From sequence record MN342150: DNA of 64,000 bases. One strand, given 5' to 3'. Shown here one piece after another: positions 1 through 64,000 of the stretch. The translations under genes were made by a program, and so were the position numbers. Every line of letters starts with the position of its first letter. Positions within the stretch are counted from its first letter, which is position 1. The DNA is from Escherichia phage vB_EcoM_3HA11. Below the pieces are notes generated by a model, which had not been told where the DNA came from, did no database searches, and saw only the letters and a program-made list of their open reading frames with translations.

Positions 1-21
1 TCCCGCTTCGACGGGGTTCTT
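1..21 (+). terminator. Truncated rho-independent terminator hairpin at window edge (cccg..cggg followed by ttctt)
   Basis: Same sequence as the complete terminator at 2211..2235; window begins inside the stem. Confidence 0.35.
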
Positions 22-56
22 ATTATACCTTTGTTCATAAATTTTATTAGTTCAGG

Positions 57-64
57 CTAAATAC
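57..64 (+). promoter_or_regulatory. Late-promoter-like box CTAAATAC
   Basis: CTAAATA(C/T) motif recurs 20-40 nt upstream of the start codons of structural genes in this window; resembles the T4 late promoter TATAAATA. Confidence 0.45.
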
Positions 65-92
65 CCCATATTGGTCATCCTTTATGGGGTAT
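61..92 (+). promoter_or_regulatory. 5' leader stem-loop (ATACCCCAT / ATGGGGTAT, 9-bp perfect stem) overlapping the G-run just upstream of the ATG
   Basis: Perfect inverted repeat 61..69 / 84..92 with 14-nt loop, directly downstream of the CTAAATA box and 5 nt before the start codon at 97. Confidence 0.45.
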
Positions 93-96
93 TATC

Positions 97-2193
97 ATGA
101 TTTCTCAATTCAATCAACCACGCGGCTCCACTTCCATAGAAGTTAACAAACAATCTATCGCTCGAAATTTCGGTGTCAAAGAAGACGAAGTCGTTTATTT
201 CACTGTCGGTATTGATCTCAGTGGATTTAAAGTAATTTATGATGAGTCTACCCAACGGGCTTATTCTCTCCCTTCCGGTATTGTTTCAGGGACAACTGCA
301 ATTAGTCTGGATGAAAGAGCTATCCTCACTCATTCCGCTGGCTCTGTTGACCTTGGGGAATTAGCAGTAAGCCGCGAAGAATATGTGACTTTACCTGGTT
401 CTTTTAATTTCGGCCATACCATTAATGTGAAAAATGAACTTCTTGTTCACGATGATGAAAAATATCGATGGGATGGTTCTTTGCCAAAGATAGTTGCCGC
501 TGGTTCTACACCTGAAACATCTGGTGGCGTTGGTATTGGTACATGGCTGAGTGTTGGTGACGCAGCATTTAGACAGGAAGCCAACAAAAAATTCAAATAT
601 TCAGTAAAGTTATCTGATTATTCTACATTACAGGATGCAGCGACAGCAGCCGTAGATGGATTGCTTATTGATGTTGACTACACTTTTACTGCAGATGAGA
701 GTGTAGATTTTAGCGGTAAAGTTTTAATCATTGAATGCAAGGGAAAATTCATTGGCGATGGTATGTTGGTTTGGAATGGTTTGGGTGCGGGTTCAGTAAT
801 TAAGAAACCGCACATGCATACTAAAACTACGCCGTATACTGTTTACCGATTCGATGCAAACGGTAATTGGGTTACAGACCCAACACAAGTTCTGGCATCT
901 GTTCAGCAGCGTTTGGATGTTGGATATAAGCCAAATATTAACGATTTAGATATTTGGGACGACCTTCCTGATAATGTAAAAAATCAGGTTGCTGGTGCTA
1001 CTTTGCGAATAATGAGCGGCGATAATATCATCGTAGAGAACCCAGAAGCTACATTTGGTGGTTATCTATTTACTTTATGTAATAGGATTCTTGTTAAGAA
1101 TCCACGCAATTTTATTGCTTTGGAATCGGGCATTACATTTGAGAACCATCATACAACTGCATGGGGTACTGGCAACTGGGTTGTTGGGGGTGAGATTAAA
1201 TATGGCTCTGGTTCCGCTGTACTGTTCATTCGCAATGATGGTGGTACAGACCATGATGGTGGAGTAAGGGATTTAATATCCTATCGCGTTGGAGAATCTG
1301 GTGTTAAAACCTATCAAAATGAAATAGGTGGTCGTTCAGCCAGGAACTACCGTTTAGTGTTCGACAATATAACTACAATCCAGTGTTACTATGATGGTAT
1401 TGATGTTAATGCTGACACAGGGTCGCCAACTGAACGTGTGGATGACTACTCACTCGCAGAGTATCCATGGTTCCACCTACCTACTCAACATATCATCCGT
1501 AATATTATTACTCGTGATTGTATGGGGATTGGTGCTTGGTGGGATGGTCAGAAAAATATTATTGATAATGTTGTTACTTATGAGGCCCATAAGGAAGGCG
1601 TCTTCGATAGGGGTACTAACAATGATATTACTAACATTACTGTAGTAGGTGCGAATAAGGATTTAACTAACCTAAATCAGATTACCTGTGAGGGAGGTAG
1701 TAGACTTCGTGGTATTAACATCCATGCATATACTACACAAGGTTACGCTATATACGCTCCGTCTTCAGAAGTAAGTAATGTTTCCTGTGCTGGTTCCGGT
1801 ACTAAGAAATTACTATGTACCTATATAAGCGATATTCAGGGAGGTAATATCAATGTTCAGCATAGTGCCAACCAAATGACACTTGCAATGCAACCTGCTA
1901 TGGGTGGTACTACAAACCCATCTTTGCTTATGACGGCAGATTGCCAGGTTGCTACACCAGGGGGTGAGGCAAGTATTGTCAAGCTTTCGGCAATTCAGGA
2001 GGGTGTACGTGTAGGTGAGTTTCAGCTTAACCGCTTAGGCTTTAAGCATATGAGTATACCTGCTGCCCCTTTACAATTACCAGAGAGCGCTCTGGAACAT
2101 AATTCATCTATAGGATTCTTCTTCGGAAGTGACGGAGCATTGAGGTTGCTTGCTAAAAAACCAGATGGAAGTTATGTAACATACACACTTTAA
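97..2193 (+). CDS. Tailspike / receptor-binding protein 1 (shared N-terminal anchor domain, distinct C-terminal domain)
   Basis: 698-aa ORF; first ~130 aa nearly collinear with the N-terminus of the ORF at 5129 (GSTS..SIAR.FG..EVVY..LSG.KVIYD..TQRAYSLP..GSVDLGELA..YRW.GSLPK) while the C-terminal parts differ: modular tailspike architecture. Confidence 0.6.
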   Translation: MISQFNQPRGSTSIEVNKQSIARNFGVKEDEVVYFTVGIDLSGFKVIYDESTQRAYSLPSGIVSGTTAISLDERAILTHSAGSVDLGELAVSREEYVTLPGSFNFGHTINVKNELLVHDDEKYRWDGSLPKIVAAGSTPETSGGVGIGTWLSVGDAAFRQEANKKFKYSVKLSDYSTLQDAATAAVDGLLIDVDYTFTADESVDFSGKVLIIECKGKFIGDGMLVWNGLGAGSVIKKPHMHTKTTPYTVYRFDANGNWVTDPTQVLASVQQRLDVGYKPNINDLDIWDDLPDNVKNQVAGATLRIMSGDNIIVENPEATFGGYLFTLCNRILVKNPRNFIALESGITFENHHTTAWGTGNWVVGGEIKYGSGSAVLFIRNDGGTDHDGGVRDLISYRVGESGVKTYQNEIGGRSARNYRLVFDNITTIQCYYDGIDVNADTGSPTERVDDYSLAEYPWFHLPTQHIIRNIITRDCMGIGAWWDGQKNIIDNVVTYEAHKEGVFDRGTNNDITNITVVGANKDLTNLNQITCEGGSRLRGINIHAYTTQGYAIYAPSSEVSNVSCAGSGTKKLLCTYISDIQGGNINVQHSANQMTLAMQPAMGGTTNPSLLMTADCQVATPGGEASIVKLSAIQEGVRVGEFQLNRLGFKHMSIPAAPLQLPESALEHNSSIGFFFGSDGALRLLAKKPDGSYVTYTL

Positions 2194-2210
2194 TTTATCT
2201 TGAGCAAAAA

Positions 2211-2235
2211 CCCCGCTTTGGCGGGGTTCTTATTA
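2211..2235 (+). terminator. Rho-independent terminator (ccccgc-tttg-gcgggg + T-rich tail)
   Basis: 6-bp GC stem, 4-nt loop, followed by ttcttatta; 18 nt after stop of ORF 97..2193. Confidence 0.6.
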
Positions 2236-2266
2236 TACCTTTGTTCATAAATTTTATTAGTTCAGA

Positions 2267-2274
2267 CTAAATAC
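2267..2274 (+). promoter_or_regulatory. Late-promoter-like box CTAAATAC
   Basis: Part of a ~95-bp intergenic cassette nearly identical to 1..96. Confidence 0.45.
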
Positions 2275-2302
2275 CCCATATTGGCAAATCCTTATGGGGT
2301 AT
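2271..2302 (+). promoter_or_regulatory. 5' leader stem-loop (ATACCCCAT / ATGGGGTAT), second copy
   Basis: Same inverted repeat as 61..92, upstream of the ATG at 2309. Confidence 0.4.
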
Positions 2303-2308
2303 TTTCAA

Positions 2309-5074
2309 ATGACCAGAAATGTAGAAGAATTATTCGGCGGCGTAATCACAGCTCCCCACCAGATTCCTTTCACGTATAAATCAAATGTCGGTGGAGAAAC
2401 TTTCCTTTCCTTGCCGTTCTATCCTGTCACTGGCGTAGTCACAATTAACGGCGGCATGCAAGTTCCGTTAGACAACTTCGAGATAGACGGGAATACGTTG
2501 AATCTCGGGCGCGCATTGTCCAAAGGCGATGTTGTGTATTGCTTATTCGATAAAATTCTTTCACCAGAAGACACTGCCAAAGGCATCCGCATATACAAAT
2601 TTCAAGCCGTGGGTGGAGAAACTGAATTCACGCCTGACTTTACTTCTTATGGTGTACAGTCTCTTTATATCGGTGGCGAGTACAAAACTCCTGATATAGA
2701 ATATTCGTACAACAGTACGACTGGGAAAGTGTCTTTGCAAACTGCATTGACTGCAGGCGTTTGGGTAGTCGCTGAAATCTCTGTTAAACAACCGAATATC
2801 AGTCCGGCGTTTGACCGCAGTATTCAAGAAATTGCCCGTTCTGCTAATGTGAAAGACTCTGAAGTCATCGTTAGTACGGACACCATATCTTTGTTGGATG
2901 GGAAGAAAGTTGTTTATGACATAGCGGCACAAACCAGTTATGGTTTACCAACCATTCCTGATGGTTCTGTCATTTCTACGATCTCAGACGGGAAATTGAA
3001 TTACAACCCAGGTGATGTGCAGGTTGATTTGTTGCCTTTAGAAGATTCATTTATTAATGTGATAAACACTCTGGGGCGCAATGATGGTGCCAAGTATATC
3101 GGAGAATGCCATTCTGTTGCTGATCTCAGGAATACTGAACCCACTATGGATGGACAACGCATTATTCTTAAGCAACACACTGCGGGTACTCTTCTTGGTG
3201 GAGGGGTATTCCGTGCGTTAATTGATGGTACAGGAAAGACTGATGATAACGGTACTGTGATCAAAACTGTTGGCGGCGCAGCCTGGTTACGTGTTAATGC
3301 TGATAGAGTTAACCCATTCATGTTTGGTGCTTTGGGTGGTTCTAATGATGATACTATTCCAGTACAATCTTGTGTGGACAGTGGTAAGGCCACACAATTA
3401 ACTGGTATACATTACGTTAGCAATATCCAGTTAAAATATAATACGTCGTCTATTTATGGGTCTGGATTACATTACTCCAGGTTGCATCAGTTGCCTTCTG
3501 CTACTGGGAATTGTATTACCATAAAAGATACATGCTCCCTTATTGTATTAGACTCCTTTGGGGTATATGGCACAGGTGCACAACAAGGCACATCATTTAC
3601 TGCGGGTACAACAGGTATCTATATAGAAACTCCTTCAGGTCTCTCAGCCGATTATCCGTTCCACACTACCGCAGACCCAAGACGCGACTTGTGTATTTCT
3701 AAGGTCCATATAGCAGGTTTTGATGAATATGGGTTAAATATTGATAGTGGTAACTTTAGTGTTACTACAGATTCTCTTTTAGTCAACCACATCAATCAGG
3801 TGGGCGTCCGTTGTGCTACTACTGATTGGACTTGGACAAATATCCAGGTTAATACCTGCGGTAAACAATGTCTGGTTCTTGATGGTTGTGGTAATGGTCG
3901 TATTATTGGTGGTAAATTCATTTGGGCTAACTGGCAACCTTATGGTACAGTAGGACAGTTCCCAGGCATTACTATTAATAATAGCCAGAATATGGTTATT
4001 AATGGTATTGAGGTACAAGATTGTGGCGGGAATGGCATTGAGATTAGCGATTCATATTCAATTTCCATGAACGGATTGAACACCAATCGTAACGGCATCA
4101 ACGCTAACAACACTTTCTACAACATCGTATTTAACAAAAGTGATGCAGTTATCAACGGATTCGTAGGACTCAATTATGCCGCGAATAGTGGTTCAGGTGC
4201 TAACTCTAGTGCGGGCAATTTTCAGTTCCTGTCTAATGATTGCAGCGTCACCATTAATGGTGTGGTTGAGACTGGTTATATGGGCATTAACTTTATTGGT
4301 GATAACAATATTATCAACCCCACAAATTCCGACCTGAGCATTAACGGATTGGTTAATTATTCCAAGACTGGTTTGCAAACCATGAACGAGACCCCTACAT
4401 TTGATGGTGTTAGCACTACACCTGTTTATGTAAGTGTCCCATCTTCTGTAGGGCAAGTAAATGGTCTGAGACTATCACAAGCCAACAAAGATAAATTACT
4501 GTACTCAAGAACAGCAGGTCCAGAAGGTATTACCATGGCTGCTGTTGTAGTACCTACCATATCTGGAGCTGAAGTATTTAACTTCATGGCCATTGGTTCA
4601 GGGTTTAGTGATACATCCAACAGTCTTCATCTTCAATTAGTTATAGACGCTTCCGGAAAACAAACAATTGCTTTGCTATTGGGGGGCGATGGTACAACCC
4701 AAATTTTATCTGGGGATTTACCTAACGACCTTAAACTACAAAGTGGTGTGCCATATCATATAGCTATTGGTGCTAAACCTGGATATTTCTGGTGGAGTAT
4801 TCTTAATATTCAGACGGGTAAGAGAATCAGACGGTCATTCCGAGGCGCTTATTTAGCTGTACCATTTAATTCTATATTCGGATTAACTTCTTCATTAACA
4901 TTCTTCTCGGATAGCAATGCTGGTGGGGATGCCTGTTCTGGTGTAGGTGCTAAAGTGTATGTTGGTATGTTCTCTTCTGAGAATGATTATGTAGCTTCAC
5001 GGTACTACAACCTGATTAATCCTGTAGACCCTAATAAGTTAATTAGTTACCGTATATTGGATTCTTCTATTTAA
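2309..5074 (+). CDS. Tailspike / tail fibre protein 2 with parallel beta-helix-like repeats
   Basis: 921 aa counted from the ATG at 2309 (ORF track opens at 2294; start chosen by analogy with the first cassette copy where the ATG inside the hairpin is not the start); Gly/Asn-rich repetitive segments (..VINGIEVQDCGGNGIEISD..NGLNTNRNGINANN..) typical of pectate-lyase-like beta-helices. Confidence 0.55.
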   Translation: MTRNVEELFGGVITAPHQIPFTYKSNVGGETFLSLPFYPVTGVVTINGGMQVPLDNFEIDGNTLNLGRALSKGDVVYCLFDKILSPEDTAKGIRIYKFQAVGGETEFTPDFTSYGVQSLYIGGEYKTPDIEYSYNSTTGKVSLQTALTAGVWVVAEISVKQPNISPAFDRSIQEIARSANVKDSEVIVSTDTISLLDGKKVVYDIAAQTSYGLPTIPDGSVISTISDGKLNYNPGDVQVDLLPLEDSFINVINTLGRNDGAKYIGECHSVADLRNTEPTMDGQRIILKQHTAGTLLGGGVFRALIDGTGKTDDNGTVIKTVGGAAWLRVNADRVNPFMFGALGGSNDDTIPVQSCVDSGKATQLTGIHYVSNIQLKYNTSSIYGSGLHYSRLHQLPSATGNCITIKDTCSLIVLDSFGVYGTGAQQGTSFTAGTTGIYIETPSGLSADYPFHTTADPRRDLCISKVHIAGFDEYGLNIDSGNFSVTTDSLLVNHINQVGVRCATTDWTWTNIQVNTCGKQCLVLDGCGNGRIIGGKFIWANWQPYGTVGQFPGITINNSQNMVINGIEVQDCGGNGIEISDSYSISMNGLNTNRNGINANNTFYNIVFNKSDAVINGFVGLNYAANSGSGANSSAGNFQFLSNDCSVTINGVVETGYMGINFIGDNNIINPTNSDLSINGLVNYSKTGLQTMNETPTFDGVSTTPVYVSVPSSVGQVNGLRLSQANKDKLLYSRTAGPEGITMAAVVVPTISGAEVFNFMAIGSGFSDTSNSLHLQLVIDASGKQTIALLLGGDGTTQILSGDLPNDLKLQSGVPYHIAIGAKPGYFWWSILNIQTGKRIRRSFRGAYLAVPFNSIFGLTSSLTFFSDSNAGGDACSGVGAKVYVGMFSSENDYVASRYYNLINPVDPNKLISYRILDSSI

Positions 5075-5082
5075 AAATATAC

Positions 5083-5100
5083 CCCTCTTCGGAGGGTATT
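5083..5100 (+). terminator. Terminator-like hairpin (ccctc-ttcg-gaggg) after tailspike 2
   Basis: 5-bp stem with ttcg tetraloop followed by tatttac; weak T-tract. Confidence 0.3.
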
Positions 5101-5128
5101 TACTAGAGAAAAACAGGAGATTCTTATT

Positions 5129-7363
5129 ATGAATCCGCAATTTGCTCAACCAAAAGGTTCTACTTCAAAAGAATCGAACAAAGACAGTATTGCTCGTAAA
5201 TTTGGGTGTAAAAAGTCGGAAGTCGTTTATGCGAAATCAGGACAGTCCTTGTCTGGATATAAGGTTATTTATGACAAGGAAACACAGAGAGCGTATTCCT
5301 TGCCTGTAGATATTCCAGCAGGAACCACGGCTATTAGCCTTAGCGCCAGTGCTCTGCTTGTACACTCTGGGGGTTCTGTAGACCTGGGCGAACTAGCTTC
5401 CCAACGCAATGAATATAATGTATTACCTGGTTCTTTTACTACTGGTGCAATAGTATCCACAAAGAATGATGTACTTACCCACAATGGTATCCAGTATCGT
5501 TGGAATGGTTCATTACCTAAAGTTGTACCTCAGAACTCTTTACCATCCAGTGATGATAATTGGATTGGCTTGGGTGCTTCTTATCTGAAGGAACAGCTTA
5601 ACAGTACCAGTGGTGCATCCATGGTAGTACTGGCTAATGGCAAAACCATTGAAGAAGAATTTGCCGAAGAAGCTGCATGGCAGAACCAAGAGAATATGGT
5701 GAGAACCGTTATTCCTAATGTTTATCACCATATCCGTGGCGTTCAGCGTCACTCTGGTAAAAACTTAGCATGGTCTGCTCCAGACGTTGCTATTGATAAA
5801 CTTAACCCTACGGATACCGTCTTCTACCGTATGCCCCAGATTGTTAAAACTGGTGATGGTACTCTGATGATTTTCTGTAATGAGTTGCATGGTAACAATA
5901 CAGATATTGGTGCTACTCCAGATCAGCAATGTAATATCGTTATGAAATACTCCATTGATAATGGGTGGTCTTGGTCGGCTAAGGTAGTGGTAGCTAACTT
6001 TGGGGCTACGTATCAGAACGGTGAGATTGCTGCTGTGTATAACCCAGTAGATGGTCGGGTATACTGTTACTTTACTTCCTGCAAAGGCCAGTTGGGTTGG
6101 GGATACTCACAGCCAGGCAATGACCCTAATACATCATCCCAGATATATGTTACCTACTGTGATGCGGAAGCTCCTACTATATGGCGTACACCAGCTAACA
6201 TTACTGCTACCCTTAAGCCAGCAACGGCAGATTTTATCTGGACTTCACCAACTAAACCAGTTGTTTTACCGGATGGTAAGATGGCAATGATTGTGTCTAC
6301 CGTCACTGGTTCACGGGTTGATTCTTTCCTTACCATCATGAAGTATGACATTAAGTACAGCATGGACTACGTACTTAGTTCCGAAGAATCTGGTGGGGAA
6401 GTCGGACTGAACCTTTTGCCGGATGGTCGTATGGTGATGAACTCTCGTGCTTACCACACCACAGACCTTAAAGGGCTTCAGAAATTCTATATCAGTGATC
6501 ATCAGTTTAAGAACTGGCAGCACTTATCTGATTTAGTTACATCGGATAGTAAGGGTGACCTGGTTCCTATTTTTGATGGGGTTAATGGTGTTCTTACTTG
6601 GGCGTTTACTTGTGCTAATGGTGTAGGTGATAATTCTATTGGTCGTACTAACTACCGAGTATGGATTAGTCGTGACCTAGTTACTTGGGGGTTAGCTCCT
6701 ACTGGGGATATCAACACAAGTGATTCTGTTGGGTACATCGCATCAATGCCTGGTGGTGATGATGGTTATGTAATCTCTACATCTGAATCAGGTGGTTTTG
6801 GTGGTATTTGGTTTACTCAATGGAATGCTAAGTATATCCAGAACAGAAACTACAACCGCTATCACAAAGAGTTGCGAGAATTAGAGTCAGTAGATGAAAC
6901 AGCAATGCTCGCATCCGGCGCTATTCCTAACTACTCTTTTTACGTAAACAAAGACTCCAACCTAATTAACTTCAACCGCAACGGTACTCCAGTTAAGATT
7001 CAGCAATTGGGGGTTAGTCAGAATGCTGTTGATAAGTACACTACAACTCAGACCCTAGCATCTATTCCTGTAGATGGTGTTGATATTGTATTAGTCACTG
7101 GTTCCGGTATTACTCTTACCCTTAGTGGGTTTAGCGGTGGATATATGGGCCAGCGTGTGACAGTTATCTCTGATTCATCTGGTGGTGGGGTAGTGCTTAA
7201 ACGTGCTGATACAACATTGCCTACTGTAACGGACAGATTCCACTTTAATGTGGCAGGAGCCTTTACTGCTTTGAGGGTAGACTATGCAACTAAGATGATG
7301 GTTACTTTAGTTAAGACTCCATCTGGTTGGTTCACGGAAAGTATTGCTAACGTAACAATCTAA
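5129..7363 (+). CDS. Tailspike protein 3 with sialidase-like (Asp-box) domain
   Basis: 744 aa; N-terminus homologous to ORF 97..2193; Asp-box-like motifs SIDNGWSW and SRDLVTW as in BNR/sialidase beta-propellers. Confidence 0.55.
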   Translation: MNPQFAQPKGSTSKESNKDSIARKFGCKKSEVVYAKSGQSLSGYKVIYDKETQRAYSLPVDIPAGTTAISLSASALLVHSGGSVDLGELASQRNEYNVLPGSFTTGAIVSTKNDVLTHNGIQYRWNGSLPKVVPQNSLPSSDDNWIGLGASYLKEQLNSTSGASMVVLANGKTIEEEFAEEAAWQNQENMVRTVIPNVYHHIRGVQRHSGKNLAWSAPDVAIDKLNPTDTVFYRMPQIVKTGDGTLMIFCNELHGNNTDIGATPDQQCNIVMKYSIDNGWSWSAKVVVANFGATYQNGEIAAVYNPVDGRVYCYFTSCKGQLGWGYSQPGNDPNTSSQIYVTYCDAEAPTIWRTPANITATLKPATADFIWTSPTKPVVLPDGKMAMIVSTVTGSRVDSFLTIMKYDIKYSMDYVLSSEESGGEVGLNLLPDGRMVMNSRAYHTTDLKGLQKFYISDHQFKNWQHLSDLVTSDSKGDLVPIFDGVNGVLTWAFTCANGVGDNSIGRTNYRVWISRDLVTWGLAPTGDINTSDSVGYIASMPGGDDGYVISTSESGGFGGIWFTQWNAKYIQNRNYNRYHKELRELESVDETAMLASGAIPNYSFYVNKDSNLINFNRNGTPVKIQQLGVSQNAVDKYTTTQTLASIPVDGVDIVLVTGSGITLTLSGFSGGYMGQRVTVISDSSGGGVVLKRADTTLPTVTDRFHFNVAGAFTALRVDYATKMMVTLVKTPSGWFTESIANVTI

Positions 7364-7370
7364 AATACAA

Positions 7371-7396
7371 GCCCCCAATAAGGGGGCTTTCTTTTG
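7371..7396 (+). terminator. Rho-independent terminator (gccccc-aataa-gggggc + tttcttttg)
   Basis: Perfect 6-bp GC stem followed by T-tract, 8 nt after stop of tailspike 3. Confidence 0.7.
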
Positions 7397-7487
7397 CTAT
7401 GTCTCGTTAACCTGACAGGAACTGGAAGTTCAAAACTATCAGGTGGAGGAACTGGGTTTTTATTTCTATCTGTTTGTTGGCTGTATA

Positions 7488-7495
7488 CTAAATAT
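7488..7495 (+). promoter_or_regulatory. Late-promoter-like box CTAAATAT
   Basis: 33 nt upstream of the ATG at 7528. Confidence 0.4.
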
Positions 7496-7527
7496 CTCTA
7501 TAAAATGGCACTAGATGGAGCATCAAA

Positions 7528-10500
7528 ATGCAATCTACAAATTTAAACCGTCGCCCGTATTGGGATGACTGGAATCCTGGGAAACGTTTTTCACGGATTC
7601 TTTTTCGTCCGATGCCTATCAAGGTTCAGACTCGCGAACTGAACCAGATGCAGACTATTCTTCAGGATCAAATTGAAAAACTGGGCAACCATCTGTTCAA
7701 AGATGGTTCTATGGTTATCCCTGGCGGTCTGACGATCACCAATGCCGCAGTCTCTTTGAAATTCACTTTGGCGGGTGGTACTGAATTCACCGATCTGGAA
7801 GGTATTTCTGAACTCTACGTTTTGGGGAAAGACAATAACGCCAAAGCGCGTGTGTTGTCTCTTGAACGTGATCTGTCTGCTCCTGATACGATGTTGGCCA
7901 TCCTTGAGATGACTGAAGCGGGTAATGCTGACGGATTCCATGTTAACGATAATCTGTATTTCCAGACTTACGACGTGAATGATAATTTCATTCGTATTGG
8001 TTATGGGATCGCGGCTGCTGTAACTGGTTCTATCGTTGCTCGTATGACGAAAGGCGTTTACTTCATTCGTGGAATGTTTCTAGACGTTGATGACGCGACT
8101 CTCATCGTCGATAAAACTTCAAACACTTCTTCCCACCGTGTCGGATTTAAAGTCACTGAAACCATCGTGACTGAATCTGAAGACGAATCCCTTTATTCAA
8201 ATGCTCAGGGAACGATTAACTCCAAAGCCCCAGGCGCTCATCGTCTTCGAATAGATCTGGTTTTGTCTCGATTTGATTATGATGCTGTGGTTGAAGACTT
8301 TGTTGAACTGGCCAAAGTTCGTGATGGTAAAATCCAGTCTATGGTGACTCAGTCCACCTATAATATTCTGGAAGACACGTTGGCTCAACGGACGTATGAA
8401 ACCAACGGCGATTACAACGTTTCAACGCATCAGATCGACATCCGCGAACACCTGAAAGTCAATAACAATGGTGGTGTATTCAATGCTGCTGATGGCGGCG
8501 ACGAAAGTAAATTCGTGTCTGTAATGAAACCAGGTATTTCCTATGTTCGCGGTCGTCGTATCGAAAACGTCGGGGAAGAGTTGGTGATCGTTGACAAGGC
8601 ACGGGATACCGATGTCCTGAATAACACGCCTGTTGCAGTCGCTACAGGGAATTATCTGGTCACCAAGAACTCCAAAGGTGTTCCAGTAATATCTCGCACT
8701 GTGCGATACAAGTTATTGAACGCGTCCGGCGCTGCTCAAGCCACGGCGTTGTGTATATCCGCTGAACGCAATTCAACTGAATTCCGTCTGTACATGCGTG
8801 ATTTGGTTGTGACTGGGGACGCGTCCACTATCACCAAAGTATCTTATGAAGAAAGTGGTATCACCATGTTCTCTGCTGAACTGGAATCCAACCAGTTTAA
8901 CCAGAGTTCTATGGTAGACCTGATCTTCTCTCTTCCGGTCTTCGGTGTTAAAACATTAGCGCCAACAGGTTCCGTGGATATCAACTACACCGTTCTCCGA
9001 ACTTACAAAGTCACTCTGGACAATAGCGGTTCTGGTTCTATTTCAGCCCCACTGGGATATAGTTTCTCTCCTGAATTTTCGTTGTATTCTTCTGCGAAAT
9101 CCGATGGTTCAGAAGCGCAATTTGATATCTCTGGCTCTTTGTCACTGACTGGTTCTCCGGTGGGATCGGCTTTGCAGATTTCCCTGGGTAGCGGTAATGC
9201 TAACCAGTCAATCAATTTGCTGGCACTGATGATCCGCACTACGGCCACGATCAAAACGAAGACGATAACTGAAACCACAGAGTCTGTGACTTTTACTTCC
9301 CAAACCAGTAGACCTCTGGCAAATCACGATGGCTGGAAATTGGTATCTGTCAAAAATGATACCGGCGCGGACGTGACTTCGAGCTTCACCCTCGACGGTG
9401 GTCAACGCGATGCGGGATATTACAAGGCTAATCTGTTATCCACCGCTGGAGCCATTTCAGGGACGTATACGGTGGTGTATCAATACTTCGCGCATAGTTC
9501 GGGAGATTTCTTCTCAGCGGATTCGTATACTTCGATGGATTATAAAGATATCCCGAATTATACATCTTCTACATCAGGCGCGGTGTACGGCCTGGCAGAT
9601 AGTTTAGATTTCCGTCCGAAAATCACCAACGGAACTTCTGACACAGATATGGTTCGTCCAAACACTGCAGTTATTCTGGACACAGAATATTATCTGCCGC
9701 GTATCGACGCGATTTATCTGGCAGACAACGGTGTGTTTGGTGTGGCTCGAGGCATCAGTTCTAATAATCTGGCTTCTCCAGCAATCCCAGCGAACGCCAT
9801 GCGTTTGTATGAATTGTTGATCCCGCCGTATACACCGAATATTGATGATATCCAAATTCGAACTATTGATAATCGTCGTTATACAATGCGCGATATCGGT
9901 AAACTGGAAACCCGTATTTCCAATGTTGAATACTATACCTCTCTGTCACAGCTGGAATCTTCAGCGATGACACAGCAAGTGTTTGACCCCATCACGGGTA
10001 ATCCTCGTTTCAAAAATGGTATTGCAGCTGATCCGTTCAAAGACTTCCGGTTGATTGATGACTTGTCTGAAGATTGGATGGGTTCTATCGATACCGAAAA
10101 CGGACGTCTACGCCCGTTTGTACAACAGAACGTTGTTGACATGACTCCGGTTGGCTGGAACAAAGTGATGGATGGGATGGTGGTTTGTAATTACACACCT
10201 GAAATCTCAGTGAACCAAGAATATGCGACGACGACGATCAACGTTAACCCGTATGCAGTATTCAATTGGGAAGGTTTCTTGAAGATTAACCCGACCACAG
10301 ACTACTGGTTCGAAAACTATTATGTTGCCCCGCGTATTATTAATGAAACGATCAACACCCGTGGTACTGTACAAGAAGGTTCAGTGTACGGAACATGGCG
10401 GACTGTTTCTGTTTCTGATCGTGTTTGGGAGCCGCATGGTGCTGGTGGTGTGTGGTGGGGATATCGTTACCGCACGACTGTTTCTGCCCGTGATGTCACC

Positions 10501-12366
10501 ACATATACATACACGGACAAAACAACCACGACCATGACTGGTGAACAGATTGTGGAGACGCAAGTTATCCCATACATGCGCGAGATCGATATTTCTTTCG
10601 ACGCATCTGGACTGCGACCTTTCACTCGTATGTATGCGTTCTTCTCTGGTCGTGACGTCAATCTGTATTGCAAACCGAATGGTGGTAATTTCGGTGACCC
10701 AATCACCACTGATGCCAATGGTGCTGTTAAAGGTGTATTCCGCGTTCCACAGAACGATACAATCAAGTTCAACACAGGCGACAACGTGTTCCGCTTAACG
10801 GATAGCCCTGTTGACAGTAAATCTGCGGATGATACACTGACCAATGCAGAAATTGTTCATAAATCTTTCGGTAAGAAACAAGGTATTCAAAAGACCTTTG
10901 TCAACACTCGTGTCCTGGGTTACACTGCCAGTACTCGCACCGAAACCAGCACTTCTGAAGTTGTGGTCGACCAATGGCGTGATCCGATTGCCCAATCGTT
11001 TATGGTAGCGACTAAGAATGGCGGCGAGTATATCGAAGGCGTGGAAGTATTCTTCTCTACCAAGTCACGTGATGTTCCGATCACTCTGGAAATTCGCGAG
11101 ATGGAGAATGGCTTACCTTCTCATACAGTCATTACTCGTAAAACTTTGAACCCGTCTGAAGTGACGATCTCTACAGACTCTTCCGGCGGTACGAAGTTCA
11201 CCTTTGATTATCCGGTGTATCTGCAAGCATCGACTGAGTTTGCTATCGTTTTGTTGGCGAATACCCAGGATTACAACGCGTATATCGCGGAAATGGGCAA
11301 GAAAAACCTTCTGTCCAACGAATATATCGCCAAACAACCGTATACAGGGGTGTTCTTCACTTCTTCAAACGGTTCTACATGGTCTCCAAACCAAATGGCT
11401 GATATGAAATTCCGCATATATCGTTGTAACTTCGCTGCGGGACAGAACGTTGTAACATTTGATTCGAAGCTCGGGCCAAAACAACGTCCGTTGGGATTGA
11501 ATACTCTGAACTGCGTGAGTGGGTCTTCTGTTGTGACTGTGTTTGCACCTGGTCATGGTTTGGTTGCTGGGAACAATGTTACTCTTTCTGAATTGACAGG
11601 TGGTTGTGGCTTTACTCCTGAACAACTTAACAAAACGTTTACTGTGACAGATGCGAGCTATACTTCATTCAAGATTGATGTTGGCGCAGCAGCAGACAGC
11701 AACGGTCAGATTGGTGGCGACAACGCATCTTTCTTGGGAAATTATCTGGTTGATATGTTCTATGCCAGCGTTACCAATTCGGCTCTGGAAGGTTCAATAT
11801 TGAAACTGGAATATCGTTACCGCGATGCCACTTCAAACTCCATGTCGGATTGGGCTGAATTTGAAACTGATACTGATGTTGCTCTGCCGACTGAAGGTAT
11901 CTATCGCCAGGTTGGTGACTTCCAGATTCGTGCTACTATGACTCGTAGTGAAAACAACGTGTACACAGCACCGATGATTGATGGTGATGACCTAAGTGTA
12001 ATCTTCAACTCTTATGGCGTAGATCCTTTTGAAGACGTTTTCAAATATGTCACAAAGGACATTGGTTTCGATAACCCATGTTCGACTGTGAAACTGTTCT
12101 TCGGGGCGATGCTGCCTTCTCAATCCTCCATGAAGGTGCAGGTAAAACTGCTCCGAGCAGGGCAAGAGATGGATAGCGTGGATTGGGAAGACGTTACTCC
12201 AACTTCGCCTCTGGTTAACGACGGTTCTACATTCTTTGAATATGAGTATGATAAGACTGTGGCAAGCAACAATCCGTTCGTTGGACTGAAAGTCAGAGCA
12301 CTTGTAAGGGGGAACCGAGTTGCTCCTCCTTCATTCAAAGACTTCCGTCTTATTGCTCTGGCATAA
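7528..12366 (+). CDS. Large virion structural protein (1612 aa), probably tail fibre or baseplate associated
   Basis: Long uninterrupted ORF between the tailspike genes and the neck genes; Ser/Thr/Gly-rich; internal repeat of motif FKDFRLI (mid-protein and C-terminus); no enzymatic motif recognised. Confidence 0.4.
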   Translation: MQSTNLNRRPYWDDWNPGKRFSRILFRPMPIKVQTRELNQMQTILQDQIEKLGNHLFKDGSMVIPGGLTITNAAVSLKFTLAGGTEFTDLEGISELYVLGKDNNAKARVLSLERDLSAPDTMLAILEMTEAGNADGFHVNDNLYFQTYDVNDNFIRIGYGIAAAVTGSIVARMTKGVYFIRGMFLDVDDATLIVDKTSNTSSHRVGFKVTETIVTESEDESLYSNAQGTINSKAPGAHRLRIDLVLSRFDYDAVVEDFVELAKVRDGKIQSMVTQSTYNILEDTLAQRTYETNGDYNVSTHQIDIREHLKVNNNGGVFNAADGGDESKFVSVMKPGISYVRGRRIENVGEELVIVDKARDTDVLNNTPVAVATGNYLVTKNSKGVPVISRTVRYKLLNASGAAQATALCISAERNSTEFRLYMRDLVVTGDASTITKVSYEESGITMFSAELESNQFNQSSMVDLIFSLPVFGVKTLAPTGSVDINYTVLRTYKVTLDNSGSGSISAPLGYSFSPEFSLYSSAKSDGSEAQFDISGSLSLTGSPVGSALQISLGSGNANQSINLLALMIRTTATIKTKTITETTESVTFTSQTSRPLANHDGWKLVSVKNDTGADVTSSFTLDGGQRDAGYYKANLLSTAGAISGTYTVVYQYFAHSSGDFFSADSYTSMDYKDIPNYTSSTSGAVYGLADSLDFRPKITNGTSDTDMVRPNTAVILDTEYYLPRIDAIYLADNGVFGVARGISSNNLASPAIPANAMRLYELLIPPYTPNIDDIQIRTIDNRRYTMRDIGKLETRISNVEYYTSLSQLESSAMTQQVFDPITGNPRFKNGIAADPFKDFRLIDDLSEDWMGSIDTENGRLRPFVQQNVVDMTPVGWNKVMDGMVVCNYTPEISVNQEYATTTINVNPYAVFNWEGFLKINPTTDYWFENYYVAPRIINETINTRGTVQEGSVYGTWRTVSVSDRVWEPHGAGGVWWGYRYRTTVSARDVTTYTYTDKTTTTMTGEQIVETQVIPYMREIDISFDASGLRPFTRMYAFFSGRDVNLYCKPNGGNFGDPITTDANGAVKGVFRVPQNDTIKFNTGDNVFRLTDSPVDSKSADDTLTNAEIVHKSFGKKQGIQKTFVNTRVLGYTASTRTETSTSEVVVDQWRDPIAQSFMVATKNGGEYIEGVEVFFSTKSRDVPITLEIREMENGLPSHTVITRKTLNPSEVTISTDSSGGTKFTFDYPVYLQASTEFAIVLLANTQDYNAYIAEMGKKNLLSNEYIAKQPYTGVFFTSSNGSTWSPNQMADMKFRIYRCNFAAGQNVVTFDSKLGPKQRPLGLNTLNCVSGSSVVTVFAPGHGLVAGNNVTLSELTGGCGFTPEQLNKTFTVTDASYTSFKIDVGAAADSNGQIGGDNASFLGNYLVDMFYASVTNSALEGSILKLEYRYRDATSNSMSDWAEFETDTDVALPTEGIYRQVGDFQIRATMTRSENNVYTAPMIDGDDLSVIFNSYGVDPFEDVFKYVTKDIGFDNPCSTVKLFFGAMLPSQSSMKVQVKLLRAGQEMDSVDWEDVTPTSPLVNDGSTFFEYEYDKTVASNNPFVGLKVRALVRGNRVAPPSFKDFRLIALA

Positions 12367-12418
12367 ATAATGTTGAAAGGTGGGCGTAAAGCCCACCAAA
12401 CCAATAGAGGATAAAAAT

Positions 12419-12667
12419 ATGCGTGGAATGAAAGTACAGGGGCACGCATCCATGTTGAGAAGCAGTTCTTGCCCTGGCGCGATTATTTGCACCGATCACG
12501 CCGCTGGTATGGCTGCATTGCAAGCCCGTCAACGCAATGAAACCCGTGAAGCCACCATTGTTGAACAATCAAACCAGATATCTAATCTGGAGGCAACAAT
12601 CAAAATGATGGCCGAAAAGTTGGGGATTGAAATCCCCGAAGGAGGTCAGAATGGCGACGCAAGCTGA
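12419..12667 (+). CDS. Hypothetical protein
   Basis: Small ORF, start placed at internal ATG after an AGAGGA ribosome-binding site. Confidence 0.3.
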   Translation: MRGMKVQGHASMLRSSSCPGAIICTDHAAGMAALQARQRNETREATIVEQSNQISNLEATIKMMAEKLGIEIPEGGQNGDAS

Positions 12668-12992
12668 AAGAACGGGGCTTGACATCCGTGGTATCTTAAC
12701 CGCTGTCGTGGCTTCTGCATTGGTCTCTGCGGCATCATTCCTTTGGTTCATGGGCGGGATGGAAACGCGCGTGAATGTATTGGAACGAGATTCCAACAAG
12801 ATGGATCAAGTTCTTCAGAAAGTGAATGACATGAGTGAACGTATGGCGATCATGAATACTGACCTCGCATATGTCAAACAAAACATGGCTGAGTTAAAAC
12901 TCAATAGTAGCAGTCTTTCAGATGATGTTCGCACACTGCGGATTACTGTATCTGATTTGCAGCAAAAGGGGAATAACAATGGCCGTCAATAA
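12651..12992 (+). CDS. Hypothetical membrane-anchored coiled-coil protein
   Basis: Start after GGAGG; hydrophobic segment ILTAVVASALVSAASFLWF followed by heptad-like region. Confidence 0.35.
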   Translation: MATQAERTGLDIRGILTAVVASALVSAASFLWFMGGMETRVNVLERDSNKMDQVLQKVNDMSERMAIMNTDLAYVKQNMAELKLNSSSLSDDVRTLRITVSDLQQKGNNNGRQ

Positions 12993-13731
12993 GATTCGAG
13001 ACAAAAAATCTTTTATGAATTATGTCTTGCGTAAATTGGGCGCTCCTGTGATCCAAATTAACCTTGACAGTTCACAAGTCGAAGATGCAGTCGATGATGC
13101 TCTGCAGAAATTTTGGGAATATCATCGTGATGGTAGCCAAGATGCGTTCTTCCTGTACCAAGTTAAACAAGAAGATATCGACAAAGGATATATAGAATTT
13201 CCCGATGATATTGACGATGTGATTGAAGTTATCCCTGGACCTCCTATTGAGTCAATCGGAAACTGGGCAACTCCTCAATGGCAAATGGCTCAAGCAATGC
13301 TTGTCCCCAAAGCAGCGCTGGTTTCTATTCGTCTCATTGATTATGTTTCCATGCAACAACGCCTGTCGGATATCACAAGCGTCTTAAATGTTCGCCGTAA
13401 TTTTGTGTACAAGAAGTTCCAGCGACGCCTTTACCCGCAGTTTGCTGCCATTGTTGATGAAACCCTGGCTTTTCGTTGTTATCAAAATATCGATCCTGAA
13501 TCAGAAGAAAACGCTGAAGCATGGAATGATATGTGGCTGAAAGCATATGCAACCGCTCTCGTCAAACGGCGTTGGGCAGAAGTGCTTAAGAAGGCAAGAG
13601 GCATCCGTCTCCCAGGTGGTATCGAATTGGATGGTGATAGTATGTTCAGTGAGGCCGAGACCGAGATAGAGCGGTTGGAGGAAGAATTGCGTACTGGTCA
13701 GCAATACCCCATTGATTTCATGATGGGATAA
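12979..13731 (+). CDS. Neck protein, T4 gp13-like
   Basis: N-terminus (..VLRKLGAPVIQINLD..Q.EDAVDDALQKFWEYHRDG) resembles recalled T4 gp13 N-terminus (..[35 protein letters not shown]); position upstream of gp14/gp15/terminase as in T4. Confidence 0.65.
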   Translation: MAVNKIRDKKSFMNYVLRKLGAPVIQINLDSSQVEDAVDDALQKFWEYHRDGSQDAFFLYQVKQEDIDKGYIEFPDDIDDVIEVIPGPPIESIGNWATPQWQMAQAMLVPKAALVSIRLIDYVSMQQRLSDITSVLNVRRNFVYKKFQRRLYPQFAAIVDETLAFRCYQNIDPESEENAEAWNDMWLKAYATALVKRRWAEVLKKARGIRLPGGIELDGDSMFSEAETEIERLEEELRTGQQYPIDFMMG

Positions 13732-13734
13732 GAG

Positions 13735-13762
13735 AAGGCGGGATAACCCGCCTTTCTTTTTA
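13735..13762. terminator. Bidirectional-looking terminator hairpin (aaggcggg-ataa-cccgcctt + tcttttt)
   Basis: 8-bp stem, 4-nt loop, T-tract; lies between the + gene ending 13731 and the - ORF ending 13760. Confidence 0.6.
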
Positions 13763-13972
13763 TAACTTGATGTCGCGTCCGGAAGGATCTGAATTTGCTA
13801 GAATATAACCATCAACCACGTTCTTTTCGTCCCACCATTCAATAAAATCATTTCCCTTTTCGCCTTTGATAAGACCCACAATGTTATATGAATCATCGGC
13901 GATTTTAGCGTCTACACAGATAATTCTCACACGCCTTCCGTCACGAGTTTCTTTAATATCTTCAACCTTCAT
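13760..13972 (-). CDS. Hypothetical small protein on the opposite strand
   Basis: 70-aa ORF filling a 300-bp gap between gp13 and gp14; no recognisable motif. Confidence 0.3.
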   Translation of the reverse strand: MKVEDIKETRDGRRVRIICVDAKIADDSYNIVGLIKGEKGNDFIEWWDEKNVVDGYILANSDPSGRDIKL

Positions 13973-14003
13973 TTATCAATTCCTCAAAAGAATTAATGAT
14001 TGA

Positions 14004-14011
14004 CTAAATAC
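14004..14011 (+). promoter_or_regulatory. Late-promoter-like box CTAAATAC
   Basis: 23 nt upstream of the ATG at 14034; followed by imperfect inverted repeat taccttc..gagggta. Confidence 0.4.
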
Positions 14012-14033
14012 CTTCAAAATTGAGGGTAAAGTC

Positions 14034-14675
14034 ATGGCTACTTCAAAATATTTCAACTATACAGCACACCAAGGTACTCAGAAATTAATTGACGACTTGG
14101 TGGTCGAGATGATACAACTACGTGGGATTGACGTCAAGTATATTCCACGTTCCATCGTTGAAAAATACCCAATTTTAAACGAGGCTGAACATAAATTCGA
14201 CCAGGCGTTCGATATCGAAGTATACATGCAAGATTACCAAGGCTTTAACACCCAAATGTGGGAGAAGTTTGGCGGTATTCAATTACAAGATGAAGTGACG
14301 TTCACCATTGCTCGTCGCCGTTTTTCGGAAGTGATTGGTAATGGGCCAGGACTTGAGCAGATGCCTCAAGAAGGTGATTTGATATACCTCCCAATGGCGA
14401 ACAAGATATTCAAAGTGAATAACCCGAATAACGACGAAGAATTTATGCAATTCGGTAAATGGTACACATATTCCTTACCGTGCACGTTGTTTCAATATGG
14501 TAATGAAGATTTTGATACTGGTGTATCTGAAATTGACGACATCGATAAACGTTTACAAGATCTAGACGGCGATGGTGTCTATAAAGATGCCAGTCTACAG
14601 ACAGATAACCAATTTGCGGACGAAATAGAGAAAGATCTTTCGCCCAATAAAATGAAGATAGACTTCGGGGAATAA
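14034..14675 (+). CDS. Neck protein, T4 gp14-like
   Basis: 213 aa; segment ..DDLVVEMIQLRGIDVKYIPR.. resembles recalled T4 gp14 (..[21 protein letters not shown]..); gene order. Confidence 0.6.
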   Translation: MATSKYFNYTAHQGTQKLIDDLVVEMIQLRGIDVKYIPRSIVEKYPILNEAEHKFDQAFDIEVYMQDYQGFNTQMWEKFGGIQLQDEVTFTIARRRFSEVIGNGPGLEQMPQEGDLIYLPMANKIFKVNNPNNDEEFMQFGKWYTYSLPCTLFQYGNEDFDTGVSEIDDIDKRLQDLDGDGVYKDASLQTDNQFADEIEKDLSPNKMKIDFGE

Positions 14676-14677
14676 TC

Positions 14678-15376
14678 ATGGCCAGACCATTTGAAAAATA
14701 TTTCTACCATGAATCGTTGTTGAAATACATTCATGTCTTCAACGCTATCATGTCAGATTTAAAAGTCAAAACCGAACGTGGCTTGATGGAAATCCCGCTG
14801 CATATGGCTATTGGCCGTCGCAATGACCTCAACAGGAACGTACCAGCTAATATGCTGCCATTTGCAACAATGTCCTTCGGTCAATTCGAAATTAATAAAC
14901 AAGTGACCAAGTCGTATCATAATCAGATATCGACTGCAACTGCGCGGTCCAAACAACGAATTCCGATCATTATAGATTTTGAATATAACATCAGAACGAA
15001 GAAACTGGTCGAAATGCTACAGGTGTTGGAACAAATTTATTCTGTGTTCACTCCTTCCATTGATTGTCAGATAAAAGACAACGATACGTTATCTCAAGAT
15101 CAAAACGTAAAGATCATGTTGACATCCCATACCATTTCCGATAACTGGGAAGGGGATGCCGCTGAATCACCCCATATAGATTGCACCTTTAATTTTCAAT
15201 TACATGGACACATTTATGGCGAAGATTATTGGGTCGATGATGGCTCTGGCGGTGGTGATCCGAACGTTATCAAAGAGATAATTATTGAAATGTCTAATGA
15301 TTTGAACATGCCATGGTCGGAACTTCCTGAGTGGTTCCGAGTTGATAAAGACGGCATACATCATCCGGAGGATTGA
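14678..15376 (+). CDS. Tail sheath stabiliser / tail completion protein, gp15-like
   Basis: 232 aa; position between gp14 and terminase small subunit as in T4; assignment mainly by synteny. Confidence 0.5.
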   Translation: MARPFEKYFYHESLLKYIHVFNAIMSDLKVKTERGLMEIPLHMAIGRRNDLNRNVPANMLPFATMSFGQFEINKQVTKSYHNQISTATARSKQRIPIIIDFEYNIRTKKLVEMLQVLEQIYSVFTPSIDCQIKDNDTLSQDQNVKIMLTSHTISDNWEGDAAESPHIDCTFNFQLHGHIYGEDYWVDDGSGGGDPNVIKEIIIEMSNDLNMPWSELPEWFRVDKDGIHHPED

Positions 15377-15378
15377 TC

Positions 15379-16059
15379 ATGAGCAATATGTCAGAAAGGT
15401 TACTCGCTACGCTTGATGCGGTGACCGCCCGAGACGAAGTTGGGAAGGAGGCGATGGAGGCTGTCGCCCCTCGTCCAGGTATTGACTTCGATGAAAATAC
15501 AGGTGAATGGTTTGGTGAACGTCCGGAAGGGTATCAGCCGATTCCTGAACCGCCTTCATTGGAGGATATTGCTTCCAAGGAATCCAAAGTACCTGAGTTT
15601 GCGGATACTGATGCTACAACGGATTACAAACGGATACGCGACACAACATATGCCATGCAAGAAGCCACAATGTTCATGATGGGACAAGCCGCTAAATTGG
15701 CTGCATCCACAGAAGCTCCGCGAGCATTTTCCGTGTTTCGTGAATTGGGCGAACTCATGCGCGGCCTGAACAAAGACCTGATGGAAAACCAAAAAACCAT
15801 CAAAGCTGTGACAGGGGATAAAGAACCGCCGACTGATGACACGACAGTGGATGTTACCACTTCACCCGACGGGACCACAACAGTATCTGTTGGGAAAAAG
15901 GCGAGATCTTCGCGCGATTTATTGAAGACGATCGAAGATGCACGCCGCCGCGCTGAAGAAAGAGCACAAGCAAAGGCCGCACAACAACCAGAAGATGAAA
16001 TCATTGATGGTGAAACAGTTGACGTGAAGGAAGAAGACGATGGCGTATCAGAAGCGTGA
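15379..16059 (+). CDS. Terminase small subunit (gp16-like)
   Basis: ATG after GGAGGA; immediately upstream of and overlapping the large terminase gene; assignment by synteny. Confidence 0.5.
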   Translation: MSNMSERLLATLDAVTARDEVGKEAMEAVAPRPGIDFDENTGEWFGERPEGYQPIPEPPSLEDIASKESKVPEFADTDATTDYKRIRDTTYAMQEATMFMMGQAAKLAASTEAPRAFSVFRELGELMRGLNKDLMENQKTIKAVTGDKEPPTDDTTVDVTTSPDGTTTVSVGKKARSSRDLLKTIEDARRRAEERAQAKAAQQPEDEIIDGETVDVKEEDDGVSEA

Positions 16060-18250
16060 TATAGAATATGCCCCAATTAAAACGGGGTTCAAAATAGACG
16101 ATGTGAAATTGCGTATGGACCAAACGTTCATGCGCAAACCTTCTGTGCGTGCTCCTCGAGTCGAGTTAATGCTGACAGATGAACAAGAAGACGAATTCGT
16201 TGAATGTTCTATGGATGCACACTACTTCGCCGCCAACTATTACAAGATAACCACGATCGATAAAGGCTTTATCCTTTTCGATATGCATGATTATCAGAAA
16301 CAATTGTTCCATGACTTTCAGGACTATCGATTCAATGCGGTCGTCCAGGCTCGTCAGTCCGGTAAATGCGTCCGTGGTGATACTCTTGTTTATGTCTATG
16401 ATACAATCAGTCAACAAGAGTTGCATCTCACCATAGAAGAGCTTCACAAGCGCTTCGAAGGACCGAACCATGCTGTGCCACTGAATACCATTGGCAACCA
16501 CAATAAGTTTGTAGACAGCCGTTTCGGGAAACGATATTTTGTTGAGTCCGACACTGGCTGGGTTCCGGTTATTGCCGCTCATAAAACGAAAGAATACGCT
16601 GAATACGTGGTCAGGACTGAAACCGGACGCACAATTCATGTCGCAGATGAGCACATGTTCTTCAATGAATATGGGCGCGAAGTATTTGCTAAAGACATGG
16701 AGGCTGGAGATGCCATAATGACCCAGGAGGGAATAGAATTCATCTCTGAGATCTGGGAGACTGGTGAGTACCACCACATGTATGACTTGCAAGTCAAGTC
16801 CAGCGATCAACGTTATTACACGAATGGGTTCCTCAGCCATAATACCACGGTCGTGGCTGCGTTTCTTCTTTGGTATGCGATGTTCCACTCAGACAAAGAA
16901 ATCGCGGTACTGGCAAACAAAGAGAAACAAGCGATTGAAATTCTTGACCGTATCAGGAAGGCGTATCAGGACCTCCCATTCTTCCTTCAGCAGGGTTGTG
17001 AGAAGTTTGGTTCTACACTGATAGAGTTTGAGAACGGCTCTAAGATATATGCTTATGCAACGTCTTCGGACTCTATTCGTGGTCGTTCTGTATCTCTCTT
17101 GTACGTGGACGAAGTCGCATTCATCGAAAATGACTTTGAATTTTGGGAATCAACATTCCCAGCGATCGCATCTGCTGATACTTCACGTTGTATTCTGACC
17201 AGTACTCCGAAAGGCCAGCGAGGGTTGTTCTATGATATCGTCACCAAAGCAGACCCGCGCCATCCACAATACAACGATTTCCATCTTACCGAAGTCCCTT
17301 GGTACAAGGTTCCGGCGTACACCAAAGACCCTGATTGGGAAACCAAACAACGCGCTCGTCTGGGGGATGCCCGTTTTGACCAGGAATTTGGAATCAAGTT
17401 CCGTGGTTCTGTAGGTTCATTGATACCAGCCAAATGCTTGGATAAAATGACATCCAAGTTATATCGAGAGCCTAATGAGTTCACCAAAATTTACAAGGAA
17501 TATGACCCGCAACGCATCTACTTCGGGATCGCAGATACGGGGAAAGGTGTTGAAGGAGATTATTCGGTTCTGACAATTCTGGATATAACGGAATACCCGC
17601 ATGTCATAGCGGCCAAGTACAGGAACAATACAATACCTCCGATGATGTATGCATACACGATAGCTGATATGTGTACTGAATACGGGGAGTGTCCAGTCCT
17701 TGTAGAAACCAACAACGACGTTGGTGGACAGGTTATTACAATCTTGTATCAAGAAATTGAGTATCCAGAGATTATATTCACGTCGACGGATAACAAAGGG
17801 ACAGGGAAACGGATTGGTGGTCGTAAACCAGAGCCAGGCATTAACACCAACAGGAAAGTGCGATCTATTGGTTGTGCTAACCTGAAAGCGCTTATTGAGA
17901 AAGAAATGTTGGTGATTGAAGATCAAGACACGATAGATGAACTCAGCACATTCGTGTTCCGTGGTGCGCGTTATGAAGCAGATGATGGTTGTCACGACGA
18001 CTGCGTTATGCCGTTGGTATTATATTCTTGGGCAGTTAAACAAGAATGGTTCAGTGATCTGACTTCTACCAGTATTTCTCAAGACATGAGAAATAGAATG
18101 TCTTCGACTGAGTCACAACAAGTATTCCCATTTGGTGGTTTAGTCGTGGGAGACACTCCATCTGGAACTGAGCATCTCCCTGGGTTCGGTGGTGTTCAAG
18201 TCTTCGACGAACGTTCAGGGATGACAATGGACGAGTGGTTTAAGAATTGA
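16040..18250 (+). CDS. Terminase large subunit (gp17-like), intein-containing
   Basis: Walker A split as ..ARQSGK | intein | TTVVAAFLLWY..; joined extein gives QSGKTT P-loop like T4 gp17; ~577 aa after excision. Confidence 0.9.
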   Translation: MAYQKRDIEYAPIKTGFKIDDVKLRMDQTFMRKPSVRAPRVELMLTDEQEDEFVECSMDAHYFAANYYKITTIDKGFILFDMHDYQKQLFHDFQDYRFNAVVQARQSGKCVRGDTLVYVYDTISQQELHLTIEELHKRFEGPNHAVPLNTIGNHNKFVDSRFGKRYFVESDTGWVPVIAAHKTKEYAEYVVRTETGRTIHVADEHMFFNEYGREVFAKDMEAGDAIMTQEGIEFISEIWETGEYHHMYDLQVKSSDQRYYTNGFLSHNTTVVAAFLLWYAMFHSDKEIAVLANKEKQAIEILDRIRKAYQDLPFFLQQGCEKFGSTLIEFENGSKIYAYATSSDSIRGRSVSLLYVDEVAFIENDFEFWESTFPAIASADTSRCILTSTPKGQRGLFYDIVTKADPRHPQYNDFHLTEVPWYKVPAYTKDPDWETKQRARLGDARFDQEFGIKFRGSVGSLIPAKCLDKMTSKLYREPNEFTKIYKEYDPQRIYFGIADTGKGVEGDYSVLTILDITEYPHVIAAKYRNNTIPPMMYAYTIADMCTEYGECPVLVETNNDVGGQVITILYQEIEYPEIIFTSTDNKGTGKRIGGRKPEPGINTNRKVRSIGCANLKALIEKEMLVIEDQDTIDELSTFVFRGARYEADDGCHDDCVMPLVLYSWAVKQEWFSDLTSTSISQDMRNRMSSTESQQVFPFGGLVVGDTPSGTEHLPGFGGVQVFDERSGMTMDEWFKN
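16367..16843 (+). mobile_element. Mini-intein (159 aa) inserted in the terminase P-loop
   Basis: Begins with Cys (CVRGDTLV), contains block-B-like TIHV, ends ..YDLQV....NGFLSHN followed by +1 Thr; no homing endonuclease domain. Confidence 0.8.
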
Positions 18251-18253
18251 TCA

Positions 18254-18261
18254 CTAAATAT
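18254..18261 (+). promoter_or_regulatory. Late-promoter-like box CTAAATAT
   Basis: 42 nt upstream of the tail sheath ATG at 18303. Confidence 0.4.
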
Positions 18262-18302
18262 CTTTCAAATTGAGCGAAACTCTACCGAGAAGGAATAACA
18301 TT

Positions 18303-20198
18303 ATGGCAACTCAAAGCTTCAGCGTTGCGCCGTCCGTACAGTGGACTGAGCGTGATGCCACGCTTCAGACTTCTCCGTCCGTGGTTGTTCAGGGCGCGAC
18401 AGTCGGCAAATTTCAATGGGGTGAAGTCGAACTCCCAGTGCTGGTGACTGGTGGTGAGACGGGTTTGGTGAAGAAATTCTTCAAACCTAATGACAGCACT
18501 GCGACAGATTTCCTTGTGATTGCAGACTTTTTGTCTTACAGCTCTATGGCATGGGTCACTCGTGTTGTTGGTCCTCTGGCCAAGAACTCTGTCACCAAAG
18601 GCCAGACAGCCATCACGATCAAAAACAAGCTGGATTTTGAAACAGCAAGTCCGTCAGCGTCTATCACTTGGGCTGGTCGTTATCCAGGATCTCTGGGGAA
18701 TGACATCGCCATCAATGTTTGTGACTCCGCTGGATTCCCGACATGGGAATTCCGTAACAACTTTGCGTACGCACCTCAGTCTGGTGAATTCCATGTTGTG
18801 GTTGTAGACAAAGTTGGGCGCATTACTGACTCTGCTGGTGCGGTTGGTCAGGTTGACCGTATCTCTGTTTCTGGCACGGCAACCGCAGCTGGCACCATCA
18901 GTGTGGCGGGTGAAGATATCGCATATCTGGATACTGATACTCCGGCCACTTTGGCGACCAAAATTGGCGCGGCGCTGACGGCGCTGACAGATGTTTATTC
19001 TTCTGTCGTTGTTAAGTCTAACACTGTCATCGTGACCCATAAAGCCATTGGTCCCCAGACAGTTACTGCTATTGTTCCAGATGATAAGGGGCTGACTGCA
19101 ACCGCCGTGATTACCACTGTTGGCGCATCTGGTTCTATTATCGAAAAATACGAACTCATGCAGAACACACAGGGTTCCAAAAAGTCCGATGGCGCGAATG
19201 CGTACTTCAAAGATGTCATCAATGATACATCAAATTGGGTGTACACCTTCGCCACCGCTCTGGCCGCAGGTGTTGTTGAATTAGAAGGCGGCGTAGACGA
19301 CTACAATATCAACCGTGTCGCGGCTATCCAAGTTCTGAACAACGCCGAAGCATATGATGCGAAGCCAGTATTTGCATACTGTGAAGAGTTGATTGAACAA
19401 CAGGCATTAATCGACTTGTCTACCGAGCGAAAAGACACCGTTTCCTTCGTGTCGCCTTTGCGTGATACTGTGGTCGGCAACCGTGGCCGTGAGATGGACG
19501 ATGTGGTCGCTTGGCGTGAAAGTCTGGTGCGCGACTCCTCCTATTTCTTCATGGACGACAACTGGGCATACGTGTACGATAAATACAACGATAAGATGCG
19601 CTGGATCCCTGCTTGCGGCGGTACAGCGGGTGTTTGGGCACGTAGTATTGAAATCGCGGGTATCTACAAATCTCCTGCGTTCCACAACCGTGGCAAATAC
19701 AACAACTACAATCGAATGGCGTGGTCTGCGTCTTCCGATGAACGTGCCGTGTTGTACCGCAACCAGATTAACAGCATCGTGACCTTCTCCAATGAAGGTA
19801 TCGTGTTGTATGGTGACAAAACTGGCCTGACTCGTCCGTCTGCTTTCGATCGTATCAATGTTCGCGGTCTGTTTATTATGGCAGAACAGAACATCGCTGC
19901 AATCGCCAAATATTACCTTGGTGAGAACAATGATGCGTTCACTCGCAGCCTGTTCAGCAACGCTGTTCGTCCTTATATTCGCCAACTGGCAAATATGGGT
20001 GCGATCTACGATGGTAAAGTCAAGTGTGACGAAGATAACAACACTGCTGATGTTATCGCAGCCAACACCATGGTTGCAGGCATTTGGTTGAAGCCTGAGT
20101 ACAGCATTAATTGGGTATATTTGGATTTTGCTGCAGTTCGACCAGATATGGAATTCTCCGAGATCGAATCAGGCGGCGGCATCGTTGCTGCATCCTAA
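18303..20198 (+). CDS. Tail sheath protein (gp18-like)
   Basis: 631 aa from ATG after GAGAAGGA; position between terminase and tail tube; size close to T4 gp18. Confidence 0.75.
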   Translation: MATQSFSVAPSVQWTERDATLQTSPSVVVQGATVGKFQWGEVELPVLVTGGETGLVKKFFKPNDSTATDFLVIADFLSYSSMAWVTRVVGPLAKNSVTKGQTAITIKNKLDFETASPSASITWAGRYPGSLGNDIAINVCDSAGFPTWEFRNNFAYAPQSGEFHVVVVDKVGRITDSAGAVGQVDRISVSGTATAAGTISVAGEDIAYLDTDTPATLATKIGAALTALTDVYSSVVVKSNTVIVTHKAIGPQTVTAIVPDDKGLTATAVITTVGASGSIIEKYELMQNTQGSKKSDGANAYFKDVINDTSNWVYTFATALAAGVVELEGGVDDYNINRVAAIQVLNNAEAYDAKPVFAYCEELIEQQALIDLSTERKDTVSFVSPLRDTVVGNRGREMDDVVAWRESLVRDSSYFFMDDNWAYVYDKYNDKMRWIPACGGTAGVWARSIEIAGIYKSPAFHNRGKYNNYNRMAWSASSDERAVLYRNQINSIVTFSNEGIVLYGDKTGLTRPSAFDRINVRGLFIMAEQNIAAIAKYYLGENNDAFTRSLFSNAVRPYIRQLANMGAIYDGKVKCDEDNNTADVIAANTMVAGIWLKPEYSINWVYLDFAAVRPDMEFSEIESGGGIVAAS

Positions 20199-20206
20199 GA
20201 CAACAA

Positions 20207-20230
20207 CCCCGCTTCGGCGGGGTTTTTATT
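20207..20230. terminator. Rho-independent terminator (ccccgc-ttcg-gcgggg + tttttatttcc)
   Basis: Perfect 6-bp GC stem with T-tract; between convergent sheath gene and - strand endonuclease gene. Confidence 0.7.
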
Positions 20231-21014
20231 TCCTACTGATATGCCATCCTGTGGTATTTGTTCTCTTCAATGAAGATTTCCTGTAAGGTTTAGGGATGGG
20301 ATTCTGCATCCTTCCAGCTAATGCCATGTTGAAAGATTCTATACACAAACATTGTTCTTGACAAAATTTGTTTAGATTCTTGATTTCATATTCTTCACCA
20401 GCTGGTGAAAGAAGTGTAAACCATCTCCCGAGAGATCGATTTATTTTCTCTTGAAATTCAGGATTCATACGCACTTTGTTCATAGCGATACGAAGATTTT
20501 CTTTACATTTTGGATTCTCGTATGCCTTTGTAATTCGCCGGGATTGCAATTCTTTCTTTTCTTCTGTCCACACGACCGCTTGGGATTGGGACATTTTTGT
20601 TTTACTTTCTTCTTTATGTACTAAACCGTATTGTTTTGCCACAAACAAAACATTCCAACCAGCATCATTAACTGGTTTCATTCCGATGAATTCCCTGCTT
20701 TCTATATCATATGCTGCGGCCATACCAGATATGTCTATCTGACCGCCACGGCTGATATTCAGCCCACCTTCAGAGATATGAGTCTTATGCAATTTTATGA
20801 GTTCAATTTCGTTAGAGTTTAGGTCATCGACATGGCATTCCAGCAATATTTCTTGGCTGGTAATTCCATACTTTCGGATATAGTTGTAGAGGATAGTTTT
20901 ATTCCCTCTTCTTGCTTCACCCAAATGTTCATTTACTCGATACTCAACGCCGTTTCTAGTTTGTCCGATATACTTCTTTTTACCGACGGTTAACATGTAG
21001 ATATGACCGATCAT
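20226..21014 (-). CDS. GIY-YIG homing endonuclease
   Basis: N-terminus MIGHIYMLTVGKKKYIGQT..RVNEH matches GIY-YIG motif; start at ATG preceded by GGAGGTG on the - strand. Confidence 0.75.
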   Translation of the reverse strand: MIGHIYMLTVGKKKYIGQTRNGVEYRVNEHLGEARRGNKTILYNYIRKYGITSQEILLECHVDDLNSNEIELIKLHKTHISEGGLNISRGGQIDISGMAAAYDIESREFIGMKPVNDAGWNVLFVAKQYGLVHKEESKTKMSQSQAVVWTEEKKELQSRRITKAYENPKCKENLRIAMNKVRMNPEFQEKINRSLGRWFTLLSPAGEEYEIKNLNKFCQEQCLCIESFNMALAGRMQNPIPKPYRKSSLKRTNTTGWHISRK

Positions 21015-21055
21015 ATAACACCTCCAAGAGCATAATACCCCGAAATTGTTCAACA

Positions 21056-21063
21056 CTAAATAA
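21056..21063 (+). promoter_or_regulatory. Late-promoter-like box CTAAATAA
   Basis: 18 nt upstream of the + strand endonuclease gene. Confidence 0.3.
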
Positions 21064-21081
21064 AATAGAGGTGAATTTGAA

Positions 21082-21540
21082 ATGATATACGCATACAAAA
21101 TTGAAATGGTTTGTAATGGAAAGGTCTACATCGGTGTGACCAATGACCCACAACGAAGATATGATCAGCATTTTGCGAATGCCTTTCATTATGGAGTCCA
21201 AAGTGAATTGTATGACGCCATGCGTAAGTATGGAACATCTGGATTTACTTTCGTTGTAATTGCTCAGACCGATGAAGTCCATAAATGGGAATTAGAGAAG
21301 CAACTCATCGCTCAATATAATTCTTATGAGATGGGTTACAACATGAATAAAGGCGGTAATGATGGAAGTCATATGCTGGGTAAAACTGCAGCAAAATTGA
21401 CATCCACAGGTGAACACATTGGTCTTGTTTCTCTCATAGATCCCCGTTGGGAATTGTGTGAAATCGAACCTGTTTCAAGTAATGTTCACCATGGTTTCGA
21501 TCTTTCTTCTATGAAGATTAAAAGATTGACGACTAATTAG
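21082..21540 (+). CDS. GIY-YIG homing endonuclease (short, Seg-like)
   Basis: MIYAYKIE..GKVYIGVT..RRYDQH GIY-YIG motif; RBS GAGGTG. Confidence 0.75.
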   Translation: MIYAYKIEMVCNGKVYIGVTNDPQRRYDQHFANAFHYGVQSELYDAMRKYGTSGFTFVVIAQTDEVHKWELEKQLIAQYNSYEMGYNMNKGGNDGSHMLGKTAAKLTSTGEHIGLVSLIDPRWELCEIEPVSSNVHHGFDLSSMKIKRLTTN

Positions 21541-21570
21541 AATTGTGTACTCTTATTTGGAGATATAAAA

Positions 21571-22104
21571 ATGGCGACAGTCAATGAGTTTCGCGCAGCC
21601 ATGTCACGAGGGGGCGGCGTACAACGCCAACACCGCTGGCGTGTGACTGTAAACTTTCCTTCTTTTGTTGCTGGTTCCGACACAATTCGCGACGTGTCAT
21701 TGCTGGCTGTAACTACCAACACCCCGACAGGTCAGCTGGGTGAAATTCTGGTGCCCTGGGGTGGTCGTGAACTTCCATTCCCAGGCGACCGTCGTTTCGA
21801 AGCACTGCCTGTAACATTCATTAACGTTGTGAACAACGCGCCGTACAACGCATTTGAAGTGTGGCAGCAATTCATCAATGGTAGTGAAAACAACCGCGCC
21901 AGCGCGAATCCAGATGATTATTTCCGTGATATCATCATGGAGCTTCTGGATGCGAATGACAATGTCACCAAGACATGGACTTTGCAGGGTGGCTGGCCTC
22001 AAAACCTCGGCCAATTGGAACTCGATATGTCTGCGATGGACTCTTATACACAGTTCACCGTCGATCTGCGTTATTTCCAAGCCGTGTCAGACAAATCTTT
22101 ATAA
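21571..22104 (+). CDS. Tail tube protein (gp19-like)
   Basis: 177 aa; C-terminal segment GGWPQNLGQLELDMSAMDSYTQFTVDLRYFQ resembles recalled T4 gp19 GLWPTNVGELQLDWDSNNEIQTFEVTLALDYW. Confidence 0.8.
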   Translation: MATVNEFRAAMSRGGGVQRQHRWRVTVNFPSFVAGSDTIRDVSLLAVTTNTPTGQLGEILVPWGGRELPFPGDRRFEALPVTFINVVNNAPYNAFEVWQQFINGSENNRASANPDDYFRDIIMELLDANDNVTKTWTLQGGWPQNLGQLELDMSAMDSYTQFTVDLRYFQAVSDKSL

Positions 22105-22171
22105 TGTCCTCGGTGCTGGGGGAATCATATTCCCCCTCACTAATTACAAGAAAATGTTGAGGACTTAGATC

Positions 22172-23854
22172 ATGGCTGGATACGGCAGAGGGTTCTTCGG
22201 TTTGTTTGGCGGCGGCGGTTTGGTGAACGCTAAAGTCGACACCGATAAGTTAGCCCAAAAACAAGATGAACGGTTGCTAACCAAAGCGACAGTTGTTGCT
22301 CTGGACGACGCTCAAGACGGTTCTATAATCCTTCAGGGTGGTGCGAACACCTACAACTATGTTGGCGTTGAAAGTGAACTTCTCAGCGTTAAAACAGTTG
22401 TGGAAGAATATCAGTCCATGGCTCAACAGCCTGAAATTCGCAAAGCGGTGGACATTATTGTCAATGATGTTGTCACCTGTGAGGAAGATGAAACTCCAGT
22501 GACAGTAAACCTTGACAAAGTTGAAGGGATATCTGATACTGTTAAAGAATCTATCACTGAATGCTTCAAAGAAGTTATGCACTTGATGGACTTTGACAAT
22601 ACGGCATATCAGAAGATCCGGAAATGGTATGTTGACGGTCGACAAGCATATCATGTCATCGTTGATCCCACGAATAAAAAAGGCGGGATCAAGAAATTAG
22701 TTATGCTTGATTCTCGTTGCATTCGTCCTGTCTATATCGTTGAGAAGGCGATGCGTGAAGGCGGTATTGAAGCAATAGAATCCGTAACATTGAAGTATTA
22801 TTACAACCCGAATTATAATCGAAACCAATTCACTGGCCAATCTGGTACTTCCCAGAACTTCCAGCCTTCACAGCAAGAACTCGTATTCGATGACGAAAGC
22901 ATTGTTTACATCGATAGTGGTGAAGAGCCATTGGCCAATGGTATTGTCCCAGGCCTTTTAAATCCTGCTATCCGTCCGTTGAACAACCTGGTTACGACTG
23001 AAGATGCGACTGTAATTTATGCCATCACTCGCGCCCCTGAGAAACGCGCATTCTATCTTGACGTCGGTACTCTCGGTAAGAAATCTGCTGAAGAATACAT
23101 GACCATGATGATGGGTAAATTCAAAAACCGCAACGCATATGACCGCACCACTGGTAAGATAACAGGTAATGCCCATCTTATGGGTATTGCAGAGGATTAT
23201 TGGTTGCCGCGCCGCGAAGGTCAGAATGCTACAGAGATCGCGACTGTTGGGGGTGGGAATCAATTGGGTGAAATGGATCACGTGAACTATTTCCGTGAAA
23301 AACTCTATGATGCTCTAATGATCCCTAAGAGCCGCCTCCAAGAGGAAGGATCTATTAACATTGGGGGTTCTAACCTTGCGGAGATTACACAGGAAGAGCT
23401 GCGTTTCAGCAAGTTCTGTGCTGGGTTACGTCGTCGTTACTCCCATTTCTTTATGGAGTTTTTACGTCGCCAATTAATTTTGAAAGGCGTGACTGACGAA
23501 AAAGATTGGAATGAAAAAATCAAGCCGTTTATTAAGTTTGAATTCACTTCTGATAGCTATATTCGTGAGCAACAAGAAAACGCCATATTAAATGATCGCC
23601 TGGCTTCTCTGAACACTGTTGAGCCTTTTGTTGGTTCTATATTCTCCATCGATTATGTCATGCGGAATGTTCTGCGTATGTCAGACGAAGAAGTTAAAGA
23701 ACAACAGGCTAAGATCGCGGAAGAGAAGAAGAAAGGTCTCTATCCGAAGGTTCAAGCAGATGAAACTGGCAATTATAGTGGTTCAGATGTTAGTCCGTTG
23801 AAGTTTAAACCTGAGACTCTCCCATTCTCCGGTTCAACAGACGATAGTATTTAA
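22172..23854 (+). CDS. Portal vertex protein (gp20-like)
   Basis: 560 aa; segments IYAITRAPEKRAFYLDVG, EDYWLPRREGQNATE and C-terminal MSDEEVKEQQAKIAEE resemble recalled T4 gp20. Confidence 0.85.
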   Translation: MAGYGRGFFGLFGGGGLVNAKVDTDKLAQKQDERLLTKATVVALDDAQDGSIILQGGANTYNYVGVESELLSVKTVVEEYQSMAQQPEIRKAVDIIVNDVVTCEEDETPVTVNLDKVEGISDTVKESITECFKEVMHLMDFDNTAYQKIRKWYVDGRQAYHVIVDPTNKKGGIKKLVMLDSRCIRPVYIVEKAMREGGIEAIESVTLKYYYNPNYNRNQFTGQSGTSQNFQPSQQELVFDDESIVYIDSGEEPLANGIVPGLLNPAIRPLNNLVTTEDATVIYAITRAPEKRAFYLDVGTLGKKSAEEYMTMMMGKFKNRNAYDRTTGKITGNAHLMGIAEDYWLPRREGQNATEIATVGGGNQLGEMDHVNYFREKLYDALMIPKSRLQEEGSINIGGSNLAEITQEELRFSKFCAGLRRRYSHFFMEFLRRQLILKGVTDEKDWNEKIKPFIKFEFTSDSYIREQQENAILNDRLASLNTVEPFVGSIFSIDYVMRNVLRMSDEEVKEQQAKIAEEKKKGLYPKVQADETGNYSGSDVSPLKFKPETLPFSGSTDDSI

Positions 23855-23861
23855 AGTTCAA

Positions 23862-23869
23862 CTAAATAT
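23862..23869 (+). promoter_or_regulatory. Late-promoter-like box CTAAATAT
   Basis: 27 nt upstream of the ATG at 23896. Confidence 0.4.
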
Positions 23870-23895
23870 AGAAAATTAATTCGGAGATCAAAATC

Positions 23896-24066
23896 ATGAG
23901 CGCAATTGATATCGTTCGTGCAGTAATTGACGGTGACACTGAAACTGCTGTTGCAGAATGCAACATGGAACTTGATGCACGTAGTCAAGAACTATTGAAC
24001 CAAGGCACAGCATATGTTCTGGATTCTATCGCAGCCGATATGAATTCAAACAACAACGGCCAGTAA
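23896..24066 (+). CDS. Small prohead core protein candidate (position of T4 gene 67)
   Basis: 56-aa ORF (below the ORF-track cutoff) between portal and protease genes; acidic; assignment by position only. Confidence 0.3.
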   Translation: MSAIDIVRAVIDGDTETAVAECNMELDARSQELLNQGTAYVLDSIAADMNSNNNGQ

Positions 24067-24074
24067 GGAGATGC

Positions 24075-24392
24075 ATGATGGAAATCACAGAGATCGCCAC
24101 GTTCGCTGATTTCCTGGCCTCTCGTATGGACGAGCAGCGAGTCATCGATAAAGTGAACGCTCGTGGTAAACGCCGCCGCCGCTTGAAATGTGCCCCTGGG
24201 TTCAAATTGTCGGCTGATGGTTCACGTTGTGAAGTTATGGACGCCAGCGAACGTCGTGTTCGCAAGATCGGCAACCGCAAAGCCCTCCGCTCTAAAAAGC
24301 GTATGGGAATGGGCTATCAACGTAAAATCGAGCGCCGCAAGAAAAAGGCTATGAAGTTCCGCAAAATGATGGGACTGAGTAAGAACAAGTAA
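24075..24392 (+). CDS. Basic prohead core / internal head protein candidate (position of T4 gene 68)
   Basis: 105 aa, Arg/Lys-rich C-terminal half (KRRRRLK, RKKKAMKFRK); between portal and prohead protease. Confidence 0.4.
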   Translation: MMEITEIATFADFLASRMDEQRVIDKVNARGKRRRRLKCAPGFKLSADGSRCEVMDASERRVRKIGNRKALRSKKRMGMGYQRKIERRKKKAMKFRKMMGLSKNK

Positions 24393-24399
24393 GGAGTTT

Positions 24400-25068
24400 A
24401 TGATGAAACTGTTGCGTGAGATCACAGCGATAGGGAAGGATCTTCAAATCGGTGAGGCCACAACCTCAACTGGTGGGAAGGCCATGTTCATCGAAGGTCC
24501 GTTTGTGATGTGTAACCAAGTCAACCGTAACGGGCGTAACTATGATCTGCAGAAAGTGGGTATTCCTGCTGTCGAAGCATACGACAAAGAGTATATCCAA
24601 GATCGTCGCGCAATCGGTGAAGTCACACATCCTGACTATCCTTTCCCTAATTTAGTGGAAGCTGCGCTCAAAACCGAATCCCTTCGCTGGGAAGGCACTA
24701 ATGCCATCGGTCGGGCGCGAATTTTAAACACACCAAAAGGCCAAATCATCCGTGCATTGGCCGAAGCAGACTTCAATCTGGCCGTATCTACTCGTGGCCT
24801 GGGTGAGACTAAGTCGGTAAGCGGTTATGATGATGTTCAGCCTGGCTTTATGCTTACCGCCGTTGACGCAGTTGACCGTCCTTCTGGACAAGTTTGTTAT
24901 GTTAAGGCTGTGAGTGAATCTGTTGAATGGCAGCTGGACGAGGCTTCGGGTATTTGGATGCCTCGTGATGTTAAAGGGAAAGTTGTAGACCAGTTGGTGA
25001 AAGCCAATATCCAGGTTGAAGACGATTTCCTGCGCCGCCTTGATGCAGCATTGAATCATCTGGGCTGA
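24400..25068 (+). CDS. Prohead core protease (gp21-like)
   Basis: 222 aa, size and position as T4 gp21 directly upstream of scaffold and major capsid genes. Confidence 0.6.
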   Translation: MMKLLREITAIGKDLQIGEATTSTGGKAMFIEGPFVMCNQVNRNGRNYDLQKVGIPAVEAYDKEYIQDRRAIGEVTHPDYPFPNLVEAALKTESLRWEGTNAIGRARILNTPKGQIIRALAEADFNLAVSTRGLGETKSVSGYDDVQPGFMLTAVDAVDRPSGQVCYVKAVSESVEWQLDEASGIWMPRDVKGKVVDQLVKANIQVEDDFLRRLDAALNHLG

Positions 25069-25079
25069 ATTTCAGCTCA

Positions 25080-25087
25080 CTAAATAC
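25080..25087 (+). promoter_or_regulatory. Late-promoter-like box CTAAATAC
   Basis: 28 nt upstream of the scaffold gene ATG at 25115. Confidence 0.4.
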
Positions 25088-25114
25088 TGAAAAATCGTTC
25101 AGAAGGAAACTATC

Positions 25115-25954
25115 ATGAAACCTGAATTGCAAAATCTGTTTGAAGGCGTTAACGGCATCAGCCCAGATTTCCTGGATAAAGTATCCAATTTGCTGGAATC
25201 GAAAGTTGAAGCGGCTCGTCTGAAAGCTATCCAAGAAACCGAAGCAGCTGGCAACGTCGAGCGCCTGAATCTGGTAGAATCTCACCAGAAAGAAATCGCC
25301 GACCTGAAAGAAAATTTCATTCTGCAATTGGCTGGGAAAGTTGACTCATTCCTCAACGCGGTGGTTGAAGAATGGGCTAACAAAAATGCCCCAGCTATTG
25401 ACGCTCAGATCAAAACTGAAGCTGCTGAACGCTTCCTTACTGGTTTCTCCAACGTGCTGAAAGAAGCAGGTGTGAGTTTCGCTACTGACCCAGACGGTCA
25501 GATTGCCGCCCTCACCAGTCGCCTTGCTGAAGCAGAACAACGCGCCAACATGGCTAATACAGAGTTGAGCCAACTCAAAGAAAGCGAGACTAAACGCCAG
25601 CGCACCGACGTAATTGATCGCATTTGTGAAGGCATGGTTGACACCAAGAAAGACACTGTTGTCAACCTGCTGGAAGGTATTGAATTCCAGACCGAGTCTG
25701 AATTCGAATCGCGTGTTCGCACCTTCCGTAATCTGGTAGAAGGTAAAGATGACTTCTCTGACAAAGTCGGTAAAGACAATGAAAAGGGTAAGCCGGATGG
25801 CGACAAGGCTGAAAAAGACATCAAAGAAGGTAAGAAACAGAAAAAAGAAGGTGATGATGTTGACGACGACAAAGACGACGACGACAAAGACGAAGTTGGC
25901 AAAGAAGTCAACGAAGCCGTCCGTCGCCAGATCAGCGCCATTCTGAACGGCTAA
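25115..25954 (+). CDS. Prohead scaffolding protein (gp22-like)
   Basis: 279 aa, helical, strongly acidic C-terminus (DDVDDDKDDDDKDE); position before major capsid gene. Confidence 0.6.
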   Translation: MKPELQNLFEGVNGISPDFLDKVSNLLESKVEAARLKAIQETEAAGNVERLNLVESHQKEIADLKENFILQLAGKVDSFLNAVVEEWANKNAPAIDAQIKTEAAERFLTGFSNVLKEAGVSFATDPDGQIAALTSRLAEAEQRANMANTELSQLKESETKRQRTDVIDRICEGMVDTKKDTVVNLLEGIEFQTESEFESRVRTFRNLVEGKDDFSDKVGKDNEKGKPDGDKAEKDIKEGKKQKKEGDDVDDDKDDDDKDEVGKEVNEAVRRQISAILNG

Positions 25955-26045
25955 TTTTAGCAGCCACAGCCCTCGAAAGGGGGCTTGATTTTGAACTACT
26001 AAGTAATTTCAACTTAACTGAATATCAATGTAAGGAACGAGCATC

Positions 26046-27368
26046 ATGACTAAGAAACTTGTAACCGAAGAAATGCGCAAACAGTGGCTGCCAGTTCTCC
26101 AAAAAGAATCTGAAGCCATCCAACCTCTGTCTGCCGAAAACGTAACCATCCGTCTGATGCAAAACCAGGCCGAGTGGAACGCTAAAAACCTGGGCGAATC
26201 CGACGCTCCTGGTTCTGTAAACAGCACTGTCGGTAAATGGCAGCCAGTCCTGATCGACATGGCAAAACGTCTGGCGCCGATCAACATCGCAATGGACTTC
26301 TTCGGCGTTCAGCCGCTGTCTGGTCCTGATGGTCAGATCTTCGCACTGCGTGCTCGCCAAGGCGTTGGTGACGGTTCTACTACCGCTCAGGCGCGTAAAG
26401 AACTGTTCATGAACGAAGCCGATTCCGGCTACTCTGGTGATGGCACTGTACAGGCTGGTGACCCGTCAGGCTTCAGTCAGGCTGAGATCGAAGGTTCCGG
26501 CTCTGTCGTGACCACTATCGGTAAAGGTATGCCGTCAACCGACGCGGAACTGCTGGGTACTACCACCAATCCGTGGGCGCGTGTTGGTATTACCGTTCAG
26601 AAAGCGACCGTTACTGCCAAGTCTCGCGGCCTGTATGCTGATTACAGCCATGAACTGCGTCAGGATATGATGGCAATTCACGGCGAAGACGTGGACAATA
26701 TCCTGTCTGACGTGATGGTAACTGAAATTCAGGCGGAAATGAACCGTGAATTCATCCGCACCATGAACTTCAGTGCTGTTCGTTTCAAAAAATTCGGCAC
26801 CAACGGTGTTGTTGATATCGCGCAGGACATCTCCGGTCGTTGGGCGCTGGAAAAATGGAAATTCCTGACTTTCATGCTGGAAGTCGAAGCGAATGGTATC
26901 GGCGTTGACACCCGTCGTGGTAAAGGCAACCGTGTTCTGTGTTCTCCGAACGTGGCGTCTGCTCTGGCGATGTCCGGCATGCTGGACTATGCTCCGGTTC
27001 TGCAGGAAAACACCAAACTGGCTGTTGACCCGACTGGTCAGACCTTCGCGGGTGTTCTGTCCAACGGTATGCGCGTCTATGTTGACCCGTATGCTGTAGC
27101 AGAATATATCACCCTGGCGTACAAAGGCGCGACTGCGCTGGATGCTGGTATCTTCTTCGCACCGTATGTGCCGCTGGAAATGTACCGCACCCAGGGTGAA
27201 ACCACCTTCGCTCCGCGTATGGCGTTCAAAACCCGTTACGGCATCTGTGCTAACCCGTTCGTTCAGATTCCGGCTAACCAAGACCCGCAGGTTTACGTGA
27301 CTGCTGACGGTATTGCTCAAGACAGCAACCCATACTTCCGTAAAGGTCTCATCAAATCTCTGTTCTAA
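26046..27368 (+). CDS. Major capsid protein (gp23-like)
   Basis: 440 aa; segment MDFFGVQPLSGPDGQIFALRA resembles recalled T4 gp23 FDICGVQPMNSPTGQVFALRA; followed by strong terminator. Confidence 0.85.
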   Translation: MTKKLVTEEMRKQWLPVLQKESEAIQPLSAENVTIRLMQNQAEWNAKNLGESDAPGSVNSTVGKWQPVLIDMAKRLAPINIAMDFFGVQPLSGPDGQIFALRARQGVGDGSTTAQARKELFMNEADSGYSGDGTVQAGDPSGFSQAEIEGSGSVVTTIGKGMPSTDAELLGTTTNPWARVGITVQKATVTAKSRGLYADYSHELRQDMMAIHGEDVDNILSDVMVTEIQAEMNREFIRTMNFSAVRFKKFGTNGVVDIAQDISGRWALEKWKFLTFMLEVEANGIGVDTRRGKGNRVLCSPNVASALAMSGMLDYAPVLQENTKLAVDPTGQTFAGVLSNGMRVYVDPYAVAEYITLAYKGATALDAGIFFAPYVPLEMYRTQGETTFAPRMAFKTRYGICANPFVQIPANQDPQVYVTADGIAQDSNPYFRKGLIKSLF

Positions 27369-27390
27369 TCAACAGATTTTGATAAACAAA

Positions 27391-27416
27391 CCCCGCCATG
27401 TGCGGGGTTTTTCTTT
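27391..27416 (+). terminator. Rho-independent terminator (ccccgc-catgt-gcgggg + tttttcttt)
   Basis: Perfect GC stem and T-tract 23 nt after capsid gene stop. Confidence 0.75.
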
Positions 27417-27462
27417 ATAGGGATTCACTATAAGACCGCTAATAGTTTTCAATAAGTGGGCA

Positions 27463-27699
27463 ATGAACGATCATTACCTAACTTTCACAACTGGAACGCT
27501 ACTCATGGCTAAAGAAACTCTGACTAAAGAAAACTCTAACTTCGCAGAATGGCATGCAGAATTAGAGCGTGTCGCTCGTTCTCAACATGGCTCTGCCGCC
27601 GATGCTATGGCGTGGCATGAAGATTATGAGTCTGGCAAAACCCCGCGTCAGGCTTGGGAAGATGAATGGGGGTGGAATGATGCAGACTCTAATTCGTAA
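27463..27699 (+). CDS. Hypothetical protein (Trp/acidic-rich)
   Basis: ORF only; start uncertain. Confidence 0.3.
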   Translation: MNDHYLTFTTGTLLMAKETLTKENSNFAEWHAELERVARSQHGSAADAMAWHEDYESGKTPRQAWEDEWGWNDADSNS

Positions 27700-27910
27700 G
27701 ATATATCTGGATAAGAACTATTTGGAATCCAAAATCGAAGTTTTCTCGGCTCAAAAAATAATTGAAGACGGTGAAACGAGATATTATCTGAAACCTGACC
27801 TTTATCTTCCAGGAAGTAGTTTGAATCGCGATATAATTCAGTCGGACGGTATTACTGTTCGTTGGGAAATGGCGTCACAGGAAGACAACTGTCATAGCAT
27901 AACACTTTGA
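27677..27910 (+). CDS. Hypothetical protein
   Basis: ATG after GGGGGTGGA; overlaps previous ORF by 23 nt. Confidence 0.3.
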   Translation: MMQTLIRKIYLDKNYLESKIEVFSAQKIIEDGETRYYLKPDLYLPGSSLNRDIIQSDGITVRWEMASQEDNCHSITL

Positions 27911-27925
27911 AGAGAGATCTATATT

Positions 27926-28366
27926 ATGTCAAAAGAAAAATACATATTCATCAGCCCCGCTACGAAGGAGTTCTTCATCTCCGACGTGAAAGATCGTGTT
28001 GAGAAGTTCCGCTACATGCGCAGCTATGGTCTGGCATCCGGTGATATTGATTATCAGTCACTGGACAATGATCGCCAAGATCTGATCGACGATGGTTGGC
28101 GTTTAGTTCCGTCCCCTCAGTACATTCATATCACGTTGTACTATATGAAGGACAGCGGGAAGTTCTATTCCGAAGGTGAACTCGTACTCAATCGAGGAGA
28201 AGCAGAAGCCGAACCTGCCAAAACCTGGATGTTGGCAATGGATCAGATCCGTGAATTGCTGGACTCCGGTAATCTGCCTGGCCTGATCAAGGGTTCAAAA
28301 TTCGACGTGTTCGTTACTGGCCAGGGTCATCCTGGTGGATACCCACATCTGTTCCGTATTAACTGA
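27926..28366 (+). CDS. Hypothetical protein
   Basis: 146-aa ORF; no motif recognised. Confidence 0.35.
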   Translation: MSKEKYIFISPATKEFFISDVKDRVEKFRYMRSYGLASGDIDYQSLDNDRQDLIDDGWRLVPSPQYIHITLYYMKDSGKFYSEGELVLNRGEAEAEPAKTWMLAMDQIRELLDSGNLPGLIKGSKFDVFVTGQGHPGGYPHLFRIN

Positions 28367-28374
28367 GGTCAATT

Positions 28375-28749
28375 ATGAGCAATTTACCACTGCTTCAAGT
28401 CGGTGACGTATTCATTCTCACGGCAGAAATGACCGTTGAAACTCAGGTGCCAAAGCATTTCTTGTATTCTAATTGCAAGGGTGATTGGCAAATGGACTCT
28501 GGTTATATCACCCCTGAGGGATTCTTCGGTTACATGCAAGGACATTACGTCGTTACCAAAACAGCCCTACAAGGCGGTAGCACTGGTCATGATCCATACC
28601 CTGACGGCCATCATGTTTGGGCGCAGCATACCGAAAATGAACGCATCAGAATCTGTTTCTATCAGACAGGTAGTTTCAGGAATATGCACCGGAATGTTCC
28701 AGTAGTCGGAAAGGCTAAGGCGCAAACATGGACTTGGGAGAAATTATGA
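28375..28749 (+). CDS. Hypothetical protein
   Basis: 124-aa ORF. Confidence 0.35.
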   Translation: MSNLPLLQVGDVFILTAEMTVETQVPKHFLYSNCKGDWQMDSGYITPEGFFGYMQGHYVVTKTALQGGSTGHDPYPDGHHVWAQHTENERIRICFYQTGSFRNMHRNVPVVGKAKAQTWTWEKL

Positions 28750-28982
28750 AAATCAAAAAGATAGGCGCAAGCCCATTGACGGGAACAATCTTCCAGGGTA
28801 CTTTGAACACCAAGACCAGTATGTGGGTCGGTGAGAAGACTGATGTGACTAACGACTGTGTAGCGGCTACGGCTGAACACATGCGTCACATCAAGAAAGA
28901 CTACTGCTTCCCTACTAAAGACGGCAAGTTCCTGGTGCTGAGCGCTGAGGTTCACGATACCCTTCCTGATCGCTTCAAATAA
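28746..28982 (+). CDS. Hypothetical protein
   Basis: ATGA start/stop overlap with the previous gene. Confidence 0.3.
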   Translation: MKIKKIGASPLTGTIFQGTLNTKTSMWVGEKTDVTNDCVAATAEHMRHIKKDYCFPTKDGKFLVLSAEVHDTLPDRFK

Positions 28983-29007
28983 ATTTAAAATTTATTCAAT
29001 AAACGGG

Positions 29008-29036
29008 GTTTACTTCTTCAATAAACCCCGTATACT
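29008..29036 (+). promoter_or_regulatory. Sigma70-type early-promoter candidate (-35 GTTTAC, 17-bp spacer, -10 TATACT)
   Basis: GTTTAC matches the -35 consensus recalled for T4 early promoters; 50 nt upstream of the ATG at 29086. Confidence 0.35.
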
Positions 29037-29085
29037 TCATTCCATAAGCAGCACAATACTGACTCTGAAATGAAGGAAATATATC

Positions 29086-29352
29086 ATGGCACGTTCAATC
29101 CACGATTTTAAAGACTCCGATATCCTGGCTTTCATTATGGATGGTCGCATGGTAGTTGTAAATGACGGTAACGACCGCCACAACACTACTCTGGTGATGA
29201 ACAACGAAGTTGTTTACAGCAACACCCGCGAAGGCATGATTAAGATGCTTCAGAATCCTCATCGCTTCGGCGACAAAATGCACAAAGATTACAAAAGCCG
29301 CTGCCCAATGCTGGCACAACGCCTGGCCTGGGCAATGCAAAACGCCGCCTGA
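29086..29352 (+). CDS. Hypothetical protein
   Basis: 88-aa ORF. Confidence 0.35.
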   Translation: MARSIHDFKDSDILAFIMDGRMVVVNDGNDRHNTTLVMNNEVVYSNTREGMIKMLQNPHRFGDKMHKDYKSRCPMLAQRLAWAMQNAA

Positions 29353-29399
29353 TCAACAAGCCCCTGCAGGGGCTTCCCCAAATTTGAAGGAACTATATC

Positions 29400-29729
29400 A
29401 TGACTTTTAAAGGCTTCGTGGCATTTGACGCCACCAAAACAAACGTACTCAGCAACCCACAGCTGGAAACCATCACTGAAATGCGCCAGTGGGTGATGAA
29501 AATCACTGGCCACCAAACTCGCAAAGACCTGGAGGCCGAGTTCTATATCGAACCTGCCGAGGTTTACTTCAACCGTCCTGTTGACGAACCGTTCATTCGT
29601 CAAGATCTTGACGATAACGATATCACGCTGTCTGTGTTCTCTGAAGCCAAGGCTGATATGATCGTAGACGGTCTGTGTGACGAGTCCTTCACATACGATG
29701 AATACTGTGATCAGTGCCAAGACCTGTGA
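29400..29729 (+). CDS. Hypothetical acidic protein
   Basis: 109-aa ORF. Confidence 0.35.
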   Translation: MTFKGFVAFDATKTNVLSNPQLETITEMRQWVMKITGHQTRKDLEAEFYIEPAEVYFNRPVDEPFIRQDLDDNDITLSVFSEAKADMIVDGLCDESFTYDEYCDQCQDL

Positions 29730-29798
29730 TTTGTTCTAAACCTTTGAACGAGGTATGTTAAGCGCATACCCTATCCCTTACAAATAGAGGACTTTATC

Positions 29799-30119
29799 AT
29801 GGCAGTAAGATCGGTTGAAATCTCGAAGGTGGTGCGTCGCGGAACCCGTAAACCCCGCGCGGGGCGTCATCTGAACACCAAACTGGATCTTCTGAAACAG
29901 AAGTTCGGCGGCCACAGTGTGTTTACCCGTATCCGCAACGCATTAAAGGAAGGGCGAACCGAGTTGGAGCTATATCGTCCGAACGGTTCGACTCGAGCGT
30001 ATCAGACCACCGACGGTTTGCTGGAACTGATCCGCCTATCAGGGATGAACATAGAACCCCGTTCATCAGGAACCCCGCTATGCAGCCTGTACGTCATCAG
30101 CAATCTTGGGGCGCTGTGA
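29799..30119 (+). CDS. Hypothetical basic protein
   Basis: 106-aa ORF. Confidence 0.3.
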   Translation: MAVRSVEISKVVRRGTRKPRAGRHLNTKLDLLKQKFGGHSVFTRIRNALKEGRTELELYRPNGSTRAYQTTDGLLELIRLSGMNIEPRSSGTPLCSLYVISNLGAL

Positions 30120-30124
30120 GTTCT

Positions 30125-30547
30125 ATGAAGAAGTATATCGTTCTTATAACGGGTTCCCGTTCTATAACTGAGCGGGACAAAATATTTGCCAAATTAGATG
30201 AACTCTTAATCCCTCACGAGATAGAGACGTTTATTGAAGGTGAAGCAGTGGGTGTGGATCTGATATCCCGTGATTGGTGTGAAATCAATTATGTGCATAT
30301 CACACCAATGCCGATTCCTCAAAATTACCATACGTTATATGGGAAAGGTGCGGGCAATCAACGTAACAAAGATATGCTGGACAAGGCTCTAACATTGGCG
30401 AAGCAAAAAGATCTTGAGGTCTTTGGAATTGCATTATGGGATGGTTCGTCTACTGGGACGCAAGACATGATCAAGCGCATGAAGAAAGCGGGAATAAATG
30501 TCAATATCACTCTCATGGGCAAACCCAAAACCAAACGATTGTTATAA
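30125..30547 (+). CDS. SLOG/DUF2493-like Rossmann-fold protein (tentative)
   Basis: N-terminal KKYIVLITGSRSI and later GEAVGVD resemble the GSR..GxD signature of LOG/DprA-like SLOG domains. Confidence 0.3.
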   Translation: MKKYIVLITGSRSITERDKIFAKLDELLIPHEIETFIEGEAVGVDLISRDWCEINYVHITPMPIPQNYHTLYGKGAGNQRNKDMLDKALTLAKQKDLEVFGIALWDGSSTGTQDMIKRMKKAGINVNITLMGKPKTKRLL

Positions 30548-30577
30548 ATAAATTTGCCACCCATGAGGAGTTATACC

Positions 30578-30748
30578 ATGTTACAAATACTGTTGGTGCT
30601 TTGTGTCGCATTTACCATGTACTTCATGGCACGCATCGGTTTTATTACTTTAGATGACATGAAGGGTATCCCACGTGAACCCAAATTCATCTTTCTGAAG
30701 AAGTTTGCCAAAAAGTTCTCAGAAAACTTTATTTATCATCTACCATGA
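30578..30748 (+). CDS. Small membrane protein
   Basis: Start after GAGGAG; hydrophobic helix LQILLVLCVAFTMYFMARIGFI. Confidence 0.3.
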   Translation: MLQILLVLCVAFTMYFMARIGFITLDDMKGIPREPKFIFLKKFAKKFSENFIYHLP

Positions 30749-30773
30749 TTAAATACCCCCAAAATTGGGGGTA
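30749..30773 (+). promoter_or_regulatory. Late-promoter-like box TTAAATAC with downstream hairpin taccccc-aaaatt-gggggta
   Basis: Same promoter-plus-leader-hairpin architecture as upstream of the tailspike genes; ATG at 30779. Confidence 0.35.
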
Positions 30774-30778
30774 TTTTT

Positions 30779-31507
30779 ATGAACGCACAAATCTATGATG
30801 TCCTTTCCTCGGGCAATGCATTTAGCAATCCGCTTCCATCCCTCTCCGGTCCTTCTCAGGATTTAATAACCAGTGGCATCACCAATATACCATTGATAAC
30901 TGCCAACGCTACTCCGGAGATGCAGGCGGCTATGGCAGCTGGTGGACTAACACCAGAAAAACTCACAGCAGCCAGCACCATGTATAGCACCGCCAACACA
31001 GGGATAACAACTCTGAACACATATGGCGACCAAAGTATCAATGACGCGTATTCTCGCATCGGTACTTCCGTGTCATACAAATCAGGTCTAAAGGGTATAT
31101 CACGAGAGCCAAACAATTGTGATTTGATCAACAAGGCTTTTGGCGTTGTTCAGGATTTAGGACGCCAATGGCTGAATGCTATGGAAGGCGCTCTACAGAC
31201 CGTAACAAACAAGATATCGGAATTGTATGAGATGATCATGGAAGGTGCCTCAGAAGGAATGGCAAAGCTGCAAGAATTGGCTGCAGAAGTAACGGGACAC
31301 ATCAATACTGCGATAACCGCAGTCAACGGGGTTATAAGTGATATTACAGATGGTATAGCCGCAGAACTTGCTCACATTGAAAGTATGATCAAAGAGTGCT
31401 TGAATTTCTCTTTTGCTAACGTGCTCGGGGAATGGGCTAAAGATCTGTGCGCCGGAGGTGTTATTGACAAAATAGGGACTCCAGCATTAAAAGAATCCCT
31501 GAAATAA
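30779..31507 (+). CDS. Hypothetical protein (Ala/Thr/Gly-rich)
   Basis: 242-aa ORF; no motif recognised. Confidence 0.4.
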   Translation: MNAQIYDVLSSGNAFSNPLPSLSGPSQDLITSGITNIPLITANATPEMQAAMAAGGLTPEKLTAASTMYSTANTGITTLNTYGDQSINDAYSRIGTSVSYKSGLKGISREPNNCDLINKAFGVVQDLGRQWLNAMEGALQTVTNKISELYEMIMEGASEGMAKLQELAAEVTGHINTAITAVNGVISDITDGIAAELAHIESMIKECLNFSFANVLGEWAKDLCAGGVIDKIGTPALKESLK

Positions 31508-31508
31508 A

Positions 31509-32129
31509 TCAATGACGAGCAGGGAGGACTCCCACTGGTTCGATGCCTTCGATCATCAGGGAGTCCACTCCAACATCGCTCAGGCGAATCCAAACCTTAC
31601 CCCCTGGCCTTATCTCATATATGTTCATCTCGTTTCCAACAGCAGACCCATTCACAAAAACGCCTTGAGTAGCAATCCGAATAGGCGTTTTGGTGTTGTT
31701 GATTATCTGAAAAGATATCGTGATATCCCTTGTCAATTCCACATTTCTTGCTGTTGTATATCTCCTCAATTTTTCAAAGAAAGATGGATTGAATGTGGCT
31801 ATGATGCTGTTGTTTTGTGAGTAGTAAATACTGGCAGACAGATAAGGGATTTTTCCCTCATCACCTTTCCTCAATAGAGGGATCGTGGTTTTCCAGTACG
31901 GTCTCAACGCCTGGTTGTTATCATCAAAACAACCGACGGCTTGTATGGTTTGGAAATTCTGGAAGTCTACCACAACTTGATCCAGTAACTTTTTATTACA
32001 TTTGTCGACATCAGCAGAAATATTGACTGGTATAGTTCTGATTTCAGGATCCCAAAGATCGGTGACAGAAATCACGGACGTGACAAAGATACGGCAGCTT
32101 GTAAGTACAAGCACCATTATCATCGTCAT
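31509..32129 (-). CDS. Putative lipoprotein on the opposite strand
   Basis: Minus-strand ORF spanning a region where the + strand has only three short abutting ORFs; start placed at MTMIMVLVLTSC, giving a signal peptide with lipobox-like LTSC. Confidence 0.45.
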   Translation of the reverse strand: MTMIMVLVLTSCRIFVTSVISVTDLWDPEIRTIPVNISADVDKCNKKLLDQVVVDFQNFQTIQAVGCFDDNNQALRPYWKTTIPLLRKGDEGKIPYLSASIYYSQNNSIIATFNPSFFEKLRRYTTARNVELTRDITISFQIINNTKTPIRIATQGVFVNGSAVGNEMNIYEIRPGGKVWIRLSDVGVDSLMIEGIEPVGVLPARH

Positions 32130-32192
32130 GATCCATTTTCTGAATCCGCGTATCAGGAACACTAAAACGTTCTCCACAGCAAAGGTGCTAAC

Positions 32193-32690
32193 ATGACAGG
32201 TGTACAATTCAAAAACGAAAATCCTAATTTCGCGGCTTCCGATAAATGGCGCTTAACCATCGGAGACCTGGTGCTGCTAACCCGTTCGATACATGACTTC
32301 AGTATCCCTGGCGTGTATTCCGAAGGTATCGAAGGCCCATCCCCTGGCGATGTCCTAAACTCTATACCTTCAGAACGTCTCACGTATGACCCCATCGTAT
32401 TTACGTTCGTTATCGATGAGAGTTGGTACAACTGGGAACAGATTTACAATTGGATCGCTTCGAACGCGGGTTCAGATTTAGCCGTCAGTAGAGATATTAC
32501 GATTGAACTTTTAGACAACATGAACCGTCCTGTTGGGCTTCAGTTGCTTCTAGAAGAAGGGCGACCAACAGCGCTAGACAACGTGTTGGTTGACGTGGAT
32601 GCATCGGTTCCTCAGTTGGTCACAACGGTGACATTCAAATATCTGAAACTGACTCCGACCCGCGTAACCCGCGAAATTGATAAACAATAA
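32193..32690 (+). CDS. Hypothetical protein
   Basis: 165-aa ORF. Confidence 0.4.
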   Translation: MTGVQFKNENPNFAASDKWRLTIGDLVLLTRSIHDFSIPGVYSEGIEGPSPGDVLNSIPSERLTYDPIVFTFVIDESWYNWEQIYNWIASNAGSDLAVSRDITIELLDNMNRPVGLQLLLEEGRPTALDNVLVDVDASVPQLVTTVTFKYLKLTPTRVTREIDKQ

Positions 32691-32728
32691 GTTATAATAC
32701 AGAGAGTTGAAACAGCAGGAAATAAATC

Positions 32729-33184
32729 ATGAGTGAAACAAAATTTGAAACAATGAAGACCGAAGATATAATCGCGGAATTAGATCCTCTTATTTCGGTG
32801 AATCCTGAAGACATGAATTTAGACCAAATATCATTGAAAATTGGTCGTTCATGGATGGCTGTCCAGCGCCATTACATTCGTGAAGGGCGTTATCTAGAAT
32901 TTTTGACAGGAAAATTCCGTCAAATCGATCTTTATTTACGTCGGTATTATGCAGGGGAATTACCACCCAATATTTATGTCGAACGTCCCCTGAAAGTTCG
33001 CCCCCTGAAATCTGATATAGACGTTTGGGTAAAGGCTGATGACGATTACATTGAGTTATCGAGCATGTTGCAAGAACAAAAAGCCAAAGTAAAATTAATC
33101 GAAAGTAGTTTAGAACGTTTGAATAAACTCGGCTATGAAGTGAAAAATGCGATTGATTGGCGAAAATATTTGGACGGTATGTGA
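32729..33184 (+). CDS. uvsY: Recombination mediator, UvsY-like (tentative)
   Basis: 151 aa; segments YLRRYYAGE and LGYEVKNAIDWRKY resemble recalled T4 UvsY (RLDYYSG ... SRGFAIKHIQDMRAF); lies next to uvsW as in T4. Confidence 0.4.
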   Translation: MSETKFETMKTEDIIAELDPLISVNPEDMNLDQISLKIGRSWMAVQRHYIREGRYLEFLTGKFRQIDLYLRRYYAGELPPNIYVERPLKVRPLKSDIDVWVKADDDYIELSSMLQEQKAKVKLIESSLERLNKLGYEVKNAIDWRKYLDGM

Positions 33185-33930
33185 TGGTTTCCCTGCAGGC
33201 TTTGCGTAAACTCAATGATTTTGAGAACCGCCATTACACATTTCAGCAGTATGCCTTGCCCTTTAAGGAACTGACTTGTGTAACAACGGAAAACGGTCGC
33301 CATTATGTGTCTCCAACAGGCGTCAAACTCACATCTGTAACAACGATGTTGGGGCGTACCGGAGATCATACATGGTTAGAAGCCTGGCGGGACAAGTTGG
33401 GACACGAAGCCGCCGATATCGAAACAGAGCGTTGCGCAGACCGTGGGGAAAAACTTCATTTGGCCTGTGAATTATATCTCAAAAACAGGCCGATGAAGGA
33501 AGTGTTAGAAGCCGCAGGGGAATACGTGTTTATGTTTAAACAGGTCTTCCCCTACCTGAACAAAATGAGCAAGATATACGCACAGGAGATTCCGTTATAT
33601 AGCGAAGTCCTTGGTCTTGCTGGTCGTGTTGATCTCATCGGCGTTTACGAGGGAATCCCTAGCATTATCGATTTCAAAACATCCAACACCCTGAAAACTC
33701 GGAGCATGATAGAAGATTACAGCATTCAACTATGCCTGTACTCAGTCATGTTTCAACAGATGTTTAATGTTAAGATCGAACGTTTGGTCAATATTATATC
33801 TAACGAAAATTCTCTTGTCCCGACTATAATCGAATTTAATCGAAAAGACGTTATTTCTAAAATGTTTGATCGTGTTCGCCTGTATCATAAAATGGATAAA
33901 GAACAGAACGGGATCTGGGCGGATCGCTAA
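33184..33930 (+). CDS. PD-(D/E)XK superfamily nuclease
   Basis: Motif RVDLIGVY..(8 aa)..IIDFKTS fits the D..(D/E)XK catalytic core (YqaJ/RecB-like); TGATG start/stop overlap with upstream gene. Confidence 0.5.
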   Translation: MVSLQALRKLNDFENRHYTFQQYALPFKELTCVTTENGRHYVSPTGVKLTSVTTMLGRTGDHTWLEAWRDKLGHEAADIETERCADRGEKLHLACELYLKNRPMKEVLEAAGEYVFMFKQVFPYLNKMSKIYAQEIPLYSEVLGLAGRVDLIGVYEGIPSIIDFKTSNTLKTRSMIEDYSIQLCLYSVMFQQMFNVKIERLVNIISNENSLVPTIIEFNRKDVISKMFDRVRLYHKMDKEQNGIWADR

Positions 33931-33958
33931 ATACTCCATAATATTGGGGGAATTAGTG

Positions 33959-35464
33959 ATGTCAGAAATTCAAATAATCAAAGTTAACGAAGTTAGAATG
34001 CGGATCCTTGCCGAGGACTATATCCGTGAAGAACTCAACGATTATTTCAAATTTGAAGATCCTAATTTCCAACCAAATCCATTCAGTAAATGGGACGGCG
34101 TGGTACGCTTGTTCACAAAGAGTTCTGGTCTTATAGACATCGGTCTGTTGTTTGAGGTGTTTAAGTTCTGTAAGATGAATGGTTACACCATCAAATTAGA
34201 TCCCGCCTTAAAATATATCCAAGATATACCAGACGAAGAGATACATACATTTATCAATTCCCTGAACGCTGTTTACCGTGATGAAAACAAGCAATACCAA
34301 ATCGCAACAGTGCGTGACTATCAATTCGACTCAGTGGCCACAGCAATACGCCAATCCAGATGCGTGCTAGAAGCGGCTACGAGCGCGGGTAAATCGTTTA
34401 TTTTGTACATCATGGCGCGTTACTACAGGCAACGCAGAGAGGCACTGGAAAGCAATCTCAAGACGTTGATCGTTGTACCTTCCATTCACTTGGTGACTCA
34501 GTTGTATGACAACTTTGAGGAATACAGCCACGGGACAGATTGGAATCCGATGATGAATGTCCAGATGATATGTGAAGGTGCAACAAAGGATATATTCAAG
34601 CCCATAGTGATTTCCACTTGGCAGGGAATTCAGGATCAGCCCAAAGAATGGTTCCATCAATTTGGGGATATTGTTGTCGACGAAGTACACACATCTAAAT
34701 CTGAAAAGCTATCTTATATCCTGAACAACTGCATTAATGCTGACCAAAGATTGGGTGTAACCGGAACCCTCGCGAATACAAAGGTTGCAGGGTTGCAGGT
34801 CGTTGCCCATTTTGGAGCATACCATAAAATTATTACAGCACGTGATTTAATAAATCTTGGTTATGCCGCAGATATCCATGTCAACATGATTGAAGTCATA
34901 CATCCCATGGCGGATTGTATAGAAATGCATGGTGCTGAGTACCAAAAGGAAATAGAATTCCTCATAGCGAATGAACGTCGAAACGAGTTAATAGCCAGAA
35001 TGGCATTGTCTTTGAAAGGTAACGTGGCCGTTATGTTCGAACGCATTGACGCCCATATGATGATTGTTTATGAAATGCTTTCAGCCGTTAAGAAAAACGT
35101 ATTTGTCATTAACGGCGAAGTTAAGACAGAAGTTCGTAAACAAATTCAGGCAGCGATGGAAGAGGGTGAAGATATAACACTGCTGGCATCTTATGGGACC
35201 ATGCAACAGGGAGTGTCGATCAAAAAACTTCATCATTTGATATTGGCACACCCGAGTAAATCCTATATCCGTGTCATACAGACTTTAGGGCGTCTCATGC
35301 GCCAGCACTCTTCAAAGGATGTCGCCAAGATCTGGGATTTAGTAGACAACTTGCGTTACAATGGATTCTCGTACAACCATGCTCTCAGACATTCGCATGA
35401 GAGATATAAATTTTATCTTATGGAGCGACACCCTGTACAAATGAAGAAAGTGTCGCTCCAGTAA
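33959..35464 (+). CDS. uvsW: UvsW-like SF2 DNA helicase
   Basis: Walker A ATSAGKS, DEVH-like VVDEVH, and segment WQGIQDQPKEWFHQFG matching recalled T4 UvsW WQTVVKQPKEWFSQFG. Confidence 0.85.
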   Translation: MSEIQIIKVNEVRMRILAEDYIREELNDYFKFEDPNFQPNPFSKWDGVVRLFTKSSGLIDIGLLFEVFKFCKMNGYTIKLDPALKYIQDIPDEEIHTFINSLNAVYRDENKQYQIATVRDYQFDSVATAIRQSRCVLEAATSAGKSFILYIMARYYRQRREALESNLKTLIVVPSIHLVTQLYDNFEEYSHGTDWNPMMNVQMICEGATKDIFKPIVISTWQGIQDQPKEWFHQFGDIVVDEVHTSKSEKLSYILNNCINADQRLGVTGTLANTKVAGLQVVAHFGAYHKIITARDLINLGYAADIHVNMIEVIHPMADCIEMHGAEYQKEIEFLIANERRNELIARMALSLKGNVAVMFERIDAHMMIVYEMLSAVKKNVFVINGEVKTEVRKQIQAAMEEGEDITLLASYGTMQQGVSIKKLHHLILAHPSKSYIRVIQTLGRLMRQHSSKDVAKIWDLVDNLRYNGFSYNHALRHSHERYKFYLMERHPVQMKKVSLQ

Positions 35465-35465
35465 T

Positions 35466-35810
35466 TCATTTGTCTTGGTTCACATAGGCGGGGGTCGCCT
35501 CGCCTTCTTTGTCAGAACCGAATAAACAACCCATCGTGCTGATGCATTGTTGTAGAACTTCTGGATCCAGAATCTGGCACAACAGTTGTTCATTACATTC
35601 CAGCAATGGGACAACTTTCACTTCCCGCGCCTGTCCTTGTTGAATAATGCCGACATATAGACCTTTGGTGTCTGGCAGTAACGGGATCACCATCATTGGT
35701 GTCACAACAAACTTAGAAGTGCAATAGAGGCTGTGTAAGTAAACACCTTTCAATGCCGGACATGCTTCTTGTTCTTCCCCTACTGCATATAAACCCACGA
35801 ATTGTTTCAT
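35466..35810 (-). CDS. Hypothetical Cys-rich protein
   Basis: 114-aa ORF convergent with uvsW with no terminator between; may be spurious. Confidence 0.3.
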   Translation of the reverse strand: MKQFVGLYAVGEEQEACPALKGVYLHSLYCTSKFVVTPMMVIPLLPDTKGLYVGIIQQGQAREVKVVPLLECNEQLLCQILDPEVLQQCISTMGCLFGSDKEGEATPAYVNQDK

Positions 35811-36145
35811 ATATTACTCTCTTGTTAGTAAACATGACTACATAATAATTTCATGCTGTGTTTAGACCAAATAAATTATTTTGCTAGTTGAATAAAAATC
35901 GCTTTCTTGTTGAACAAACCGTGCGTAATATACGAGTTGTGAGCTTTGCGAGCAACGAGTATTATCACGAGCGAAGCGAGTAGACTAATAAAGAAAGGTT
36001 TATTAAAACAGAATACTATAAATGCCGTCAGGCATTTATTTATCGCGCGTAGGGCATTTTAACACTTGTTCTATAACTGCAAACACGCGATACTAATTTG
36101 CGTCAAACATGACTTGAACCCCACTATATTTTGAGGATATAAACA
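35811..36145. promoter_or_regulatory. 335-bp AT-rich non-coding control region upstream of the sliding clamp gene
   Basis: Contains TATAAAT box near 36016, hairpin aaatgcc-gtca-ggcattt (36021..36037) and several CGAG-containing repeats (tacgag, gcgag, aacgag, cacgag, gcgaagcgag). Confidence 0.4.
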
Positions 36146-36814
36146 ATGCAAGAGATCACTCTCTCCGAACGCACTTTACAACTGCTGGCTAACTTTGAAA
36201 CCATCTGCCCCTCTATCGTTCTGGCACCTGGTAAAAAGCTGCGCACCGTTAACGATTCCAGTACAGTTATCGCTATCGCTGATATCGACGAAGACTTCCC
36301 GTTCGAATTCCCGATTCTGGATCTCACCAAACTGCTGGCAATCCAGCGTCTTCCGAGTTTCAAAGGCGGTAAAATTGAAATGTCAGAAGACCACATTTTG
36401 CTGAAAGGTGAAAACTCCCAACTGCAATTCTGGCGTTCCGCTAAAGAATTGACGGTCGTTCCAGCAGACAGCATTGATCTCCCGTCCGTTGAATTCGAAG
36501 CGACGGTCACTCCTGAAAAAATGAAAGAGCTAACCCGCGCCTGTTCTACTCTGGGACACAAAACTGTTCGTCTGGTTGCCAGCGGCGGTAAAACCCGTCT
36601 GGTCGGTACGACTACGACTATCGATAATTCCAACGATTACACCGTTGAATTGGGTGAAACTGCTCTGGCTGATTTCGCTATGCCTGTCGACGTTGTTAAC
36701 CTGAAAATGATCGAAGGCAACTATGTGATCCGCGCCTGTGCTGAAATGCAGCTTGTTAACTTCCAGTCGGCTGACGGCACCATCAACTACTACGTTGGCA
36801 TGCAGCTGGATTAA
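36146..36814 (+). CDS. Sliding clamp (gp45-like)
   Basis: 222 aa; size and position directly upstream of AAA+ clamp loader; acidic. Confidence 0.7.
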   Translation: MQEITLSERTLQLLANFETICPSIVLAPGKKLRTVNDSSTVIAIADIDEDFPFEFPILDLTKLLAIQRLPSFKGGKIEMSEDHILLKGENSQLQFWRSAKELTVVPADSIDLPSVEFEATVTPEKMKELTRACSTLGHKTVRLVASGGKTRLVGTTTTIDNSNDYTVELGETALADFAMPVDVVNLKMIEGNYVIRACAEMQLVNFQSADGTINYYVGMQLD

Positions 36815-36844
36815 TCAATATCGCTTCGGCGCTTTATTATCGGT

Positions 36845-36870
36845 GGCGGGGTTATTATCCCGCCCTTTGA
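36845..36870 (+). terminator. Terminator-like hairpin (ggcggg-gttattat-cccgcc + ctttg)
   Basis: 6-bp GC stem after clamp gene; weak T-tract, possibly an attenuator. Confidence 0.4.
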
Positions 36871-36894
36871 AATGTTTTATCTAAAGAGGCTGCA

Positions 36895-37884
36895 ATGTCC
36901 AACATTACTATCGTTACAGACCAATACGCGTGGGAAAACAAATATCGTCCTGATAATTTAGATGAGATCGTTCTCCCCTCAGACGTCCGTGCCAAGATCC
37001 ATGGTTATGTTACCTCTGGCAACGGAAACATCCCCTCTATGCTGTTCTACTCCCCTCAGCCTGGTACGGGTAAAACTACTTCTGCTCTGGCCGTGTGCAA
37101 TGAAATCGGTTGTGTGAAACCTCTGATGATCAACGCATCGCTTGACAACAGCATTGATGTGATTCGCGATCGTGTCATTCAATATGCTACTGGCGTCAGC
37201 GTTTTCGGCGGTCGGAAAGTCGTCATCCTCGACGAAGTTGAGCGTCTTTCTATGGCGGCTCAGGAATCATTGAAAGGTATCGTGGAAAAGGTTTCCAAGA
37301 ACTGCTCGTTTATCCTGACCACCAACGCCAAACAGCGTGTCAATGAGCCTCTGCGTTCTCGTTGCCGTGAAATTGATTTCATCTGGTCCGAAAAAGAAGC
37401 CGACGAAGTTAAACTTCAATTTATGCGTCGTTGTGCCACTATCCTGACAGAAGAAGGCATTCCATACGAAGCTGGTGTTATTGCGTCGATTGTCAAGTCG
37501 TATTTCCCCGACAACCGTAAGATTATGGGCACCCTTCAGGATAATGCCACCACGTTTGGTAAAATCGATGAACGTGCTTTAGCTCAGGTGAAAGCGGGTG
37601 AATTCCAGGCGTTGGTCGATTTCTTAAAGGCCAATGATTGGGCTGGTATGAAGCAATGGGTGACCGACAACCAAAACTACATCACAGAGGACTTCTACTC
37701 TCGTTTCTTCCATTTCTGTGTTCCACAGAACAAAGAGAAGAATCCTTTGATCCAGAACGAATCTATCCCAGATTTGGTCTGTGTTTGTGGTCAGTCACAG
37801 ATTGAACATCGTTCAGTTGGAGACGTCTGGTTACACGGCGTTTACTTCCTGACCAACGTCATGCTCAACATCAAGTGGAAGTGA
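36895..37884 (+). CDS. Clamp loader large subunit (gp44-like AAA+ ATPase)
   Basis: Walker A PQPGTGKTT; Walker B VVILDEV; 329 aa. Confidence 0.85.
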   Translation: MSNITIVTDQYAWENKYRPDNLDEIVLPSDVRAKIHGYVTSGNGNIPSMLFYSPQPGTGKTTSALAVCNEIGCVKPLMINASLDNSIDVIRDRVIQYATGVSVFGGRKVVILDEVERLSMAAQESLKGIVEKVSKNCSFILTTNAKQRVNEPLRSRCREIDFIWSEKEADEVKLQFMRRCATILTEEGIPYEAGVIASIVKSYFPDNRKIMGTLQDNATTFGKIDERALAQVKAGEFQALVDFLKANDWAGMKQWVTDNQNYITEDFYSRFFHFCVPQNKEKNPLIQNESIPDLVCVCGQSQIEHRSVGDVWLHGVYFLTNVMLNIKWK

Positions 37885-37888
37885 TATT

Positions 37889-38311
37889 ATGGCCGCTCCG
37901 TCACTGTTCGATTACCTGGGTGCTCTGAACAGCACCAAAGAGAATCTGTTGTTGACCGAAGACCCCGAAATCAGAAAGGCTTTTGATCCTTTCATGACTC
38001 GGCGCGGCCTTGCTCAGAGTAAAGACACGTTGGTGGTTGCAGAACGAATGAACCGCTTCCATGCCATTACTCCTTGGATGCAATGGAACCTTGCGTTTCA
38101 TAGTATTCCAGCAAAACGCCGTTATGACAAATGGTCTAAGAAAGGAGCCATGGACCCTGATGTAAAATTGATTTCTGAGTATTACTACATCAGTCCTGAA
38201 AAGGCTTCTGAGTATGTTCGATTCCTGCCGAAAGAAGTCCTGGCTGAAATCAAGGCGAAGGTCGAACGTTCCAACAGCAACGAAAAAGCTAAACCGCGCA
38301 AGGCTAAGTAA
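37889..38311 (+). CDS. Clamp loader small subunit (gp62-like), by position
   Basis: 140-aa ORF between gp44-like and regA-like genes as in T4. Confidence 0.45.
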   Translation: MAAPSLFDYLGALNSTKENLLLTEDPEIRKAFDPFMTRRGLAQSKDTLVVAERMNRFHAITPWMQWNLAFHSIPAKRRYDKWSKKGAMDPDVKLISEYYYISPEKASEYVRFLPKEVLAEIKAKVERSNSNEKAKPRKAK

Positions 38312-38340
38312 TTCAAATTATTGTTAAAGGGGTACGAGTC

Positions 38341-38805
38341 ATGGCGCGTAATACGCTGGACATCTTGAAACTTTCAGCTGTTAACGATGAGGCCAGCATC
38401 GTTGATTGTATGGTTGAAGTTCAATTGAACCAAGATAAACCAGGAATTTTCCTGGGTATCAAGGAAACGCTGAGCCGCATCGGGGTGAACACTCGTCAAG
38501 AGCCGAATACCCTGTACCAAACATGTCATATTCTGCATAAATTTGGCAGATATCACATCGTGCACTTCAAGCATCTTTTCATGCTGGATGGGCATTACAA
38601 CGGCTTTACGCGTGAAGATGTCCTGCGTATGAATCGGATTATTCGGCTTTTGGAGCAGTGGAATATGGTTAAAATACTGCATCCGGAACAGATTACCGAA
38701 GTTGCTGATATGTCTCGAATCAAAGTTGTAAAACATGACCAAGTTTCTGATTGGAAACTGGTTCCAAAATATACCATCCGCCCGAGTCGGGCGAAAAGCG
38801 AATAA
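38341..38805 (+). CDS. regA: Translational repressor RegA-like
   Basis: Segments LYQTCHILHKFGRYHIVHFKHLFMLDGH and C-terminal WKLVPKYTI match recalled T4 RegA; N-terminal extension may reflect an upstream start. Confidence 0.7.
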   Translation: MARNTLDILKLSAVNDEASIVDCMVEVQLNQDKPGIFLGIKETLSRIGVNTRQEPNTLYQTCHILHKFGRYHIVHFKHLFMLDGHYNGFTREDVLRMNRIIRLLEQWNMVKILHPEQITEVADMSRIKVVKHDQVSDWKLVPKYTIRPSRAKSE

Positions 38806-38821
38806 CTGGAGTCGCTATATT

Positions 38822-39685
38822 ATGACAACTACATTTAATAAAAACGTGAGACTGAATCTGGCTTTTGGTAATGCTGCAGGGGACGTGACCGACCCCGACT
38901 TTAGCAAAATTCGCAATCAGGCAAAACTCGTGCTGGAAGAGACCCGCGAACTTCTGGAAGCGGCTTATTACGATCATCAAGTGGTTCTAACATTAGAATT
39001 GAATCCTCGAGAAAGCGAGACGCCGACCACTACCGAAGATCTGATGAAAGCCATCATGGACGCGCAGGGTGATATCACTACTGTTAACGACGGTGTGGCC
39101 CATATCGCGGGTTTCAATGGCGATGAGTGTTTACAGCGCGTGTTTGCTTCCAACATGAGCAAGTTTATCCGCTCTGAAGATGAAGTCGGTCCGGCTCTGG
39201 ACTATTACTATTCTCGCGGTTTCCCTGATGGGCAATTGCGTGTGGAAGGCGAATTCCCTCAGGCATGTATTAAAGTTAATGAAACTGTCGTTTGGAATGG
39301 TAAAGAATATCCTAAAGGGAAATTCCTTAAAAACATGGCCGTTTTCCAAGAGCCTGATTTTTCTGACATGCTGACCAAAACTCCTTCCCGCCAGATCAAC
39401 GATATCGTTGCCAGCATGGCGATTGAAGAAGGTCAGGTGTTTATCGATGATCTCAATGGCGTGGCGTTGGTATCCCCGAACACATTGGGTGTAATCCTTT
39501 CCATGGCTGTTGAAAAAACTTCTCAACCTGTAGAGATCGACGGGCAAATCGAAAGTTATGTGCCAGCGTTCATCGTGGATGACACCAATATGCCTAAGCT
39601 GTGTGGGGTGTGGGGTTCTAATGTTCGTGTTTATGCGAGCACTCCAGTGCAGAACACGGTAACACACCTCTCCCGTATCGATTAA
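38822..39685 (+). CDS. Hypothetical protein, possibly MazG-like N-terminal region
   Basis: 289 aa from internal ATG; N-terminal LVLEETRELLEAA resembles the ExxEL.EA motif of all-alpha NTP pyrophosphatases; weak. Confidence 0.3.
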   Translation: MTTTFNKNVRLNLAFGNAAGDVTDPDFSKIRNQAKLVLEETRELLEAAYYDHQVVLTLELNPRESETPTTTEDLMKAIMDAQGDITTVNDGVAHIAGFNGDECLQRVFASNMSKFIRSEDEVGPALDYYYSRGFPDGQLRVEGEFPQACIKVNETVVWNGKEYPKGKFLKNMAVFQEPDFSDMLTKTPSRQINDIVASMAIEEGQVFIDDLNGVALVSPNTLGVILSMAVEKTSQPVEIDGQIESYVPAFIVDDTNMPKLCGVWGSNVRVYASTPVQNTVTHLSRID

Positions 39686-39751
39686 TATAAACCGTTATTC
39701 ATTAAACAACAGAGGCTATAATGGCCTCTGTTTTTGTATTGAGAGGATACC

Positions 39752-40975
39752 ATGAAAGATAAACCGTGTGACATTCCTTATTGCGGTGTTCGGGAAGCTA
39801 AAATTAAATCTGCACATCCCATGTTAAGCCCATTCCATAAACAACTCGCATACGAATGGATGAGCGAGCGCTATAAGATCCACGTGAGAAAGGACGTCCA
39901 GCGTCTTCCTGCTCCTTGGACGGATAATCCCATACTACGGCAGGTCAAGTTCTGTAACGTCCGGAGAGAGCACGACAGGCAGTCTCTTAACCTGATCAAT
40001 AATATTGTCAAGAACGATGCTCTGGGCATGGCAGACAAGATGTTCAACTGCGTGTTGTTCCGCATGTTCAACCTCTGGGATCCTATCAAGGCTATCGGCG
40101 GTGCTCGCACGATCAAAGAGTTCGCAAACATCGATCTTGATGTAACCCGCAATCAACTTCAGGAATTTGAGGCCAATGGTGGTAAAGTGTTCACCAATGC
40201 ATTCAACACAGGCGGTCTAAAACAATGTCTGGCGTTCCCTGAACTTGTTGTCAACCACAAGGAGCAGCGCTTCGGTGGGATGATGGTTAAGGTACACCGT
40301 GTTGGCCAGGGTGTCGTGGATGAATTGGATTACAAGGTCGCCAAGAAGCTGGTTGAAGAGAATCCTGGGGAGTACACGATTGAGGGTTGGGAGCCGTACA
40401 TGCCAATGCGTGTCATCCGCTCTTTGAAGGCATTCGTCAACAAGTACCCCGATTACTTCAATGATCTTTTACGTCTTGACTCTCCGCTGAAAGTTTACCA
40501 GCGCATGTATGACGACATTGAAGGGCTTGGGCCATTCCTGGCATATCAGATCTGGGTGGACTTCACATACATCCCTGAGTATCCATTCAGTGAGAATCAT
40601 TTCACTATTGCTGGTCCAGGTTGCCGTGCGGGTATTGACCTGATGTTCCTGGATAAGGACGGCATGACTCATGAAGAATGCATCTTCTGGATTCGAGATC
40701 ACCAGTATCAAATGTTTGCTCAGTATGGTTATGTCCGAGAGCAGTTCTGGTCAGCCGAAGCGCCGGAAGATCAGTGCATGAACGTCATGCAGCTGGAGAA
40801 CATGTTCTGTGAATTGAGCAAGTACACCCGCTGTGTTGAGGCCATCGAGAGAGGAGAAAAGCCACGCGGCAAGGTCGGTTATGATGGAGGCGGGGAATAC
40901 AAAAAGCGATGCGATGAAGTTGTCCTCAATCGCGGATCGGTCAATTTGTTAGATCGTTTGAAGAAACCTGAATAA
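39752..40975 (+). CDS. HhH-GPD (DNA glycosylase-like) superfamily protein with Cys cluster
   Basis: Helix-hairpin-helix IEGLGPFLAYQI followed ~25 aa later by Gly/Pro loop and Asp (TIAGPGCRAGID); four C-terminal Cys (C-x10-C-x7-C-x25-C) possibly a metal/Fe-S site. Confidence 0.4.
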   Translation: MKDKPCDIPYCGVREAKIKSAHPMLSPFHKQLAYEWMSERYKIHVRKDVQRLPAPWTDNPILRQVKFCNVRREHDRQSLNLINNIVKNDALGMADKMFNCVLFRMFNLWDPIKAIGGARTIKEFANIDLDVTRNQLQEFEANGGKVFTNAFNTGGLKQCLAFPELVVNHKEQRFGGMMVKVHRVGQGVVDELDYKVAKKLVEENPGEYTIEGWEPYMPMRVIRSLKAFVNKYPDYFNDLLRLDSPLKVYQRMYDDIEGLGPFLAYQIWVDFTYIPEYPFSENHFTIAGPGCRAGIDLMFLDKDGMTHEECIFWIRDHQYQMFAQYGYVREQFWSAEAPEDQCMNVMQLENMFCELSKYTRCVEAIERGEKPRGKVGYDGGGEYKKRCDEVVLNRGSVNLLDRLKKPE

Positions 40976-41039
40976 AGAATCGCTTTACTTCGTTCTTCAA
41001 TAACCCCCTTTCAGCGTATATTGACCTCACTTTAACGAC

Positions 41040-41057
41040 GCGCCCCGATAAGGGCGC
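41040..41057 (+). promoter_or_regulatory. GC hairpin gcgccc-cgataa-gggcgc in intergenic region
   Basis: Perfect 6-bp stem; possible terminator or RNA processing site between the glycosylase-like and 673-aa genes. Confidence 0.3.
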
Positions 41058-41088
41058 TCACTTTGAACTGAAACAGGAAGACTATACC

Positions 41089-43110
41089 ATGGCAGAATTC
41101 AAACCCTTCGCAACAGCAGTTAATAACAACGTTCTGGCGATGTCCGCAACTGGTCTGTTCATGACCAATATCGATAAAGATGCTCTTTGGGATCTGTATC
41201 TGGCATCTTTCCCTGCTGGTACTAACCCGCTGTACCGCGAACGTACTGAACACGATTGCACCTGCTGTAAACAATTCATCCGTAACATCGGCGGTGTTGT
41301 CACCATCGATTCAGAACTGAACGTAATTTCTATCTGGGACAACATTGATCTGGGTAATGAATATGACGTGGTGGCTGCGGCTCTTTCCGCGTATGTTAAA
41401 CAACACGCAATCGTCGATGTTTATTTTAACGATTCTGCCAAAGTCGGCCTGTCTCACAATCACGAATCTGGTGAAGATGGCAAAATCCGTACTTACAATC
41501 ATTTCCATACCCAATTACTTGGTAGCTATGTTCTGCGTCCGGACGCAATCGCTTCGAAAAAAGGTGAAATCCGCCAGGCTATTGAATTGTTTGAACGCGG
41601 TCTGCGTGAAATTACTCTGGAATCAGCTGAAATCGTTCTGGAACTGATTGACCAGAATTCTCTGTATCGCGGCGCAGAACACAAAGCAGCAGTGAAGGGA
41701 TTCGTTGAAACCAAAAAGGCATATGAACAAATCCCCGAATCAGCCCGTTCTCTGTGGACATGGCATACTGGATACCGTTCAAACAATCATGTTCCACACG
41801 GCATCCGTAACACAGTTATCGGCACTCTGCTGACAGATATCAGCGAAGGCGTGGAACTGGAAAAGGCTGTTAAGTCGTTTGAATCCAAAGTTGCTCCGGC
41901 GAACTACAAACGTCCGACAGCGCTGGTTTCAAAATCCATGATCGAAAACGCTCAGAAAGAAGTTATTGCTCTGGGTTTGGAAGACTCACTGGCGCGTCGT
42001 TATGCGGTTTATGATGACCTGACGATCAACAACGTTTTGTTCGCAGATCTGGCCGCTCAGAAAGCGATGGATCCGTTTGCACAGCTGGCCGCAGAAGTGA
42101 AAACTCCGACTAAGTCCTTAGAAAAAGTTGAAGAGATCAGCGTTGATGATTTCCTGAGCAATGTTCTACCAAAAGCGCATTCAATGGAAGTGCTGGTAGA
42201 GAATTCTCATACCAGCAACCTGATGTCCCTGGTTGCTCCGGCGAACCCAGATGCACCTAACCTGTTCAAGTGGAACAACGGTTTCTCCTGGTCTTACAAC
42301 GGTGAAGTGACCGATTCCATTAAAGAACGTGTAAAAGCTGCTGGTGGTAAAGTTGACGGGTATCTGCGCGTTTCCTTGGCGTGGCACAATAACGACGACC
42401 TCGATCTGCATATGTTCTTTAACAATATGGAGCACGTTTACTTCCGTGATCGTCGCTCTATGACAGGTGCCCATCTGGATATCGATATGAACGGTATGGA
42501 TGGTATCGATCCAAACCGCGCTCCGGTGGAAAATATCATCTTTACAGATGAAAGCAAGCTGCGCGATGGTGAATACCGTTTCGAAATCCACAACTACAAT
42601 CAACGTGAAAAGATCGACGAAGGGTTTGAAGTCGAAGTAGAATACAAAGGCGCAACGCATCGTTTCAGCCATCCCGGCCTGAAAGATCAGGGGCGTATCA
42701 CTGCAGTCATCCTGACTGTTAAAGACAAACAAGTTGTTGGCATTAAGTCCGAACTGGCTAATGTTGATAAGTCTAAAGAAGTTTGGGGTATCAAGACTGC
42801 GACCTTCCAGAAAGTACAGCTGGTCCTGAATTCACCAAACCATTGGGATGGGGAGCAAACTGGTAACAAGCATGTGTTCTTCATTCTTGAAGGTTGTGCT
42901 AATCCTGAAGGTACTCGTGGTTTCTACAACGAATATCTGAAGCCAGAACTGGATAAACATCGTAAGGTTTTTGAAATGTTGGGTAGTAAAATGAAAGTCC
43001 AGCCGAATGAAAACCAACTGTCCGGTCTGGGATTCTCGACGACGCAACGCAACCACGTGTTCGTCAAAGTGTCCGGCGCGTTTAACCGTACTGTAAAAGT
43101 CATTTTCTAA
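41089..43110 (+). CDS. Hypothetical large protein (673 aa)
   Basis: Long ORF with RBS-like GGAAG; no confident motif (N-terminal HDCTCCKQF Cys cluster). Confidence 0.5.
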   Translation: MAEFKPFATAVNNNVLAMSATGLFMTNIDKDALWDLYLASFPAGTNPLYRERTEHDCTCCKQFIRNIGGVVTIDSELNVISIWDNIDLGNEYDVVAAALSAYVKQHAIVDVYFNDSAKVGLSHNHESGEDGKIRTYNHFHTQLLGSYVLRPDAIASKKGEIRQAIELFERGLREITLESAEIVLELIDQNSLYRGAEHKAAVKGFVETKKAYEQIPESARSLWTWHTGYRSNNHVPHGIRNTVIGTLLTDISEGVELEKAVKSFESKVAPANYKRPTALVSKSMIENAQKEVIALGLEDSLARRYAVYDDLTINNVLFADLAAQKAMDPFAQLAAEVKTPTKSLEKVEEISVDDFLSNVLPKAHSMEVLVENSHTSNLMSLVAPANPDAPNLFKWNNGFSWSYNGEVTDSIKERVKAAGGKVDGYLRVSLAWHNNDDLDLHMFFNNMEHVYFRDRRSMTGAHLDIDMNGMDGIDPNRAPVENIIFTDESKLRDGEYRFEIHNYNQREKIDEGFEVEVEYKGATHRFSHPGLKDQGRITAVILTVKDKQVVGIKSELANVDKSKEVWGIKTATFQKVQLVLNSPNHWDGEQTGNKHVFFILEGCANPEGTRGFYNEYLKPELDKHRKVFEMLGSKMKVQPNENQLSGLGFSTTQRNHVFVKVSGAFNRTVKVIF

Positions 43111-43147
43111 TTGATTTTACCACAAATTCGTAATAAGGAACAATGAA

Positions 43148-43519
43148 ATGTTTGATCAAGCAACCCGTTTAAAACTGCGTTTCAACTCTAACAAAGGTCT
43201 GCTGTCTGTTGAGCAGGTTTGGGATCTGAACCTGAATGCCCTAAACGAACTGGCGAAAGACCTCAGCCGTCAGGTGAAGGAAGCCGCCAGCGATGAAGAA
43301 GATTTCATCGGCGTGAAAAGCGCAGTCGACTCTCAGTTACAACTGCGTTTCGATATCGTGAAAGCGATCATCGGTGTTAAACTGAAAGAACGTGACGAAA
43401 GCGCAACCGCCGCCGAACGTAAAGCGAATAACCAGGCGATCATGGAACTGATCCAGCGTAAGAAACAGCAGGAACTGGAAGGCCTCTCTGTTGAAGAACT
43501 GGAAAAACTCCTGAAATAA
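43148..43519 (+). CDS. Hypothetical coiled-coil protein
   Basis: 123 aa, charged helical repeats. Confidence 0.35.
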   Translation: MFDQATRLKLRFNSNKGLLSVEQVWDLNLNALNELAKDLSRQVKEAASDEEDFIGVKSAVDSQLQLRFDIVKAIIGVKLKERDESATAAERKANNQAIMELIQRKKQQELEGLSVEELEKLLK

Positions 43520-43578
43520 TCTGTCGGCTCCGGCCTGAGCAACCCCGCTATGTGCGGGGTTTCTTTTGGAGAAATATT

Positions 43579-43815
43579 ATGAAACAAATTACTAAGACAG
43601 TACAAATCACCCAATATCAAACGGATGACGGCAGAGTGTTCGATACTCTTGGTCAGGCCGAACATTATGAGAAGATGAAGTCCGGTATTCGCAAGGTATG
43701 CTCTTCTTGTGATGGCAAAGGTCGCGACTCTCCGTCGGGCGACGGGCGTGATATGACGACTTGTCATTATTGTGGTGGTAAAGGCTGGGTAGAAAAGAAA
43801 GAGATATGGGGTTAA
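43579..43815 (+). CDS. Small zinc-finger protein (CxxC..CxxC)
   Basis: CSSCDGKG ... CHYCGGKGW motifs. Confidence 0.4.
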   Translation: MKQITKTVQITQYQTDDGRVFDTLGQAEHYEKMKSGIRKVCSSCDGKGRDSPSGDGRDMTTCHYCGGKGWVEKKEIWG

Positions 43816-44225
43816 TGAAACCTGTCATCTGTGATTACTGCGGTCAACCTGCCCAATACGTCGGGGGCGATGCTGTATACCCCCACCGCCCCGACCTCCG
43901 CAATCTGAAGTTCTGGGTATGCTCGCCATGCGACGCTCGTGTGGGTTGCCATACCCATGGGGATGGTAGACAACCTCTGGGAAGGATGGCGAATGCCGCT
44001 CTCCGTGCTGCTAAGCAGGAAGCTCATAGGTCGTTTGACCCTATCTGGAAAAGTGGGCAGAGGAGCAGGAGTGATGCTTACAGCTGGCTGGCTCATAATC
44101 TGGGGATCAAGAAGCGCGATTGCCATATCGGCTTGTTCGATATCGATATGTGCCGTAAAGTAGTCGCTGTGTGTAATCAACTAAAGGCACAAGATAATGT
44201 CAAAGGAAATACAAGAAGCATTTGA
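43806..44225 (+). CDS. Zinc-ribbon protein
   Basis: CDYCG ... CSPCDARVGCH. Confidence 0.4.
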   Translation: MGLMKPVICDYCGQPAQYVGGDAVYPHRPDLRNLKFWVCSPCDARVGCHTHGDGRQPLGRMANAALRAAKQEAHRSFDPIWKSGQRSRSDAYSWLAHNLGIKKRDCHIGLFDIDMCRKVVAVCNQLKAQDNVKGNTRSI

Positions 44226-44448
44226 AAAATTATCTCAGGTAATGACCGACTGCAACCGCCGGAATTATTGTGATGAAGCGTATACCAAATTGAAAACTGC
44301 TGTTGAAACCGAGCTGGCAGGTCTTTCCGTTTTCAAAGATATTCAGACCGAAGTGCTATATCTGTCGGATGAAGATTTAAGGCGTTGCCCCCGCAAGATT
44401 TACCAATTACTGGATCGTTTGGTGAAAGTGGGGGTGAATAATGGGTAA
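44197..44448 (+). CDS. Hypothetical protein
   Basis: 83-aa ORF. Confidence 0.3.
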   Translation: MSKEIQEAFEKLSQVMTDCNRRNYCDEAYTKLKTAVETELAGLSVFKDIQTEVLYLSDEDLRRCPRKIYQLLDRLVKVGVNNG

Positions 44449-45166
44449 TCGTGAAGGGATTAAACTCACACCAGAACTTCTGAAGTCACATATTGCTGAA
44501 GTGATTTATGAAGACCGTGAAGTTGGTGGTCACCGCGTCATTACATGCCATTTCAAGATGGACAATGGGTTCGTTGTGTGGGGTAAGAATAGTTCCACAT
44601 CGGTAGACCCTGCCAACTTCGATGAAGAAATAGGCAAGCAGCTGGCCTATGAAAAGACCCTTTCTCAACTGTGGGAACTGGAAGCATATCGCGCGATGGT
44701 AGAAAAGCAGATCATCGATGTGTCTGCCGAAGATGCTAAGATCAACATTGATGAATATGTGTCAGAAAGGGAAGCGATACATGAGATGGGTGGTTCTGAA
44801 TTTCTTAAGGGTAAAGGACAATCCATCGTGTTTCGTCATCCCAAAGATCCAAGTCGGGGATTTCGCGTTGAATTTGTTCGCACCGATAATGAACGTTATA
44901 ACGAACGACGCAATGGTGAGGCACGATCTTTGGTGGAAGCGTATCTTCGCTCGTTCATGACTTCTGAAGAACTAAATTCTGAACTTGTCTTGCGTTTGGC
45001 GAAAACGTGTAATGCTGCTTCAGGGGATTATCCGTGGTGTGACCTGTCAGAAGACAAACGCCAAGCAGCCTGTGATCGTGTTAAGAAATTCTTGTTAGAT
45101 CCGAAAGCCCAACCTGGTGATTCCGTAGGGGCACTGTATAGAGCCATTGTGGTGTCCTACTTGTAA
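44441..45166 (+). CDS. Hypothetical protein
   Basis: 241-aa ORF. Confidence 0.4.
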   Translation: MGNREGIKLTPELLKSHIAEVIYEDREVGGHRVITCHFKMDNGFVVWGKNSSTSVDPANFDEEIGKQLAYEKTLSQLWELEAYRAMVEKQIIDVSAEDAKINIDEYVSEREAIHEMGGSEFLKGKGQSIVFRHPKDPSRGFRVEFVRTDNERYNERRNGEARSLVEAYLRSFMTSEELNSELVLRLAKTCNAASGDYPWCDLSEDKRQAACDRVKKFLLDPKAQPGDSVGALYRAIVVSYL

Positions 45167-45235
45167 TTCTTCAAAAGTCTTTCAAAATCAATAACGTCCG
45201 GCAAAATGCTGGGCGTTTCAATTAATAAGCCAAGG

Positions 45236-45241
45236 TATAAT
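45236..45241 (+). promoter_or_regulatory. Possible sigma70 -10 element TATAAT
   Basis: Exact TATAAT in a 267-bp intergenic region; no good -35. Confidence 0.25.
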
Positions 45242-45433
45242 GGCCCAACTGAAAACGCGGGGGAATTTCTTTGTCCAAGCCATTCATTCGTTCCGGAGTT
45301 GATTCTCTAGACTCCCAATTTAAGCCGAGCGAAGTTTTAATCCAACAAATTGAAACCAATCGTGAATTCATAGAACACATGTTGGCAAAGCCGGAAGGTG
45401 AAGCCGCTCAAACCACCAAAGAAGGTAATAACG

Positions 45434-47650
45434 ATGATTGAATCATTAACATTTAAAAATGCGGTAGCAACCGTCGCGCCGTCTAACCATGTAATCGTTG
45501 TGGATATCTCCGGTTCCATGTACCGTTCACTTCCTGAAGTTCGCAAGCATCTGAAGGAAAATCTCCCGTCTCTGGTTAAACCAGAAGATACCGTCAGCAT
45601 TCTTTACTTTTCATCCCGTGGTGATTTCGGTACGGTATTCGCTGGCCGTCAGATCAATAGCGCGACCGATCTCAGTGAAATCAATAAACTGATTGACCGC
45701 TTCCTGCAACCGTCCGGTTGTACGGGATTTGTAGAACCTCTGAAGTTGGCTGCTGAAACCGCGTTGAGCCTGAACAAACCTGGTTATGTCAATAACCTGG
45801 CGTTCATGACCGACGGCTATGACAACTGCTGGCGCTCTAATGAAATTCTGGCAGCAGCTGAAGTACTGCCCAAGGCGTTCGATAATATTACATTCATCGA
45901 ATATGGCTGGTACTGTAACCGCGAACTTCTGGCCCTGATGTCCGAGCGTTCTGGCGCGACTCACGTGTTTGCCGAAGGTCAGACTGAATATCAGACCGAA
46001 CTGGAAAACGTACTGAAATCATCTACGCCGAAAGTGGTTGTTGATGTTCCCCTGGTTTACACTCATGCCATCTACGTTGAAAACGGCGTGGCAACTGTGC
46101 TAGCCGTACAACCAGATGAAGAACACCCGATTGGCCACGTCAGCATCCCTGAAAGCGTTTCTCAGCTGTGGGTTGTAAACCCCGACATGATCGACCAGCT
46201 GGATAATCTGGCAGACACCCAGGCGGCATACGTGCTGGCATTCTATGGCGTGTACACCATGGACGCCGATCTGGTCTGGGCCGCGCTGAAGAAGACGGGT
46301 GACGTCCGCTTCATCAAACAATACAGCAACTGTTTCACCAAGCAGGACTATTCCAACATCAAAGTCGATCTGACCCAGGCTATCGTGGATGAAACTCTGC
46401 GCGGCGTAGATGGCATCGATTACAATATGGTTCCAGCTGAAGATGCAACAACCATTGTTGATGTCTTGACCTACCTGGCCGAAGCCGATGTCTCTGTTGT
46501 CACTAAGCATCCACTGTTCTCTTACAACAGTATTGGGCGCGGTACTGTACAGAAAGTTGACGACACCGAAGACAAATTGGCCGAAGAGATTGCGAATGCG
46601 ACTTCTAAAGAAGAGCGTAAAGCCCTGGCGCTCAAACTGGCCGAGCACGAAGATTGGACGCCGGAATTTACTCCGGTTGATGACAAAGGGATTGTCCCAA
46701 TTAGCAATCTGGTCTATAATTCAGAACGTCCTAACATCAGTGTACAAACAGTTCAACACGGAACGGTTGTTGTACCCGAGTTCGTACAGAAGAAATATGA
46801 ACTTCCTGAAGAGTTGGGAACCTGGCGTTATCGCAATTACACCATTGTCAAGGATGGTATCATCAACCTGAAAACAATGCCTATTACTGCGGATTCTCCG
46901 ATTGTTCGGGCTAAGGTGGCACAGGATTTGACTGCCATGGGTGTTCATGTGTTTGGTGGACCGGAAGTCTTCATTGTAAATCTGGAAAGTGTCCCAATGG
47001 TTAACCGCGCTATGACAAAGAATATCAGTGCTGCTGAATTCTTTGCAGACAATGTGCGCCGTGAAGCATTGAAGGCGAAACAAAAAGTTCTGAAATTCTA
47101 TCGTGATGAGCTGGTTGGTAAAGGCAATGCTGCTGGTTTGGCTTCAAAATATGGCAAAGAAGCGGCTGATTTCCTGTCAGCAAACGGCATTCGCGACTAT
47201 GGATTTTCACCGAAGACTTCTTCTGTAGAATCAACTGATGTCTATATGAGTCGTGAATTGAATGTGAAAATCAAAGGCGCATCTTCACTGCCGAGCATCG
47301 CGTCTGTTATCAAAAAACAGACGGACGGTAAAAAACTGAATGTCGCTGATCAGCTGATCGCTAATGCCCTGGCTGAATACAATGCATTCGTTAAATCACC
47401 GATGATCACCAGCGTACCGGAAGAGACTCAGAAAAAGCTGATCGAAAGTTGGATTGGTGATGCAGCAAAAGCAGCTATCAACGAAGTTCGCGCTCTGAAC
47501 AAAACGCTGTCCAAGGTAGTTTATGGGATTGTTGCAGGCCATGGTTGGTTTACCGACCTGGATTTGGAAGAATCCACTATGGATGTGGAAGTTGATGGGG
47601 TGAAATACACCGTCACTGCCGAACTGGCCGAAAAAGAAGTCAAAATCTAA
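45434..47650 (+). CDS. von Willebrand factor A (vWA) domain protein with MIDAS motif
   Basis: N-terminal VIVVDISGSMY (DxSxS) followed by hydrophobic strands typical of vWA; 738 aa from ATG after AAGAAGG. Confidence 0.6.
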   Translation: MIESLTFKNAVATVAPSNHVIVVDISGSMYRSLPEVRKHLKENLPSLVKPEDTVSILYFSSRGDFGTVFAGRQINSATDLSEINKLIDRFLQPSGCTGFVEPLKLAAETALSLNKPGYVNNLAFMTDGYDNCWRSNEILAAAEVLPKAFDNITFIEYGWYCNRELLALMSERSGATHVFAEGQTEYQTELENVLKSSTPKVVVDVPLVYTHAIYVENGVATVLAVQPDEEHPIGHVSIPESVSQLWVVNPDMIDQLDNLADTQAAYVLAFYGVYTMDADLVWAALKKTGDVRFIKQYSNCFTKQDYSNIKVDLTQAIVDETLRGVDGIDYNMVPAEDATTIVDVLTYLAEADVSVVTKHPLFSYNSIGRGTVQKVDDTEDKLAEEIANATSKEERKALALKLAEHEDWTPEFTPVDDKGIVPISNLVYNSERPNISVQTVQHGTVVVPEFVQKKYELPEELGTWRYRNYTIVKDGIINLKTMPITADSPIVRAKVAQDLTAMGVHVFGGPEVFIVNLESVPMVNRAMTKNISAAEFFADNVRREALKAKQKVLKFYRDELVGKGNAAGLASKYGKEAADFLSANGIRDYGFSPKTSSVESTDVYMSRELNVKIKGASSLPSIASVIKKQTDGKKLNVADQLIANALAEYNAFVKSPMITSVPEETQKKLIESWIGDAAKAAINEVRALNKTLSKVVYGIVAGHGWFTDLDLEESTMDVEVDGVKYTVTAELAEKEVKI

Positions 47651-47693
47651 ATTCATCTGGCGGGGAAACCCGCCTTCATTTTGAGATATGCTT

Positions 47694-48005
47694 ATGTCAA
47701 ACAAACCAACTTATGTTGAAGTAATGCGTGTTCTGGCTCAGTACGCTTGTGACAACCTGAACATGGAAACTTGGCGCGACGGTGACCATAAAGAAAAGTT
47801 CGATAATATCGACGACAACATCGATGCGTTGGCTCCTCTTCGGGCCAAGAGCGATCTCGGCGGTGATGATCTTGACATGATTGAACTCATCATGGAAGTT
47901 GAAGAACAATATGATGTTGAAATCAGTGATGAATGGGTAGGCAAACATGGTGATGATCCCACGCTCGGCGAATTAGCTGAATTGGTAGTTGCCCTCCGCA
48001 AATAG
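47694..48005 (+). CDS. Acyl-carrier-protein-like protein lacking the phosphopantetheinyl Ser
   Basis: DLGGDDLDMIELIMEVEEQYDVEISDE aligns with E. coli ACP [27 protein letters not shown], but the conserved Ser of DSL is Asp. Confidence 0.5.
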   Translation: MSNKPTYVEVMRVLAQYACDNLNMETWRDGDHKEKFDNIDDNIDALAPLRAKSDLGGDDLDMIELIMEVEEQYDVEISDEWVGKHGDDPTLGELAELVVALRK

Positions 48006-48012
48006 CAGAAGT

Positions 48013-48045
48013 CCCCAACGGTTTGTTGGGGATTTTTACTTTTAG
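48013..48045 (+). terminator. Rho-independent terminator (ccccaac-ggttt-gttgggg + atttttactttt)
   Basis: Perfect 7-bp stem with T-tract, 8 nt after ACP-like gene stop. Confidence 0.65.
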
Positions 48046-48048
48046 GGG

Positions 48049-48078
48049 GTTTACTTGAATAAACATTTGCCGTATTAT
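48049..48078 (+). promoter_or_regulatory. Sigma70-type early-promoter candidate (-35 GTTTAC, 18-bp spacer, -10 TATTAT)
   Basis: Same GTTTAC -35-like element as at 29008; 54 nt upstream of the ATG at 48132. Confidence 0.35.
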
Positions 48079-48131
48079 TCAATAACTGGCTAACGTGGGG
48101 TTGGTCAGACATTGAATAGGTTGGTTATAAC

Positions 48132-48371
48132 ATGTCAAATAAAAAAGTAGAAACGACAGTAGAAATTGATCGTAATTGGGGATTACTCCGCGCTAAAGGT
48201 TTTCGTCGTGTTTATATGACCAAGGAAGTTTATGTTCAGCGTCGCGACGTTATTATCAGCAAGAAAGGTAAAGAGTGGGTTGCTGAAGAAGTTGACATTG
48301 AAACGGGTGTCGTGGGCAAAGTAAAAGCGAAGGCGGCTATTTTGTTTGCTCTTCTGAAGCATATCAATTAA
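48132..48371 (+). CDS. Hypothetical protein
   Basis: 79-aa ORF. Confidence 0.35.
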   Translation: MSNKKVETTVEIDRNWGLLRAKGFRRVYMTKEVYVQRRDVIISKKGKEWVAEEVDIETGVVGKVKAKAAILFALLKHIN

Positions 48372-48431
48372 TTCTATAATTTACGGCGGGGTAATCATAC
48401 CCCGCCTATTTGAAATTGCAGGAACTATATC

Positions 48432-48710
48432 ATGACAGATCAAAGAAGTATTGCTCGTTCGGAAATCAAAGATATTATACAGAGCAAGACCAACGAAACT
48501 CATGCTCAATCCAGAATGTTATCTCGATTTGTTGAAATTAAGTTTGACATTGAAGAGAATAACAATCAGAGAGCGCTGGAGGGGATGTTGGCAATTATCT
48601 TGCGCCATTTCACCGATTCAGCATATGACATGGATGATTTAACTCGTTTGTTGAACGCCCAGAATATCGTTGGGACTTCTGTTCGTGAATTGCTGTTTAA
48701 GTCTGAATGA
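48432..48710 (+). CDS. Hypothetical protein
   Basis: 92-aa ORF. Confidence 0.35.
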   Translation: MTDQRSIARSEIKDIIQSKTNETHAQSRMLSRFVEIKFDIEENNNQRALEGMLAIILRHFTDSAYDMDDLTRLLNAQNIVGTSVRELLFKSE

Positions 48711-48747
48711 ACTAACTAAGGGATAACCCTATATCCCGAGGTGTGTC

Positions 48748-49197
48748 ATGTTTCTTACATCCTTTATTGACTGGATGAATATCATAAATGGCCTGAGGAT
48801 TCCTGTTGGGAATCTCGGGCTTTCTCGTTCTTCTATGCCGCAAATCGATGCCGACAAACAAGAAGATTTTCACAAATATCTTGAAGACAACGGCGTGTCC
48901 ATAGATGCTGCGCAAGTGCCCATCAAAATGCTTCGTCTTACCCAGAACGAAATCAATAAAATGAAGGTCTGGAAGATCATGAAGCAAATCAGAAATAAGA
49001 AACCTATGGGTCGAGTTTGGGTGTCTTCTGACAATTACGTTGTTGACGGTTCTCACCGATTTGTCGCTGCGTTGAACATGGATGGTAAACAGCGCATGAA
49101 GGTCTACAAAGTTGATTTGCCTGCGATGGAATTCGTAAAACTCGCCAAACAATTTCAGGGTGTGCGGTACAGAACGGTCAGCGATACCCGTTTCTGA
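48748..49197 (+). CDS. ParB/Srx-like nuclease domain protein (tentative)
   Basis: Motif YVVDGSHRFVAA resembles the DG.HR..A signature of ParB N-terminal-like domains. Confidence 0.35.
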   Translation: MFLTSFIDWMNIINGLRIPVGNLGLSRSSMPQIDADKQEDFHKYLEDNGVSIDAAQVPIKMLRLTQNEINKMKVWKIMKQIRNKKPMGRVWVSSDNYVVDGSHRFVAALNMDGKQRMKVYKVDLPAMEFVKLAKQFQGVRYRTVSDTRF

Positions 49198-49276
49198 ATA
49201 CGATAGTTTATTGAAACCCTTTACTCAACATGGTGAGCCGACTATCATTTTATCCAATGAAATAAGGAGAATCACC

Positions 49277-49966
49277 ATGAAACGTTTAATCCTCGGGGTT
49301 GTGCTGGCAGGTCTGGCATTACCCGCCACCGCCAAGCTGAACTCCACAGGTGACAAACTGTGGTCTGATCTTTCCTACTGTGCTGGGTTCTCCCAGGCGG
49401 TCGCTATCGACAAGTCCGGTTCCATAGAGAATTTCGCTGAACTTTGGAACACGGGTAACGTCTCCACTGCTGTTGTTAATGCTGGGATTGAGTTCAACCG
49501 TTACAAACAGGGAGCCTACAACTTGAAAGGCTACCTGAATGACGATGAATTTAACCGAGGAGGCATGGAGGCTGGCGATCTCATCATGACTGGCCGTATG
49601 GGCACACAAGGCCGTATGACTGTAAGGCAATGCCGTTCTCTCCCCTCTCCGGCATTACAGAAGGGTGTGCAAATCGGGCGTCGACATTTGGATCTGATCA
49701 ATGATGGCAACCAATGCATCAAGGTGTTTGAATATAGTGCCGACCAAGAATCAGATCGACGTTTGAAAAAGGAATGGCGGACACGTGCCCTTGGATTGAG
49801 AGCATGGCTCGTAGAAAATGATTATTACTATGAGGATCGTGTTCAGAACGGATTGAAAGATCTTTCCACTAATTTGTCTGTCAATCTAGACGACCCAAGG
49901 CTTTCGCGTGAACTCAAGCAAACACGGATTGACTGCGACAATATGATGAAGGAGAACGAAAGATGA
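49277..49966 (+). CDS. Secreted protein with N-terminal signal peptide
   Basis: MKRLILGVVLAGLALPATA signal-like N-terminus after GGAGAA. Confidence 0.45.
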   Translation: MKRLILGVVLAGLALPATAKLNSTGDKLWSDLSYCAGFSQAVAIDKSGSIENFAELWNTGNVSTAVVNAGIEFNRYKQGAYNLKGYLNDDEFNRGGMEAGDLIMTGRMGTQGRMTVRQCRSLPSPALQKGVQIGRRHLDLINDGNQCIKVFEYSADQESDRRLKKEWRTRALGLRAWLVENDYYYEDRVQNGLKDLSTNLSVNLDDPRLSRELKQTRIDCDNMMKENER

Positions 49967-50283
49967 GAAACATAATATTCTTGTTATTCTTTTCTATGTT
50001 GGCATCATTCCAAGTTATGGCAACTCCGGCTAGCAAATTGAATATCTGTGCGGCCTGGTTGTCTACTTATCAACAATTTCACCCTGATGATAAAGATACA
50101 TCCATCCTTTTATCAGATTATGAAGGTGAGTTGAAACGCCTTGATCTCTACAGCGTGGATCAAATAGAGAATGCTTTGGATTTGCCAATGATGGAGTCCG
50201 CTGCCGACAATAGCAAACAGACGATCAAAGATCTGACTATGTGTCGGGAAATAGCGACTAATTTCGTTGGAAATCAAAGATAA
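49963..50283 (+). CDS. Small secreted protein
   Basis: MRNIIFLLFFSMLASFQVMA signal-like N-terminus; start/stop overlap. Confidence 0.4.
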   Translation: MRNIIFLLFFSMLASFQVMATPASKLNICAAWLSTYQQFHPDDKDTSILLSDYEGELKRLDLYSVDQIENALDLPMMESAADNSKQTIKDLTMCREIATNFVGNQR

Positions 50284-50330
50284 TTTTCAGGTTAAAATTT
50301 AACTTCCATTGAACTGAAAGGAAATACTTC

Positions 50331-51296
50331 GTGATGATTATTACTAAAAAGATCGCCGAGTCGATCGTTGAAAAGAATAAGATGTTCGCGCCCAACAAAG
50401 CAAAGGTCATTCTGATTCACGAAGACGGGCGCGTCATCTTCGCTGAGAAGTTTGAGCAGGGTTGTGCTTTCTGGTTCGCAGACACTATGCGCGAAAGCAA
50501 GCTGCAGGGCATCATCTATAAATTGACTCTGGTTGCCAAGCGCAATGATCAGGGTGATTGGGTTACGGTCTGCGATTTCAGCTCTAAGGTTGAAACTAAA
50601 CCCAAAACCCGCCAAGAAAGGATTTTAGAGGCTCAAGAAAAACTTCGAGTCGCTCGCACATCATCCACAGAGAAGCCGGAAATCAAACCAGCCGTTATGC
50701 CTGTCACCAAACTGCCTCCAGTGAGTGAAAAATCTGTTGAGCAGTACGCCGAGAAGCGCAAGGGTGACGGCATGTCTGTTTCAAAGATGTGTAAGATTGT
50801 TGAGCCTTTTAAGGGCGATTCTCCACATGAGCCGAATCCAGTATCTGAATCCCAGCGTTTGGTGAAACTGGAAGACGGCTATGTTGTGGAGAAGTCTGTT
50901 TCGACAGTAGAACCGTTCTGTCCAGATACAGCAAAAGTCAAATCGCTGGCTGAAAAAGTTCACGGTTCAGAATTCATCTCCCTGCGCGAACTCGAACCAC
51001 CTACCCGCCGCCGGATCGCAAATGAGTTATTTGTGTCCTTCAGACCTGACGGGAAGATCATCCTGTGTAAAGCCCTGCGGGATTCTCTACCTTGGACAAC
51101 CTTGAACATGGTAGTGACACGCGACTTCAATAGATTCGGTATCATGCAAGGCAAGGATTACAACGTTAACCAGAGCGGCACTTACGTCAATCGTGCCATG
51201 TGTTCCAAATTGGTCTTCCCTGAAGATACCGGAACCATACGTGTTCGTTTAGAATGGGATGAAACCCTGAACATGTATGTTGGTGATATAAAATAA
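50331..51296 (+). CDS. Hypothetical protein
   Basis: 321-aa ORF. Confidence 0.4.
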   Translation: MMIITKKIAESIVEKNKMFAPNKAKVILIHEDGRVIFAEKFEQGCAFWFADTMRESKLQGIIYKLTLVAKRNDQGDWVTVCDFSSKVETKPKTRQERILEAQEKLRVARTSSTEKPEIKPAVMPVTKLPPVSEKSVEQYAEKRKGDGMSVSKMCKIVEPFKGDSPHEPNPVSESQRLVKLEDGYVVEKSVSTVEPFCPDTAKVKSLAEKVHGSEFISLRELEPPTRRRIANELFVSFRPDGKIILCKALRDSLPWTTLNMVVTRDFNRFGIMQGKDYNVNQSGTYVNRAMCSKLVFPEDTGTIRVRLEWDETLNMYVGDIK

Positions 51297-51353
51297 TTCA
51301 ATAACATTAGGGCGGTTATTATTAAACCGCCTTTTATTTGAGAGATCTATATT

Positions 51354-52022
51354 ATGAATAAGAAGAGTCGTATCATCATCGGCGCGGATCAGGGAAATCT
51401 GTATTTTGATACAACTGGTGCTATTGCCCACGCCATCCTTCCAACAGGTATTTCTGTTTATTGCGTCGAACATCCAGATCCAGCGATCAAACGACTTTGT
51501 TACATCCATCGTGAAAAGGGATTGATCGTATTACCGGAAGGCGCAATTATGCGCGCTCGTTCTTGGCCGATCGATTTTAATTCCATGAGCAATAGGGAGA
51601 TCGACGCCCGTTTCTTCGCATATAATATGAACCGGACTCTAAAAAATGAAACTCAGAGAGTTGTTAGTTTCGACAATGAAACTCATGGAGTGACGTTAGA
51701 ATTCAGAATTCGTGGTGAAGCTATTCAGGTGAAGAAATCAAGCTGGAAAACTGAAGGGATGTTCACATATGATTATGCGTTAACCGACAAATTGTGCAAT
51801 CAGTTTCGCATTAGTCTGACTGCCAACGACGATTTAGGTCAGTATGTTGTATGGACAGCCCGTTCACCACATATGAACGGTATCATGATGGAGAGTGAAA
51901 CTCGTAATCGCGCTGTGCTCCAACTGCTGCTGTTAGACGCGTATTCTCGCAATCCTCTGGAATATTTGTCTCGAGAGCAAATCGACAACGCTCTTTCCCA
52001 TTGCAATCGTCTGGAGGTGTAA
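51354..52022 (+). CDS. Hypothetical protein
   Basis: 222-aa ORF. Confidence 0.4.
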   Translation: MNKKSRIIIGADQGNLYFDTTGAIAHAILPTGISVYCVEHPDPAIKRLCYIHREKGLIVLPEGAIMRARSWPIDFNSMSNREIDARFFAYNMNRTLKNETQRVVSFDNETHGVTLEFRIRGEAIQVKKSSWKTEGMFTYDYALTDKLCNQFRISLTANDDLGQYVVWTARSPHMNGIMMESETRNRAVLQLLLLDAYSRNPLEYLSREQIDNALSHCNRLEV

Positions 52023-52023
52023 T

Positions 52024-52311
52024 ATGTCCGGCGTATGGTGTGATGTATTATTAGTGAGATTTTCAAACGGGATGGATAATCAGATCATTTCATTCTTTTA
52101 TCCTGTCCCTTTTTCTTCGATGGGCCTGACCGTCAAGCGCGTTCTTGACATAGAAGAAAAACTCAACGCCATGCCGTATATGGCGCGACCACACGTGCTG
52201 GGTTGTGAACTGTTAAACGAAATGATGATCGATGAGAATCTTGTTGAAACAATTATCACGCGTGAACAGATGAAAACCATACTGGCTCAGGGAGAACCCC
52301 ATGTCGAATAA
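52024..52311 (+). CDS. Hypothetical protein
   Basis: 95-aa ORF. Confidence 0.3.
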   Translation: MSGVWCDVLLVRFSNGMDNQIISFFYPVPFSSMGLTVKRVLDIEEKLNAMPYMARPHVLGCELLNEMMIDENLVETIITREQMKTILAQGEPHVE

Positions 52312-52621
52312 ACCGTTTGAACTTAAATTTCGCGTTTGGCATATTCCCCAGGTTCCTGGGATCGCTTTTCATGTTGAGGTTCCAACATTTGAAGAAGCGC
52401 AGCGCCTGAAGAATGCTCTGGGCGATTATGATTTGTTCCAGTTCAACAACAATATCAAGCCGGATTATTGCAATGCTTCGGGCATTCAGATTTATCAACA
52501 TGATCTGACCGATGATGATCTTAATGATATGGGTCTGGATGATCGTTGGGTTGATATGGAAGATGTTGACGAACTTAACGATTATTTCGAGCATCTGCGC
52601 AGTACAGGGTGGGAAATATGA
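52301..52621 (+). CDS. Hypothetical highly acidic protein
   Basis: C-terminal DDDLNDMGLDDRWVDMEDVDELNDYFE. Confidence 0.35.
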   Translation: MSNKPFELKFRVWHIPQVPGIAFHVEVPTFEEAQRLKNALGDYDLFQFNNNIKPDYCNASGIQIYQHDLTDDDLNDMGLDDRWVDMEDVDELNDYFEHLRSTGWEI

Positions 52622-52926
52622 TTTCAAAATATATTGTAAAGCCTGGGGATACTCTGTCCAGCATCGCTCTAAAATTATATGGGGATGCCCAACAGTATAT
52701 CAAATTAGCCAGATTCAACAATATCCAAAACCCAGGCCATATCACGGTTGGTCAGGTTATTTGTTTACCCACACCTGTCGAAGACAAAGAACACATTATG
52801 ATTCCGGTTCAACCGACACAGAAGTGTTTGGATGCGATAGCTGGTTTATTTCGACCAGGTTTTTGTGATGGAACTATTGAACGTCACATTTATCAAGCGA
52901 TTGTGGAAAACGCAGGTGTAAAATGA
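52618..52926 (+). CDS. LysM domain protein
   Basis: YIVKPGDTLSSIALKLYGDAQQYIKLARFNNIQNPGHITVGQVICLP fits the LysM peptidoglycan-binding motif. Confidence 0.6.
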   Translation: MISKYIVKPGDTLSSIALKLYGDAQQYIKLARFNNIQNPGHITVGQVICLPTPVEDKEHIMIPVQPTQKCLDAIAGLFRPGFCDGTIERHIYQAIVENAGVK

Positions 52927-53132
52927 ACGGATTAATTCGTTACCTGTTCATATTCGTAATTTCAACATTCATTTTATTTTTCTTTTTCAAATACTTGAAA
53001 GAGACTAAAATCTACCGAAGTAAACGTTGGCGCAAACGGGTGAGGGTAACTTTCCTGCTGCTGATTTCTTCGGTTACAATAACCGCACTCACATTGGGTG
53101 CATATATCTACATTTTTGAAGGGGTACATTGA
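52923..53132 (+). CDS. Small two-helix membrane protein (holin-like topology)
   Basis: Two hydrophobic segments (LFIFVISTFILFFFF, LLLISSVTITALTLGAYIYIF) separated by basic loop. Confidence 0.4.
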   Translation: MNGLIRYLFIFVISTFILFFFFKYLKETKIYRSKRWRKRVRVTFLLLISSVTITALTLGAYIYIFEGVH

Positions 53133-53923
53133 TGTTCAAGAAATTGGTGTTCGGTGCAATTATGGTTCTGGCTGCAAGTCTACTTTCTGGTTGTGGTGGC
53201 GTTATCGATGAAGGTAATGTCGGCGTTCGCACCCAATGGGGTGAAGTAGACATGAACCCTGTAACAGCGGGGATCTACACCAGCTTTGTTTCAAGCGTGG
53301 ATGTTTACACGACCAAAGAAGCCGTTGTGAGTCTGACTAAAATGACGCCAAAGGCCAAAGACAACCTGACTCTGGAAGACTTGGATGTGGATGTTTATTA
53401 CACACCCAATGTCGCAAAGGTTCCGTGGTTCCATACCAAATTTGCTGGCCAGAGCGCTGAACTCGATGATGGCACGATAGCGGTGGGTTTCAATCTAGTT
53501 AAAACTGCTGCAGCATCTTCTTCGATGGACGCCGTTTCTTCTCTTGATTCTATGACAATTCACACCCAACGTGCTGAATTAGAGAAGATGATTAAAGACC
53601 GCACTCAGCAACAATTAGAGACTGCTGCGCCTGGCATGTTCACAATCACACGCGTGTTGGTCAAAAAGGCGCTGACGGATCCTTCTATTGAGCAGTCTAT
53701 CCGTGATAATGTTATGGCGGACAAACGATTGGATACGGCAAGAAAGAACGTTGAAATTCGCGAGCAAGAAGCCCAAGCGAACCAGAAACTGACCACTTCG
53801 CTGACGCCTGAATATCTTCAACATGAATATAACATGGTATTACAATCATGTGCCAATAGTGGAAAATGTACTCTGATCGTTGACGGATCCGGCTCAGGTA
53901 AAATGCTGAACGTCGGCAAATAA
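53129..53923 (+). CDS. SPFH (band-7/prohibitin-like) domain lipoprotein
   Basis: Signal peptide with lipobox LLSGC; central region resembles HflK/C-stomatin band-7 domains. Confidence 0.45.
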   Translation: MMFKKLVFGAIMVLAASLLSGCGGVIDEGNVGVRTQWGEVDMNPVTAGIYTSFVSSVDVYTTKEAVVSLTKMTPKAKDNLTLEDLDVDVYYTPNVAKVPWFHTKFAGQSAELDDGTIAVGFNLVKTAAASSSMDAVSSLDSMTIHTQRAELEKMIKDRTQQQLETAAPGMFTITRVLVKKALTDPSIEQSIRDNVMADKRLDTARKNVEIREQEAQANQKLTTSLTPEYLQHEYNMVLQSCANSGKCTLIVDGSGSGKMLNVGK

Positions 53924-54006
53924 ACGCTTTATTCAATAATATTTGTTAGGTAAGCTGTAGTCCTCTTGTAGTGAAACATTGTAAACAACTAACTGGAGTA
54001 ATCCGA

Positions 54007-54285
54007 ATGAACCGTACTGATTTTATCGCTCACATCGCCCAGACTCAGGGTATGACCAAAGGCGAAGCAGAGAAGATCGTGGCATCTTTTATCAACGGCG
54101 TAAAAACTGCAGTCGCAGCTGGCCAATCTGTCCAATTCGTCGGCTTCGGCGCGTTTGAAGTTAAACATCAGGAAGCGCGCACTGGCCGCAACCCGCTGAA
54201 CGGGCAAGCGATTCAGATCGAAGCGAAAAATGTTGTTAAATTCAAAGTCGGCGAAGGTCTGAAAGCTGCCGCCAACGGCCAGTAA
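54007..54285 (+). CDS. HU/IHF-family DNA-binding protein
   Basis: VGFGAFEVKHQEARTGRNPLNGQAIQI matches bacterial HU signature GFG.F.V..R.ARTGRNP.TG. Confidence 0.85.
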   Translation: MNRTDFIAHIAQTQGMTKGEAEKIVASFINGVKTAVAAGQSVQFVGFGAFEVKHQEARTGRNPLNGQAIQIEAKNVVKFKVGEGLKAAANGQ

Positions 54286-54336
54286 TCACATTCAGAGCGG
54301 TCGTGCCTAGCACAGCGTGTTAGGCTAAAAGAGAAA

Positions 54337-54362
54337 GCCGAGGTTAATGCCTCGGCTTTTTC
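54337..54362 (+). terminator. Rho-independent terminator (gccgagg-ttaatg-cctcggc + tttttcg)
   Basis: Perfect 7-bp stem plus T-tract; preceded by a second imperfect hairpin at 54305..54325. Confidence 0.7.
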
Positions 54363-54410
54363 GTTGTTGGAATTCGGGTAAACTATAACAGAACCCAAAG
54401 GAGGAACAAC

Positions 54411-56132
54411 GTGACAGCATTTAATCAATACCGAAAGGCAATTGACGCCATAGGCCGTAAGGTTCCTATAGAAGAAATACAAAGCCTTGCCAAAAACGAA
54501 TTTCCATATGACAAGGCGAACCAAGGCCAGATGGAATGTATCGTCGAAGCCGTTGATGCCTTGGTCAACAAAAAGGTCAAACACGTGATCATTGAAGCCC
54601 CAACTGGCGTGGGGAAATCTTTGATCGGGACAACAATTCATAAAGTGATTCGCCATTTGGTTTTACAGGCCGATCCTTATGGGCAATTCCGCACGTCTAT
54701 CAGTACGCCCACCAAAGGTCTACAAGATCAGTATGCTGCTGAAAAGGCGGTGGCGATAGACATCCTGAAAGGCAAGAAGAACTATCGTTGCCACGTACAC
54801 CCAGATGTGTATTACAACGCCGTGCAATGCCGTATAGCATGCCGTGACGGGCATTGTAGCAAACGCCGTTGTCCTTATGTACAGGCGCGCAATTTATGGA
54901 CTGATATTTCGTCATTGCGTTGCACTAATGCAGCTATGATGATTGAGATGTGCACCACCATCTGTATGAAGCCTGAAAACCGTTCCGATATGCTGATCTT
55001 AGACGAGTGTCATAAGATGCCCTCTACGCTCCTAGAGCACACGATAATGGAATACAATACAAAGGCTGTGGATGGGCTGCGAACTATCCCCGAAGGGAAG
55101 GAGATAGTCTCTATCATTGCCGATATCGTAGAACGCACCAAGGACTATGTCTTGGGCAAGTTGTATTCCTTGTCCGGTGAAATGCATTCGATGTTTGAAG
55201 ACCTCCATCTTAAAGTGGAGTCTTTGTTGGAAGTTCTTGAAGAATTGGTTGAAGATGACCGCCTGAGTGAAAGCCAGGTGATGAAACTCGCCGACATTAT
55301 CGATGTACTACACAATCTGAGTGATTATTGTGGTATTATGTCTCAGACAAAGGCCAGCACCTTTATCGTACAGGAAAAGGGAGATGACTTTATTCGGTTT
55401 AAACCCGTCATGCCTTCTGATGTAAGTGAATTTGGATTGTTCAGGAAAGCCGATTACCATGTTCATATGTCGGCAACAATCTGCGGAATCGATTCATATG
55501 CCCGTTCCTTGGGTATCCGCCAGGGGGATTATCATTCAATACAGATTGGAAATCCAATCCCAATTGAAAATCGGAAAGTCAACTATATGCCCATCGTTAA
55601 GATGACCAACAACATGGGCGATTATGAAATGAAAAGGCTGACGGAATACATTGATGAAATAATCGCATTCCATCCAGGGCAATCTGGCATCATACATACA
55701 GTGAGCTATGATCGCGCATTAGCAATACAAAAATTCAGCAAATACCAGAACTTTATCCATGTGCCACGCACTCGAAAGGCGTTGATGGATATTATGGAAA
55801 ATGCCTTCAGGACAAAAACACCTTGTGTTATTGCCAGTCCGGCCATGGAAGAAGGATATGACTTCAAAGGTGATTACAGCCGATTCCAAATACTGATCAA
55901 AGTTCCTTATGATTATTTGGGCGATCCATTGATCGCACATATCAATTCAGTGGATCCGTCTGCGTACTTCCGCAACGCAGTATTGCGCATTGTTCAGATG
56001 TGCGGACGTTCGGTCAGGGGTGTGGATGACTGGGCTGCAACATACATAATCGATTCTTCCTTTGAATCTCTTATGATGCGCAACCCAGAGTTCTTCCCAA
56101 CCTGGTTCACCGATGCAGTATTTGAAGTTTAA
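54411..56132 (+). CDS. DinG/Rad3-family (XPD-like) helicase
   Basis: Walker A EAPTGVGKS, DEAH-like LILDECHK, four-Cys insertion (C-x14-C-x3-C-x5-C) typical of the Fe-S domain of DinG/XPD helicases. Confidence 0.7.
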   Translation: MTAFNQYRKAIDAIGRKVPIEEIQSLAKNEFPYDKANQGQMECIVEAVDALVNKKVKHVIIEAPTGVGKSLIGTTIHKVIRHLVLQADPYGQFRTSISTPTKGLQDQYAAEKAVAIDILKGKKNYRCHVHPDVYYNAVQCRIACRDGHCSKRRCPYVQARNLWTDISSLRCTNAAMMIEMCTTICMKPENRSDMLILDECHKMPSTLLEHTIMEYNTKAVDGLRTIPEGKEIVSIIADIVERTKDYVLGKLYSLSGEMHSMFEDLHLKVESLLEVLEELVEDDRLSESQVMKLADIIDVLHNLSDYCGIMSQTKASTFIVQEKGDDFIRFKPVMPSDVSEFGLFRKADYHVHMSATICGIDSYARSLGIRQGDYHSIQIGNPIPIENRKVNYMPIVKMTNNMGDYEMKRLTEYIDEIIAFHPGQSGIIHTVSYDRALAIQKFSKYQNFIHVPRTRKALMDIMENAFRTKTPCVIASPAMEEGYDFKGDYSRFQILIKVPYDYLGDPLIAHINSVDPSAYFRNAVLRIVQMCGRSVRGVDDWAATYIIDSSFESLMMRNPEFFPTWFTDAVFEV

Positions 56133-56896
56133 TAACCTGCAATAAACGATAAATGGCACTTGATATTTGGTTCAAGTGTCGTTATCGTGATGATCATATT
56201 ATCCACATCTTGGCTGAAAGATATATTTGCGATCGGTTTGGTCTGAACGTGGTTGTACAGGCTGTATATCAAATCTTCACCACGGTATCCGACTTTACCA
56301 TCAGTATCCTGCCAATGGCCTAACGTGGATTCATGAGCATGTACTCGGAATTCTATCATATGGAACAATGCTTTTGGGATTGTTTTCAGTATGCTGGTTC
56401 CGACAACAGGGATATCAATAGAAGAGTCGTTGGAGTTTCCTTCATAAACTGACGCCCAACCAAATGTTGGATCTCCTCCCGCTACTGGAGTTCTCTTCCA
56501 ATATTGGAATTCCGGATTTCCAGCAGCATTCTTTTGTAGAAGGATAACTTCACCGCCTTCAAAATTAGAAGTGTCTATATCATCACGTGCTAATAAATCA
56601 GCTGGAGAACCAATAAATTTCCAGGTTTCGCGATCTAAAATAGACTTATAATAATCGGTGAATACGTTGCTGTCGTTAGCTGCATTGATTGCGTCTTTAA
56701 GACCTTCACCTGTGACCATCTCATTGAGTTTTAGCCACATGTTTTTGACAGCTGACGCAGCTGCGACCTGACCTTCAGTCCCACCCGCCGTGTAGTCATA
56801 TACGATGTCCAGCTTTTGGATGGAGTCGTTTATGGACAAGAGCAAACGCTCAATTTCTGGGGCGGTCAGACTGAAACGATATGCGCGTTCTGACAT
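56129..56896 (-). CDS. Hypothetical protein on the opposite strand
   Basis: 255-aa ORF, the only clear - strand gene in this block; divergent from the RNase H gene. Confidence 0.45.
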   Translation of the reverse strand: MSERAYRFSLTAPEIERLLLSINDSIQKLDIVYDYTAGGTEGQVAAASAVKNMWLKLNEMVTGEGLKDAINAANDSNVFTDYYKSILDRETWKFIGSPADLLARDDIDTSNFEGGEVILLQKNAAGNPEFQYWKRTPVAGGDPTFGWASVYEGNSNDSSIDIPVVGTSILKTIPKALFHMIEFRVHAHESTLGHWQDTDGKVGYRGEDLIYSLYNHVQTKPIANISFSQDVDNMIITITTLEPNIKCHLSFIAGY

Positions 56897-56938
56897 GATT
56901 CGTTCCTCATCGATAAAACCAGTTTGGGATACTTATAC

Positions 56939-57466
56939 ATGATTGAAATATACACTGACGGGGCATCTTCCCCGCAGAAGACACAAGCCGCAGGTTGGGC
57001 ATTTGCTATCAGTCCAATCACTGGAGAGCAATGGAAAGTGTTTTATGGGTATTTACCCCCACCGTCAACGAATAATATCGCTGAGTTGCTTGGGGTTATA
57101 AACGCCTTGAAGATTCTATGGAAATTCTCTAATTGCGGGGAACGCTGTATTCCCTCAGCCCGTATTATATCCGACAGCCAATATGTTATCAATAGTGTTT
57201 TGGAGTGGCGTAGAAAATGGGAATATGAAGGGATGCCGCCTAAGAACACAGAACTTCTGCTCGAGTTGTTCGATTATTATGACAAAGTTTGTTCAATTTG
57301 TGAACTTGAATTAAAATGGGTGAAAGGTCATGCGGGGAATATCGGCAACGAAATCGCAGATCAGTGGAGCGTCAGAGCCAAAGAAAATAGCTCGATGGTT
57401 CTTGAAAATAATCGTTTTCTGGTCAGAAAGGTTGTTGGTTCTTTCAATGAATTCATTGGTATTTGA
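56939..57466 (+). CDS. rnhA: Ribonuclease HI (bacterial type)
   Basis: IYTDGAS ... TNNIAEL ... ISDSQYV ... WVKGHAG..NE.AD motifs of RNase HI catalytic core. Confidence 0.8.
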   Translation: MIEIYTDGASSPQKTQAAGWAFAISPITGEQWKVFYGYLPPPSTNNIAELLGVINALKILWKFSNCGERCIPSARIISDSQYVINSVLEWRRKWEYEGMPPKNTELLLELFDYYDKVCSICELELKWVKGHAGNIGNEIADQWSVRAKENSSMVLENNRFLVRKVVGSFNEFIGI

Positions 57467-58248
57467 GGATTATCACAATGGGTATGAATTTTGTAGACAG
57501 AGGTGATAACGTCACCAAATATTTCACAGACGAAGATAACGATCGAGTTGTGGGGATATTGCGTGATTGGATCCCTGCTCGTAAAAAGGCATTAGCCGAA
57601 GGAACACCCCTACCAAGAATCCCCAATTATGTGGCCATGAATGTTCAGATGATTATTAAGAACATGAGTATGCGCTACAACTATCGTGATTATCCATACC
57701 GCGAAGACATGGTCAGTGAGGCCGTTGTCAACATCCTTCGTTACCTCCATACATTTGATGTCAGTCATATTGGCAAGAAAGGAAAAATCAATTTTTTCTC
57801 TTGGGTAACGATGTGCGCCGACCGTTCATTCGCCAAGAAACTCACCAGTGAAGAAGAACACAATTATATCAAGTTGCGTTCCTTTGAAGAAGCAGGTGGG
57901 TTCGCTGCATTATCGGATGACCCAGACTTCCAACAACAAACCTTCGTTGATAGCACTGGGATAACGATGGACTTTCGTGAGCGTATCGGAAATTTTGAAA
58001 CTAAGAAAGAAGCCCAGCGCGAAAAGGAACGCCAAAAGCAAATCGCCATCAAAGAAGAGGAAAAGAATAAGAAAATTCCTCGCGGTATACTTCAATGTCT
58101 CACAAAGAGTGAAAATACCATTACCGCCGACGCCGAAGATAATTCAGACCATGACTTCGGCTCTACTCAATTTAGTCTTGAAGATATAATGGACAGCCCC
58201 ACATTGTTAGCCGAATCAGTTGGAGAAAAGAATAATGGCGATTGCTAA
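57463..58248 (+). CDS. Late-transcription sigma factor gp55-like (tentative)
   Basis: 261 aa; adjacent to gp47/gp46-like genes (T4 gene 55 neighbours 47); acidic C-terminal tail; assignment mainly positional. Confidence 0.35.
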   Translation: MRIITMGMNFVDRGDNVTKYFTDEDNDRVVGILRDWIPARKKALAEGTPLPRIPNYVAMNVQMIIKNMSMRYNYRDYPYREDMVSEAVVNILRYLHTFDVSHIGKKGKINFFSWVTMCADRSFAKKLTSEEEHNYIKLRSFEEAGGFAALSDDPDFQQQTFVDSTGITMDFRERIGNFETKKEAQREKERQKQIAIKEEEKNKKIPRGILQCLTKSENTITADAEDNSDHDFGSTQFSLEDIMDSPTLLAESVGEKNNGDC

Positions 58249-58487
58249 AATTGGCGATTTACACATCGGGAGCCGCAATGGTTCCCGTTACGTTCGTGAA
58301 TTCATAAAGAATTATCTCATCAACTATTTTATTCCCGAATTGGTAGATGCAGACATTAAAGAAGTTTGGCAATTCGGCGACACATTTGATGTTCGTAAAT
58401 TTATGTACGGGCGCGACAAAGATTGGTTGAAAGATGAACTGACGCCAGCCCTGAGAAAGGCGGGTATCAAATGGAATGGCATCGTTG

Positions 58488-59001
58488 GAAACCATGATAT
58501 CACCTTAGAAGAATCTAACCGTATCAACTGGCCATCCTATCTGAATGAATTAGCGCCAGACGTCTATCATTATTACAGTGAACCCACTGAAGTTTCGATT
58601 GAAGGCGAAAAGGTATTGCTTCTCCCATGGATCAATAAAGAGAATTATGATGCATCTGTTAAAGCGATACAAGATACAGACGCCAAGTACTGTTTTGCGC
58701 ATCTGGAGTTGGCAGGGTTCAAAATGTACCAGTCCTCTGTATGTGATAAAGGTCAGATCGACGTGGCGCTCCTTTCCAAGTTCGAACGCGTGGATACCGG
58801 ACATTTCCATACCCGTTCGATGGAAGGTAACATTCAGTATATTGGGACTCCTTATCACCTTACCTGGGAAGACCATAAAGACGGGACGAACCGAGGATTC
58901 TATGTAGACGATATGAAAGGTGGGGAATTGTTTATTCCCAACAGCGAGCAACAAACGTTGTTCCGATTCATAGAATACGATTACACCCAAATGTCTTCCG
59001 A
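58488..59001 (+). repeat. Tandem direct repeat, copy 1 (514 bp)
   Basis: Identical to 59002..59515; ORF pairs 58550..59041 / 59064..59504 and 58578..58907 / 59092..59421 are offset by exactly 514 bp. Confidence 0.85.
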
Positions 59002-59515
59002 GAAACCATGATATCACCTTAGAAGAATCTAACCGTATCAACTGGCCATCCTATCTGAATGAATTAGCGCCAGACGTCTATCATTATTACAGTGAACCCA
59101 CTGAAGTTTCGATTGAAGGCGAAAAGGTATTGCTTCTCCCATGGATCAATAAAGAGAATTATGATGCATCTGTTAAAGCGATACAAGATACAGACGCCAA
59201 GTACTGTTTTGCGCATCTGGAGTTGGCAGGGTTCAAAATGTACCAGTCCTCTGTATGTGATAAAGGTCAGATCGACGTGGCGCTCCTTTCCAAGTTCGAA
59301 CGCGTGGATACCGGACATTTCCATACCCGTTCGATGGAAGGTAACATTCAGTATATTGGGACTCCTTATCACCTTACCTGGGAAGACCATAAAGACGGGA
59401 CGAACCGAGGATTCTATGTAGACGATATGAAAGGTGGGGAATTGTTTATTCCCAACAGCGAGCAACAAACGTTGTTCCGATTCATAGAATACGATTACAC
59501 CCAAATGTCTTCCGA
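59002..59515 (+). repeat. Tandem direct repeat, copy 2 (514 bp)
   Basis: See copy 1. Confidence 0.85.
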
Positions 59516-59866
59516 CACCGAAGGAAATTGGATAGACCCAGATTGGTTAAACAATGATTTGGGTATTGAAGGACAAATCGTTAAGGTGATTGTACAGAAC
59601 CGTGATAATGCTAAGCATTATGAAAAGTTCTGCGACGCGCTGAAGCGTTGTAAATGCATCGATTATAACTTTATAGACCGGACTATCACAGTTGCGTCTG
59701 AGAAGGTAGAAGTCACTGAAGAGATGGTGGCGACTGATGCTGTGGAAGTCCTGAAGAAAGATATCCGCGCCGCCAATAATATCCAGCGCCCTGAAAATGT
59801 TTGCAAATTAGCAGAACAATTCTATAATGCTGCCCAACAACGCCTGAACACATTGGATGCATAATA

Positions 59867-62200
59867 ATGAGCAATGTAGATCTATTATCAAAATTTGGTT
59901 CGCTGTTGAAAGAAGCGGACACCCCTGTTACTGTTGAAGCTCCATTTGAGATCCGTGGGGATATTACTCACAAACTGACTTTCCATCGTGGTCGCGCTAA
60001 GAACTTTCGTTCTATCGGTAATGAATTCATGGAAATTGATTACCAACGCAATTCGGCAACCTTGGTTACATCCGATGACAATGGCGCTGGTAAATCTACC
60101 ATGCTTGTCTGGCTGCTGTTCTTCGTGCTGTACAACGACACATACAGCAAGAAAGAAAAGAAAGCCGGATTGGTTAACTCTCAAAACAAAAAGGAATGCG
60201 TGGGTGAAGTTGAGTTCTCCACTCGCGGAAGTGAATGGAAAGTCCGTCGTGGTATCAAACCTGATTTCGTAGAAGTCTATCAGATGGTAGACGGTGAGTG
60301 GAAGCAGGTCGTGAATGATGCGGCCAAAGCCGACATGAACAAATATATTGTGAATCTCATCGGCGTGGACCAGAAGATGTTCGAGAACTCTTTGGTTCTG
60401 GGCAAGGAGAAGTTTATTCCTTTCACAGAGATGTATACTGCTGACCGCCGCGCCATGGTTGAAACAATTTGGGACTTGGGTTTCTTCAGCCTGATGAATG
60501 AGGATGTTAAAGCATCTATCAAGGCGGTAACGAACGAACTCACGACGGTCACCAATGATTACGCCTTTCATGATGTGAATCTAAAAGGCCAGCAAGCGCA
60601 GTTGGAACAGATCAATAATTCCAATGCGATGATCCAGCAACAATCTGCGGATATCCTTGTCCAAGAGAAGGACCGTCTGAATAGCCTGAATTCAGATATC
60701 GGCGCAGTGCAGGAACAACTGACAGAGTCCCGTGCTCAAGACTCTAAATTGGAATCAGAATTATCAGAAGTCCGTAATCGCCTGAACGCTGAAATGAAGG
60801 TGGATATCGATTCCATCAATGACGAGTATTTTGCCAAAATTCAAGCGGTTCAGGATGAGGCTGATACCAAGGCTGAAGACTATGAACGTATCGAGGTGTC
60901 TGATGGCGAACGTTCATTACAAGAAATTCGGGAGAGAATGGCGGTAGTCGCGGAACGTAAAAATGATCTGGTCAGCCAACGGAATGCTAACCTGGATGAA
61001 CTGAACAAAGCATTAGCGCGGCGTCAGCAGGGTGAGAACTTCCGTATCAAATTCGTAACAGAAATGGAAGGACATGAATCTGCCATCAAACGTTTCCACG
61101 ATATGGGCACTTGCCCTACGTGTACGCAATTAGTGTCGGACGATACCAAATCACGCATTGAAAGTCAATATTATCCACAAATCAGTGAACTGACTGACAA
61201 GATTCTTCAGGTTGATACAGCCCTAGAAGAAGTGAATTCCCTGATTGAGAATTACAATGTCAGAGATTCAGAATTATCTTCTCAGATTTCGGTTATTGAC
61301 AAAGAACTGGATGCTTTGCGCAATGAAATCCGAGAAGCGGAATCAGCGATCGCTGCATTAAAACGCGACATCCAAGGATTCTATGATGTCGCTGCTGTTG
61401 AGAAAACATCTTTACAGCGGGAACAACAGTCCAAAATTAACGACGTCCTCAAGGCCGTAGACACCCGTTACGAAGATATCACGACGTCAATCCGTCAAGC
61501 GCGTGAGCAGCTCTCTAAGAGCATCAACGACACGGCTGATAAACTCACCAGCCTGAAATCACGCCGTGCCCCTCTGGAGGCATCCATTGCCGATTTAGAG
61601 CGTAAATTGGCGGTTAAGCCGACACCAACTGACGCCCTGGAAGAAGAGATCGCTCGCATCACGGCATTAATGGAAGATCTGAATGCGCGGCGCGTAAAGT
61701 TGGATGAGAAATTGCAAGACCTGAACCATCTTCTGTTCTTCCTAAAAGATGATCAGACCAAGGCTCGAATTATCAGCCTGTATTTGCCTTTCCTCAATAG
61801 TAAAATAAACGAGTATCTTGAAGCACTCAATATGTTCTTGGATATTGCTGTTGATGATACATTTGAAATCACCATGAGCGCTGCAGGTCGTAAAGGGCAA
61901 AGCATCTTCTCGTTATCTACTGGTCAGCGTAGTCGCCTGAACCTGGCTGTGACATTAGCTTTACGAGATGTTGCAAACCTCAAGGCGTCGGTGCAATGTA
62001 ACCTGTTTGTGTTAGATGAAATCCTTGAGAACATGAGCGAGCGCGGCGTACAAGAATCGGTTGAGATGCTGAAGCATAAATTTGGCGGGAACAATCTGTT
62101 CGTTATCAGTCAACGCGAGCAGGAATTCCAAGAGTATTTCCAACACAACATCCGTTATGGTCTGCGTAATGGCATGACTGAAGTGATTAAGAAGGATTGA
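59867..62200 (+). CDS. Rad50/SbcC-like recombination ATPase (gp46-like)
   Basis: Walker A DDNGAGKST, long coiled coil with CPTC zinc hook, ABC signature LSTGQRS, Walker B LFVLDE. Confidence 0.85.
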   Translation: MSNVDLLSKFGSLLKEADTPVTVEAPFEIRGDITHKLTFHRGRAKNFRSIGNEFMEIDYQRNSATLVTSDDNGAGKSTMLVWLLFFVLYNDTYSKKEKKAGLVNSQNKKECVGEVEFSTRGSEWKVRRGIKPDFVEVYQMVDGEWKQVVNDAAKADMNKYIVNLIGVDQKMFENSLVLGKEKFIPFTEMYTADRRAMVETIWDLGFFSLMNEDVKASIKAVTNELTTVTNDYAFHDVNLKGQQAQLEQINNSNAMIQQQSADILVQEKDRLNSLNSDIGAVQEQLTESRAQDSKLESELSEVRNRLNAEMKVDIDSINDEYFAKIQAVQDEADTKAEDYERIEVSDGERSLQEIRERMAVVAERKNDLVSQRNANLDELNKALARRQQGENFRIKFVTEMEGHESAIKRFHDMGTCPTCTQLVSDDTKSRIESQYYPQISELTDKILQVDTALEEVNSLIENYNVRDSELSSQISVIDKELDALRNEIREAESAIAALKRDIQGFYDVAAVEKTSLQREQQSKINDVLKAVDTRYEDITTSIRQAREQLSKSINDTADKLTSLKSRRAPLEASIADLERKLAVKPTPTDALEEEIARITALMEDLNARRVKLDEKLQDLNHLLFFLKDDQTKARIISLYLPFLNSKINEYLEALNMFLDIAVDDTFEITMSAAGRKGQSIFSLSTGQRSRLNLAVTLALRDVANLKASVQCNLFVLDEILENMSERGVQESVEMLKHKFGGNNLFVISQREQEFQEYFQHNIRYGLRNGMTEVIKKD

Positions 62201-62511
62201 TCATGGGAAGTCTGATTCGTGTATCAAAGAAATCCAAGGGCGCTGAAAAGCGCCTGTACAAAGCCGTTCGCCTGATGATCCTCTACAAGTACAAAGCGGA
62301 GAATCAATGCTGGCGCAAGAAGACACGCGCCCGATATCAGTTGGCTCAGTACAATATGAGGCGTCATGTCGTCCGGCTAGCATTGAAGATCGCAGGGAAT
62401 TACAGTTATTGGACATGTGAGGCTGTGGGCAGTCGCAAGGCAATTGATCTTGTCGAAGACCGGAATCTGTCCTTCCTGATCAATCTATCTAATTATGAGG
62501 ATATGTCATGA
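62197..62511 (+). CDS. Hypothetical basic protein
   Basis: 104-aa ORF overlapping the stop of the upstream gene. Confidence 0.3.
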   Translation: MIMGSLIRVSKKSKGAEKRLYKAVRLMILYKYKAENQCWRKKTRARYQLAQYNMRRHVVRLALKIAGNYSYWTCEAVGSRKAIDLVEDRNLSFLINLSNYEDMS

Positions 62512-62668
62512 TACCTGAACCATACAAAACAGCAATTTTGATATTTGCCACCATATTGGATGTCGTATTGTTTAACCGCCATATATGTGAAAAGAATTGG
62601 GGTAATGCCTCAATATATTTGGGGTTGGCGTTATTTTTCTGTTATCTCCTGGCAGAAAAAATTATCGC

Positions 62669-62998
62669 ATGAAAGTCGTCCACTTCAAGAAGGAGCCATA
62701 CGACGTCTACATTGGGCGGCCTGGCAAATGGGGTAATGACTTCGAAGTCAAAGACCATGGGCGCGGCGTTTGTATCGAGTTGTTTGAAGACGACTTGTAT
62801 GTGCGTCTAATTGAAGGGGCAATCACCGAGGATGAACTCCTTGAACTGGACGGGAAGATTCTAGGGTGCTGGTGTAAACCACGCCCCTGCCACGGGGATG
62901 TTTACGTCAAAGTGATCGGTCGTATTAAACTATTCCGTAAGTTGGGTAAATCTTTTACTGAATATTTGAGACAAACATATGTCAGAAGAGAAAGATGA
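62669..62998 (+). CDS. Conserved phage protein, possibly DUF4326-like
   Basis: Motif YIGRPGKWGNDF resembles the GRP.KWGNP signature recalled for DUF4326; weak. Confidence 0.3.
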   Translation: MKVVHFKKEPYDVYIGRPGKWGNDFEVKDHGRGVCIELFEDDLYVRLIEGAITEDELLELDGKILGCWCKPRPCHGDVYVKVIGRIKLFRKLGKSFTEYLRQTYVRRER

Positions 62999-63263
62999 AA
63001 TACAGATTGCTTGTGATATCGCTGTGGAATTATGGAATCAGCGAAATAAACATCATCAGGTAGCATTGACACCAAAACGTTACCTAGAGCAAGGTGGGTT
63101 GATCGTTGTTGACGCCGTCTTGGGTTTCAACAAGTACACAGATATGCAAATCCTCCAAGGGGATTTCATAGTGGCATCAAAATCAGCATGGGACGATCCT
63201 ATGGAGTTTGTCTACGGCTGGTTAGAGTGCATTGAGGAATCATACCATCTGATCTACGAATAA
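62979..63263 (+). CDS. Hypothetical protein
   Basis: 94-aa ORF. Confidence 0.3.
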   Translation: MSEEKDEIQIACDIAVELWNQRNKHHQVALTPKRYLEQGGLIVVDAVLGFNKYTDMQILQGDFIVASKSAWDDPMEFVYGWLECIEESYHLIYE

Positions 63264-63269
63264 GGTGAA

Positions 63270-63300
63270 GGGCACTAAATATCAAGTGCCCTTTATCTTT
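63270..63300 (+). terminator. Rho-independent terminator (gggcact-aaatatca-agtgccc + tttatctttt)
   Basis: Perfect 7-bp stem and T-tract. Confidence 0.6.
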
Positions 63301-63359
63301 TAACCCTGTCAGGAGGCTCAATCGAGCTGCAAGTCGACAAACACATAAGGAACGCCATC

Positions 63360-63977
63360 ATGACGATGACAACGTTGAAGGCCATGGCCTTGTCCGTGAC
63401 CTTTACCATTGCCAGCGGGAGTGTGCACGCTTCCCAAAGTACCACCCAATGTGATTACGAATTTTCTGATCAGCAACTTTCAACTATGGCCACTGCCTAT
63501 CACATAGGCAAACAGCAAGACCTTGGTTTCACCCTCGCCGCAATATCATGGAGGGAAAGCCGCGCCGGAGAAGATGTTGTATCCATGCGGAATAACCTGA
63601 AATCGGCTAATATGGGGGCATTTCAAAATCGCGTCCAAACCGTCGGGAAACGGGAGGGATGCAAAACACAGAAGTGTTACGCCAATGTCGCGATCAAATT
63701 ACTGGTCAATCAAGAATATGCTGCCAATGCTGCCCTTGATGAAATGAATTTCTGGCTAGAATATCATAACCAAAACATCCGCAAATCGCTCTCCTCTTAC
63801 AATGCCGGTTTCAGTCGTAACCAAAAATCCAATTCATACGCTGCTGATGTCGTGAAGAAGGCTAAATATCTTCAACGATGTGTGTCTTTCAAAGGCATGG
63901 CAATAAACCCAAAGGTCGACCCAGGAGTGATCGCCATGAATAAGCGCACGATTGAGAAACTCAAGAGGACCCGATAA
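63360..63977 (+). CDS. Secreted lytic transglycosylase-like (SLT domain) protein
   Basis: Signal peptide (..ASGSVHA); AISWRESR ... ANMGAFQ resembles the SLT catalytic E-S and GxMQ motifs. Confidence 0.4.
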   Translation: MTMTTLKAMALSVTFTIASGSVHASQSTTQCDYEFSDQQLSTMATAYHIGKQQDLGFTLAAISWRESRAGEDVVSMRNNLKSANMGAFQNRVQTVGKREGCKTQKCYANVAIKLLVNQEYAANAALDEMNFWLEYHNQNIRKSLSSYNAGFSRNQKSNSYAADVVKKAKYLQRCVSFKGMAINPKVDPGVIAMNKRTIEKLKRTR

Positions 63978-64000
63978 TGAATATCACTCCATCTCAGACC

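Follow-up and report, generated by a model that had tools for sequence, protein, structure and literature searches.

What kind of protein is encoded by the 407-codon gene that Escherichia phage vB_EcoM_3HA11 (record MN342150) carries downstream of its clamp, clamp-loader and regA genes, at the place where phage T4 has gene 43, its DNA polymerase? A preliminary description of the window, i.e., the whole stretch of 64,000 nucleotides analyzed here, had read the product as an HhH-GPD glycosylase-like protein with a cysteine cluster, either a repair glycosylase or, more speculatively, a base-modifying enzyme. The gene, the glycosylase-like fold and the link to thymidine hypermodification are already known, having been published for a protein of Salmonella phage ViI that is 97% identical, and a Pfam family exists. 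As an observation the gene adds little; what is new is the correspondence of a conserved motif and a concrete, testable hypothesis of function.

The gene and its neighbors

The open reading frame is encoded as had been described (Table 1) and is preceded by a GAGAGGA ribosome-binding site upstream of the ATG at 39752. The gene is real, because it was found by tblastn in 412 phage records and because a profile search with its family retrieved 4464 representative clusters (E <= 1e-3).

Table 1. Features of the locus, with positions in the window.
Feature	Position	Strand	Evidence
MazG-like nucleotide pyrophosphohydrolase gene, 287 aa	38822..39685	+	PHROG 2144 'MazG-like pyrophosphatase', E = 2.8e-132
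Terminator-like hairpin (11-bp stem, then T run) between the MazG-like and 407-aa genes	39708..39732	+	Consensus scan and sequence
Gene of the 407-aa HMUDK_hel protein, ortholog of Salmonella phage ViI gp160 (Vi01_130c, YP_004327501)	39752..40975	+	
HhH element IEGLGPFLAYQIWVD, residues 256-270, ending in invariant D270	40517..40561	+	
Gly/Pro loop AGPGCRAG, residues 287-294, with C291	40610..40633	+	
Putative catalytic motif L-E349-N350-M-F-C353-E354-L-S-K357-Y	40793..40825	+	A2 conservation, hhalign vs PUGT
Gene of the 673-aa conserved phage protein with TerD-like beta-sandwich domain, downstream of the 407-aa gene	41089..43110	+	

The window is part of a Kuttervirus (Ackermannviridae) genome. 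The 4.5 kb around the gene (38700-43200) present 92-94% DNA identity to many Kuttervirus phages, and the whole window is colinear with ViI, from ~120 kb down to ~66 kb, in reverse orientation. As annotated in close relatives, the upstream genes encode the sliding clamp, two clamp-loader subunits and regA, in agreement with the gp45-gp44-gp62-regA assignment made beforehand, and the 673-aa reading frame is followed downstream by small ORFs, a vWA protein and acyl-carrier-protein genes. The idea that the 407-aa gene and its neighbors had replaced the DNA polymerase was rejected, the window being colinear with the 66-120 kb part of ViI and the ViI polymerase gene being located elsewhere, at 145.1-148.1 kb, where it adjoins gp243 and gp247; the locus differs from that of T4 gene 43 in gene order only. 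The ViI polymerase, gp243, gp247 and gp226, all encoded between 140 and 152 kb in ViI, gave no tblastn match in the window, and no kinase gene was found within it.

The upstream neighbor had rightly been recognized as MazG-like, with a length of 287 residues instead of the 289 initially given. A homolog is present in 25 of 25 Ackermannviridae sequences, window included, and following the description of the pathway (PMC8989533) the protein is plausibly a candidate for the clearance of dTTP/dUTP pools needed by phages with 5-hydroxymethyl-dU (5-hmdU). The two proteins on either side of the 407-aa one had also been presented as uncharacterized, which holds for the 673-aa protein, whereas the MazG-like and 407-aa proteins both fall into known families. 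The 673-aa protein is a neighbor of the 407-aa gene without a named function and is not placed in the modification pathway.

Orthology and family membership

The 407-aa protein shares 97% identity (394/407 residues) with ViI Vi01_130c, whose GenBank note reads 'orf00160'. The numbering of such notes is consistent with that of Lee et al., as their gp226, gp243 and gp247 correspond to Vi01_182, Vi01_196 and Vi01_199, with accessions that agree with the Table 1 published by these authors (PMC8989533). The identity and the numbering together establish the protein as the ortholog of ViI gp160 in this Kuttervirus. In their 2018 study, Lee et al. entered gp160 as 'aG/PT-PPlase1' with an HhH DNA-glycosylase fold predicted by Phyre2, and reported that E. 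coli lysates of gp67, gp160, gp226, gp243 and gp247 together converted 5-hmdU DNA to 5-(2-aminoethoxy)methyl-dU (5-NeOmdU) DNA (PMC5889632). The 407-aa protein belongs to this gene set for the post-replication modification of thymidine, from 5-hmdU to 5-NeOmdU, and the base-modification context formerly offered as speculation is borne out by its 97% identity to a protein of that reconstitution as well as by its Pfam family.

This family is PF18723 HMUDK_hel ('5-hmdU DNA kinase, helical domain'), which matched the 407-aa protein with 276.6 bits (E = 3e-82, for a cut-off of 25 bits), residues 31-366 being aligned to positions 5-280 of the 281 in the profile. All the motifs of the family, i.e., F-T/C-N-x-x-R-E-x-D, R104/N107, the HhH Y-Q...D..Y, GPG(C) and E-N-x-x-C-E-x-x-K, are present. 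We take PF18723 to be the former clade 1 of the alpha-glutamyl/putrescinyl-thymine pyrophosphorylases (aGPT-Pplase), and PF18724 ADDT (amino-acid:DNA transferase) presumably corresponds to their former clade 2; some phage records name the ortholog 'Pplase1' or 'aGPT-Pplase1'. In ViI, gp247 is a member of PF18724 (E = 3.2e-58) and gp243 belongs to the Pfam family PF18747 'HMUD2'. When the 407-aa protein was compared to all of Pfam at E <= 10, the only other match was a chance-level one to ClpS (E = 0.11), and the ADDT profile was unmatched even at this threshold. BLASTP against ViI gp247 gave nothing significant, the NCBIfam search gave no match, and phmmer found no PDB sequence at E <= 10.

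Predicted fold, HhH element and Gly/Pro loop

AlphaFold2, run on an alignment of 22 sequences, gave a model with a pLDDT of 84.7 and a pTM of 0.81, and Foldseek returned nothing from the PDB for this model at E <= 0.001. The predicted fold is a two-domain helical one that includes an HhH element and a Gly/Pro loop, which is the arrangement of HhH-GPD-type proteins, and in this confident model the protein has an HhH DNA-glycosylase-like fold. The HhH fold previously deduced from IEGLGPFLAYQI and from the Gly/Pro loop was right at the superfamily level. Residues about 165-210 form a ~40-residue beta-hairpin insertion, typical of Ackermannviridae.

Both elements are also conserved in an alignment (A2) of 60 family members, 25-47% identical to the 407-aa protein, taken from the 4464-cluster profile search. 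In the HhH segment, D270 and Y273 are invariant (60/60 each), F262 and Q266 are each kept in 59/60, Y265 in 58/60 and G258 in 52/60, whereas the Gly/Pro loop shows G288, G290 and G294 in 58/60 each, P289 in 55/60 and C291 in 48/60. True HhH-GPD enzymes have an invariant catalytic Asp. The Asp of AGPGCRAGID (D296), to which this role had been attributed, was rejected, this position being Asp in 28/60 sequences, Asn in 12 and Lys in 6; the invariant D270 lies inside the HhH segment, ahead of the Gly/Pro loop. The proposed cysteine cluster fared no better as a conserved metal site. Among the 11 cysteines of the protein only C353 (58/60) and C291 (48/60) are kept family-wide, while the nine others are Cys in 1-23/60 sequences (7-11/60 for C310, C342 and C361), so that an Fe-S cluster was discarded; judged by this conservation, the C-terminal four-Cys [4Fe-4S] loop of the EndoIII/MutY type is absent.

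A conserved Cys/Glu motif

C353 lies in the most C-terminal of the family motifs (Table 1), in which N350, C353 and E354 are each kept in 58/60 sequences of A2, K357 in 57/60 and E349 in 52/60, with Gln in 7. Further residues that are kept comprise R40, P55-W56-T57, F67-x-N69-x-x-R72-E73-x-D75, R104, N107, A150 and E281; conservation of the family motifs ranges from 80 to 100% in A2, except for E73 (39/60). It is hard to see why a passive 'helical domain' should maintain a motif at 87-97% among members this divergent.

When the clade-1 and ADDT alignments were compared by hhalign, the match was weak (probability 5.5%, E = 0.007) and is used here to pair residues rather than to prove homology. 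It places E349-N-x-x-C353-E opposite E243-T244-I-L-C247-K of PUGT, and G260-P-F262 opposite G144-P-W146 of the same enzyme; ViI gp247 has D-T-L-L-C-E-K at the position of the motif. The local sequences are QLENMFCELSK in the 407-aa protein, LEGWCCEMSK in SP10 gp186, EVEHTLCEFDK in PaMx11 gp50, which is also an HMUDK_hel protein, EVETILCKWK in PUGT and PDTLLCEK in ViI gp247. In PUGT, Cys247 clamps the flipped base while Glu243 and Thr244 hold a metal that contacts O4; E243A and C247A mutants have been constructed (PMC11472151). Both the conserved Cys and its Glu neighbor are essential in M6 gp51 as well as in ViI gp247, and an exocyclic-methylene intermediate was trapped by borohydride or beta-mercaptoethanol (PMC8989533).

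Genomic context in relatives

The modification genes of Kuttervirus are dispersed, gp243 being found in ViI at 149.6 kb, ~60 kb away from the ortholog of the 407-aa gene. Homologs with 42-47% identity sit in compact clusters together with ADDT, in the order PolB, a further gene (x), HMUD2 kinase, ADDT, HMUDK_hel, then, after other genes, a ~303-aa unknown protein, HMUD1 kinase and a thymidylate-synthase (TS) homolog and, further on, dUTPase. In the syntenic loci L086/L087 and L090, the kinase, HMUDK_hel and the TS homolog are kept, HMUDK_hel following directly after the HMUD2 kinase, and no ADDT was seen among precomputed Pfam labels within +/-10 kb or to the contig end, labels that divergent transferases could escape. 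The GPGC and ENxxCE motifs are intact in the proteins of these loci.

Closer associations also exist. In PaMx11, the kinase gp49, the HMUDK_hel protein gp50 and the TS homolog gp51 are encoded side by side; P0123 has a fusion of HMUDK_hel with an HMUD1-type kinase; and in gp186 of Bacillus phage SP10 it occupies residues 290-603 of a protein that also includes a kinase (A2 profile, E = 8.5e-56). No ADDT was found between 90 and 140 kb of SP10, and Table 3 of Lee et al. (2018) gives no second paralog for this phage (PMC5889632). The family is associated in relatives, by adjacency or fusion, with 5-hmdU kinases and with a dUMP-hydroxymethylase-like TS homolog.

A broader set of 58 non-Ackermann viral loci gave no match to small HMMs of our own for ADDT within +/-10 kb. 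Most of these loci are also without kinases detectable by our likewise small kinase HMMs, unknown neighbors of 330-416 aa gave no Pfam match, and the absence of ADDT from them is only suggestive; the argument from co-occurrence with transferases is based on the four syntenic clusters with precomputed Pfam labels and not on these 58 loci. Their common neighbors are dCMP deaminase, a D5-like primase-helicase, PolA and a PD-(D/E)XK nuclease, and a TAGT-like glycosyltransferase is encoded near HMUDK_hel in 17 of the 58.

Proposed function

The motif aligns with the Glu and Cys of the transferases, and the kinase, the HMUDK_hel gene and the TS homolog persist together without ADDT; for these reasons the 407-aa protein is probably catalytic on phosphorylated 5-hmdU DNA. 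On the strength of such sequence comparisons, we favor a base-flipping DNA enzyme that would act through Cys353 on kinase-made 5-PmdU, with subsequent loss of the phosphate. Duplex DNA would be bound through the HhH element, as in the Ser/Gly:DNA transferases ViI gp247 and PaMx11 PUGT, which are distant paralogs. The base flipped out would be 5-hmdU phosphorylated by a 5-HMUDK kinase (5-PmdU), Cys353 would attack C6 of the pyrimidine with the assistance of Glu349, Asn350 and Glu354, and departure of the phosphate would leave an enzyme-bound exocyclic 5-methylene intermediate. Our leading guess for the quench of this intermediate is a second fate of 5-PmdU besides O-serinylation, namely reduction to thymine or capture by another nucleophile.

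Several published results speak against a catalytic protein. No activity of gp160 or of any other clade-1 member is given in either study of the pathway (PMC5889632; PMC8989533), and the later reconstitution attributes functions to gp67/gp243, gp247 and gp226 only (PMC8989533). In M6, gp55, the second paralog of that phage, is dispensable for the glycinyl product, and five 5-HMUDK kinases show activity in the absence of an HMUDK_hel domain (PMC8989533). The Pfam name, by which the family is a kinase 'helical domain,' the weak hhalign match and the lack of a significant Foldseek match in the PDB weigh in the same direction.

A more specific proposal, which we regard as possible though doubtful, is that the clade-1 HMUDK_hel proteins turn 5-hmdU in newly made phage DNA into thymine. 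The DNA of ViI, M6, SP10 and PhiW-14 is first made with 5-hmdU fully replacing T, and 5-hmdU is then converted, depending on the sequence context, into the hypermodified base or into canonical thymine (PMC8989533). Only ~16-40% of T positions are modified in ViI-type phages. The conversion of 5-hmdU to thymidine was called still unknown in 2018 (PMC5889632). Addition of Cys353 to C6 of 5-PmdU and loss of the phosphate would here be followed by reduction of the exocyclic methylene rather than by its capture by serine, a chemistry which has a counterpart in the conversion of the transferase intermediate to dT by borohydride (PMC8989533). Two pairs of kinase and HhH enzyme would then split the genomic 5-hmdU between thymine and 5-NeOmdU, and reduction to thymine would explain why kinase, HMUDK_hel and TS homolog persist without a transferase. 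We keep this proposal tentative because no hydride-donor binding domain is recognizable, and because the glutamyl transfer of SP10 would lack an enzyme.

Alternatively, HMUDK_hel might be a non-catalytic partner of the kinases gp67/gp243, which would bind DNA and flip or present 5-hmdU, or set the sequence context. This role is suggested by the Pfam name, by the kinase fusions in SP10 gp186 and P0123 and by the direct adjacency of HMUDK_hel to kinases in PaMx11, L083, L086, L088, L090 and L091, and a helper could have its place, since the isolated M6 kinase phosphorylated only ~23% of 5-hmdU in vitro (PMC8989533). However, a transferase-like Cys/Glu motif kept at 87-97% is not expected of a non-catalytic domain, the kinases, among them the isolated domain of SP10, work without HMUDK_hel, and the Kuttervirus gene is ~60 kb away from gp243, which together make us consider the helper role rather unlikely.

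Lower still do we place a redundant or alternative transferase, which would perform the chemistry of gp247 with another nucleophile, such as an amino acid or a polyamine, or in another context, and yield a minor or conditional modification. The putative catalytic motif and the fold resemble those of ADDT/PUGT, the two proteins were first described as a paralogous pair (PMC8989533), and SP10 makes alpha-glutamyl-thymidine, yet the clade-1 domain is the only type found in the region examined. This improbable role is opposed by the fact that 5-NeOmdU is the sole hypermodification product described for ViI-type DNA, beside thymidine, that gp247 alone is reported as the necessary transferase (PMC8989533), and that the ADDT profile is unmatched at E <= 10. 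Finally, an ordinary HhH-GPD repair glycosylase of the EndoIII/MutY/Ogg/AlkA type in the replication module is extremely improbable, as in spite of the adjacent replication and recombination genes the HhH-GPD Pfam profile (PF00730) is unmatched at E <= 10, no PDB sequence matches, the post-loop 'GPD' Asp and the 4-Cys Fe-S motif are not kept, and the genes that accompany the family are those of 5-hmdU kinases and dUMP-hydroxymethylase-like proteins instead of repair genes.

The function of the 407-aa protein matters beyond this phage. With 4464 representative clusters, the clade-1 proteins form a very large family of DNA-acting proteins. The conversion of 5-hmdU to thymine at the polymer level is an old question that is now directly testable with one purified protein, and an answer would also be of interest for enzymes used as tools to rewrite 5-hmU in DNA.

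Comparison with known systems

The HhH-GPD glycosylases (EndoIII/NTHL1, MutY/MUTYH, Ogg and AlkA) and the queuosine-salvage hydrolase QNG1/DUF2419 resemble the 407-aa protein in their helical fold of two lobes, in which a Gly/Pro-rich loop comes after the HhH. Unlike these glycosylases, the protein is devoid of profile membership, of the post-loop Asp and of the Fe-S cysteines, and exhibits instead the conserved Cys/Glu motif. Compared with the ADDT transferases, i.e., PaMx11 gp46/PUGT (PDB 8Z2M), ViI gp247 and M6 gp51, it has no ADDT profile match and no significant pairwise similarity to gp247, and it differs from them by N-terminal motifs of its own (F67-x-N69-x-x-R72-E-x-D75, R104, N107) and by the GPGC loop. 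The C-terminal domain of SP10 gp186 belongs to the same family and retains the motif as C-C-E-x-x-K-Y, but is covalently fused to its kinase, whereas the 407-aa protein is free-standing and carries the beta-hairpin insertion. ViI gp160 is the closest of all, being encoded at the same position between the MazG-like and 673-aa genes and belonging to the same Pfam family, with no substantial difference between the two proteins.

HMUDK_hel gene clusters in uncultured phages

Gene clusters with and without a transferase, otherwise syntenic, were compared among related contigs of 41-146 kb from uncultured phages. At two of these viral loci, L088 and L091, a gene for an amino-acid:DNA transferase (ADDT) lies between those of the 5-hmdU DNA kinase (HMUD2 kinase) and HMUDK_hel; at L086 and L090 none was seen in this interval. 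The clusters of L086 and L090 look like natural "minus-transferase" variants, and the DNA composition of phages that carry clusters of this type would be informative.

HMUDK_hel was also found in the replication module of a large group of other uncultured phages (L030-L084, contigs mostly about 40-60 kb), where its neighbours are dCMP deaminase, D5-like primase-helicase and PolA, and where 17 loci additionally harbor a TET-associated-glycosyltransferase-like gene. Within 10 kb of HMUDK_hel, neither a kinase nor ADDT was detectable in this group by a profile search using small purpose-built profiles.

Coordinates of gene clusters and features on uncultured phage contigs and in the window
Feature	Location	Coordinates	Remarks
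Cluster without ADDT	L086	7364-9277	
Cluster without ADDT	L090	4919-6863	
Cluster with ADDT	L088	7470-10568	
Cluster with ADDT	L091	8043-11158	
Terminator-like hairpin	window	39708-39732	strong; 11-bp stem then TTTTGT; between MazG-like and 407-aa genes
von Willebrand factor A (vWA) protein	window	45398-47650	750 aa; Pfam VWA, E = 8e-7
SbcD-like nuclease, first ORF	window	58220..59011	
SbcD-like nuclease, second ORF	window	59130..59864	
Tandem duplication	window	58488-59515	58488-59001 = 59002-59515

Differences from ViI and gene context in the window

By nucleotide comparison, the window is 94-99% identical to the Salmonella phage ViI outside positions 1-7453. In this first portion no long match was found at the nucleotide level to the regions of ViI that were compared; it borders the ViI tail-spike/tail-fibre region and probably represents the part of the genome that varies with host range. 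Within the gene for the SbcD-like nuclease (T4 gp47-type), 514 bp are duplicated exactly and in tandem. ViI has this gene as one CDS of 1116 nt (371 codons); in the window, the length of the repeat, 514 bp, is not divisible by 3, and the gene is consequently split into two ORFs. The duplication could be a real disruption of the gene, or an assembly or terminal-overlap artefact.

Given the hairpin that separates them, the MazG-like and 407-aa genes may not be strictly co-transcribed. The vWA protein is encoded some 2.3 kb further downstream than the TerD-like protein and close to acyl-carrier-protein genes, counting the genes that follow directly in relatives; the TerD-like protein and this putative vWA partner are together reminiscent of Ter-type stress or nucleotide systems.

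Follow-up and report, generated by a model that had tools for sequence, protein, structure and literature searches.

A phage-borne vWA protein with an intact MIDAS site and a large family-specific C-terminal module in a Kuttervirus genome

Introduction

What does a 738-aa phage protein do when its N-terminal part is a familiar vWA domain and more than half of its length resembles no solved structure or curated family? The question is raised by a gene at 45434..47650 (plus strand) in the window, i.e., the whole 64,000-nucleotide stretch of Escherichia phage vB_EcoM_3HA11 DNA that was analyzed here. The protein belongs to PHROG 2426, which has no assigned function, and a literature search turned up no study of what this vWA family does. 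An earlier note, made from the letters of the window alone, had described the product as a vWA/MIDAS protein with an uncharacterized C-terminal part. Here, we analyzed the gene, its domains, its distribution, and its surroundings, and we weighed the roles that the protein may have in infection.

Results

The gene and its genome

The open reading frame spans 45398-47650 on the plus strand, and translation from the ATG at 45434 gives exactly 738 aa, with the stop codon included in the coding sequence. AGAAGG is found 8 nt upstream of this ATG, which is also the start codon of the GenBank homologues. The window represents a genome of the Ackermannviridae, genus Kuttervirus (ViI-like), and Salmonella phage barely is 98% identical to it. 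In barely, the gene barely_56, annotated as "putative vWa containing protein", showed 98% nucleotide identity to the vWA gene, and phrog_2426 matched the protein along its full length. The gene is real, and its product is already catalogued in databases as a vWA protein. It had also been claimed that the gene is not part of the T4 core, and this was borne out. The genome itself is Kuttervirus (ViI-like) and not T4.

The N-terminal core is of the ArnB/YfbK/Sec23-24 type

Residues 20-183 matched the Pfam VWA family (PF00092) with an E value of 7.7e-7 and 29.9 bits, above the gathering score of 23.8 bits, and VWA_2 was matched by 45 of the 47 homologues. The sequence DISGSM occupies residues 24-29. 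The MIDAS residues are D24-x-S26-x-S28 (nt 45503-45517), T97 (45722-45724), and D127 (45812-45814), all on the plus strand, and the five are invariant in an alignment of 47 homologues with 33-98% identity. DxSxS was retained in 237 of the 241 full-length family members, including g068 of Bacillus phage AR9; among the four others, at least three resemble N-terminally truncated gene calls, and one has DTTGS. The Rossmann-like alpha/beta fold of an A domain together with the complete MIDAS motif upheld the earlier assignment of the N-terminal region to the vWA fold. The MIDAS site is intact, and the domain would be expected to bind its ligand in a metal-dependent manner.

The vWA domain (residues 17-195) is inserted in a beta-sandwich, with strands before and after it. 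Residues 1-198 (45434..46027, plus strand) comprise the domain and a strand at residues 3-6, which belongs to the split sandwich, and the five beta-strands of residues 199-249 (46028..46180, plus strand) complete it in the topology of ArnB and Sec23-24. Next come residues 250-350 (46181..46483, plus strand), a helical domain of acidic character (pI 4.1) at the place where ArnB has its C-terminal helical bundle. The fold class of the N-terminal core is therefore the ArnB/YfbK/Sec23-24 type.

The nearest comparison is with ArnB (Saci_1211) of Sulfolobus acidocaldarius and its paralogue ArnE/VWA2 (PDB 8s05, 5a8j), which likewise carry a complete-MIDAS vWA domain in a beta-sandwich, followed in ArnB by a helical bundle; a profile match had an E value of 3e-4, and the sequence identity is only ~17%. 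ArnB acts by regulated protein-protein binding and has no ATPase partner, and none is annotated for the phage protein. However, ArnB (~380 aa) ends after the helical bundle, whereas the phage protein has ~390 further residues without a counterpart. ArnB is partnered by ArnA (zinc-ribbon/FHA), the kinase ArnC, and a phosphatase, and nothing equivalent to these is co-conserved with the phage protein. Two zinc-finger genes do lie 1.2-1.9 kb upstream of the vWA gene, and a putative Ser/Thr phosphatase and a putative kinase are encoded elsewhere in the genome, but none of them showed co-conservation with the vWA gene outside Ackermannviridae. Bacterial ArnB-like proteins (Catenulispora acidiphila 4fx5, 426 aa; E. 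coli YfbK type) are shorter, lack the C-terminal module, and are cellular, in contrast to the almost entirely phage-borne family. Sec23/24 are eukaryotic membrane-coat (COPII) subunits in which the MIDAS has no functional role, and neither their N-terminal zinc finger nor their C-terminal gelsolin-like domain was detectable in the phage protein.

In MoxR-associated and chelatase proteins (BchD/ChlD, CobT, NorD, ATV p892, and AR9 g028/g029), the vWA domain with its MIDAS grips a substrate protein, but each of them is accompanied by the gene of an AAA+ partner, and their domain order is another. In Ro60/TROVE-vWA proteins, the TROVE/HEAT-repeat ring is N-terminal to the vWA domain, whereas the vWA domain itself is N-terminal in the phage protein; none of the 47 members matched TROVE at E <= 1. 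A Ku70/80 or INTS13/14-type beta-barrel ring was not found after the vWA domain.

The C-terminal module

The ~540 aa past the vWA domain gave no Pfam match even at E <= 10, in agreement with the long C-terminal extension without assigned function that had been described. Residues 351-738 (46484..47647, plus strand) constitute a family-specific C-terminal module in which beta structure is mixed with long helices. Within it are a basic stretch of helices (residues 521-705, pI 9-10) and the block 578-626, which is the most conserved outside the vWA domain, as well as the invariant polar residues Y364, R432, N434, S436, N468, D474, K551, D602, Y604, and S617. This large and conserved module resembles nothing characterized.

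The family is phage-borne and strongly conserved between lineages

The architecture was fixed in ~1,300 clusters at 50% identity. The family was found in 503 phage records but at only 5 loci in 185,579 species genomes, at least one of which, on a 178-kb contig (48% identity), resembles a whole phage genome; it is essentially restricted to phages. Its carriers include Ackermannviridae, RB43/KP15-like Klebsiella and Enterobacter phages, AR9/PBS1, and huge phages. ORF119c of Escherichia phage RB43 and AR9 g068 showed 48% and 25% identity, respectively, with ~94-100% of the protein aligned, and both are annotated merely as vWA or hypothetical protein.

A whole-genome comparison of barely with RB43 gave 42 shared proteins, among which the vWA protein scored highest (48% identity, 687 bits), above NrdA (542 bits) and DNA polymerase (202 bits). 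Outside the T4 core set and homing endonucleases, only the vWA protein and an Sf6-type tail needle knob were shared. The knob, a mobile domain, was ruled out as a co-travelling partner, its distribution being unrelated. The vWA protein is the best-conserved common protein of Kuttervirus and RB43. Because these two families otherwise share only T4 core genes, such conservation points to strong constraint or recent exchange, and either would indicate a function that matters in infection.

No neighboring gene accompanies the vWA gene across lineages

Around the vWA gene lie replication, nucleotide-metabolism, and lysis genes. The neighbors listed in the earlier note were all present: zinc-finger genes encoding a DnaJ-type zinc ribbon (43552-43815) and a DUF3268 protein (43806-44225), the 241-aa N4 gp49-like ORF (44441-45166), and ACP (47688-48005). 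Further upstream are HMUDK, the 5-hmdU DNA kinase (39752-40975; PF18723, E 3e-82), and p673 (41089-43110). A terminator-like G+C hairpin followed by a T-rich tail (47659..47674, plus strand) was called by a consensus scan alone 9 nt past the vWA stop codon, before ACP; since terminator-like sites in this region occurred at the shuffle expectation, the hairpin is weak evidence.

Sixteen window proteins were then compared by tblastn with 74 related loci. HMUDK, p673, p123, the zinc fingers, the N4 gp49-like protein, ACP, and the spanins were kept only within Ackermannviridae, with the sole exception of locus L070, which carries p673 and p123. De novo clustering of 2,130 ORFs revealed no cluster that tracks the vWA gene across lineages, and no conserved neighbor was found in the 74 loci or three further contigs. 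The search for a co-conserved partner in related genomes, which the earlier note had put forward, thus failed across lineages. As the adjacent genes are syntenic in Ackermannviridae only, they are not considered functional partners. p673 was also rejected as a partner on its own distribution, which covers 558 records including Vequintavirinae, N4-like, Caulobacter, and Bacillus phages but not RB43-like phages; a TerD/DUF2135-like nature of its C-terminus had no support in Pfam and PDB sequence searches.

A small upstream ORF within Ackermannviridae

An acidic 56-aa ORF (pI 4.6) lies at 45271..45441 on the plus strand, with a TTG start here and an ATG in other genera. It ends in a TGA stop that overlaps the vWA start codon (ATGATTGA), suggesting translational coupling. 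Across Ackermannviridae genera, this ORF showed codon-periodic conservation, and most of them share the +7 stop overlap. By tblastn, it was found in 209 phage records and stood beside the vWA gene in every sampled one. It is often annotated as "hypothetical protein" and is unannotated in barely. The 56-aa product is a candidate lineage-specific companion or ligand of the vWA protein.

Expression and solubility

The motif CTAAATA, which is late-promoter-like, precedes structural genes in the window 25-45 nt upstream of their start codons. It was not found at 34,000-63,000 of the window, the span that holds the vWA gene, and this fits non-late expression. The T4 late promoter TATAAATA occurred once in the whole window, and a sigma-70 scan gave no promoter upstream of the vWA gene. 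Expression data exist for a single family member, AR9 g068, which is of the late class (FPKM 0.96, 105.6, and 431.5 at 5, 20, and 40 min); our literature search found no Ackermannviridae transcriptome. The earlier placement of the gene in an early region is unsupported as such: the missing CTAAATA agrees with non-late expression, but the distant AR9 homologue is of the late class. The vWA protein is acidic and has neither a TM segment nor a signal peptide, which marks it as soluble.

Discussion

We propose, with a probability of roughly 0.5, that the vWA protein is a soluble, intracellular, non-structural, metal-ion-dependent protein-binding adaptor, a label that derives from the fold alone. 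Its N-terminal third is the ArnB/YfbK/Sec23-24-type core described above, in which the MIDAS would hold Mg2+ and an acidic side chain of a partner protein would complete the coordination sphere. The protein would act in the cytoplasm, with no AAA+ ATPase dedicated to it. A second activity may come from the conserved C-terminal module of ~390 aa, either the binding of a second ligand, possibly nucleic acid via the basic helices, or catalysis via the invariant polar residues. Because no accessory phage gene travels with the vWA gene, the partner would most likely be a host component or a phage core protein. In Ackermannviridae, the translationally coupled small acidic protein may modulate or occupy the MIDAS site.

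A role in the virion or its assembly, as a low-copy tail, baseplate, or ejection component or as an assembly factor, has to be weighed against this adaptor. Such use of vWA domains is known from pilus tips and from the MoxR-vWA system for tail development in Acidianus two-tailed virus. Several GenBank records call the protein "minor tail protein", although these labels appear to be unsupported automatic annotations, as PHROG 2426 has no assigned function. The late expression of AR9 g068 would suit an assembly role, and one metagenomic lineage (9 loci) has the gene within the head-gene module, beside gp23-like and prohead protease genes but on the opposite strand. In the window, however, it sits amid replication, nucleotide-metabolism, and lysis genes without CTAAATA. 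CsCl-purified virions of Kuttervirus Sajous1 yielded one spectrum of the VWA protein gp185, against 924 of the capsid protein and 16-125 of tail components; the neighboring ACP also gave one (PMC10892097), which marks a contaminant level. The published MS thus did not detect the protein reproducibly in purified virions. The virion proteins labelled from MS in AR9 do not include g068, nor does the annotation derived from Limestone mark the protein as structural. The protein is apparently non-virion, in line with the expectation that it is no known structural protein, and we regard a virion or morphogenetic role as unlikely. Far less probable is a cofactor of an AAA+ machine of the MoxR, chelatase (BchD/CobT), or NorD type, which one GenBank record evokes with "magnesium chelatase". 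The annotation of the 157,920-bp barely genome lists no ATPase of the MoxR/CobS/BchI type, a statement based on annotation and not on a profile scan of every ORF, and none of these types adjoins the vWA gene in the 74 related loci. By annotation, the earlier remark that no partner ATPase is nearby thus held for the whole near-identical genome. Moreover, the vWA domain is N-terminal here but C-terminal in BchD and CobT, and AR9 has a separate MoxR-vWA pair, g028/g029 (PMC7824862), distinct from g068. The premise that vWA proteins usually need a partner ATPase stands for the MoxR/chelatase/NorD/CoxE classes only and does not extend to the ArnB/YfbK/Sec23-24 class found here, which has no ATPase partner.

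Alternatively, the protein could act in RNA repair or counter-defence as a platform, like the vWA-containing Ro60/Rsr-RtcB systems, against host anticodon nucleases or other immune effectors. RtcB is encoded within a few kb at four jumbo-phage loci (L054, L055, L048, and L038), a second vWA protein is nearby at five (L054, L055, L048, L074, and L051), and an RNA ligase lies two genes downstream at three (L070, L033, and L060). Large phages often carry RNA repair modules (PMC7824862), and the family is phage-restricted and apparently exchanged between lineages, which is frequent in counter-defence genes. Nevertheless, the link was seen in just ~7 of ~50 loci outside Ackermannviridae, tblastn with the two ligase queries gave no match in the 64-kb window to RtcB or to an RNA ligase, neither TROVE nor any other RNA-binding Pfam domain was detected, and the second vWA protein has only the vWA domain in common (hhalign). 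PADLOC gave no match. Anti-defence genes are typically small and patchy, quite unlike the gene of a 738-aa protein whose architecture is fixed and whose conservation resembles that of core genes. We consider this role improbable, somewhat more so than a place in the virion. The vWA gene adjoins ACP and follows the 5-hmdU DNA kinase gene at a distance of 4.5 kb, a position that suggests a part in the thymidine-hypermodification pathway of ViI-like phages. The order HMUDK-p673-...-vWA-ACP is retained throughout Ackermannviridae, and relatives occur in AR9, which has uracil DNA, and possibly in SP-15. However, HMUDK accompanied the vWA gene at Ackermannviridae loci only; neither HMUDK nor ACP was near it at any locus outside this family, and RB43-like phages have the vWA protein (48% identity) but no HMUDK by whole-genome comparison. 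The terminator-like hairpin also separates the vWA and ACP genes. This pathway is thus a very improbable setting for the protein.

An enzyme that uses its vWA domain for targeting only, rather than an adaptor, would likewise account for the strong conservation of the C-terminal module and for its many invariant polar residues. In a bolder form, which we consider unlikely, the C-terminal ~390 aa would be a new fold with its own activity, an enzyme or nucleic-acid-binding unit built around R432/N434/S436, N468/D474, K551, and D602/Y604/S617, which the MIDAS domain docks onto a conserved host protein.

As a vWA domain, the N-terminal part is unremarkable, databases already annotate the gene as vWA, and no long-standing question is opened by it. 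Yet neither solved structures nor curated families include a detectable relative of over half of the protein, so that its structure, once solved, would extend the map of protein folds. The intact MIDAS offers a clean experimental handle, namely point mutants that would abolish ligand binding, and some of the Ackermannviridae carrying the gene are used in biocontrol and phage-therapy work. If the C-terminal module does prove to be a new fold that is docked onto a host protein, large phages would have in this family an unrecognized class of factors for host takeover or counter-defence that is widely exchanged.

Sequence and structure of the vWA protein

The vWA gene lies in an ORF spanning 45398-47650 (+). 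Translation from ATG 45434, which is preceded by AGAAGG at 8-nt spacing and is the start that GenBank assigns to barely_56, the near-identical homologue in Salmonella phage barely, yields a product of 738 aa. The DISGSM motif occupies residues 24-29, and Pfam VWA matched residues 20-183 with 29.9 bits against a curated threshold of 23.8 bits. The five MIDAS residues (D24, S26, S28, T97, and D127) did not vary among 47 aligned homologues with 33-98% identity. Of 241 full-length family members, 237 have DxSxS; among the remaining four, at least three are apparently gene calls cut short at the N-terminus, and one has DTTGS instead. Judged by this conservation, the MIDAS motif is not due to chance. 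The ORF, the above-threshold Pfam match, and the invariant MIDAS confirmed the description, in an earlier note, of a 738-aa vWA/MIDAS protein with a DISGSM motif, and the protein, which shows all three defining features, genuinely belongs to the vWA superfamily.

Matches to the protein, with the two values recorded for each, were the Catenulispora vWA protein 4fx5 (22.6; 291), ITIH1 (21.5; 244), Sulfolobus ArnB (8s05; 21.2; 264), ArnE/VWA2 (5a8j; 16.8; 244), Sec24 (15.5; 299), and Sec24C (15.3; 276). ArnB was also reached by sequence profile (E 3e-4). In ArnAB, insertion of the vWA domain divides the strands of a beta-sandwich, after which comes a helical bundle, and this split-sandwich arrangement is common to 4fx5, E. 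coli YfbK, and Sec23/24 (PMC12852372). In our structure model, the vWA domain is flanked by strand 3-6 and strands 200-248, followed by helices at 250-318. Since the strands match the published split sandwich, with helices in the place of the bundle, residues 1 to ~320 were assigned to an ArnB/YfbK/Sec23-24-type core. The core topology is the same as that of ArnB and Sec23/24; however, the phage protein lacks the zinc finger and gelsolin domain of Sec23/24 proper, the Ku-type barrel of Ku, and the TROVE domain of Ro60. It also differs in domain order from MoxR/chelatase systems, which have an ATPase, whereas none is annotated for the phage protein.

Residues 250-738 were modelled separately (pLDDT 89.8, pTM 0.81), and a Foldseek search of this model against viral models (BFVD) returned family members only, including a 361-aa protein of Bacillus phage SP-15. 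Pfam gave no match to C-terminal fragments at E <= 10 and nothing consistent for the module over all 47 members, and NCBIfam, PADLOC, and PDB sequence searches were empty, in agreement with the earlier description of a long C-terminal extension without recognised function. Over half of the protein is therefore without a recognisable relative. Nevertheless, block 578-626 matches the MIDAS region in conservation, and the module contains invariant polar residues (Y364, R432, N434, S436, N468, D474, K551, D602, Y604, and S617). Overall, the protein has an acidic pI of 5.0, and residues 521-705 form a basic helical stretch of pI 9-10; no transmembrane or signal segment was found.

Distribution of the family

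The vWA gene showed 98.2% nucleotide identity to that of barely and 92-94% to those of many other Kuttervirus genomes, indicating that the window belongs to an Ackermannviridae (ViI-like) genome and not to T4. GenBank names the protein 'putative vWa containing protein' or 'VWA domain-containing protein', and occasionally 'magnesium chelatase' or 'minor tail protein'; phrog_2426 (function unknown in PHROGs) matches it over its full length. By tblastn, the full-length protein was found in 503 phage records, comprising many Ackermannviridae genera (55-99% identity), RB43-, KP15-, and GAP161-like Straboviridae (48%), Pseudomonas phage pf16 (36%), Rhizobium T4-like phages (about 23-27%), and Bacillus phage AR9/PBS1 as g068 (25%). 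Further contigs of 230-450 kb were present in IMG/VR. A profile of the C-terminal 388 residues alone, searched against 1.84 billion representative proteins, matched 1,300 clusters at E <= 1e-3, of which 725 remained at E <= 1e-30. Nearly every one of the best 150 matches is 680-820 aa long with the module at about 350 to the end, so the family architecture is fixed. Only five loci were found among 185,579 bacterial and archaeal species (one genome per species), at least one of which looks like a whole phage genome; on these searches, the family is essentially phage-restricted. Distant members (35% identity) also occur on two Logan metagenome contigs, L089 (33 kb) and L090 (65 kb), among genes for ankyrin-repeat proteins, T2SSE ATPase, MBOAT, GDSL lipases, ClpB/ClpX-like AAA+, CinA, MgtC, EF-G, and FtsH; these contigs derive either from a huge phage or from a symbiont-like genome.

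Whole-genome comparison of barely and RB43 revealed 42 common proteins. Besides the T4 core set and homing endonucleases, these are the vWA protein and an Sf6-type tail-needle knob only. The vWA protein scored highest of all 42 (48% identity over 758 aa, 687 bits; NrdA 542, portal 273, major capsid protein 225, DNA polymerase 202), which therefore points to recent horizontal exchange or unusually strong constraint. The knob (barely_196 versus RB43ORF128w, 43% identity), whose RB43 gene is on the other strand, 3.3 kb away from that for the vWA protein, was rejected as a partner, its distribution being unrelated. Thus, a phage-encoded partner would have to be a core protein; otherwise, the partner would be host-encoded.

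Genomic neighbourhood

The gene order HMUDK (5-hmdU DNA kinase), p673, p123, zinc fingers, N4 gp49-like, vWA, ACP (acyl carrier protein), and, further on, spanins is kept in Ackermannviridae. Outside this family, the vWA gene has none of these neighbours close by; the one exception is the metagenomic locus L070, with p673 and p123 standing together. Clustering of all ORFs from 74 loci gave no cluster that tracks the vWA gene across lineages. The search for a co-conserved partner proposed earlier thus showed only conserved gene order within Ackermannviridae. The earlier remark that no partner ATPase is obvious nearby held more widely, as no AAA+ protein of the MoxR/CobS/BchI type is annotated anywhere in the complete barely genome.

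HMUDK (39752-40975, +; PF18723, E 3e-82) lies upstream of the vWA gene. This kinase is the hallmark enzyme of thymidine hypermodification, and its predicted gene marks the phage as having hypermodified thymidine. In barely, a homing endonuclease gene, absent from the window, separates HMUDK from the 673-aa gene. p673 (41089-43110, +; phrog_1735) and p123 (43148-43519, +; phrog_2018) have no assigned function in PHROGs. p673 occurs in 558 phage records (Ackermannviridae, Vequintavirinae, N4-like, Caulobacter, Bacillus, and cyanophage), a few of which name it 'DNA-directed RNA polymerase', and had no match in Pfam or PDB; its phyletic spread differs from that of the vWA family, and it was rejected as a partner. 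The ACP gene (47688-48005, +; PP-binding, E 5.9e-7; phrog_4154) directly follows the vWA gene and adjoins it in 22 of 24 Ackermannviridae loci and not elsewhere; no acyl-ACP-using enzyme was evident near it.

A 56-aa acidic ORF (45271-45441, +) precedes the vWA gene, its TGA stop overlapping the vWA ATG (ATGATTGA). It starts with TTG in the window and ATG in other genera, and is without annotation in barely. Codon-periodic conservation across Ackermannviridae genera (core pattern VL..Q.E.NR.FIE.ML) was observed, and the ORF is present in 209 Ackermannviridae records, always adjoining the vWA gene where sampled. It varies far more than the vWA gene does, identity between Kuttervirus types being about 45%, and RB43-like phages have an unrelated small ORF at this position. 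We regard it as a candidate lineage-specific partner.

In the IMG/VR jumbo-phage contigs L054 (14288-17341), L055, L048, L074, and L051, a second, unrelated vWA protein of ~526 aa is encoded a few kb from the family gene; RtcB is directly beside it in L054 and L055 and also nearby in L048. In L070, L033, and L060, the second gene downstream of the family gene encodes a PHA02142-type RNA ligase.

The window also contains an exact 514-bp tandem duplication at 58488-59515 (+), in which 58488-59001 and 59002-59515 are 100% identical; barely has this sequence in a single copy. The extra 514 bp, not being divisible by three, break the gene for a gp47/Mre11-like recombination nuclease, which encodes 371 aa in barely, into ORFs 58220-59011 and 59130-59864. 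Either genuine variation or an error of assembly could explain the duplication.

Candidate promoter motifs and expression

CTAAATA was enriched in intergenic DNA of the window. The motif (A/G)CTAAATA(c/t)c was located at 57, 2267, 7488, 14004, 18254, 21056, 23862, 25080, and 33927 (+), 25-45 nt 5' of structural-gene start codons; 11 of its 12 occurrences are on the + strand, and ACTAAAT copies are intergenic in eight of nine cases. The T4 motif TATAAATA occurred once, and (A/G)CTAAATA(c/t)c probably takes its place as the late promoter in this phage family. The stretch 34,000-63,000, to which the 267 bp preceding the vWA gene belong, contained no CTAAATA. This fits the non-late expression implied when the earlier note placed the gene in an early region; on the other hand, AR9 g068, which has its own transcription start, is of the late class, yet it is turned on earlier than virion genes, resembling UvsX (FPKM 0.96, 105.6, and 431.5 at 5, 20, and 40 min; PMC5312081 Table S4). 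A second intergenic motif, T(T/A)TCAATAA, at 28996, 29018, 40997, 45188, 48079, 51298, and 53933 (+), often adjoins G+C-rich hairpins, and one copy precedes the small ORF and the vWA gene; the motif may serve the non-late genes as a promoter or as an element associated with terminators.

Discussion

We assign a probability of about 0.5 to the best-supported reading: the vWA protein is an intracellular, non-structural adaptor of the ArnB/YfbK class. Its vWA domain would bind a partner protein, dependent on Mg2+ and the MIDAS, presumably in the cytoplasm; it would act without a dedicated ATPase, and the conserved C-terminal module would supply a second activity.

A role in the virion or its assembly could account for the late expression of AR9 g068, the 'minor tail protein' labels in GenBank, and one lineage in which the vWA gene lies inside a head-gene module. 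However, published proteomics of Kuttervirus Sajous1 virions detected VWA gp185, like the adjacent ACP, by one spectrum, compared with 924 spectra for the capsid protein and between 16 and 125 for parts of the tail (PMC10892097). The protein is thus near-absent from virions and not a known structural protein, and AR9 g068 does not carry the label 'virion protein'; we consider such a role unlikely. Chances are slimmer for RNA repair or counter-defence, to which about seven loci would point, each with RtcB, a second vWA gene, or an RNA ligase in the vicinity. Participation in thymidine hypermodification, suggested by the adjacency of HMUDK and ACP, is highly improbable, since that adjacency is confined to Ackermannviridae.

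Because the gene and its family are already catalogued, no new family arises from this observation. The vWA protein is unsurprising to a specialist; it is solid, widely distributed, and experimentally tractable.

Follow-up and report, generated by a model that had tools for sequence, protein, structure and literature searches.

What is the role of an acyl carrier protein (ACP) homologue that lacks the phosphopantetheinylated serine? The question is raised by a small gene of Escherichia phage vB_EcoM_3HA11 (MN342150), a Vi01-like Kuttervirus (Ackermannviridae), which we analysed in a window of 64,000 nucleotides (the window being the whole stretch of DNA under study). Literature searches turned up neither a functional study of the protein nor any published mention of its missing Ser.

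The ACP-like gene and its transcription unit

The ORF is present at exactly the coordinates that a sequence-only reading of the window had claimed for it, opening with an ATG at 47694 and closing with a TAG at 48003-48005 (Table 1). Another in-frame ATG, at 47688, probably does not serve as the start codon, because the spacing of the GAGA Shine-Dalgarno sequence at 47683-47686, which suits a start at 47694, and the start site in other genera, where aligned homologues begin at the MS.KPTY residue, both favour 47694. The product is strongly acidic, with a pI of 4.16 and a net charge of about -16 (26 Asp and Glu residues against 10 Lys and Arg).

The sequence-only reading had also placed the gene immediately after a vWA gene and before a strong terminator, and both statements hold. 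The vWA gene, whose start codon is taken here from the annotation of phage Mooltan, adjoins the ACP-like gene in every Ackermannviridae locus that has the latter. Numbered from a 750-aa reading of the vWA protein, its MIDAS is intact, with D-x-S-x-S at D36/S38/S40 and T-D-G at 138-140, and these residues are invariant in the alignment. A short ORF overlaps the vWA start codon, and one of 53-70 aa occupies the equivalent position in loci L022, L023, L028 and L029. The small ORFs neighbouring the ACP-like genes of the window and of L024 gave no Pfam match.

Downstream of the ACP-like gene, the terminator-like hairpin is kept in four divergent lineages and is annotated as a terminator in phage Mooltan. 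It appears to close the transcription unit, with the ACP-like gene as the last cistron. A second, GC-rich hairpin, in the gap between the vWA and ACP-like genes, recurs with a different stem in the four divergent lineages L022, L023, L028 and L029, and is possibly a partial terminator or an RNA-stability element; the sequence-only reading had not mentioned it. The neighbouring genes in the window encode the vWA protein, a gp49-like protein, a Zn-finger protein, HMUDK, helicases and Band_7, and no fatty-acid or acyl-ACP-using gene was found among these neighbours.

Table 1. Coordinates of the ACP-like gene, its internal elements and its flanking features in the window.
Feature	Position	Strand	Evidence
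CDS of the Ser-less ACP-fold protein, 103 aa	47694..48005	+	ORF, PF00550, PHROG 4154, AF2 model, Foldseek, dN/dS
Residues 22-52, loop I insertion of about 25 residues relative to canonical 77-aa ACPs	47757..47849	+	alignments
Residues 54-80, end of loop I, helix II ('recognition helix', residues 59-73) and start of helix III	47853..47933	+	alignment to E. coli ACP; DSSP on model
Codon GAT (Asp59), first residue of helix II, position of the phosphopantetheinylated Ser36	47868..47870	+	alignments, model
Residues 81-90, family-specific motif W-x-G-x3-G-D-D-P-T between helix III and helix IV	47934..47963	+	alignments
vWA gene directly upstream, 738-aa protein with N-terminal vWA domain	45434..47650	+	Pfam VWA E=8e-7; PHROG 2426; synteny
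56-aa ORF overlapping the vWA start codon, same operon	45271..45441	+	ORF; no family match
GC-rich hairpin GGCGGG-GAAA-CCCGCC with weak T tract, between vWA stop and ACP-like start	47659..47674	+	sequence
Terminator-like hairpin CCCCAAC-GGTTT-GTTGGGG followed by TTTTT	48009..48037	+	RNAfold -21.7 kcal/mol

An ACP fold of generic type

The similarity of the protein to ACPs far exceeds what chance would give. It matches the Pfam PP-binding family (PF00550) with E=5.7e-7 and 30.1 bits (gathering cut-off 20.8) and PHROG 4154, 'acyl carrier protein', with E=8e-56. A phmmer search of the PDB returned ACPs only, the best being B. subtilis ACP (E=2e-7), with DLGGDDLD of the phage protein opposite DLGADSLD. 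The AF2 model (pLDDT 86.8, pTM 0.81) adopts the ACP four-helix bundle, for which the sequence-only reading had suggested looking, with helices at residues 7-21, 59-73, 79-84 and 91-101 according to DSSP. In a Foldseek search of the PDB the top 50 matches are all ACPs, with target-normalised TM scores of 0.52-0.79 (best about 0.75-0.79).

The protein has two insertions relative to canonical ACPs. The loop I insertion is the most variable stretch of the protein in the alignments and is modelled at lower confidence (pLDDT blocks of 73-77), with short helices at residues 25-46. The region of the W-x-G-x3-G-D-D-P-T motif contains three extra residues relative to E. coli ACP. W81, G83, D87, D88, P89 and T90 are invariant within Ackermannviridae, and the motif recurs in distant relatives without the Ser as well as in some that have it.

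The likeness to E. coli ACP is generic ACP conservation and not host-specific mimicry, because the best PDB matches are Bacillus ACPs and the scores against the AcpP equivalog models fall below their cut-offs (34.3 bits on TIGR00517, cut-off 70.45; 33.9 bits on NF002148, cut-off 71). On the same grounds, the top matches being Bacillus or generic ACPs and the equivalog score too low, we rejected a recent copy of the host AcpP as the origin of the gene.

Loss of the phosphopantetheine attachment site

The core of the protein, DLGGDDLDMIELIMEVEEQYDVEISDE (residues 54-80), aligns without gaps to residues 31-57 of E. coli ACP with 16/27 identities, and Asp59 stands opposite Ser36, the phosphopantetheine attachment site. 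Both the resemblance to helix II and the replacement of the modified Ser by Asp, as put forward in the sequence-only reading, are thereby upheld. The substitution is general: the equivalent position is Asp or Glu in all 25 aligned Ackermannviridae proteins, none of which retains Ser, and likewise in divergent relatives at 32-49% identity. Neither of the two outcomes that the sequence-only reading had named as refuting it, a different fold or homologues with Ser, was thus observed. Across all related loci, codon 59 is only ever GAT, GAC, GAA or GAG. The alignments of homologues contain no alternative conserved Ser, and a tblastn search of Ackermannviridae with an approximate AcpS query sequence found no AcpS homologue. 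The earlier contention that the protein cannot carry a prosthetic group, and hence an acyl chain, is well supported from sequence, because the attachment Ser is gone from every homologue, no substitute Ser is conserved and no AcpS-type transferase was found. The GenBank label "acyl carrier protein" should be considered functionally wrong, since Asp or Glu replaces Ser in every homologue and no other Ser is conserved.

Most of the sampled viral ACPs keep this Ser. When the Ser position was left open in a scan of 61 distinct viral ACP homologues, it was occupied by S in 56 (about 92%), E in three, D in one and A in one, so that in this unbiased sample four of the five non-Ser proteins are acidic. 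Asp and Glu codons are at least two nucleotide changes from any Ser codon. Taken together, this acidic bias and codon distance make the replacement look selected, not accidental.

Conservation of the helix II/helix III face

The ACP-like gene is under purifying selection (median dN/dS about 0.08), and yet it diverges faster than any other gene nearby, its identity being 32-41% where most neighbours have 60-86%. Such a pattern is characteristic of accessory genes engaged in interaction with the host. The columns that are invariant or nearly so throughout the Ser-less phage relatives are D58, L60, D61, E64, M67, E70 and D79, equivalent to D35, L37, D38, E41, M44, E47 and D56 of E. coli ACP. The acidic residues D58, D61, E64, E70, E71 and D79 (E. 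coli D35, D38, E41, E47, E48 and D56) are invariant or nearly so, and these helix II/III positions stay fixed while the remainder of the protein drifts. The strictest conservation lies on the acidic helix II/helix III face, by which true ACPs dock on the basic patch of their clients. D35 and D38 of ACP are required for client binding, for example to IscS (PMC13343975).

Ser-less ACP look-alikes in other phages

Full-length tblastn matches to the protein were confined to Ackermannviridae-type phages. Stand-alone genes for ACP look-alikes with Asp or Glu in place of Ser were found on about 14 IMG/VR contigs of unrelated phages, as well as in further metagenomic phages. One T4-like phage encodes a near-canonical AcpP with Glu at this position that, at 100.6 bits, scores above the AcpP subfamily cut-off. 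A weak structural match in BFVD (probability 0.63) links the ACP-like protein to an 81-aa protein of PhiW-14. An all-against-all BLAST of the ORFs of 19 loci revealed no recurrent neighbours of the Ser-less look-alikes outside the synteny of Ackermannviridae. In bacteria, many ACP-like proteins with Asp or Glu at the Ser position bear lipoprotein signal peptides.

A proposed non-acylatable ACP mimic

In our best reading, to which we give a probability of roughly one in three, the protein is a non-acylatable ACP mimic that docks on the ACP-binding sites of host enzymes. We infer that it binds ACP clients, that these clients belong to the host and that the effect of binding is inhibitory. The protein would be produced during infection from the final cistron of a non-structural operon. 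Its helix II face would dock on the ACP-binding site of at least one ACP client, most probably host enzymes of lipid metabolism, and the protein would act there as a dead-end competitor, much as apo-ACP does in E. coli. The carboxylate of Asp/Glu59 lies at the place of the phosphoserine of holo-ACP and may imitate it. In E. coli, apo-ACP inhibits the glycerol-3-phosphate acyltransferase PlsB more than holo-ACP does and arrests growth (reviewed in PMC3896788). A decoy role, as the sequence-only reading had proposed, is consistent with the acidic conservation of helix II, with the recurrence of such proteins in unrelated phages and with the toxicity of apo-ACP. Host FabZ was predicted to contact a phage ACP in one generic computational screen (bioRxiv 10.64898/2026.03.01.708874).

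Several observations count against such a mimic or narrow its targets. The protein is no nearer to enterobacterial AcpP than to other ACPs, and in Ackermannviridae its gene is constantly adjacent to the vWA gene. Either the loop I insertion or the three-residue insertion before helix IV could block docking on some clients. SpoT and IscS, ACP partners outside fatty-acid synthesis, are unlikely targets because they need the phosphopantetheine arm or Ser36 (PMC3896788, PMC13343975). Host ACP makes up about 0.25% of soluble protein (PMC3896788), and a competitor would therefore need high expression or a higher affinity. The acidic replacement could also have a structural reason, as Asp and Glu are well suited to the first turn of a helix.

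The mimic reading may be widened, a little more doubtfully, to the Ser-to-Asp/Glu look-alikes as a whole. As a class of host-takeover proteins that recurs among phages and had so far gone unrecognised, they would have arisen independently in Ackermannviridae, T4-like phages and others and would block host lipid-synthesis enzymes. Such mimics would occupy the ACP docking site of PlsB or of Fab or Lpx proteins, and membrane synthesis would be shut down or redirected during infection.

Alternative roles

A different and rather unlikely possibility is that the ACP-like protein is dedicated to another phage protein, as its partner or subunit, the clearest candidate being the 738-aa vWA protein encoded beside it. 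By analogy with the acidic ligands of integrin I-domains, the carboxylate of Asp/Glu59 might complete the metal coordination of the MIDAS; alternatively, the ACP fold might serve as a structural subunit, as in mitochondrial LYR-protein complexes. Several features fit such a partnership. Each of the 29 loci examined, four deeply divergent lineages among them, has the small ORF followed by vWA and then by the ACP-like gene; the MIDAS motifs are invariant, and the residue replacing Ser is always a carboxylate at the first position of helix II. Both genes are jointly missing from the Aeromonas Ackermannviridae phage phiA8-29, and both proteins were seen in one proteomic study, with one spectral count each (PMC10892097). 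The Plasmodium mACP provides a precedent for a Ser-less ACP as a structural partner (PMC8547962). The adjacency is, however, weak evidence, because the entire region is collinear across Ackermannviridae, and a conserved hairpin separates the two cistrons. The vWA homologues of the T4-like phages KP27 and Maroon (48% identity) and of AR9 have no ACP-like neighbour, and no vWA gene lies beside the Ser-to-Asp/Glu look-alikes of other phages. The two proteins diverge at very different rates, with 72-76% identity for vWA against 32-41% for the ACP-like protein in the same phage pairs.

Somewhat less probable again is that the ACP fold is only an inherited scaffold for a generic polyanion (a nucleic-acid mimic, an acidic chaperone or a divalent-cation binder) that does not recognise ACP clients. 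The low pI and high negative charge of the protein would suit this role. ACPs have acidic clusters, with D35 and D38 among their residues, that bind divalent cations, and an extra carboxylate at position 36 would reinforce such a site. The bacterial ACP-like lipoproteins with Asp or Glu would act outside the cytoplasm, away from ACP clients, so that roles other than those of an ACP are open to an acidic ACP fold without the Ser. Yet what is conserved in the phage protein is not total charge: conservation centres on the helix II positions that ACP clients read, while the variable loop, which is acidic too, drifts freely. The PADLOC models, searched for known defence or anti-defence components, gave no match for the ACP-like protein or the vWA protein, nor for three further phage ACP look-alikes without the Ser.

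A role as an accessory of thymidine hypermodification, for example as a scaffold or carrier in the pathway of the 5-hmdU DNA kinase, is improbable. It is suggested by the unrelated viral contig L021, in which a Ser-to-Asp ACP look-alike lies inside an operon in the order 5-hmdU DNA kinase, FkbM methyltransferase, ACP-like protein, radical SAM/SPASM enzyme and GT61 glycosyltransferase, and by the 5-hmdU DNA kinase gene of the window (39752-40975), 6.7 kb upstream of the ACP-like gene. The ViI 5-NeOmdU pathway was nevertheless reconstituted in vitro from purified kinase, amino-acid:DNA transferase and PLP decarboxylase alone, with no ACP-like protein (PMC8989533). L021 is the single such cluster, a pattern scan for kinase loci having reached only Ackermannviridae and L021; the PhiW-14 kinase has no adjoining ACP-like gene, and the other Ser-less look-alikes are not near such genes. 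As a general explanation, hypermodification was rejected in view of the ViI reconstitution, the lone L021 cluster and PhiW-14.

That the protein is a functional acyl carrier protein, as the Pfam PP-binding match and the GenBank labels 'acyl carrier protein', 'acpP' and 'phosphopantetheine attachment site protein' would imply, is scarcely credible against a missing attachment Ser with no conserved substitute, a score below the AcpP equivalog cut-off and the failure of the approximate AcpS query to find a phosphopantetheinyl transferase homologue in these phages by tblastn.

Comparison with known systems

The ACP-like protein shares with bacterial type II AcpP (PF00550, TIGR00517) the four-helix bundle, an acidic pI and the helix II/III pattern D-x-L-D...E...M...EE...I.D. 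The phage family differs in having Asp or Glu for Ser36, the loop I insertion of about 25 aa and the W-x-G-x3-GDDPT insertion, and its gene, unlike those for AcpP, sits in a replication/accessory region without fatty-acid genes. Other phages also have small stand-alone genes for ACP-fold proteins (PHROG 5934 and others; cyanophage, Caulobacter, Olleya and Ralstonia phages), and in having Asp or Glu the ACP-like family and a minority of others depart from the great majority of sampled viral homologues, which keep Ser.

Small and highly acidic phage proteins of the Ocr, Arn and Gp5.9 class imitate DNA, a host macromolecule. Gp5.9 and MukBEF appear in PMC7617805. These DNA mimics have unrelated folds, and the ACP-like protein would imitate at most a host protein that carries a cofactor. 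A Ser-less mitochondrial ACP (mACP) is also found in Plasmodium falciparum. The residue that replaces Ser in this mACP is reportedly hydrophobic, not acidic. Like the phage protein, the mACP has lost the phosphopantetheinylated Ser while being retained as an ACP homologue, and it is functional as a protein-binding module on Isd11-Nfs1 (PMC8547962). Unlike the phage protein, it is eukaryotic and organellar, and its partner is a LYR protein. E. coli apo-ACP, as described in the work of Keating and Cronan (PMC3896788), similarly has no prosthetic group and keeps the docking helix. Apo-ACP is a host protein in an abnormal state, whereas the phage protein is genetically fixed as unmodifiable, with a carboxylate for the hydroxyl.

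Implications

If the protein is a fixed ACP mimic, a systematic misannotation would be corrected, as hundreds of GenBank records name such proteins 'acyl carrier protein' or 'phosphopantetheine attachment site protein'. Should the partner prove to be the phage vWA protein, this would be a rare case in a bacterial virus of the ACP fold being re-used purely for binding, with the Plasmodium mACP as precedent. A fixed mimic would supply an inhibitor scaffold of natural origin, tuned by evolution, against ACP-client interfaces, themselves antibacterial targets. Such a protein would represent a new phage route into host lipid metabolism, by imitation of the universal protein cofactor to which every enzyme of the pathway has to bind, being neither an enzyme nor a DNA mimic, and would explain why the gene is conserved in a phage family widely used in biocontrol of Salmonella and E. 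coli O157.

An acyl carrier protein fold without its serine

The window is a segment of a Kuttervirus genome (Vi01-like, Ackermannviridae). Salmonella phages SJ2, Mooltan and Vi01 show 94-95% identity to the 4-kb stretch round the acyl carrier protein (ACP)-like gene, and 261 phage records match this stretch, usually labelling the ORF 'acyl carrier protein'. The product (pI 4.16; 26 acidic and 10 basic residues) aligns without gaps over residues 54-80 (DLGGDDLDMIELIMEVEEQYDVEISDE) to residues 31-57 of E. coli ACP, with 16 of 27 identities. This places Asp59 opposite Ser36, the residue that carries 4'-phosphopantetheine. The Pfam PP-binding match (E=5.7e-7) is over the gathering score, PHROG 4154 is matched with E=8e-56, and among PDB sequences only ACPs are found (best E=2e-7, DLGGDDLD on DLGADSLD); the sequence similarity to ACPs is statistically sound. 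An AlphaFold2 model built on 25 homologues (mean pLDDT 86.8, pTM 0.81) predicts helices at 7-21, 59-73, 79-84 and 91-101, the topology of an ACP, with an enlarged loop I containing extra short helices. In the model helix II begins with Asp59, exactly as it does with Ser36 in ACP. In a Foldseek search of the PDB the best 50 matches were all ACPs (target-normalised TM about 0.75-0.79 for the best); the hits in a viral structure set were the ViI orthologue and other phage 'ACPs'. At the level of fold, the protein belongs to the ACP/PP-binding superfamily.

All 37 close homologues lie in Ackermannviridae-type genomes. Twenty-five aligned homologues share the motif D-L-G-G-D-[D/E]-L-D, position 59 being Asp or Glu and never Ser. 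The distant relatives P0038-P0046 and P0048 (32-49% identity), which a profile search run exhaustively over 1.8 billion representatives brought in, likewise have Asp or Glu there. Across all fetched loci the codon is GAT, GAC, GAA or GAG, and the remaining serines of the window protein (S2, S53, S78) are unconserved. No phosphopantetheinyl transferase was found in these phages by tblastn with an E. coli AcpS query, and with 34 bits the ACP-like protein falls short of the cut-off of 70 set for the NCBI AcpP equivalog model. As the defining Ser was looked for and is absent, the protein, judged by its sequence, stands outside the functional carrier family; an ACP fold without the defining carrier feature therefore makes the database name misleading. 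The sequence-only reading had described an ACP-like core with Asp for the modified Ser, just after a vWA gene and ending in a strong terminator. That observation is confirmed and extended here, and its interpretation as a possible decoy is partly supported. Of the two outcomes that would have spoken against that reading, a predicted fold other than the ACP four-helix one and related-phage homologues with Ser at the site, neither was observed.

Table. Features of the window and of compared loci.
Feature	Locus	Position	Remarks
5-hmdU DNA kinase	window	39752-40975	PF18723, E=3e-82
N4-gp49-like gene	window	44441-45166	unit of ACP-like gene
56-aa ORF	window	45271-45441	unit of ACP-like gene
vWA protein	window	45434-47650	unit of ACP-like gene; 738 aa, intact MIDAS motif
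GC-rich hairpin	window	47659-47674	between vWA and ACP-like cistrons
ACP-like ORF	window	ATG 47694 to TAG 48003-48005	103 aa
Strong hairpin and T-run	window	~48009-48037	end of unit
TTTTAGGGG(N)TTTACTT	window	48038-48060	just past terminator
Promoter-like site	window	48050-48078	next operon
P22 gp17-like gene	window	52301-52621	PF17420 family; 4.3 kb downstream of ACP-like gene
P22 gp17-like gene	L053	5755-6021	PF17420 family; unrelated 70-kb viral contig
P0220	L043 / L045	6001-6237 / 5001-5234	Glu at Ser36 position; NCBIfam AcpP subfamily
Two tandem ACP-like ORFs	L052	4617-5183	288-kb viral contig
Operon with look-alike	L021	4066-8249	
Look-alike	L021 (IMG/VR UViG_3300032105_000035)	5890-6183	97 aa, Ser-to-Asp, DLGADDLD
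P0056	L026 / L027	6932-8276 / 6293-7637	Ser-containing ACP
Signal-peptide ACP-like protein	L044	6001-6483	example
Region of phiA8-29	L142	18756-47856	
Kinase homologues labelled 'terminase small subunit'	L141; PP974339.1, H195	31347-32132 (L141)	PhiW-14, Klebsiella phage FKP14

Selection and conserved positions

Over the 41 pairs in which dS is usable, the median pairwise dN/dS in the family is 0.08; this is a real gene under purifying selection. Its sequence is nevertheless the most divergent of its neighbourhood: between the window and the distant relatives L023 and L029 identity is 32-41%, against 72-76% for the unusually conserved vWA protein and 60-86% for most neighbours, and in a second Salmonella phage lineage, CRW-SP2 (P0041), it is only about 42%. 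Positions fixed within Ackermannviridae include R50, K52, L55-G56-G57-D58, L60, D61, I63, E64, M67, E70 and E71, and further V75, I77, D79, W81, G83 and D87-D88-P89-T90. A family-specific W-x-G-x3-GDDPT element follows helix III, in a region that we take to flank the exit site of the prosthetic arm in ACP structures. When every Ser-less phage relative is included, the invariant set shrinks to D58, L60, E64, M67 and E70, and D61 and D79 are almost invariant. L60 and M67 are the ACP core residues L37 and M44, and D58, D61, E64, E70 and D79 correspond to E. coli D35, D38, E41, E47 and D56, acidic residues of the 'recognition helix', the surface by which ACP docks on its clients. In E. coli ACP, D35N and D38N abolish IscS binding (PMC13343975).

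Recurrence of the acidic replacement

Three matched pattern scans of IMG/VR were run, with Ser fixed (353 stretches matched, 251 confirmed), with Asp/Glu fixed (68 matched, 16 confirmed) and with the position open (DxLD[LVM][VI]E[LMI]xM). The best 80 loci of the open scan gave 61 distinct homologues, with S in 56, E in three, D in one and A in one, so that Ser is lacking in roughly 8% of the viral ACP homologues that fit such a pattern. Asp and Glu are two of 19 possible replacements. As four of the five non-Ser residues are acidic, and at least two nucleotide changes separate Asp or Glu from any Ser codon, the numbers, though small, point to selection for a carboxylate, which might imitate a phosphate, bind a metal or a basic residue, or simply suit the first turn of the helix.

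Full-length tblastn matches to the ACP-like protein are confined to Ackermannviridae-type phages. Ser-to-Asp/Glu look-alikes recur in unrelated phages: P0054 (locus L024) comes from one with ThyX and HNH genes, and another 14 or so IMG/VR contigs, 19-363 kb in size, have one. P0220, a 78-aa protein of a 133-kb T4-like contig, reads DLHADELD and yet, with 100.6 bits, exceeds the AcpP subfamily cut-off; no other example shows so cleanly a near-canonical AcpP copy that has lost the attachment site. At least one of the tandem ORFs of L052 has Glu in place of the Ser. When the neighbouring ORFs were compared all against all, no gene travelled with the look-alikes outside Ackermannviridae. The only neighbour shared outside that family is the P22 gp17-like gene, about 0.5 kb from a Ser-less look-alike in L053, which is probably a coincidence. 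A host target explains a stand-alone gene that recurs in different phage backbones more easily than a partner encoded by the phage does. A Ser-containing ACP, P0056, has an ADDPT motif before helix IV; its gene shows translational coupling to one for a DAHP-synthase/chorismate-mutase fusion, and the same element has ParB genes, a terminase and a PRTRC-like module of Prok-Ub, E2 and ThiF.

Proposed mechanism

We propose, with a probability of roughly 0.35, that the ACP-like protein is a genetically fixed, non-acylatable ACP mimic. With its conserved helix II face it would occupy the site at which a client protein, presumably of the host, binds ACP, and compete there as a dead end. The analysis shows the fold, the lost Ser, its acidic replacement, the docking residues kept selectively, the purifying selection and the recurrence; binding, a host origin of the target and inhibition are inferred. 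In function the closest parallels are the inhibitory apo-ACP of E. coli and the Ser-less mitochondrial ACP of Plasmodium. The former inhibits glycerol-3-phosphate acyltransferase more strongly than holo-ACP does and arrests growth (PMC3896788), and the latter has been kept purely as a binding module (PMC8547962). Neither SpoT nor IscS is a likely target, since they need the prosthetic arm or Ser36 (PMC3896788, PMC13343975). Against the mimic count its greater closeness to generic ACP than to host ACP, two insertions that might hinder docking, and the great abundance of host ACP (PMC3896788). Our literature search found no functional work on the phage protein and no mention of its missing Ser; one generic computational prediction has a phage ACP contacting host FabZ (bioRxiv 10.64898/2026.03.01.708874).

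Alternative roles

The ACP-like gene is the final cistron of its unit, and the order small ORF, vWA, ACP-like is kept in 29 of 29 loci examined. The protein could thus be a partner of the vWA protein, with Asp/Glu59 possibly a ligand of the intact MIDAS, the metal site of the vWA domain. We consider this unlikely: adjacency is weak evidence because the whole region is collinear in Ackermannviridae, and vWA homologues in the T4-like phages KP27 and Maroon (48% identity) and Bacillus phage AR9 (25%) have other neighbours. The vWA homologues extend over T4-like Slopekvirus and Pseudotevenvirus phages (48%), the jumbo phage AR9 and Rhizobium phages, one record being labelled 'minor tail protein'. 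Both hairpins of the unit recur at the same places, with other stem sequences, in four deeply divergent lineages. The motif TTTTAGGGG(N)TTTACTT, at equivalent positions in L023, L028 and L029, is kept where its flanks have diverged and overlaps the promoter-like site. In Aeromonas phage phiA8-29 (Ackermannviridae, Tedavirus) the kinase and replication genes are kept, and the whole gp49-like, vWA and ACP-like segment is missing from the corresponding region near the kinase. In a virion-proteome study the vWA protein and the 'putative ACP' were each recorded with a single spectral count (PMC10892097), which shows that they are translated and little else.

That the protein acts as a metal binder, a nucleic-acid mimic or a generic polyanion is distinctly unlikely. 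In favour of this, many bacterial lipoprotein-type ACP-like proteins have Asp/Glu at the Ser site; against it, conservation in the phage protein is position-specific. Those bacterial proteins (P0083, P0105, P0139, P0146, P0174, P0198, P0199, P0214, P0216 and P0221) have N-terminal signal peptides and a lipobox-like Cys, and would be exported lipoproteins, away from phosphopantetheinylation and ACP clients; the P0216 gene adjoins an ArgJ gene on a 1.17-Mb contig.

That the protein is an accessory of thymidine hypermodification, as the unrelated viral contig L021 alone suggests, is very improbable, the ViI pathway having been reconstituted from three purified enzymes without it (PMC8989533). The tight L021 operon encodes a 5-hmdU DNA kinase, an FkbM methyltransferase, the look-alike, a radical SAM/SPASM enzyme and a GT61 glycosyltransferase, and may represent an undescribed hypermodification pathway using an ACP-like component. 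The kinase in the window is what one expects of a phage with 5-NeOmdU DNA; the 'terminase small subunit' label on its homologues looks like a propagated misannotation. That the protein is a true carrier, as its database label says, with Asp or Glu at position 59, has a negligible chance.

The ACP-like protein is a clear molecular oddity that runs through its whole family and recurs elsewhere. The mechanism proposed for it, ACP mimicry, can be tested.
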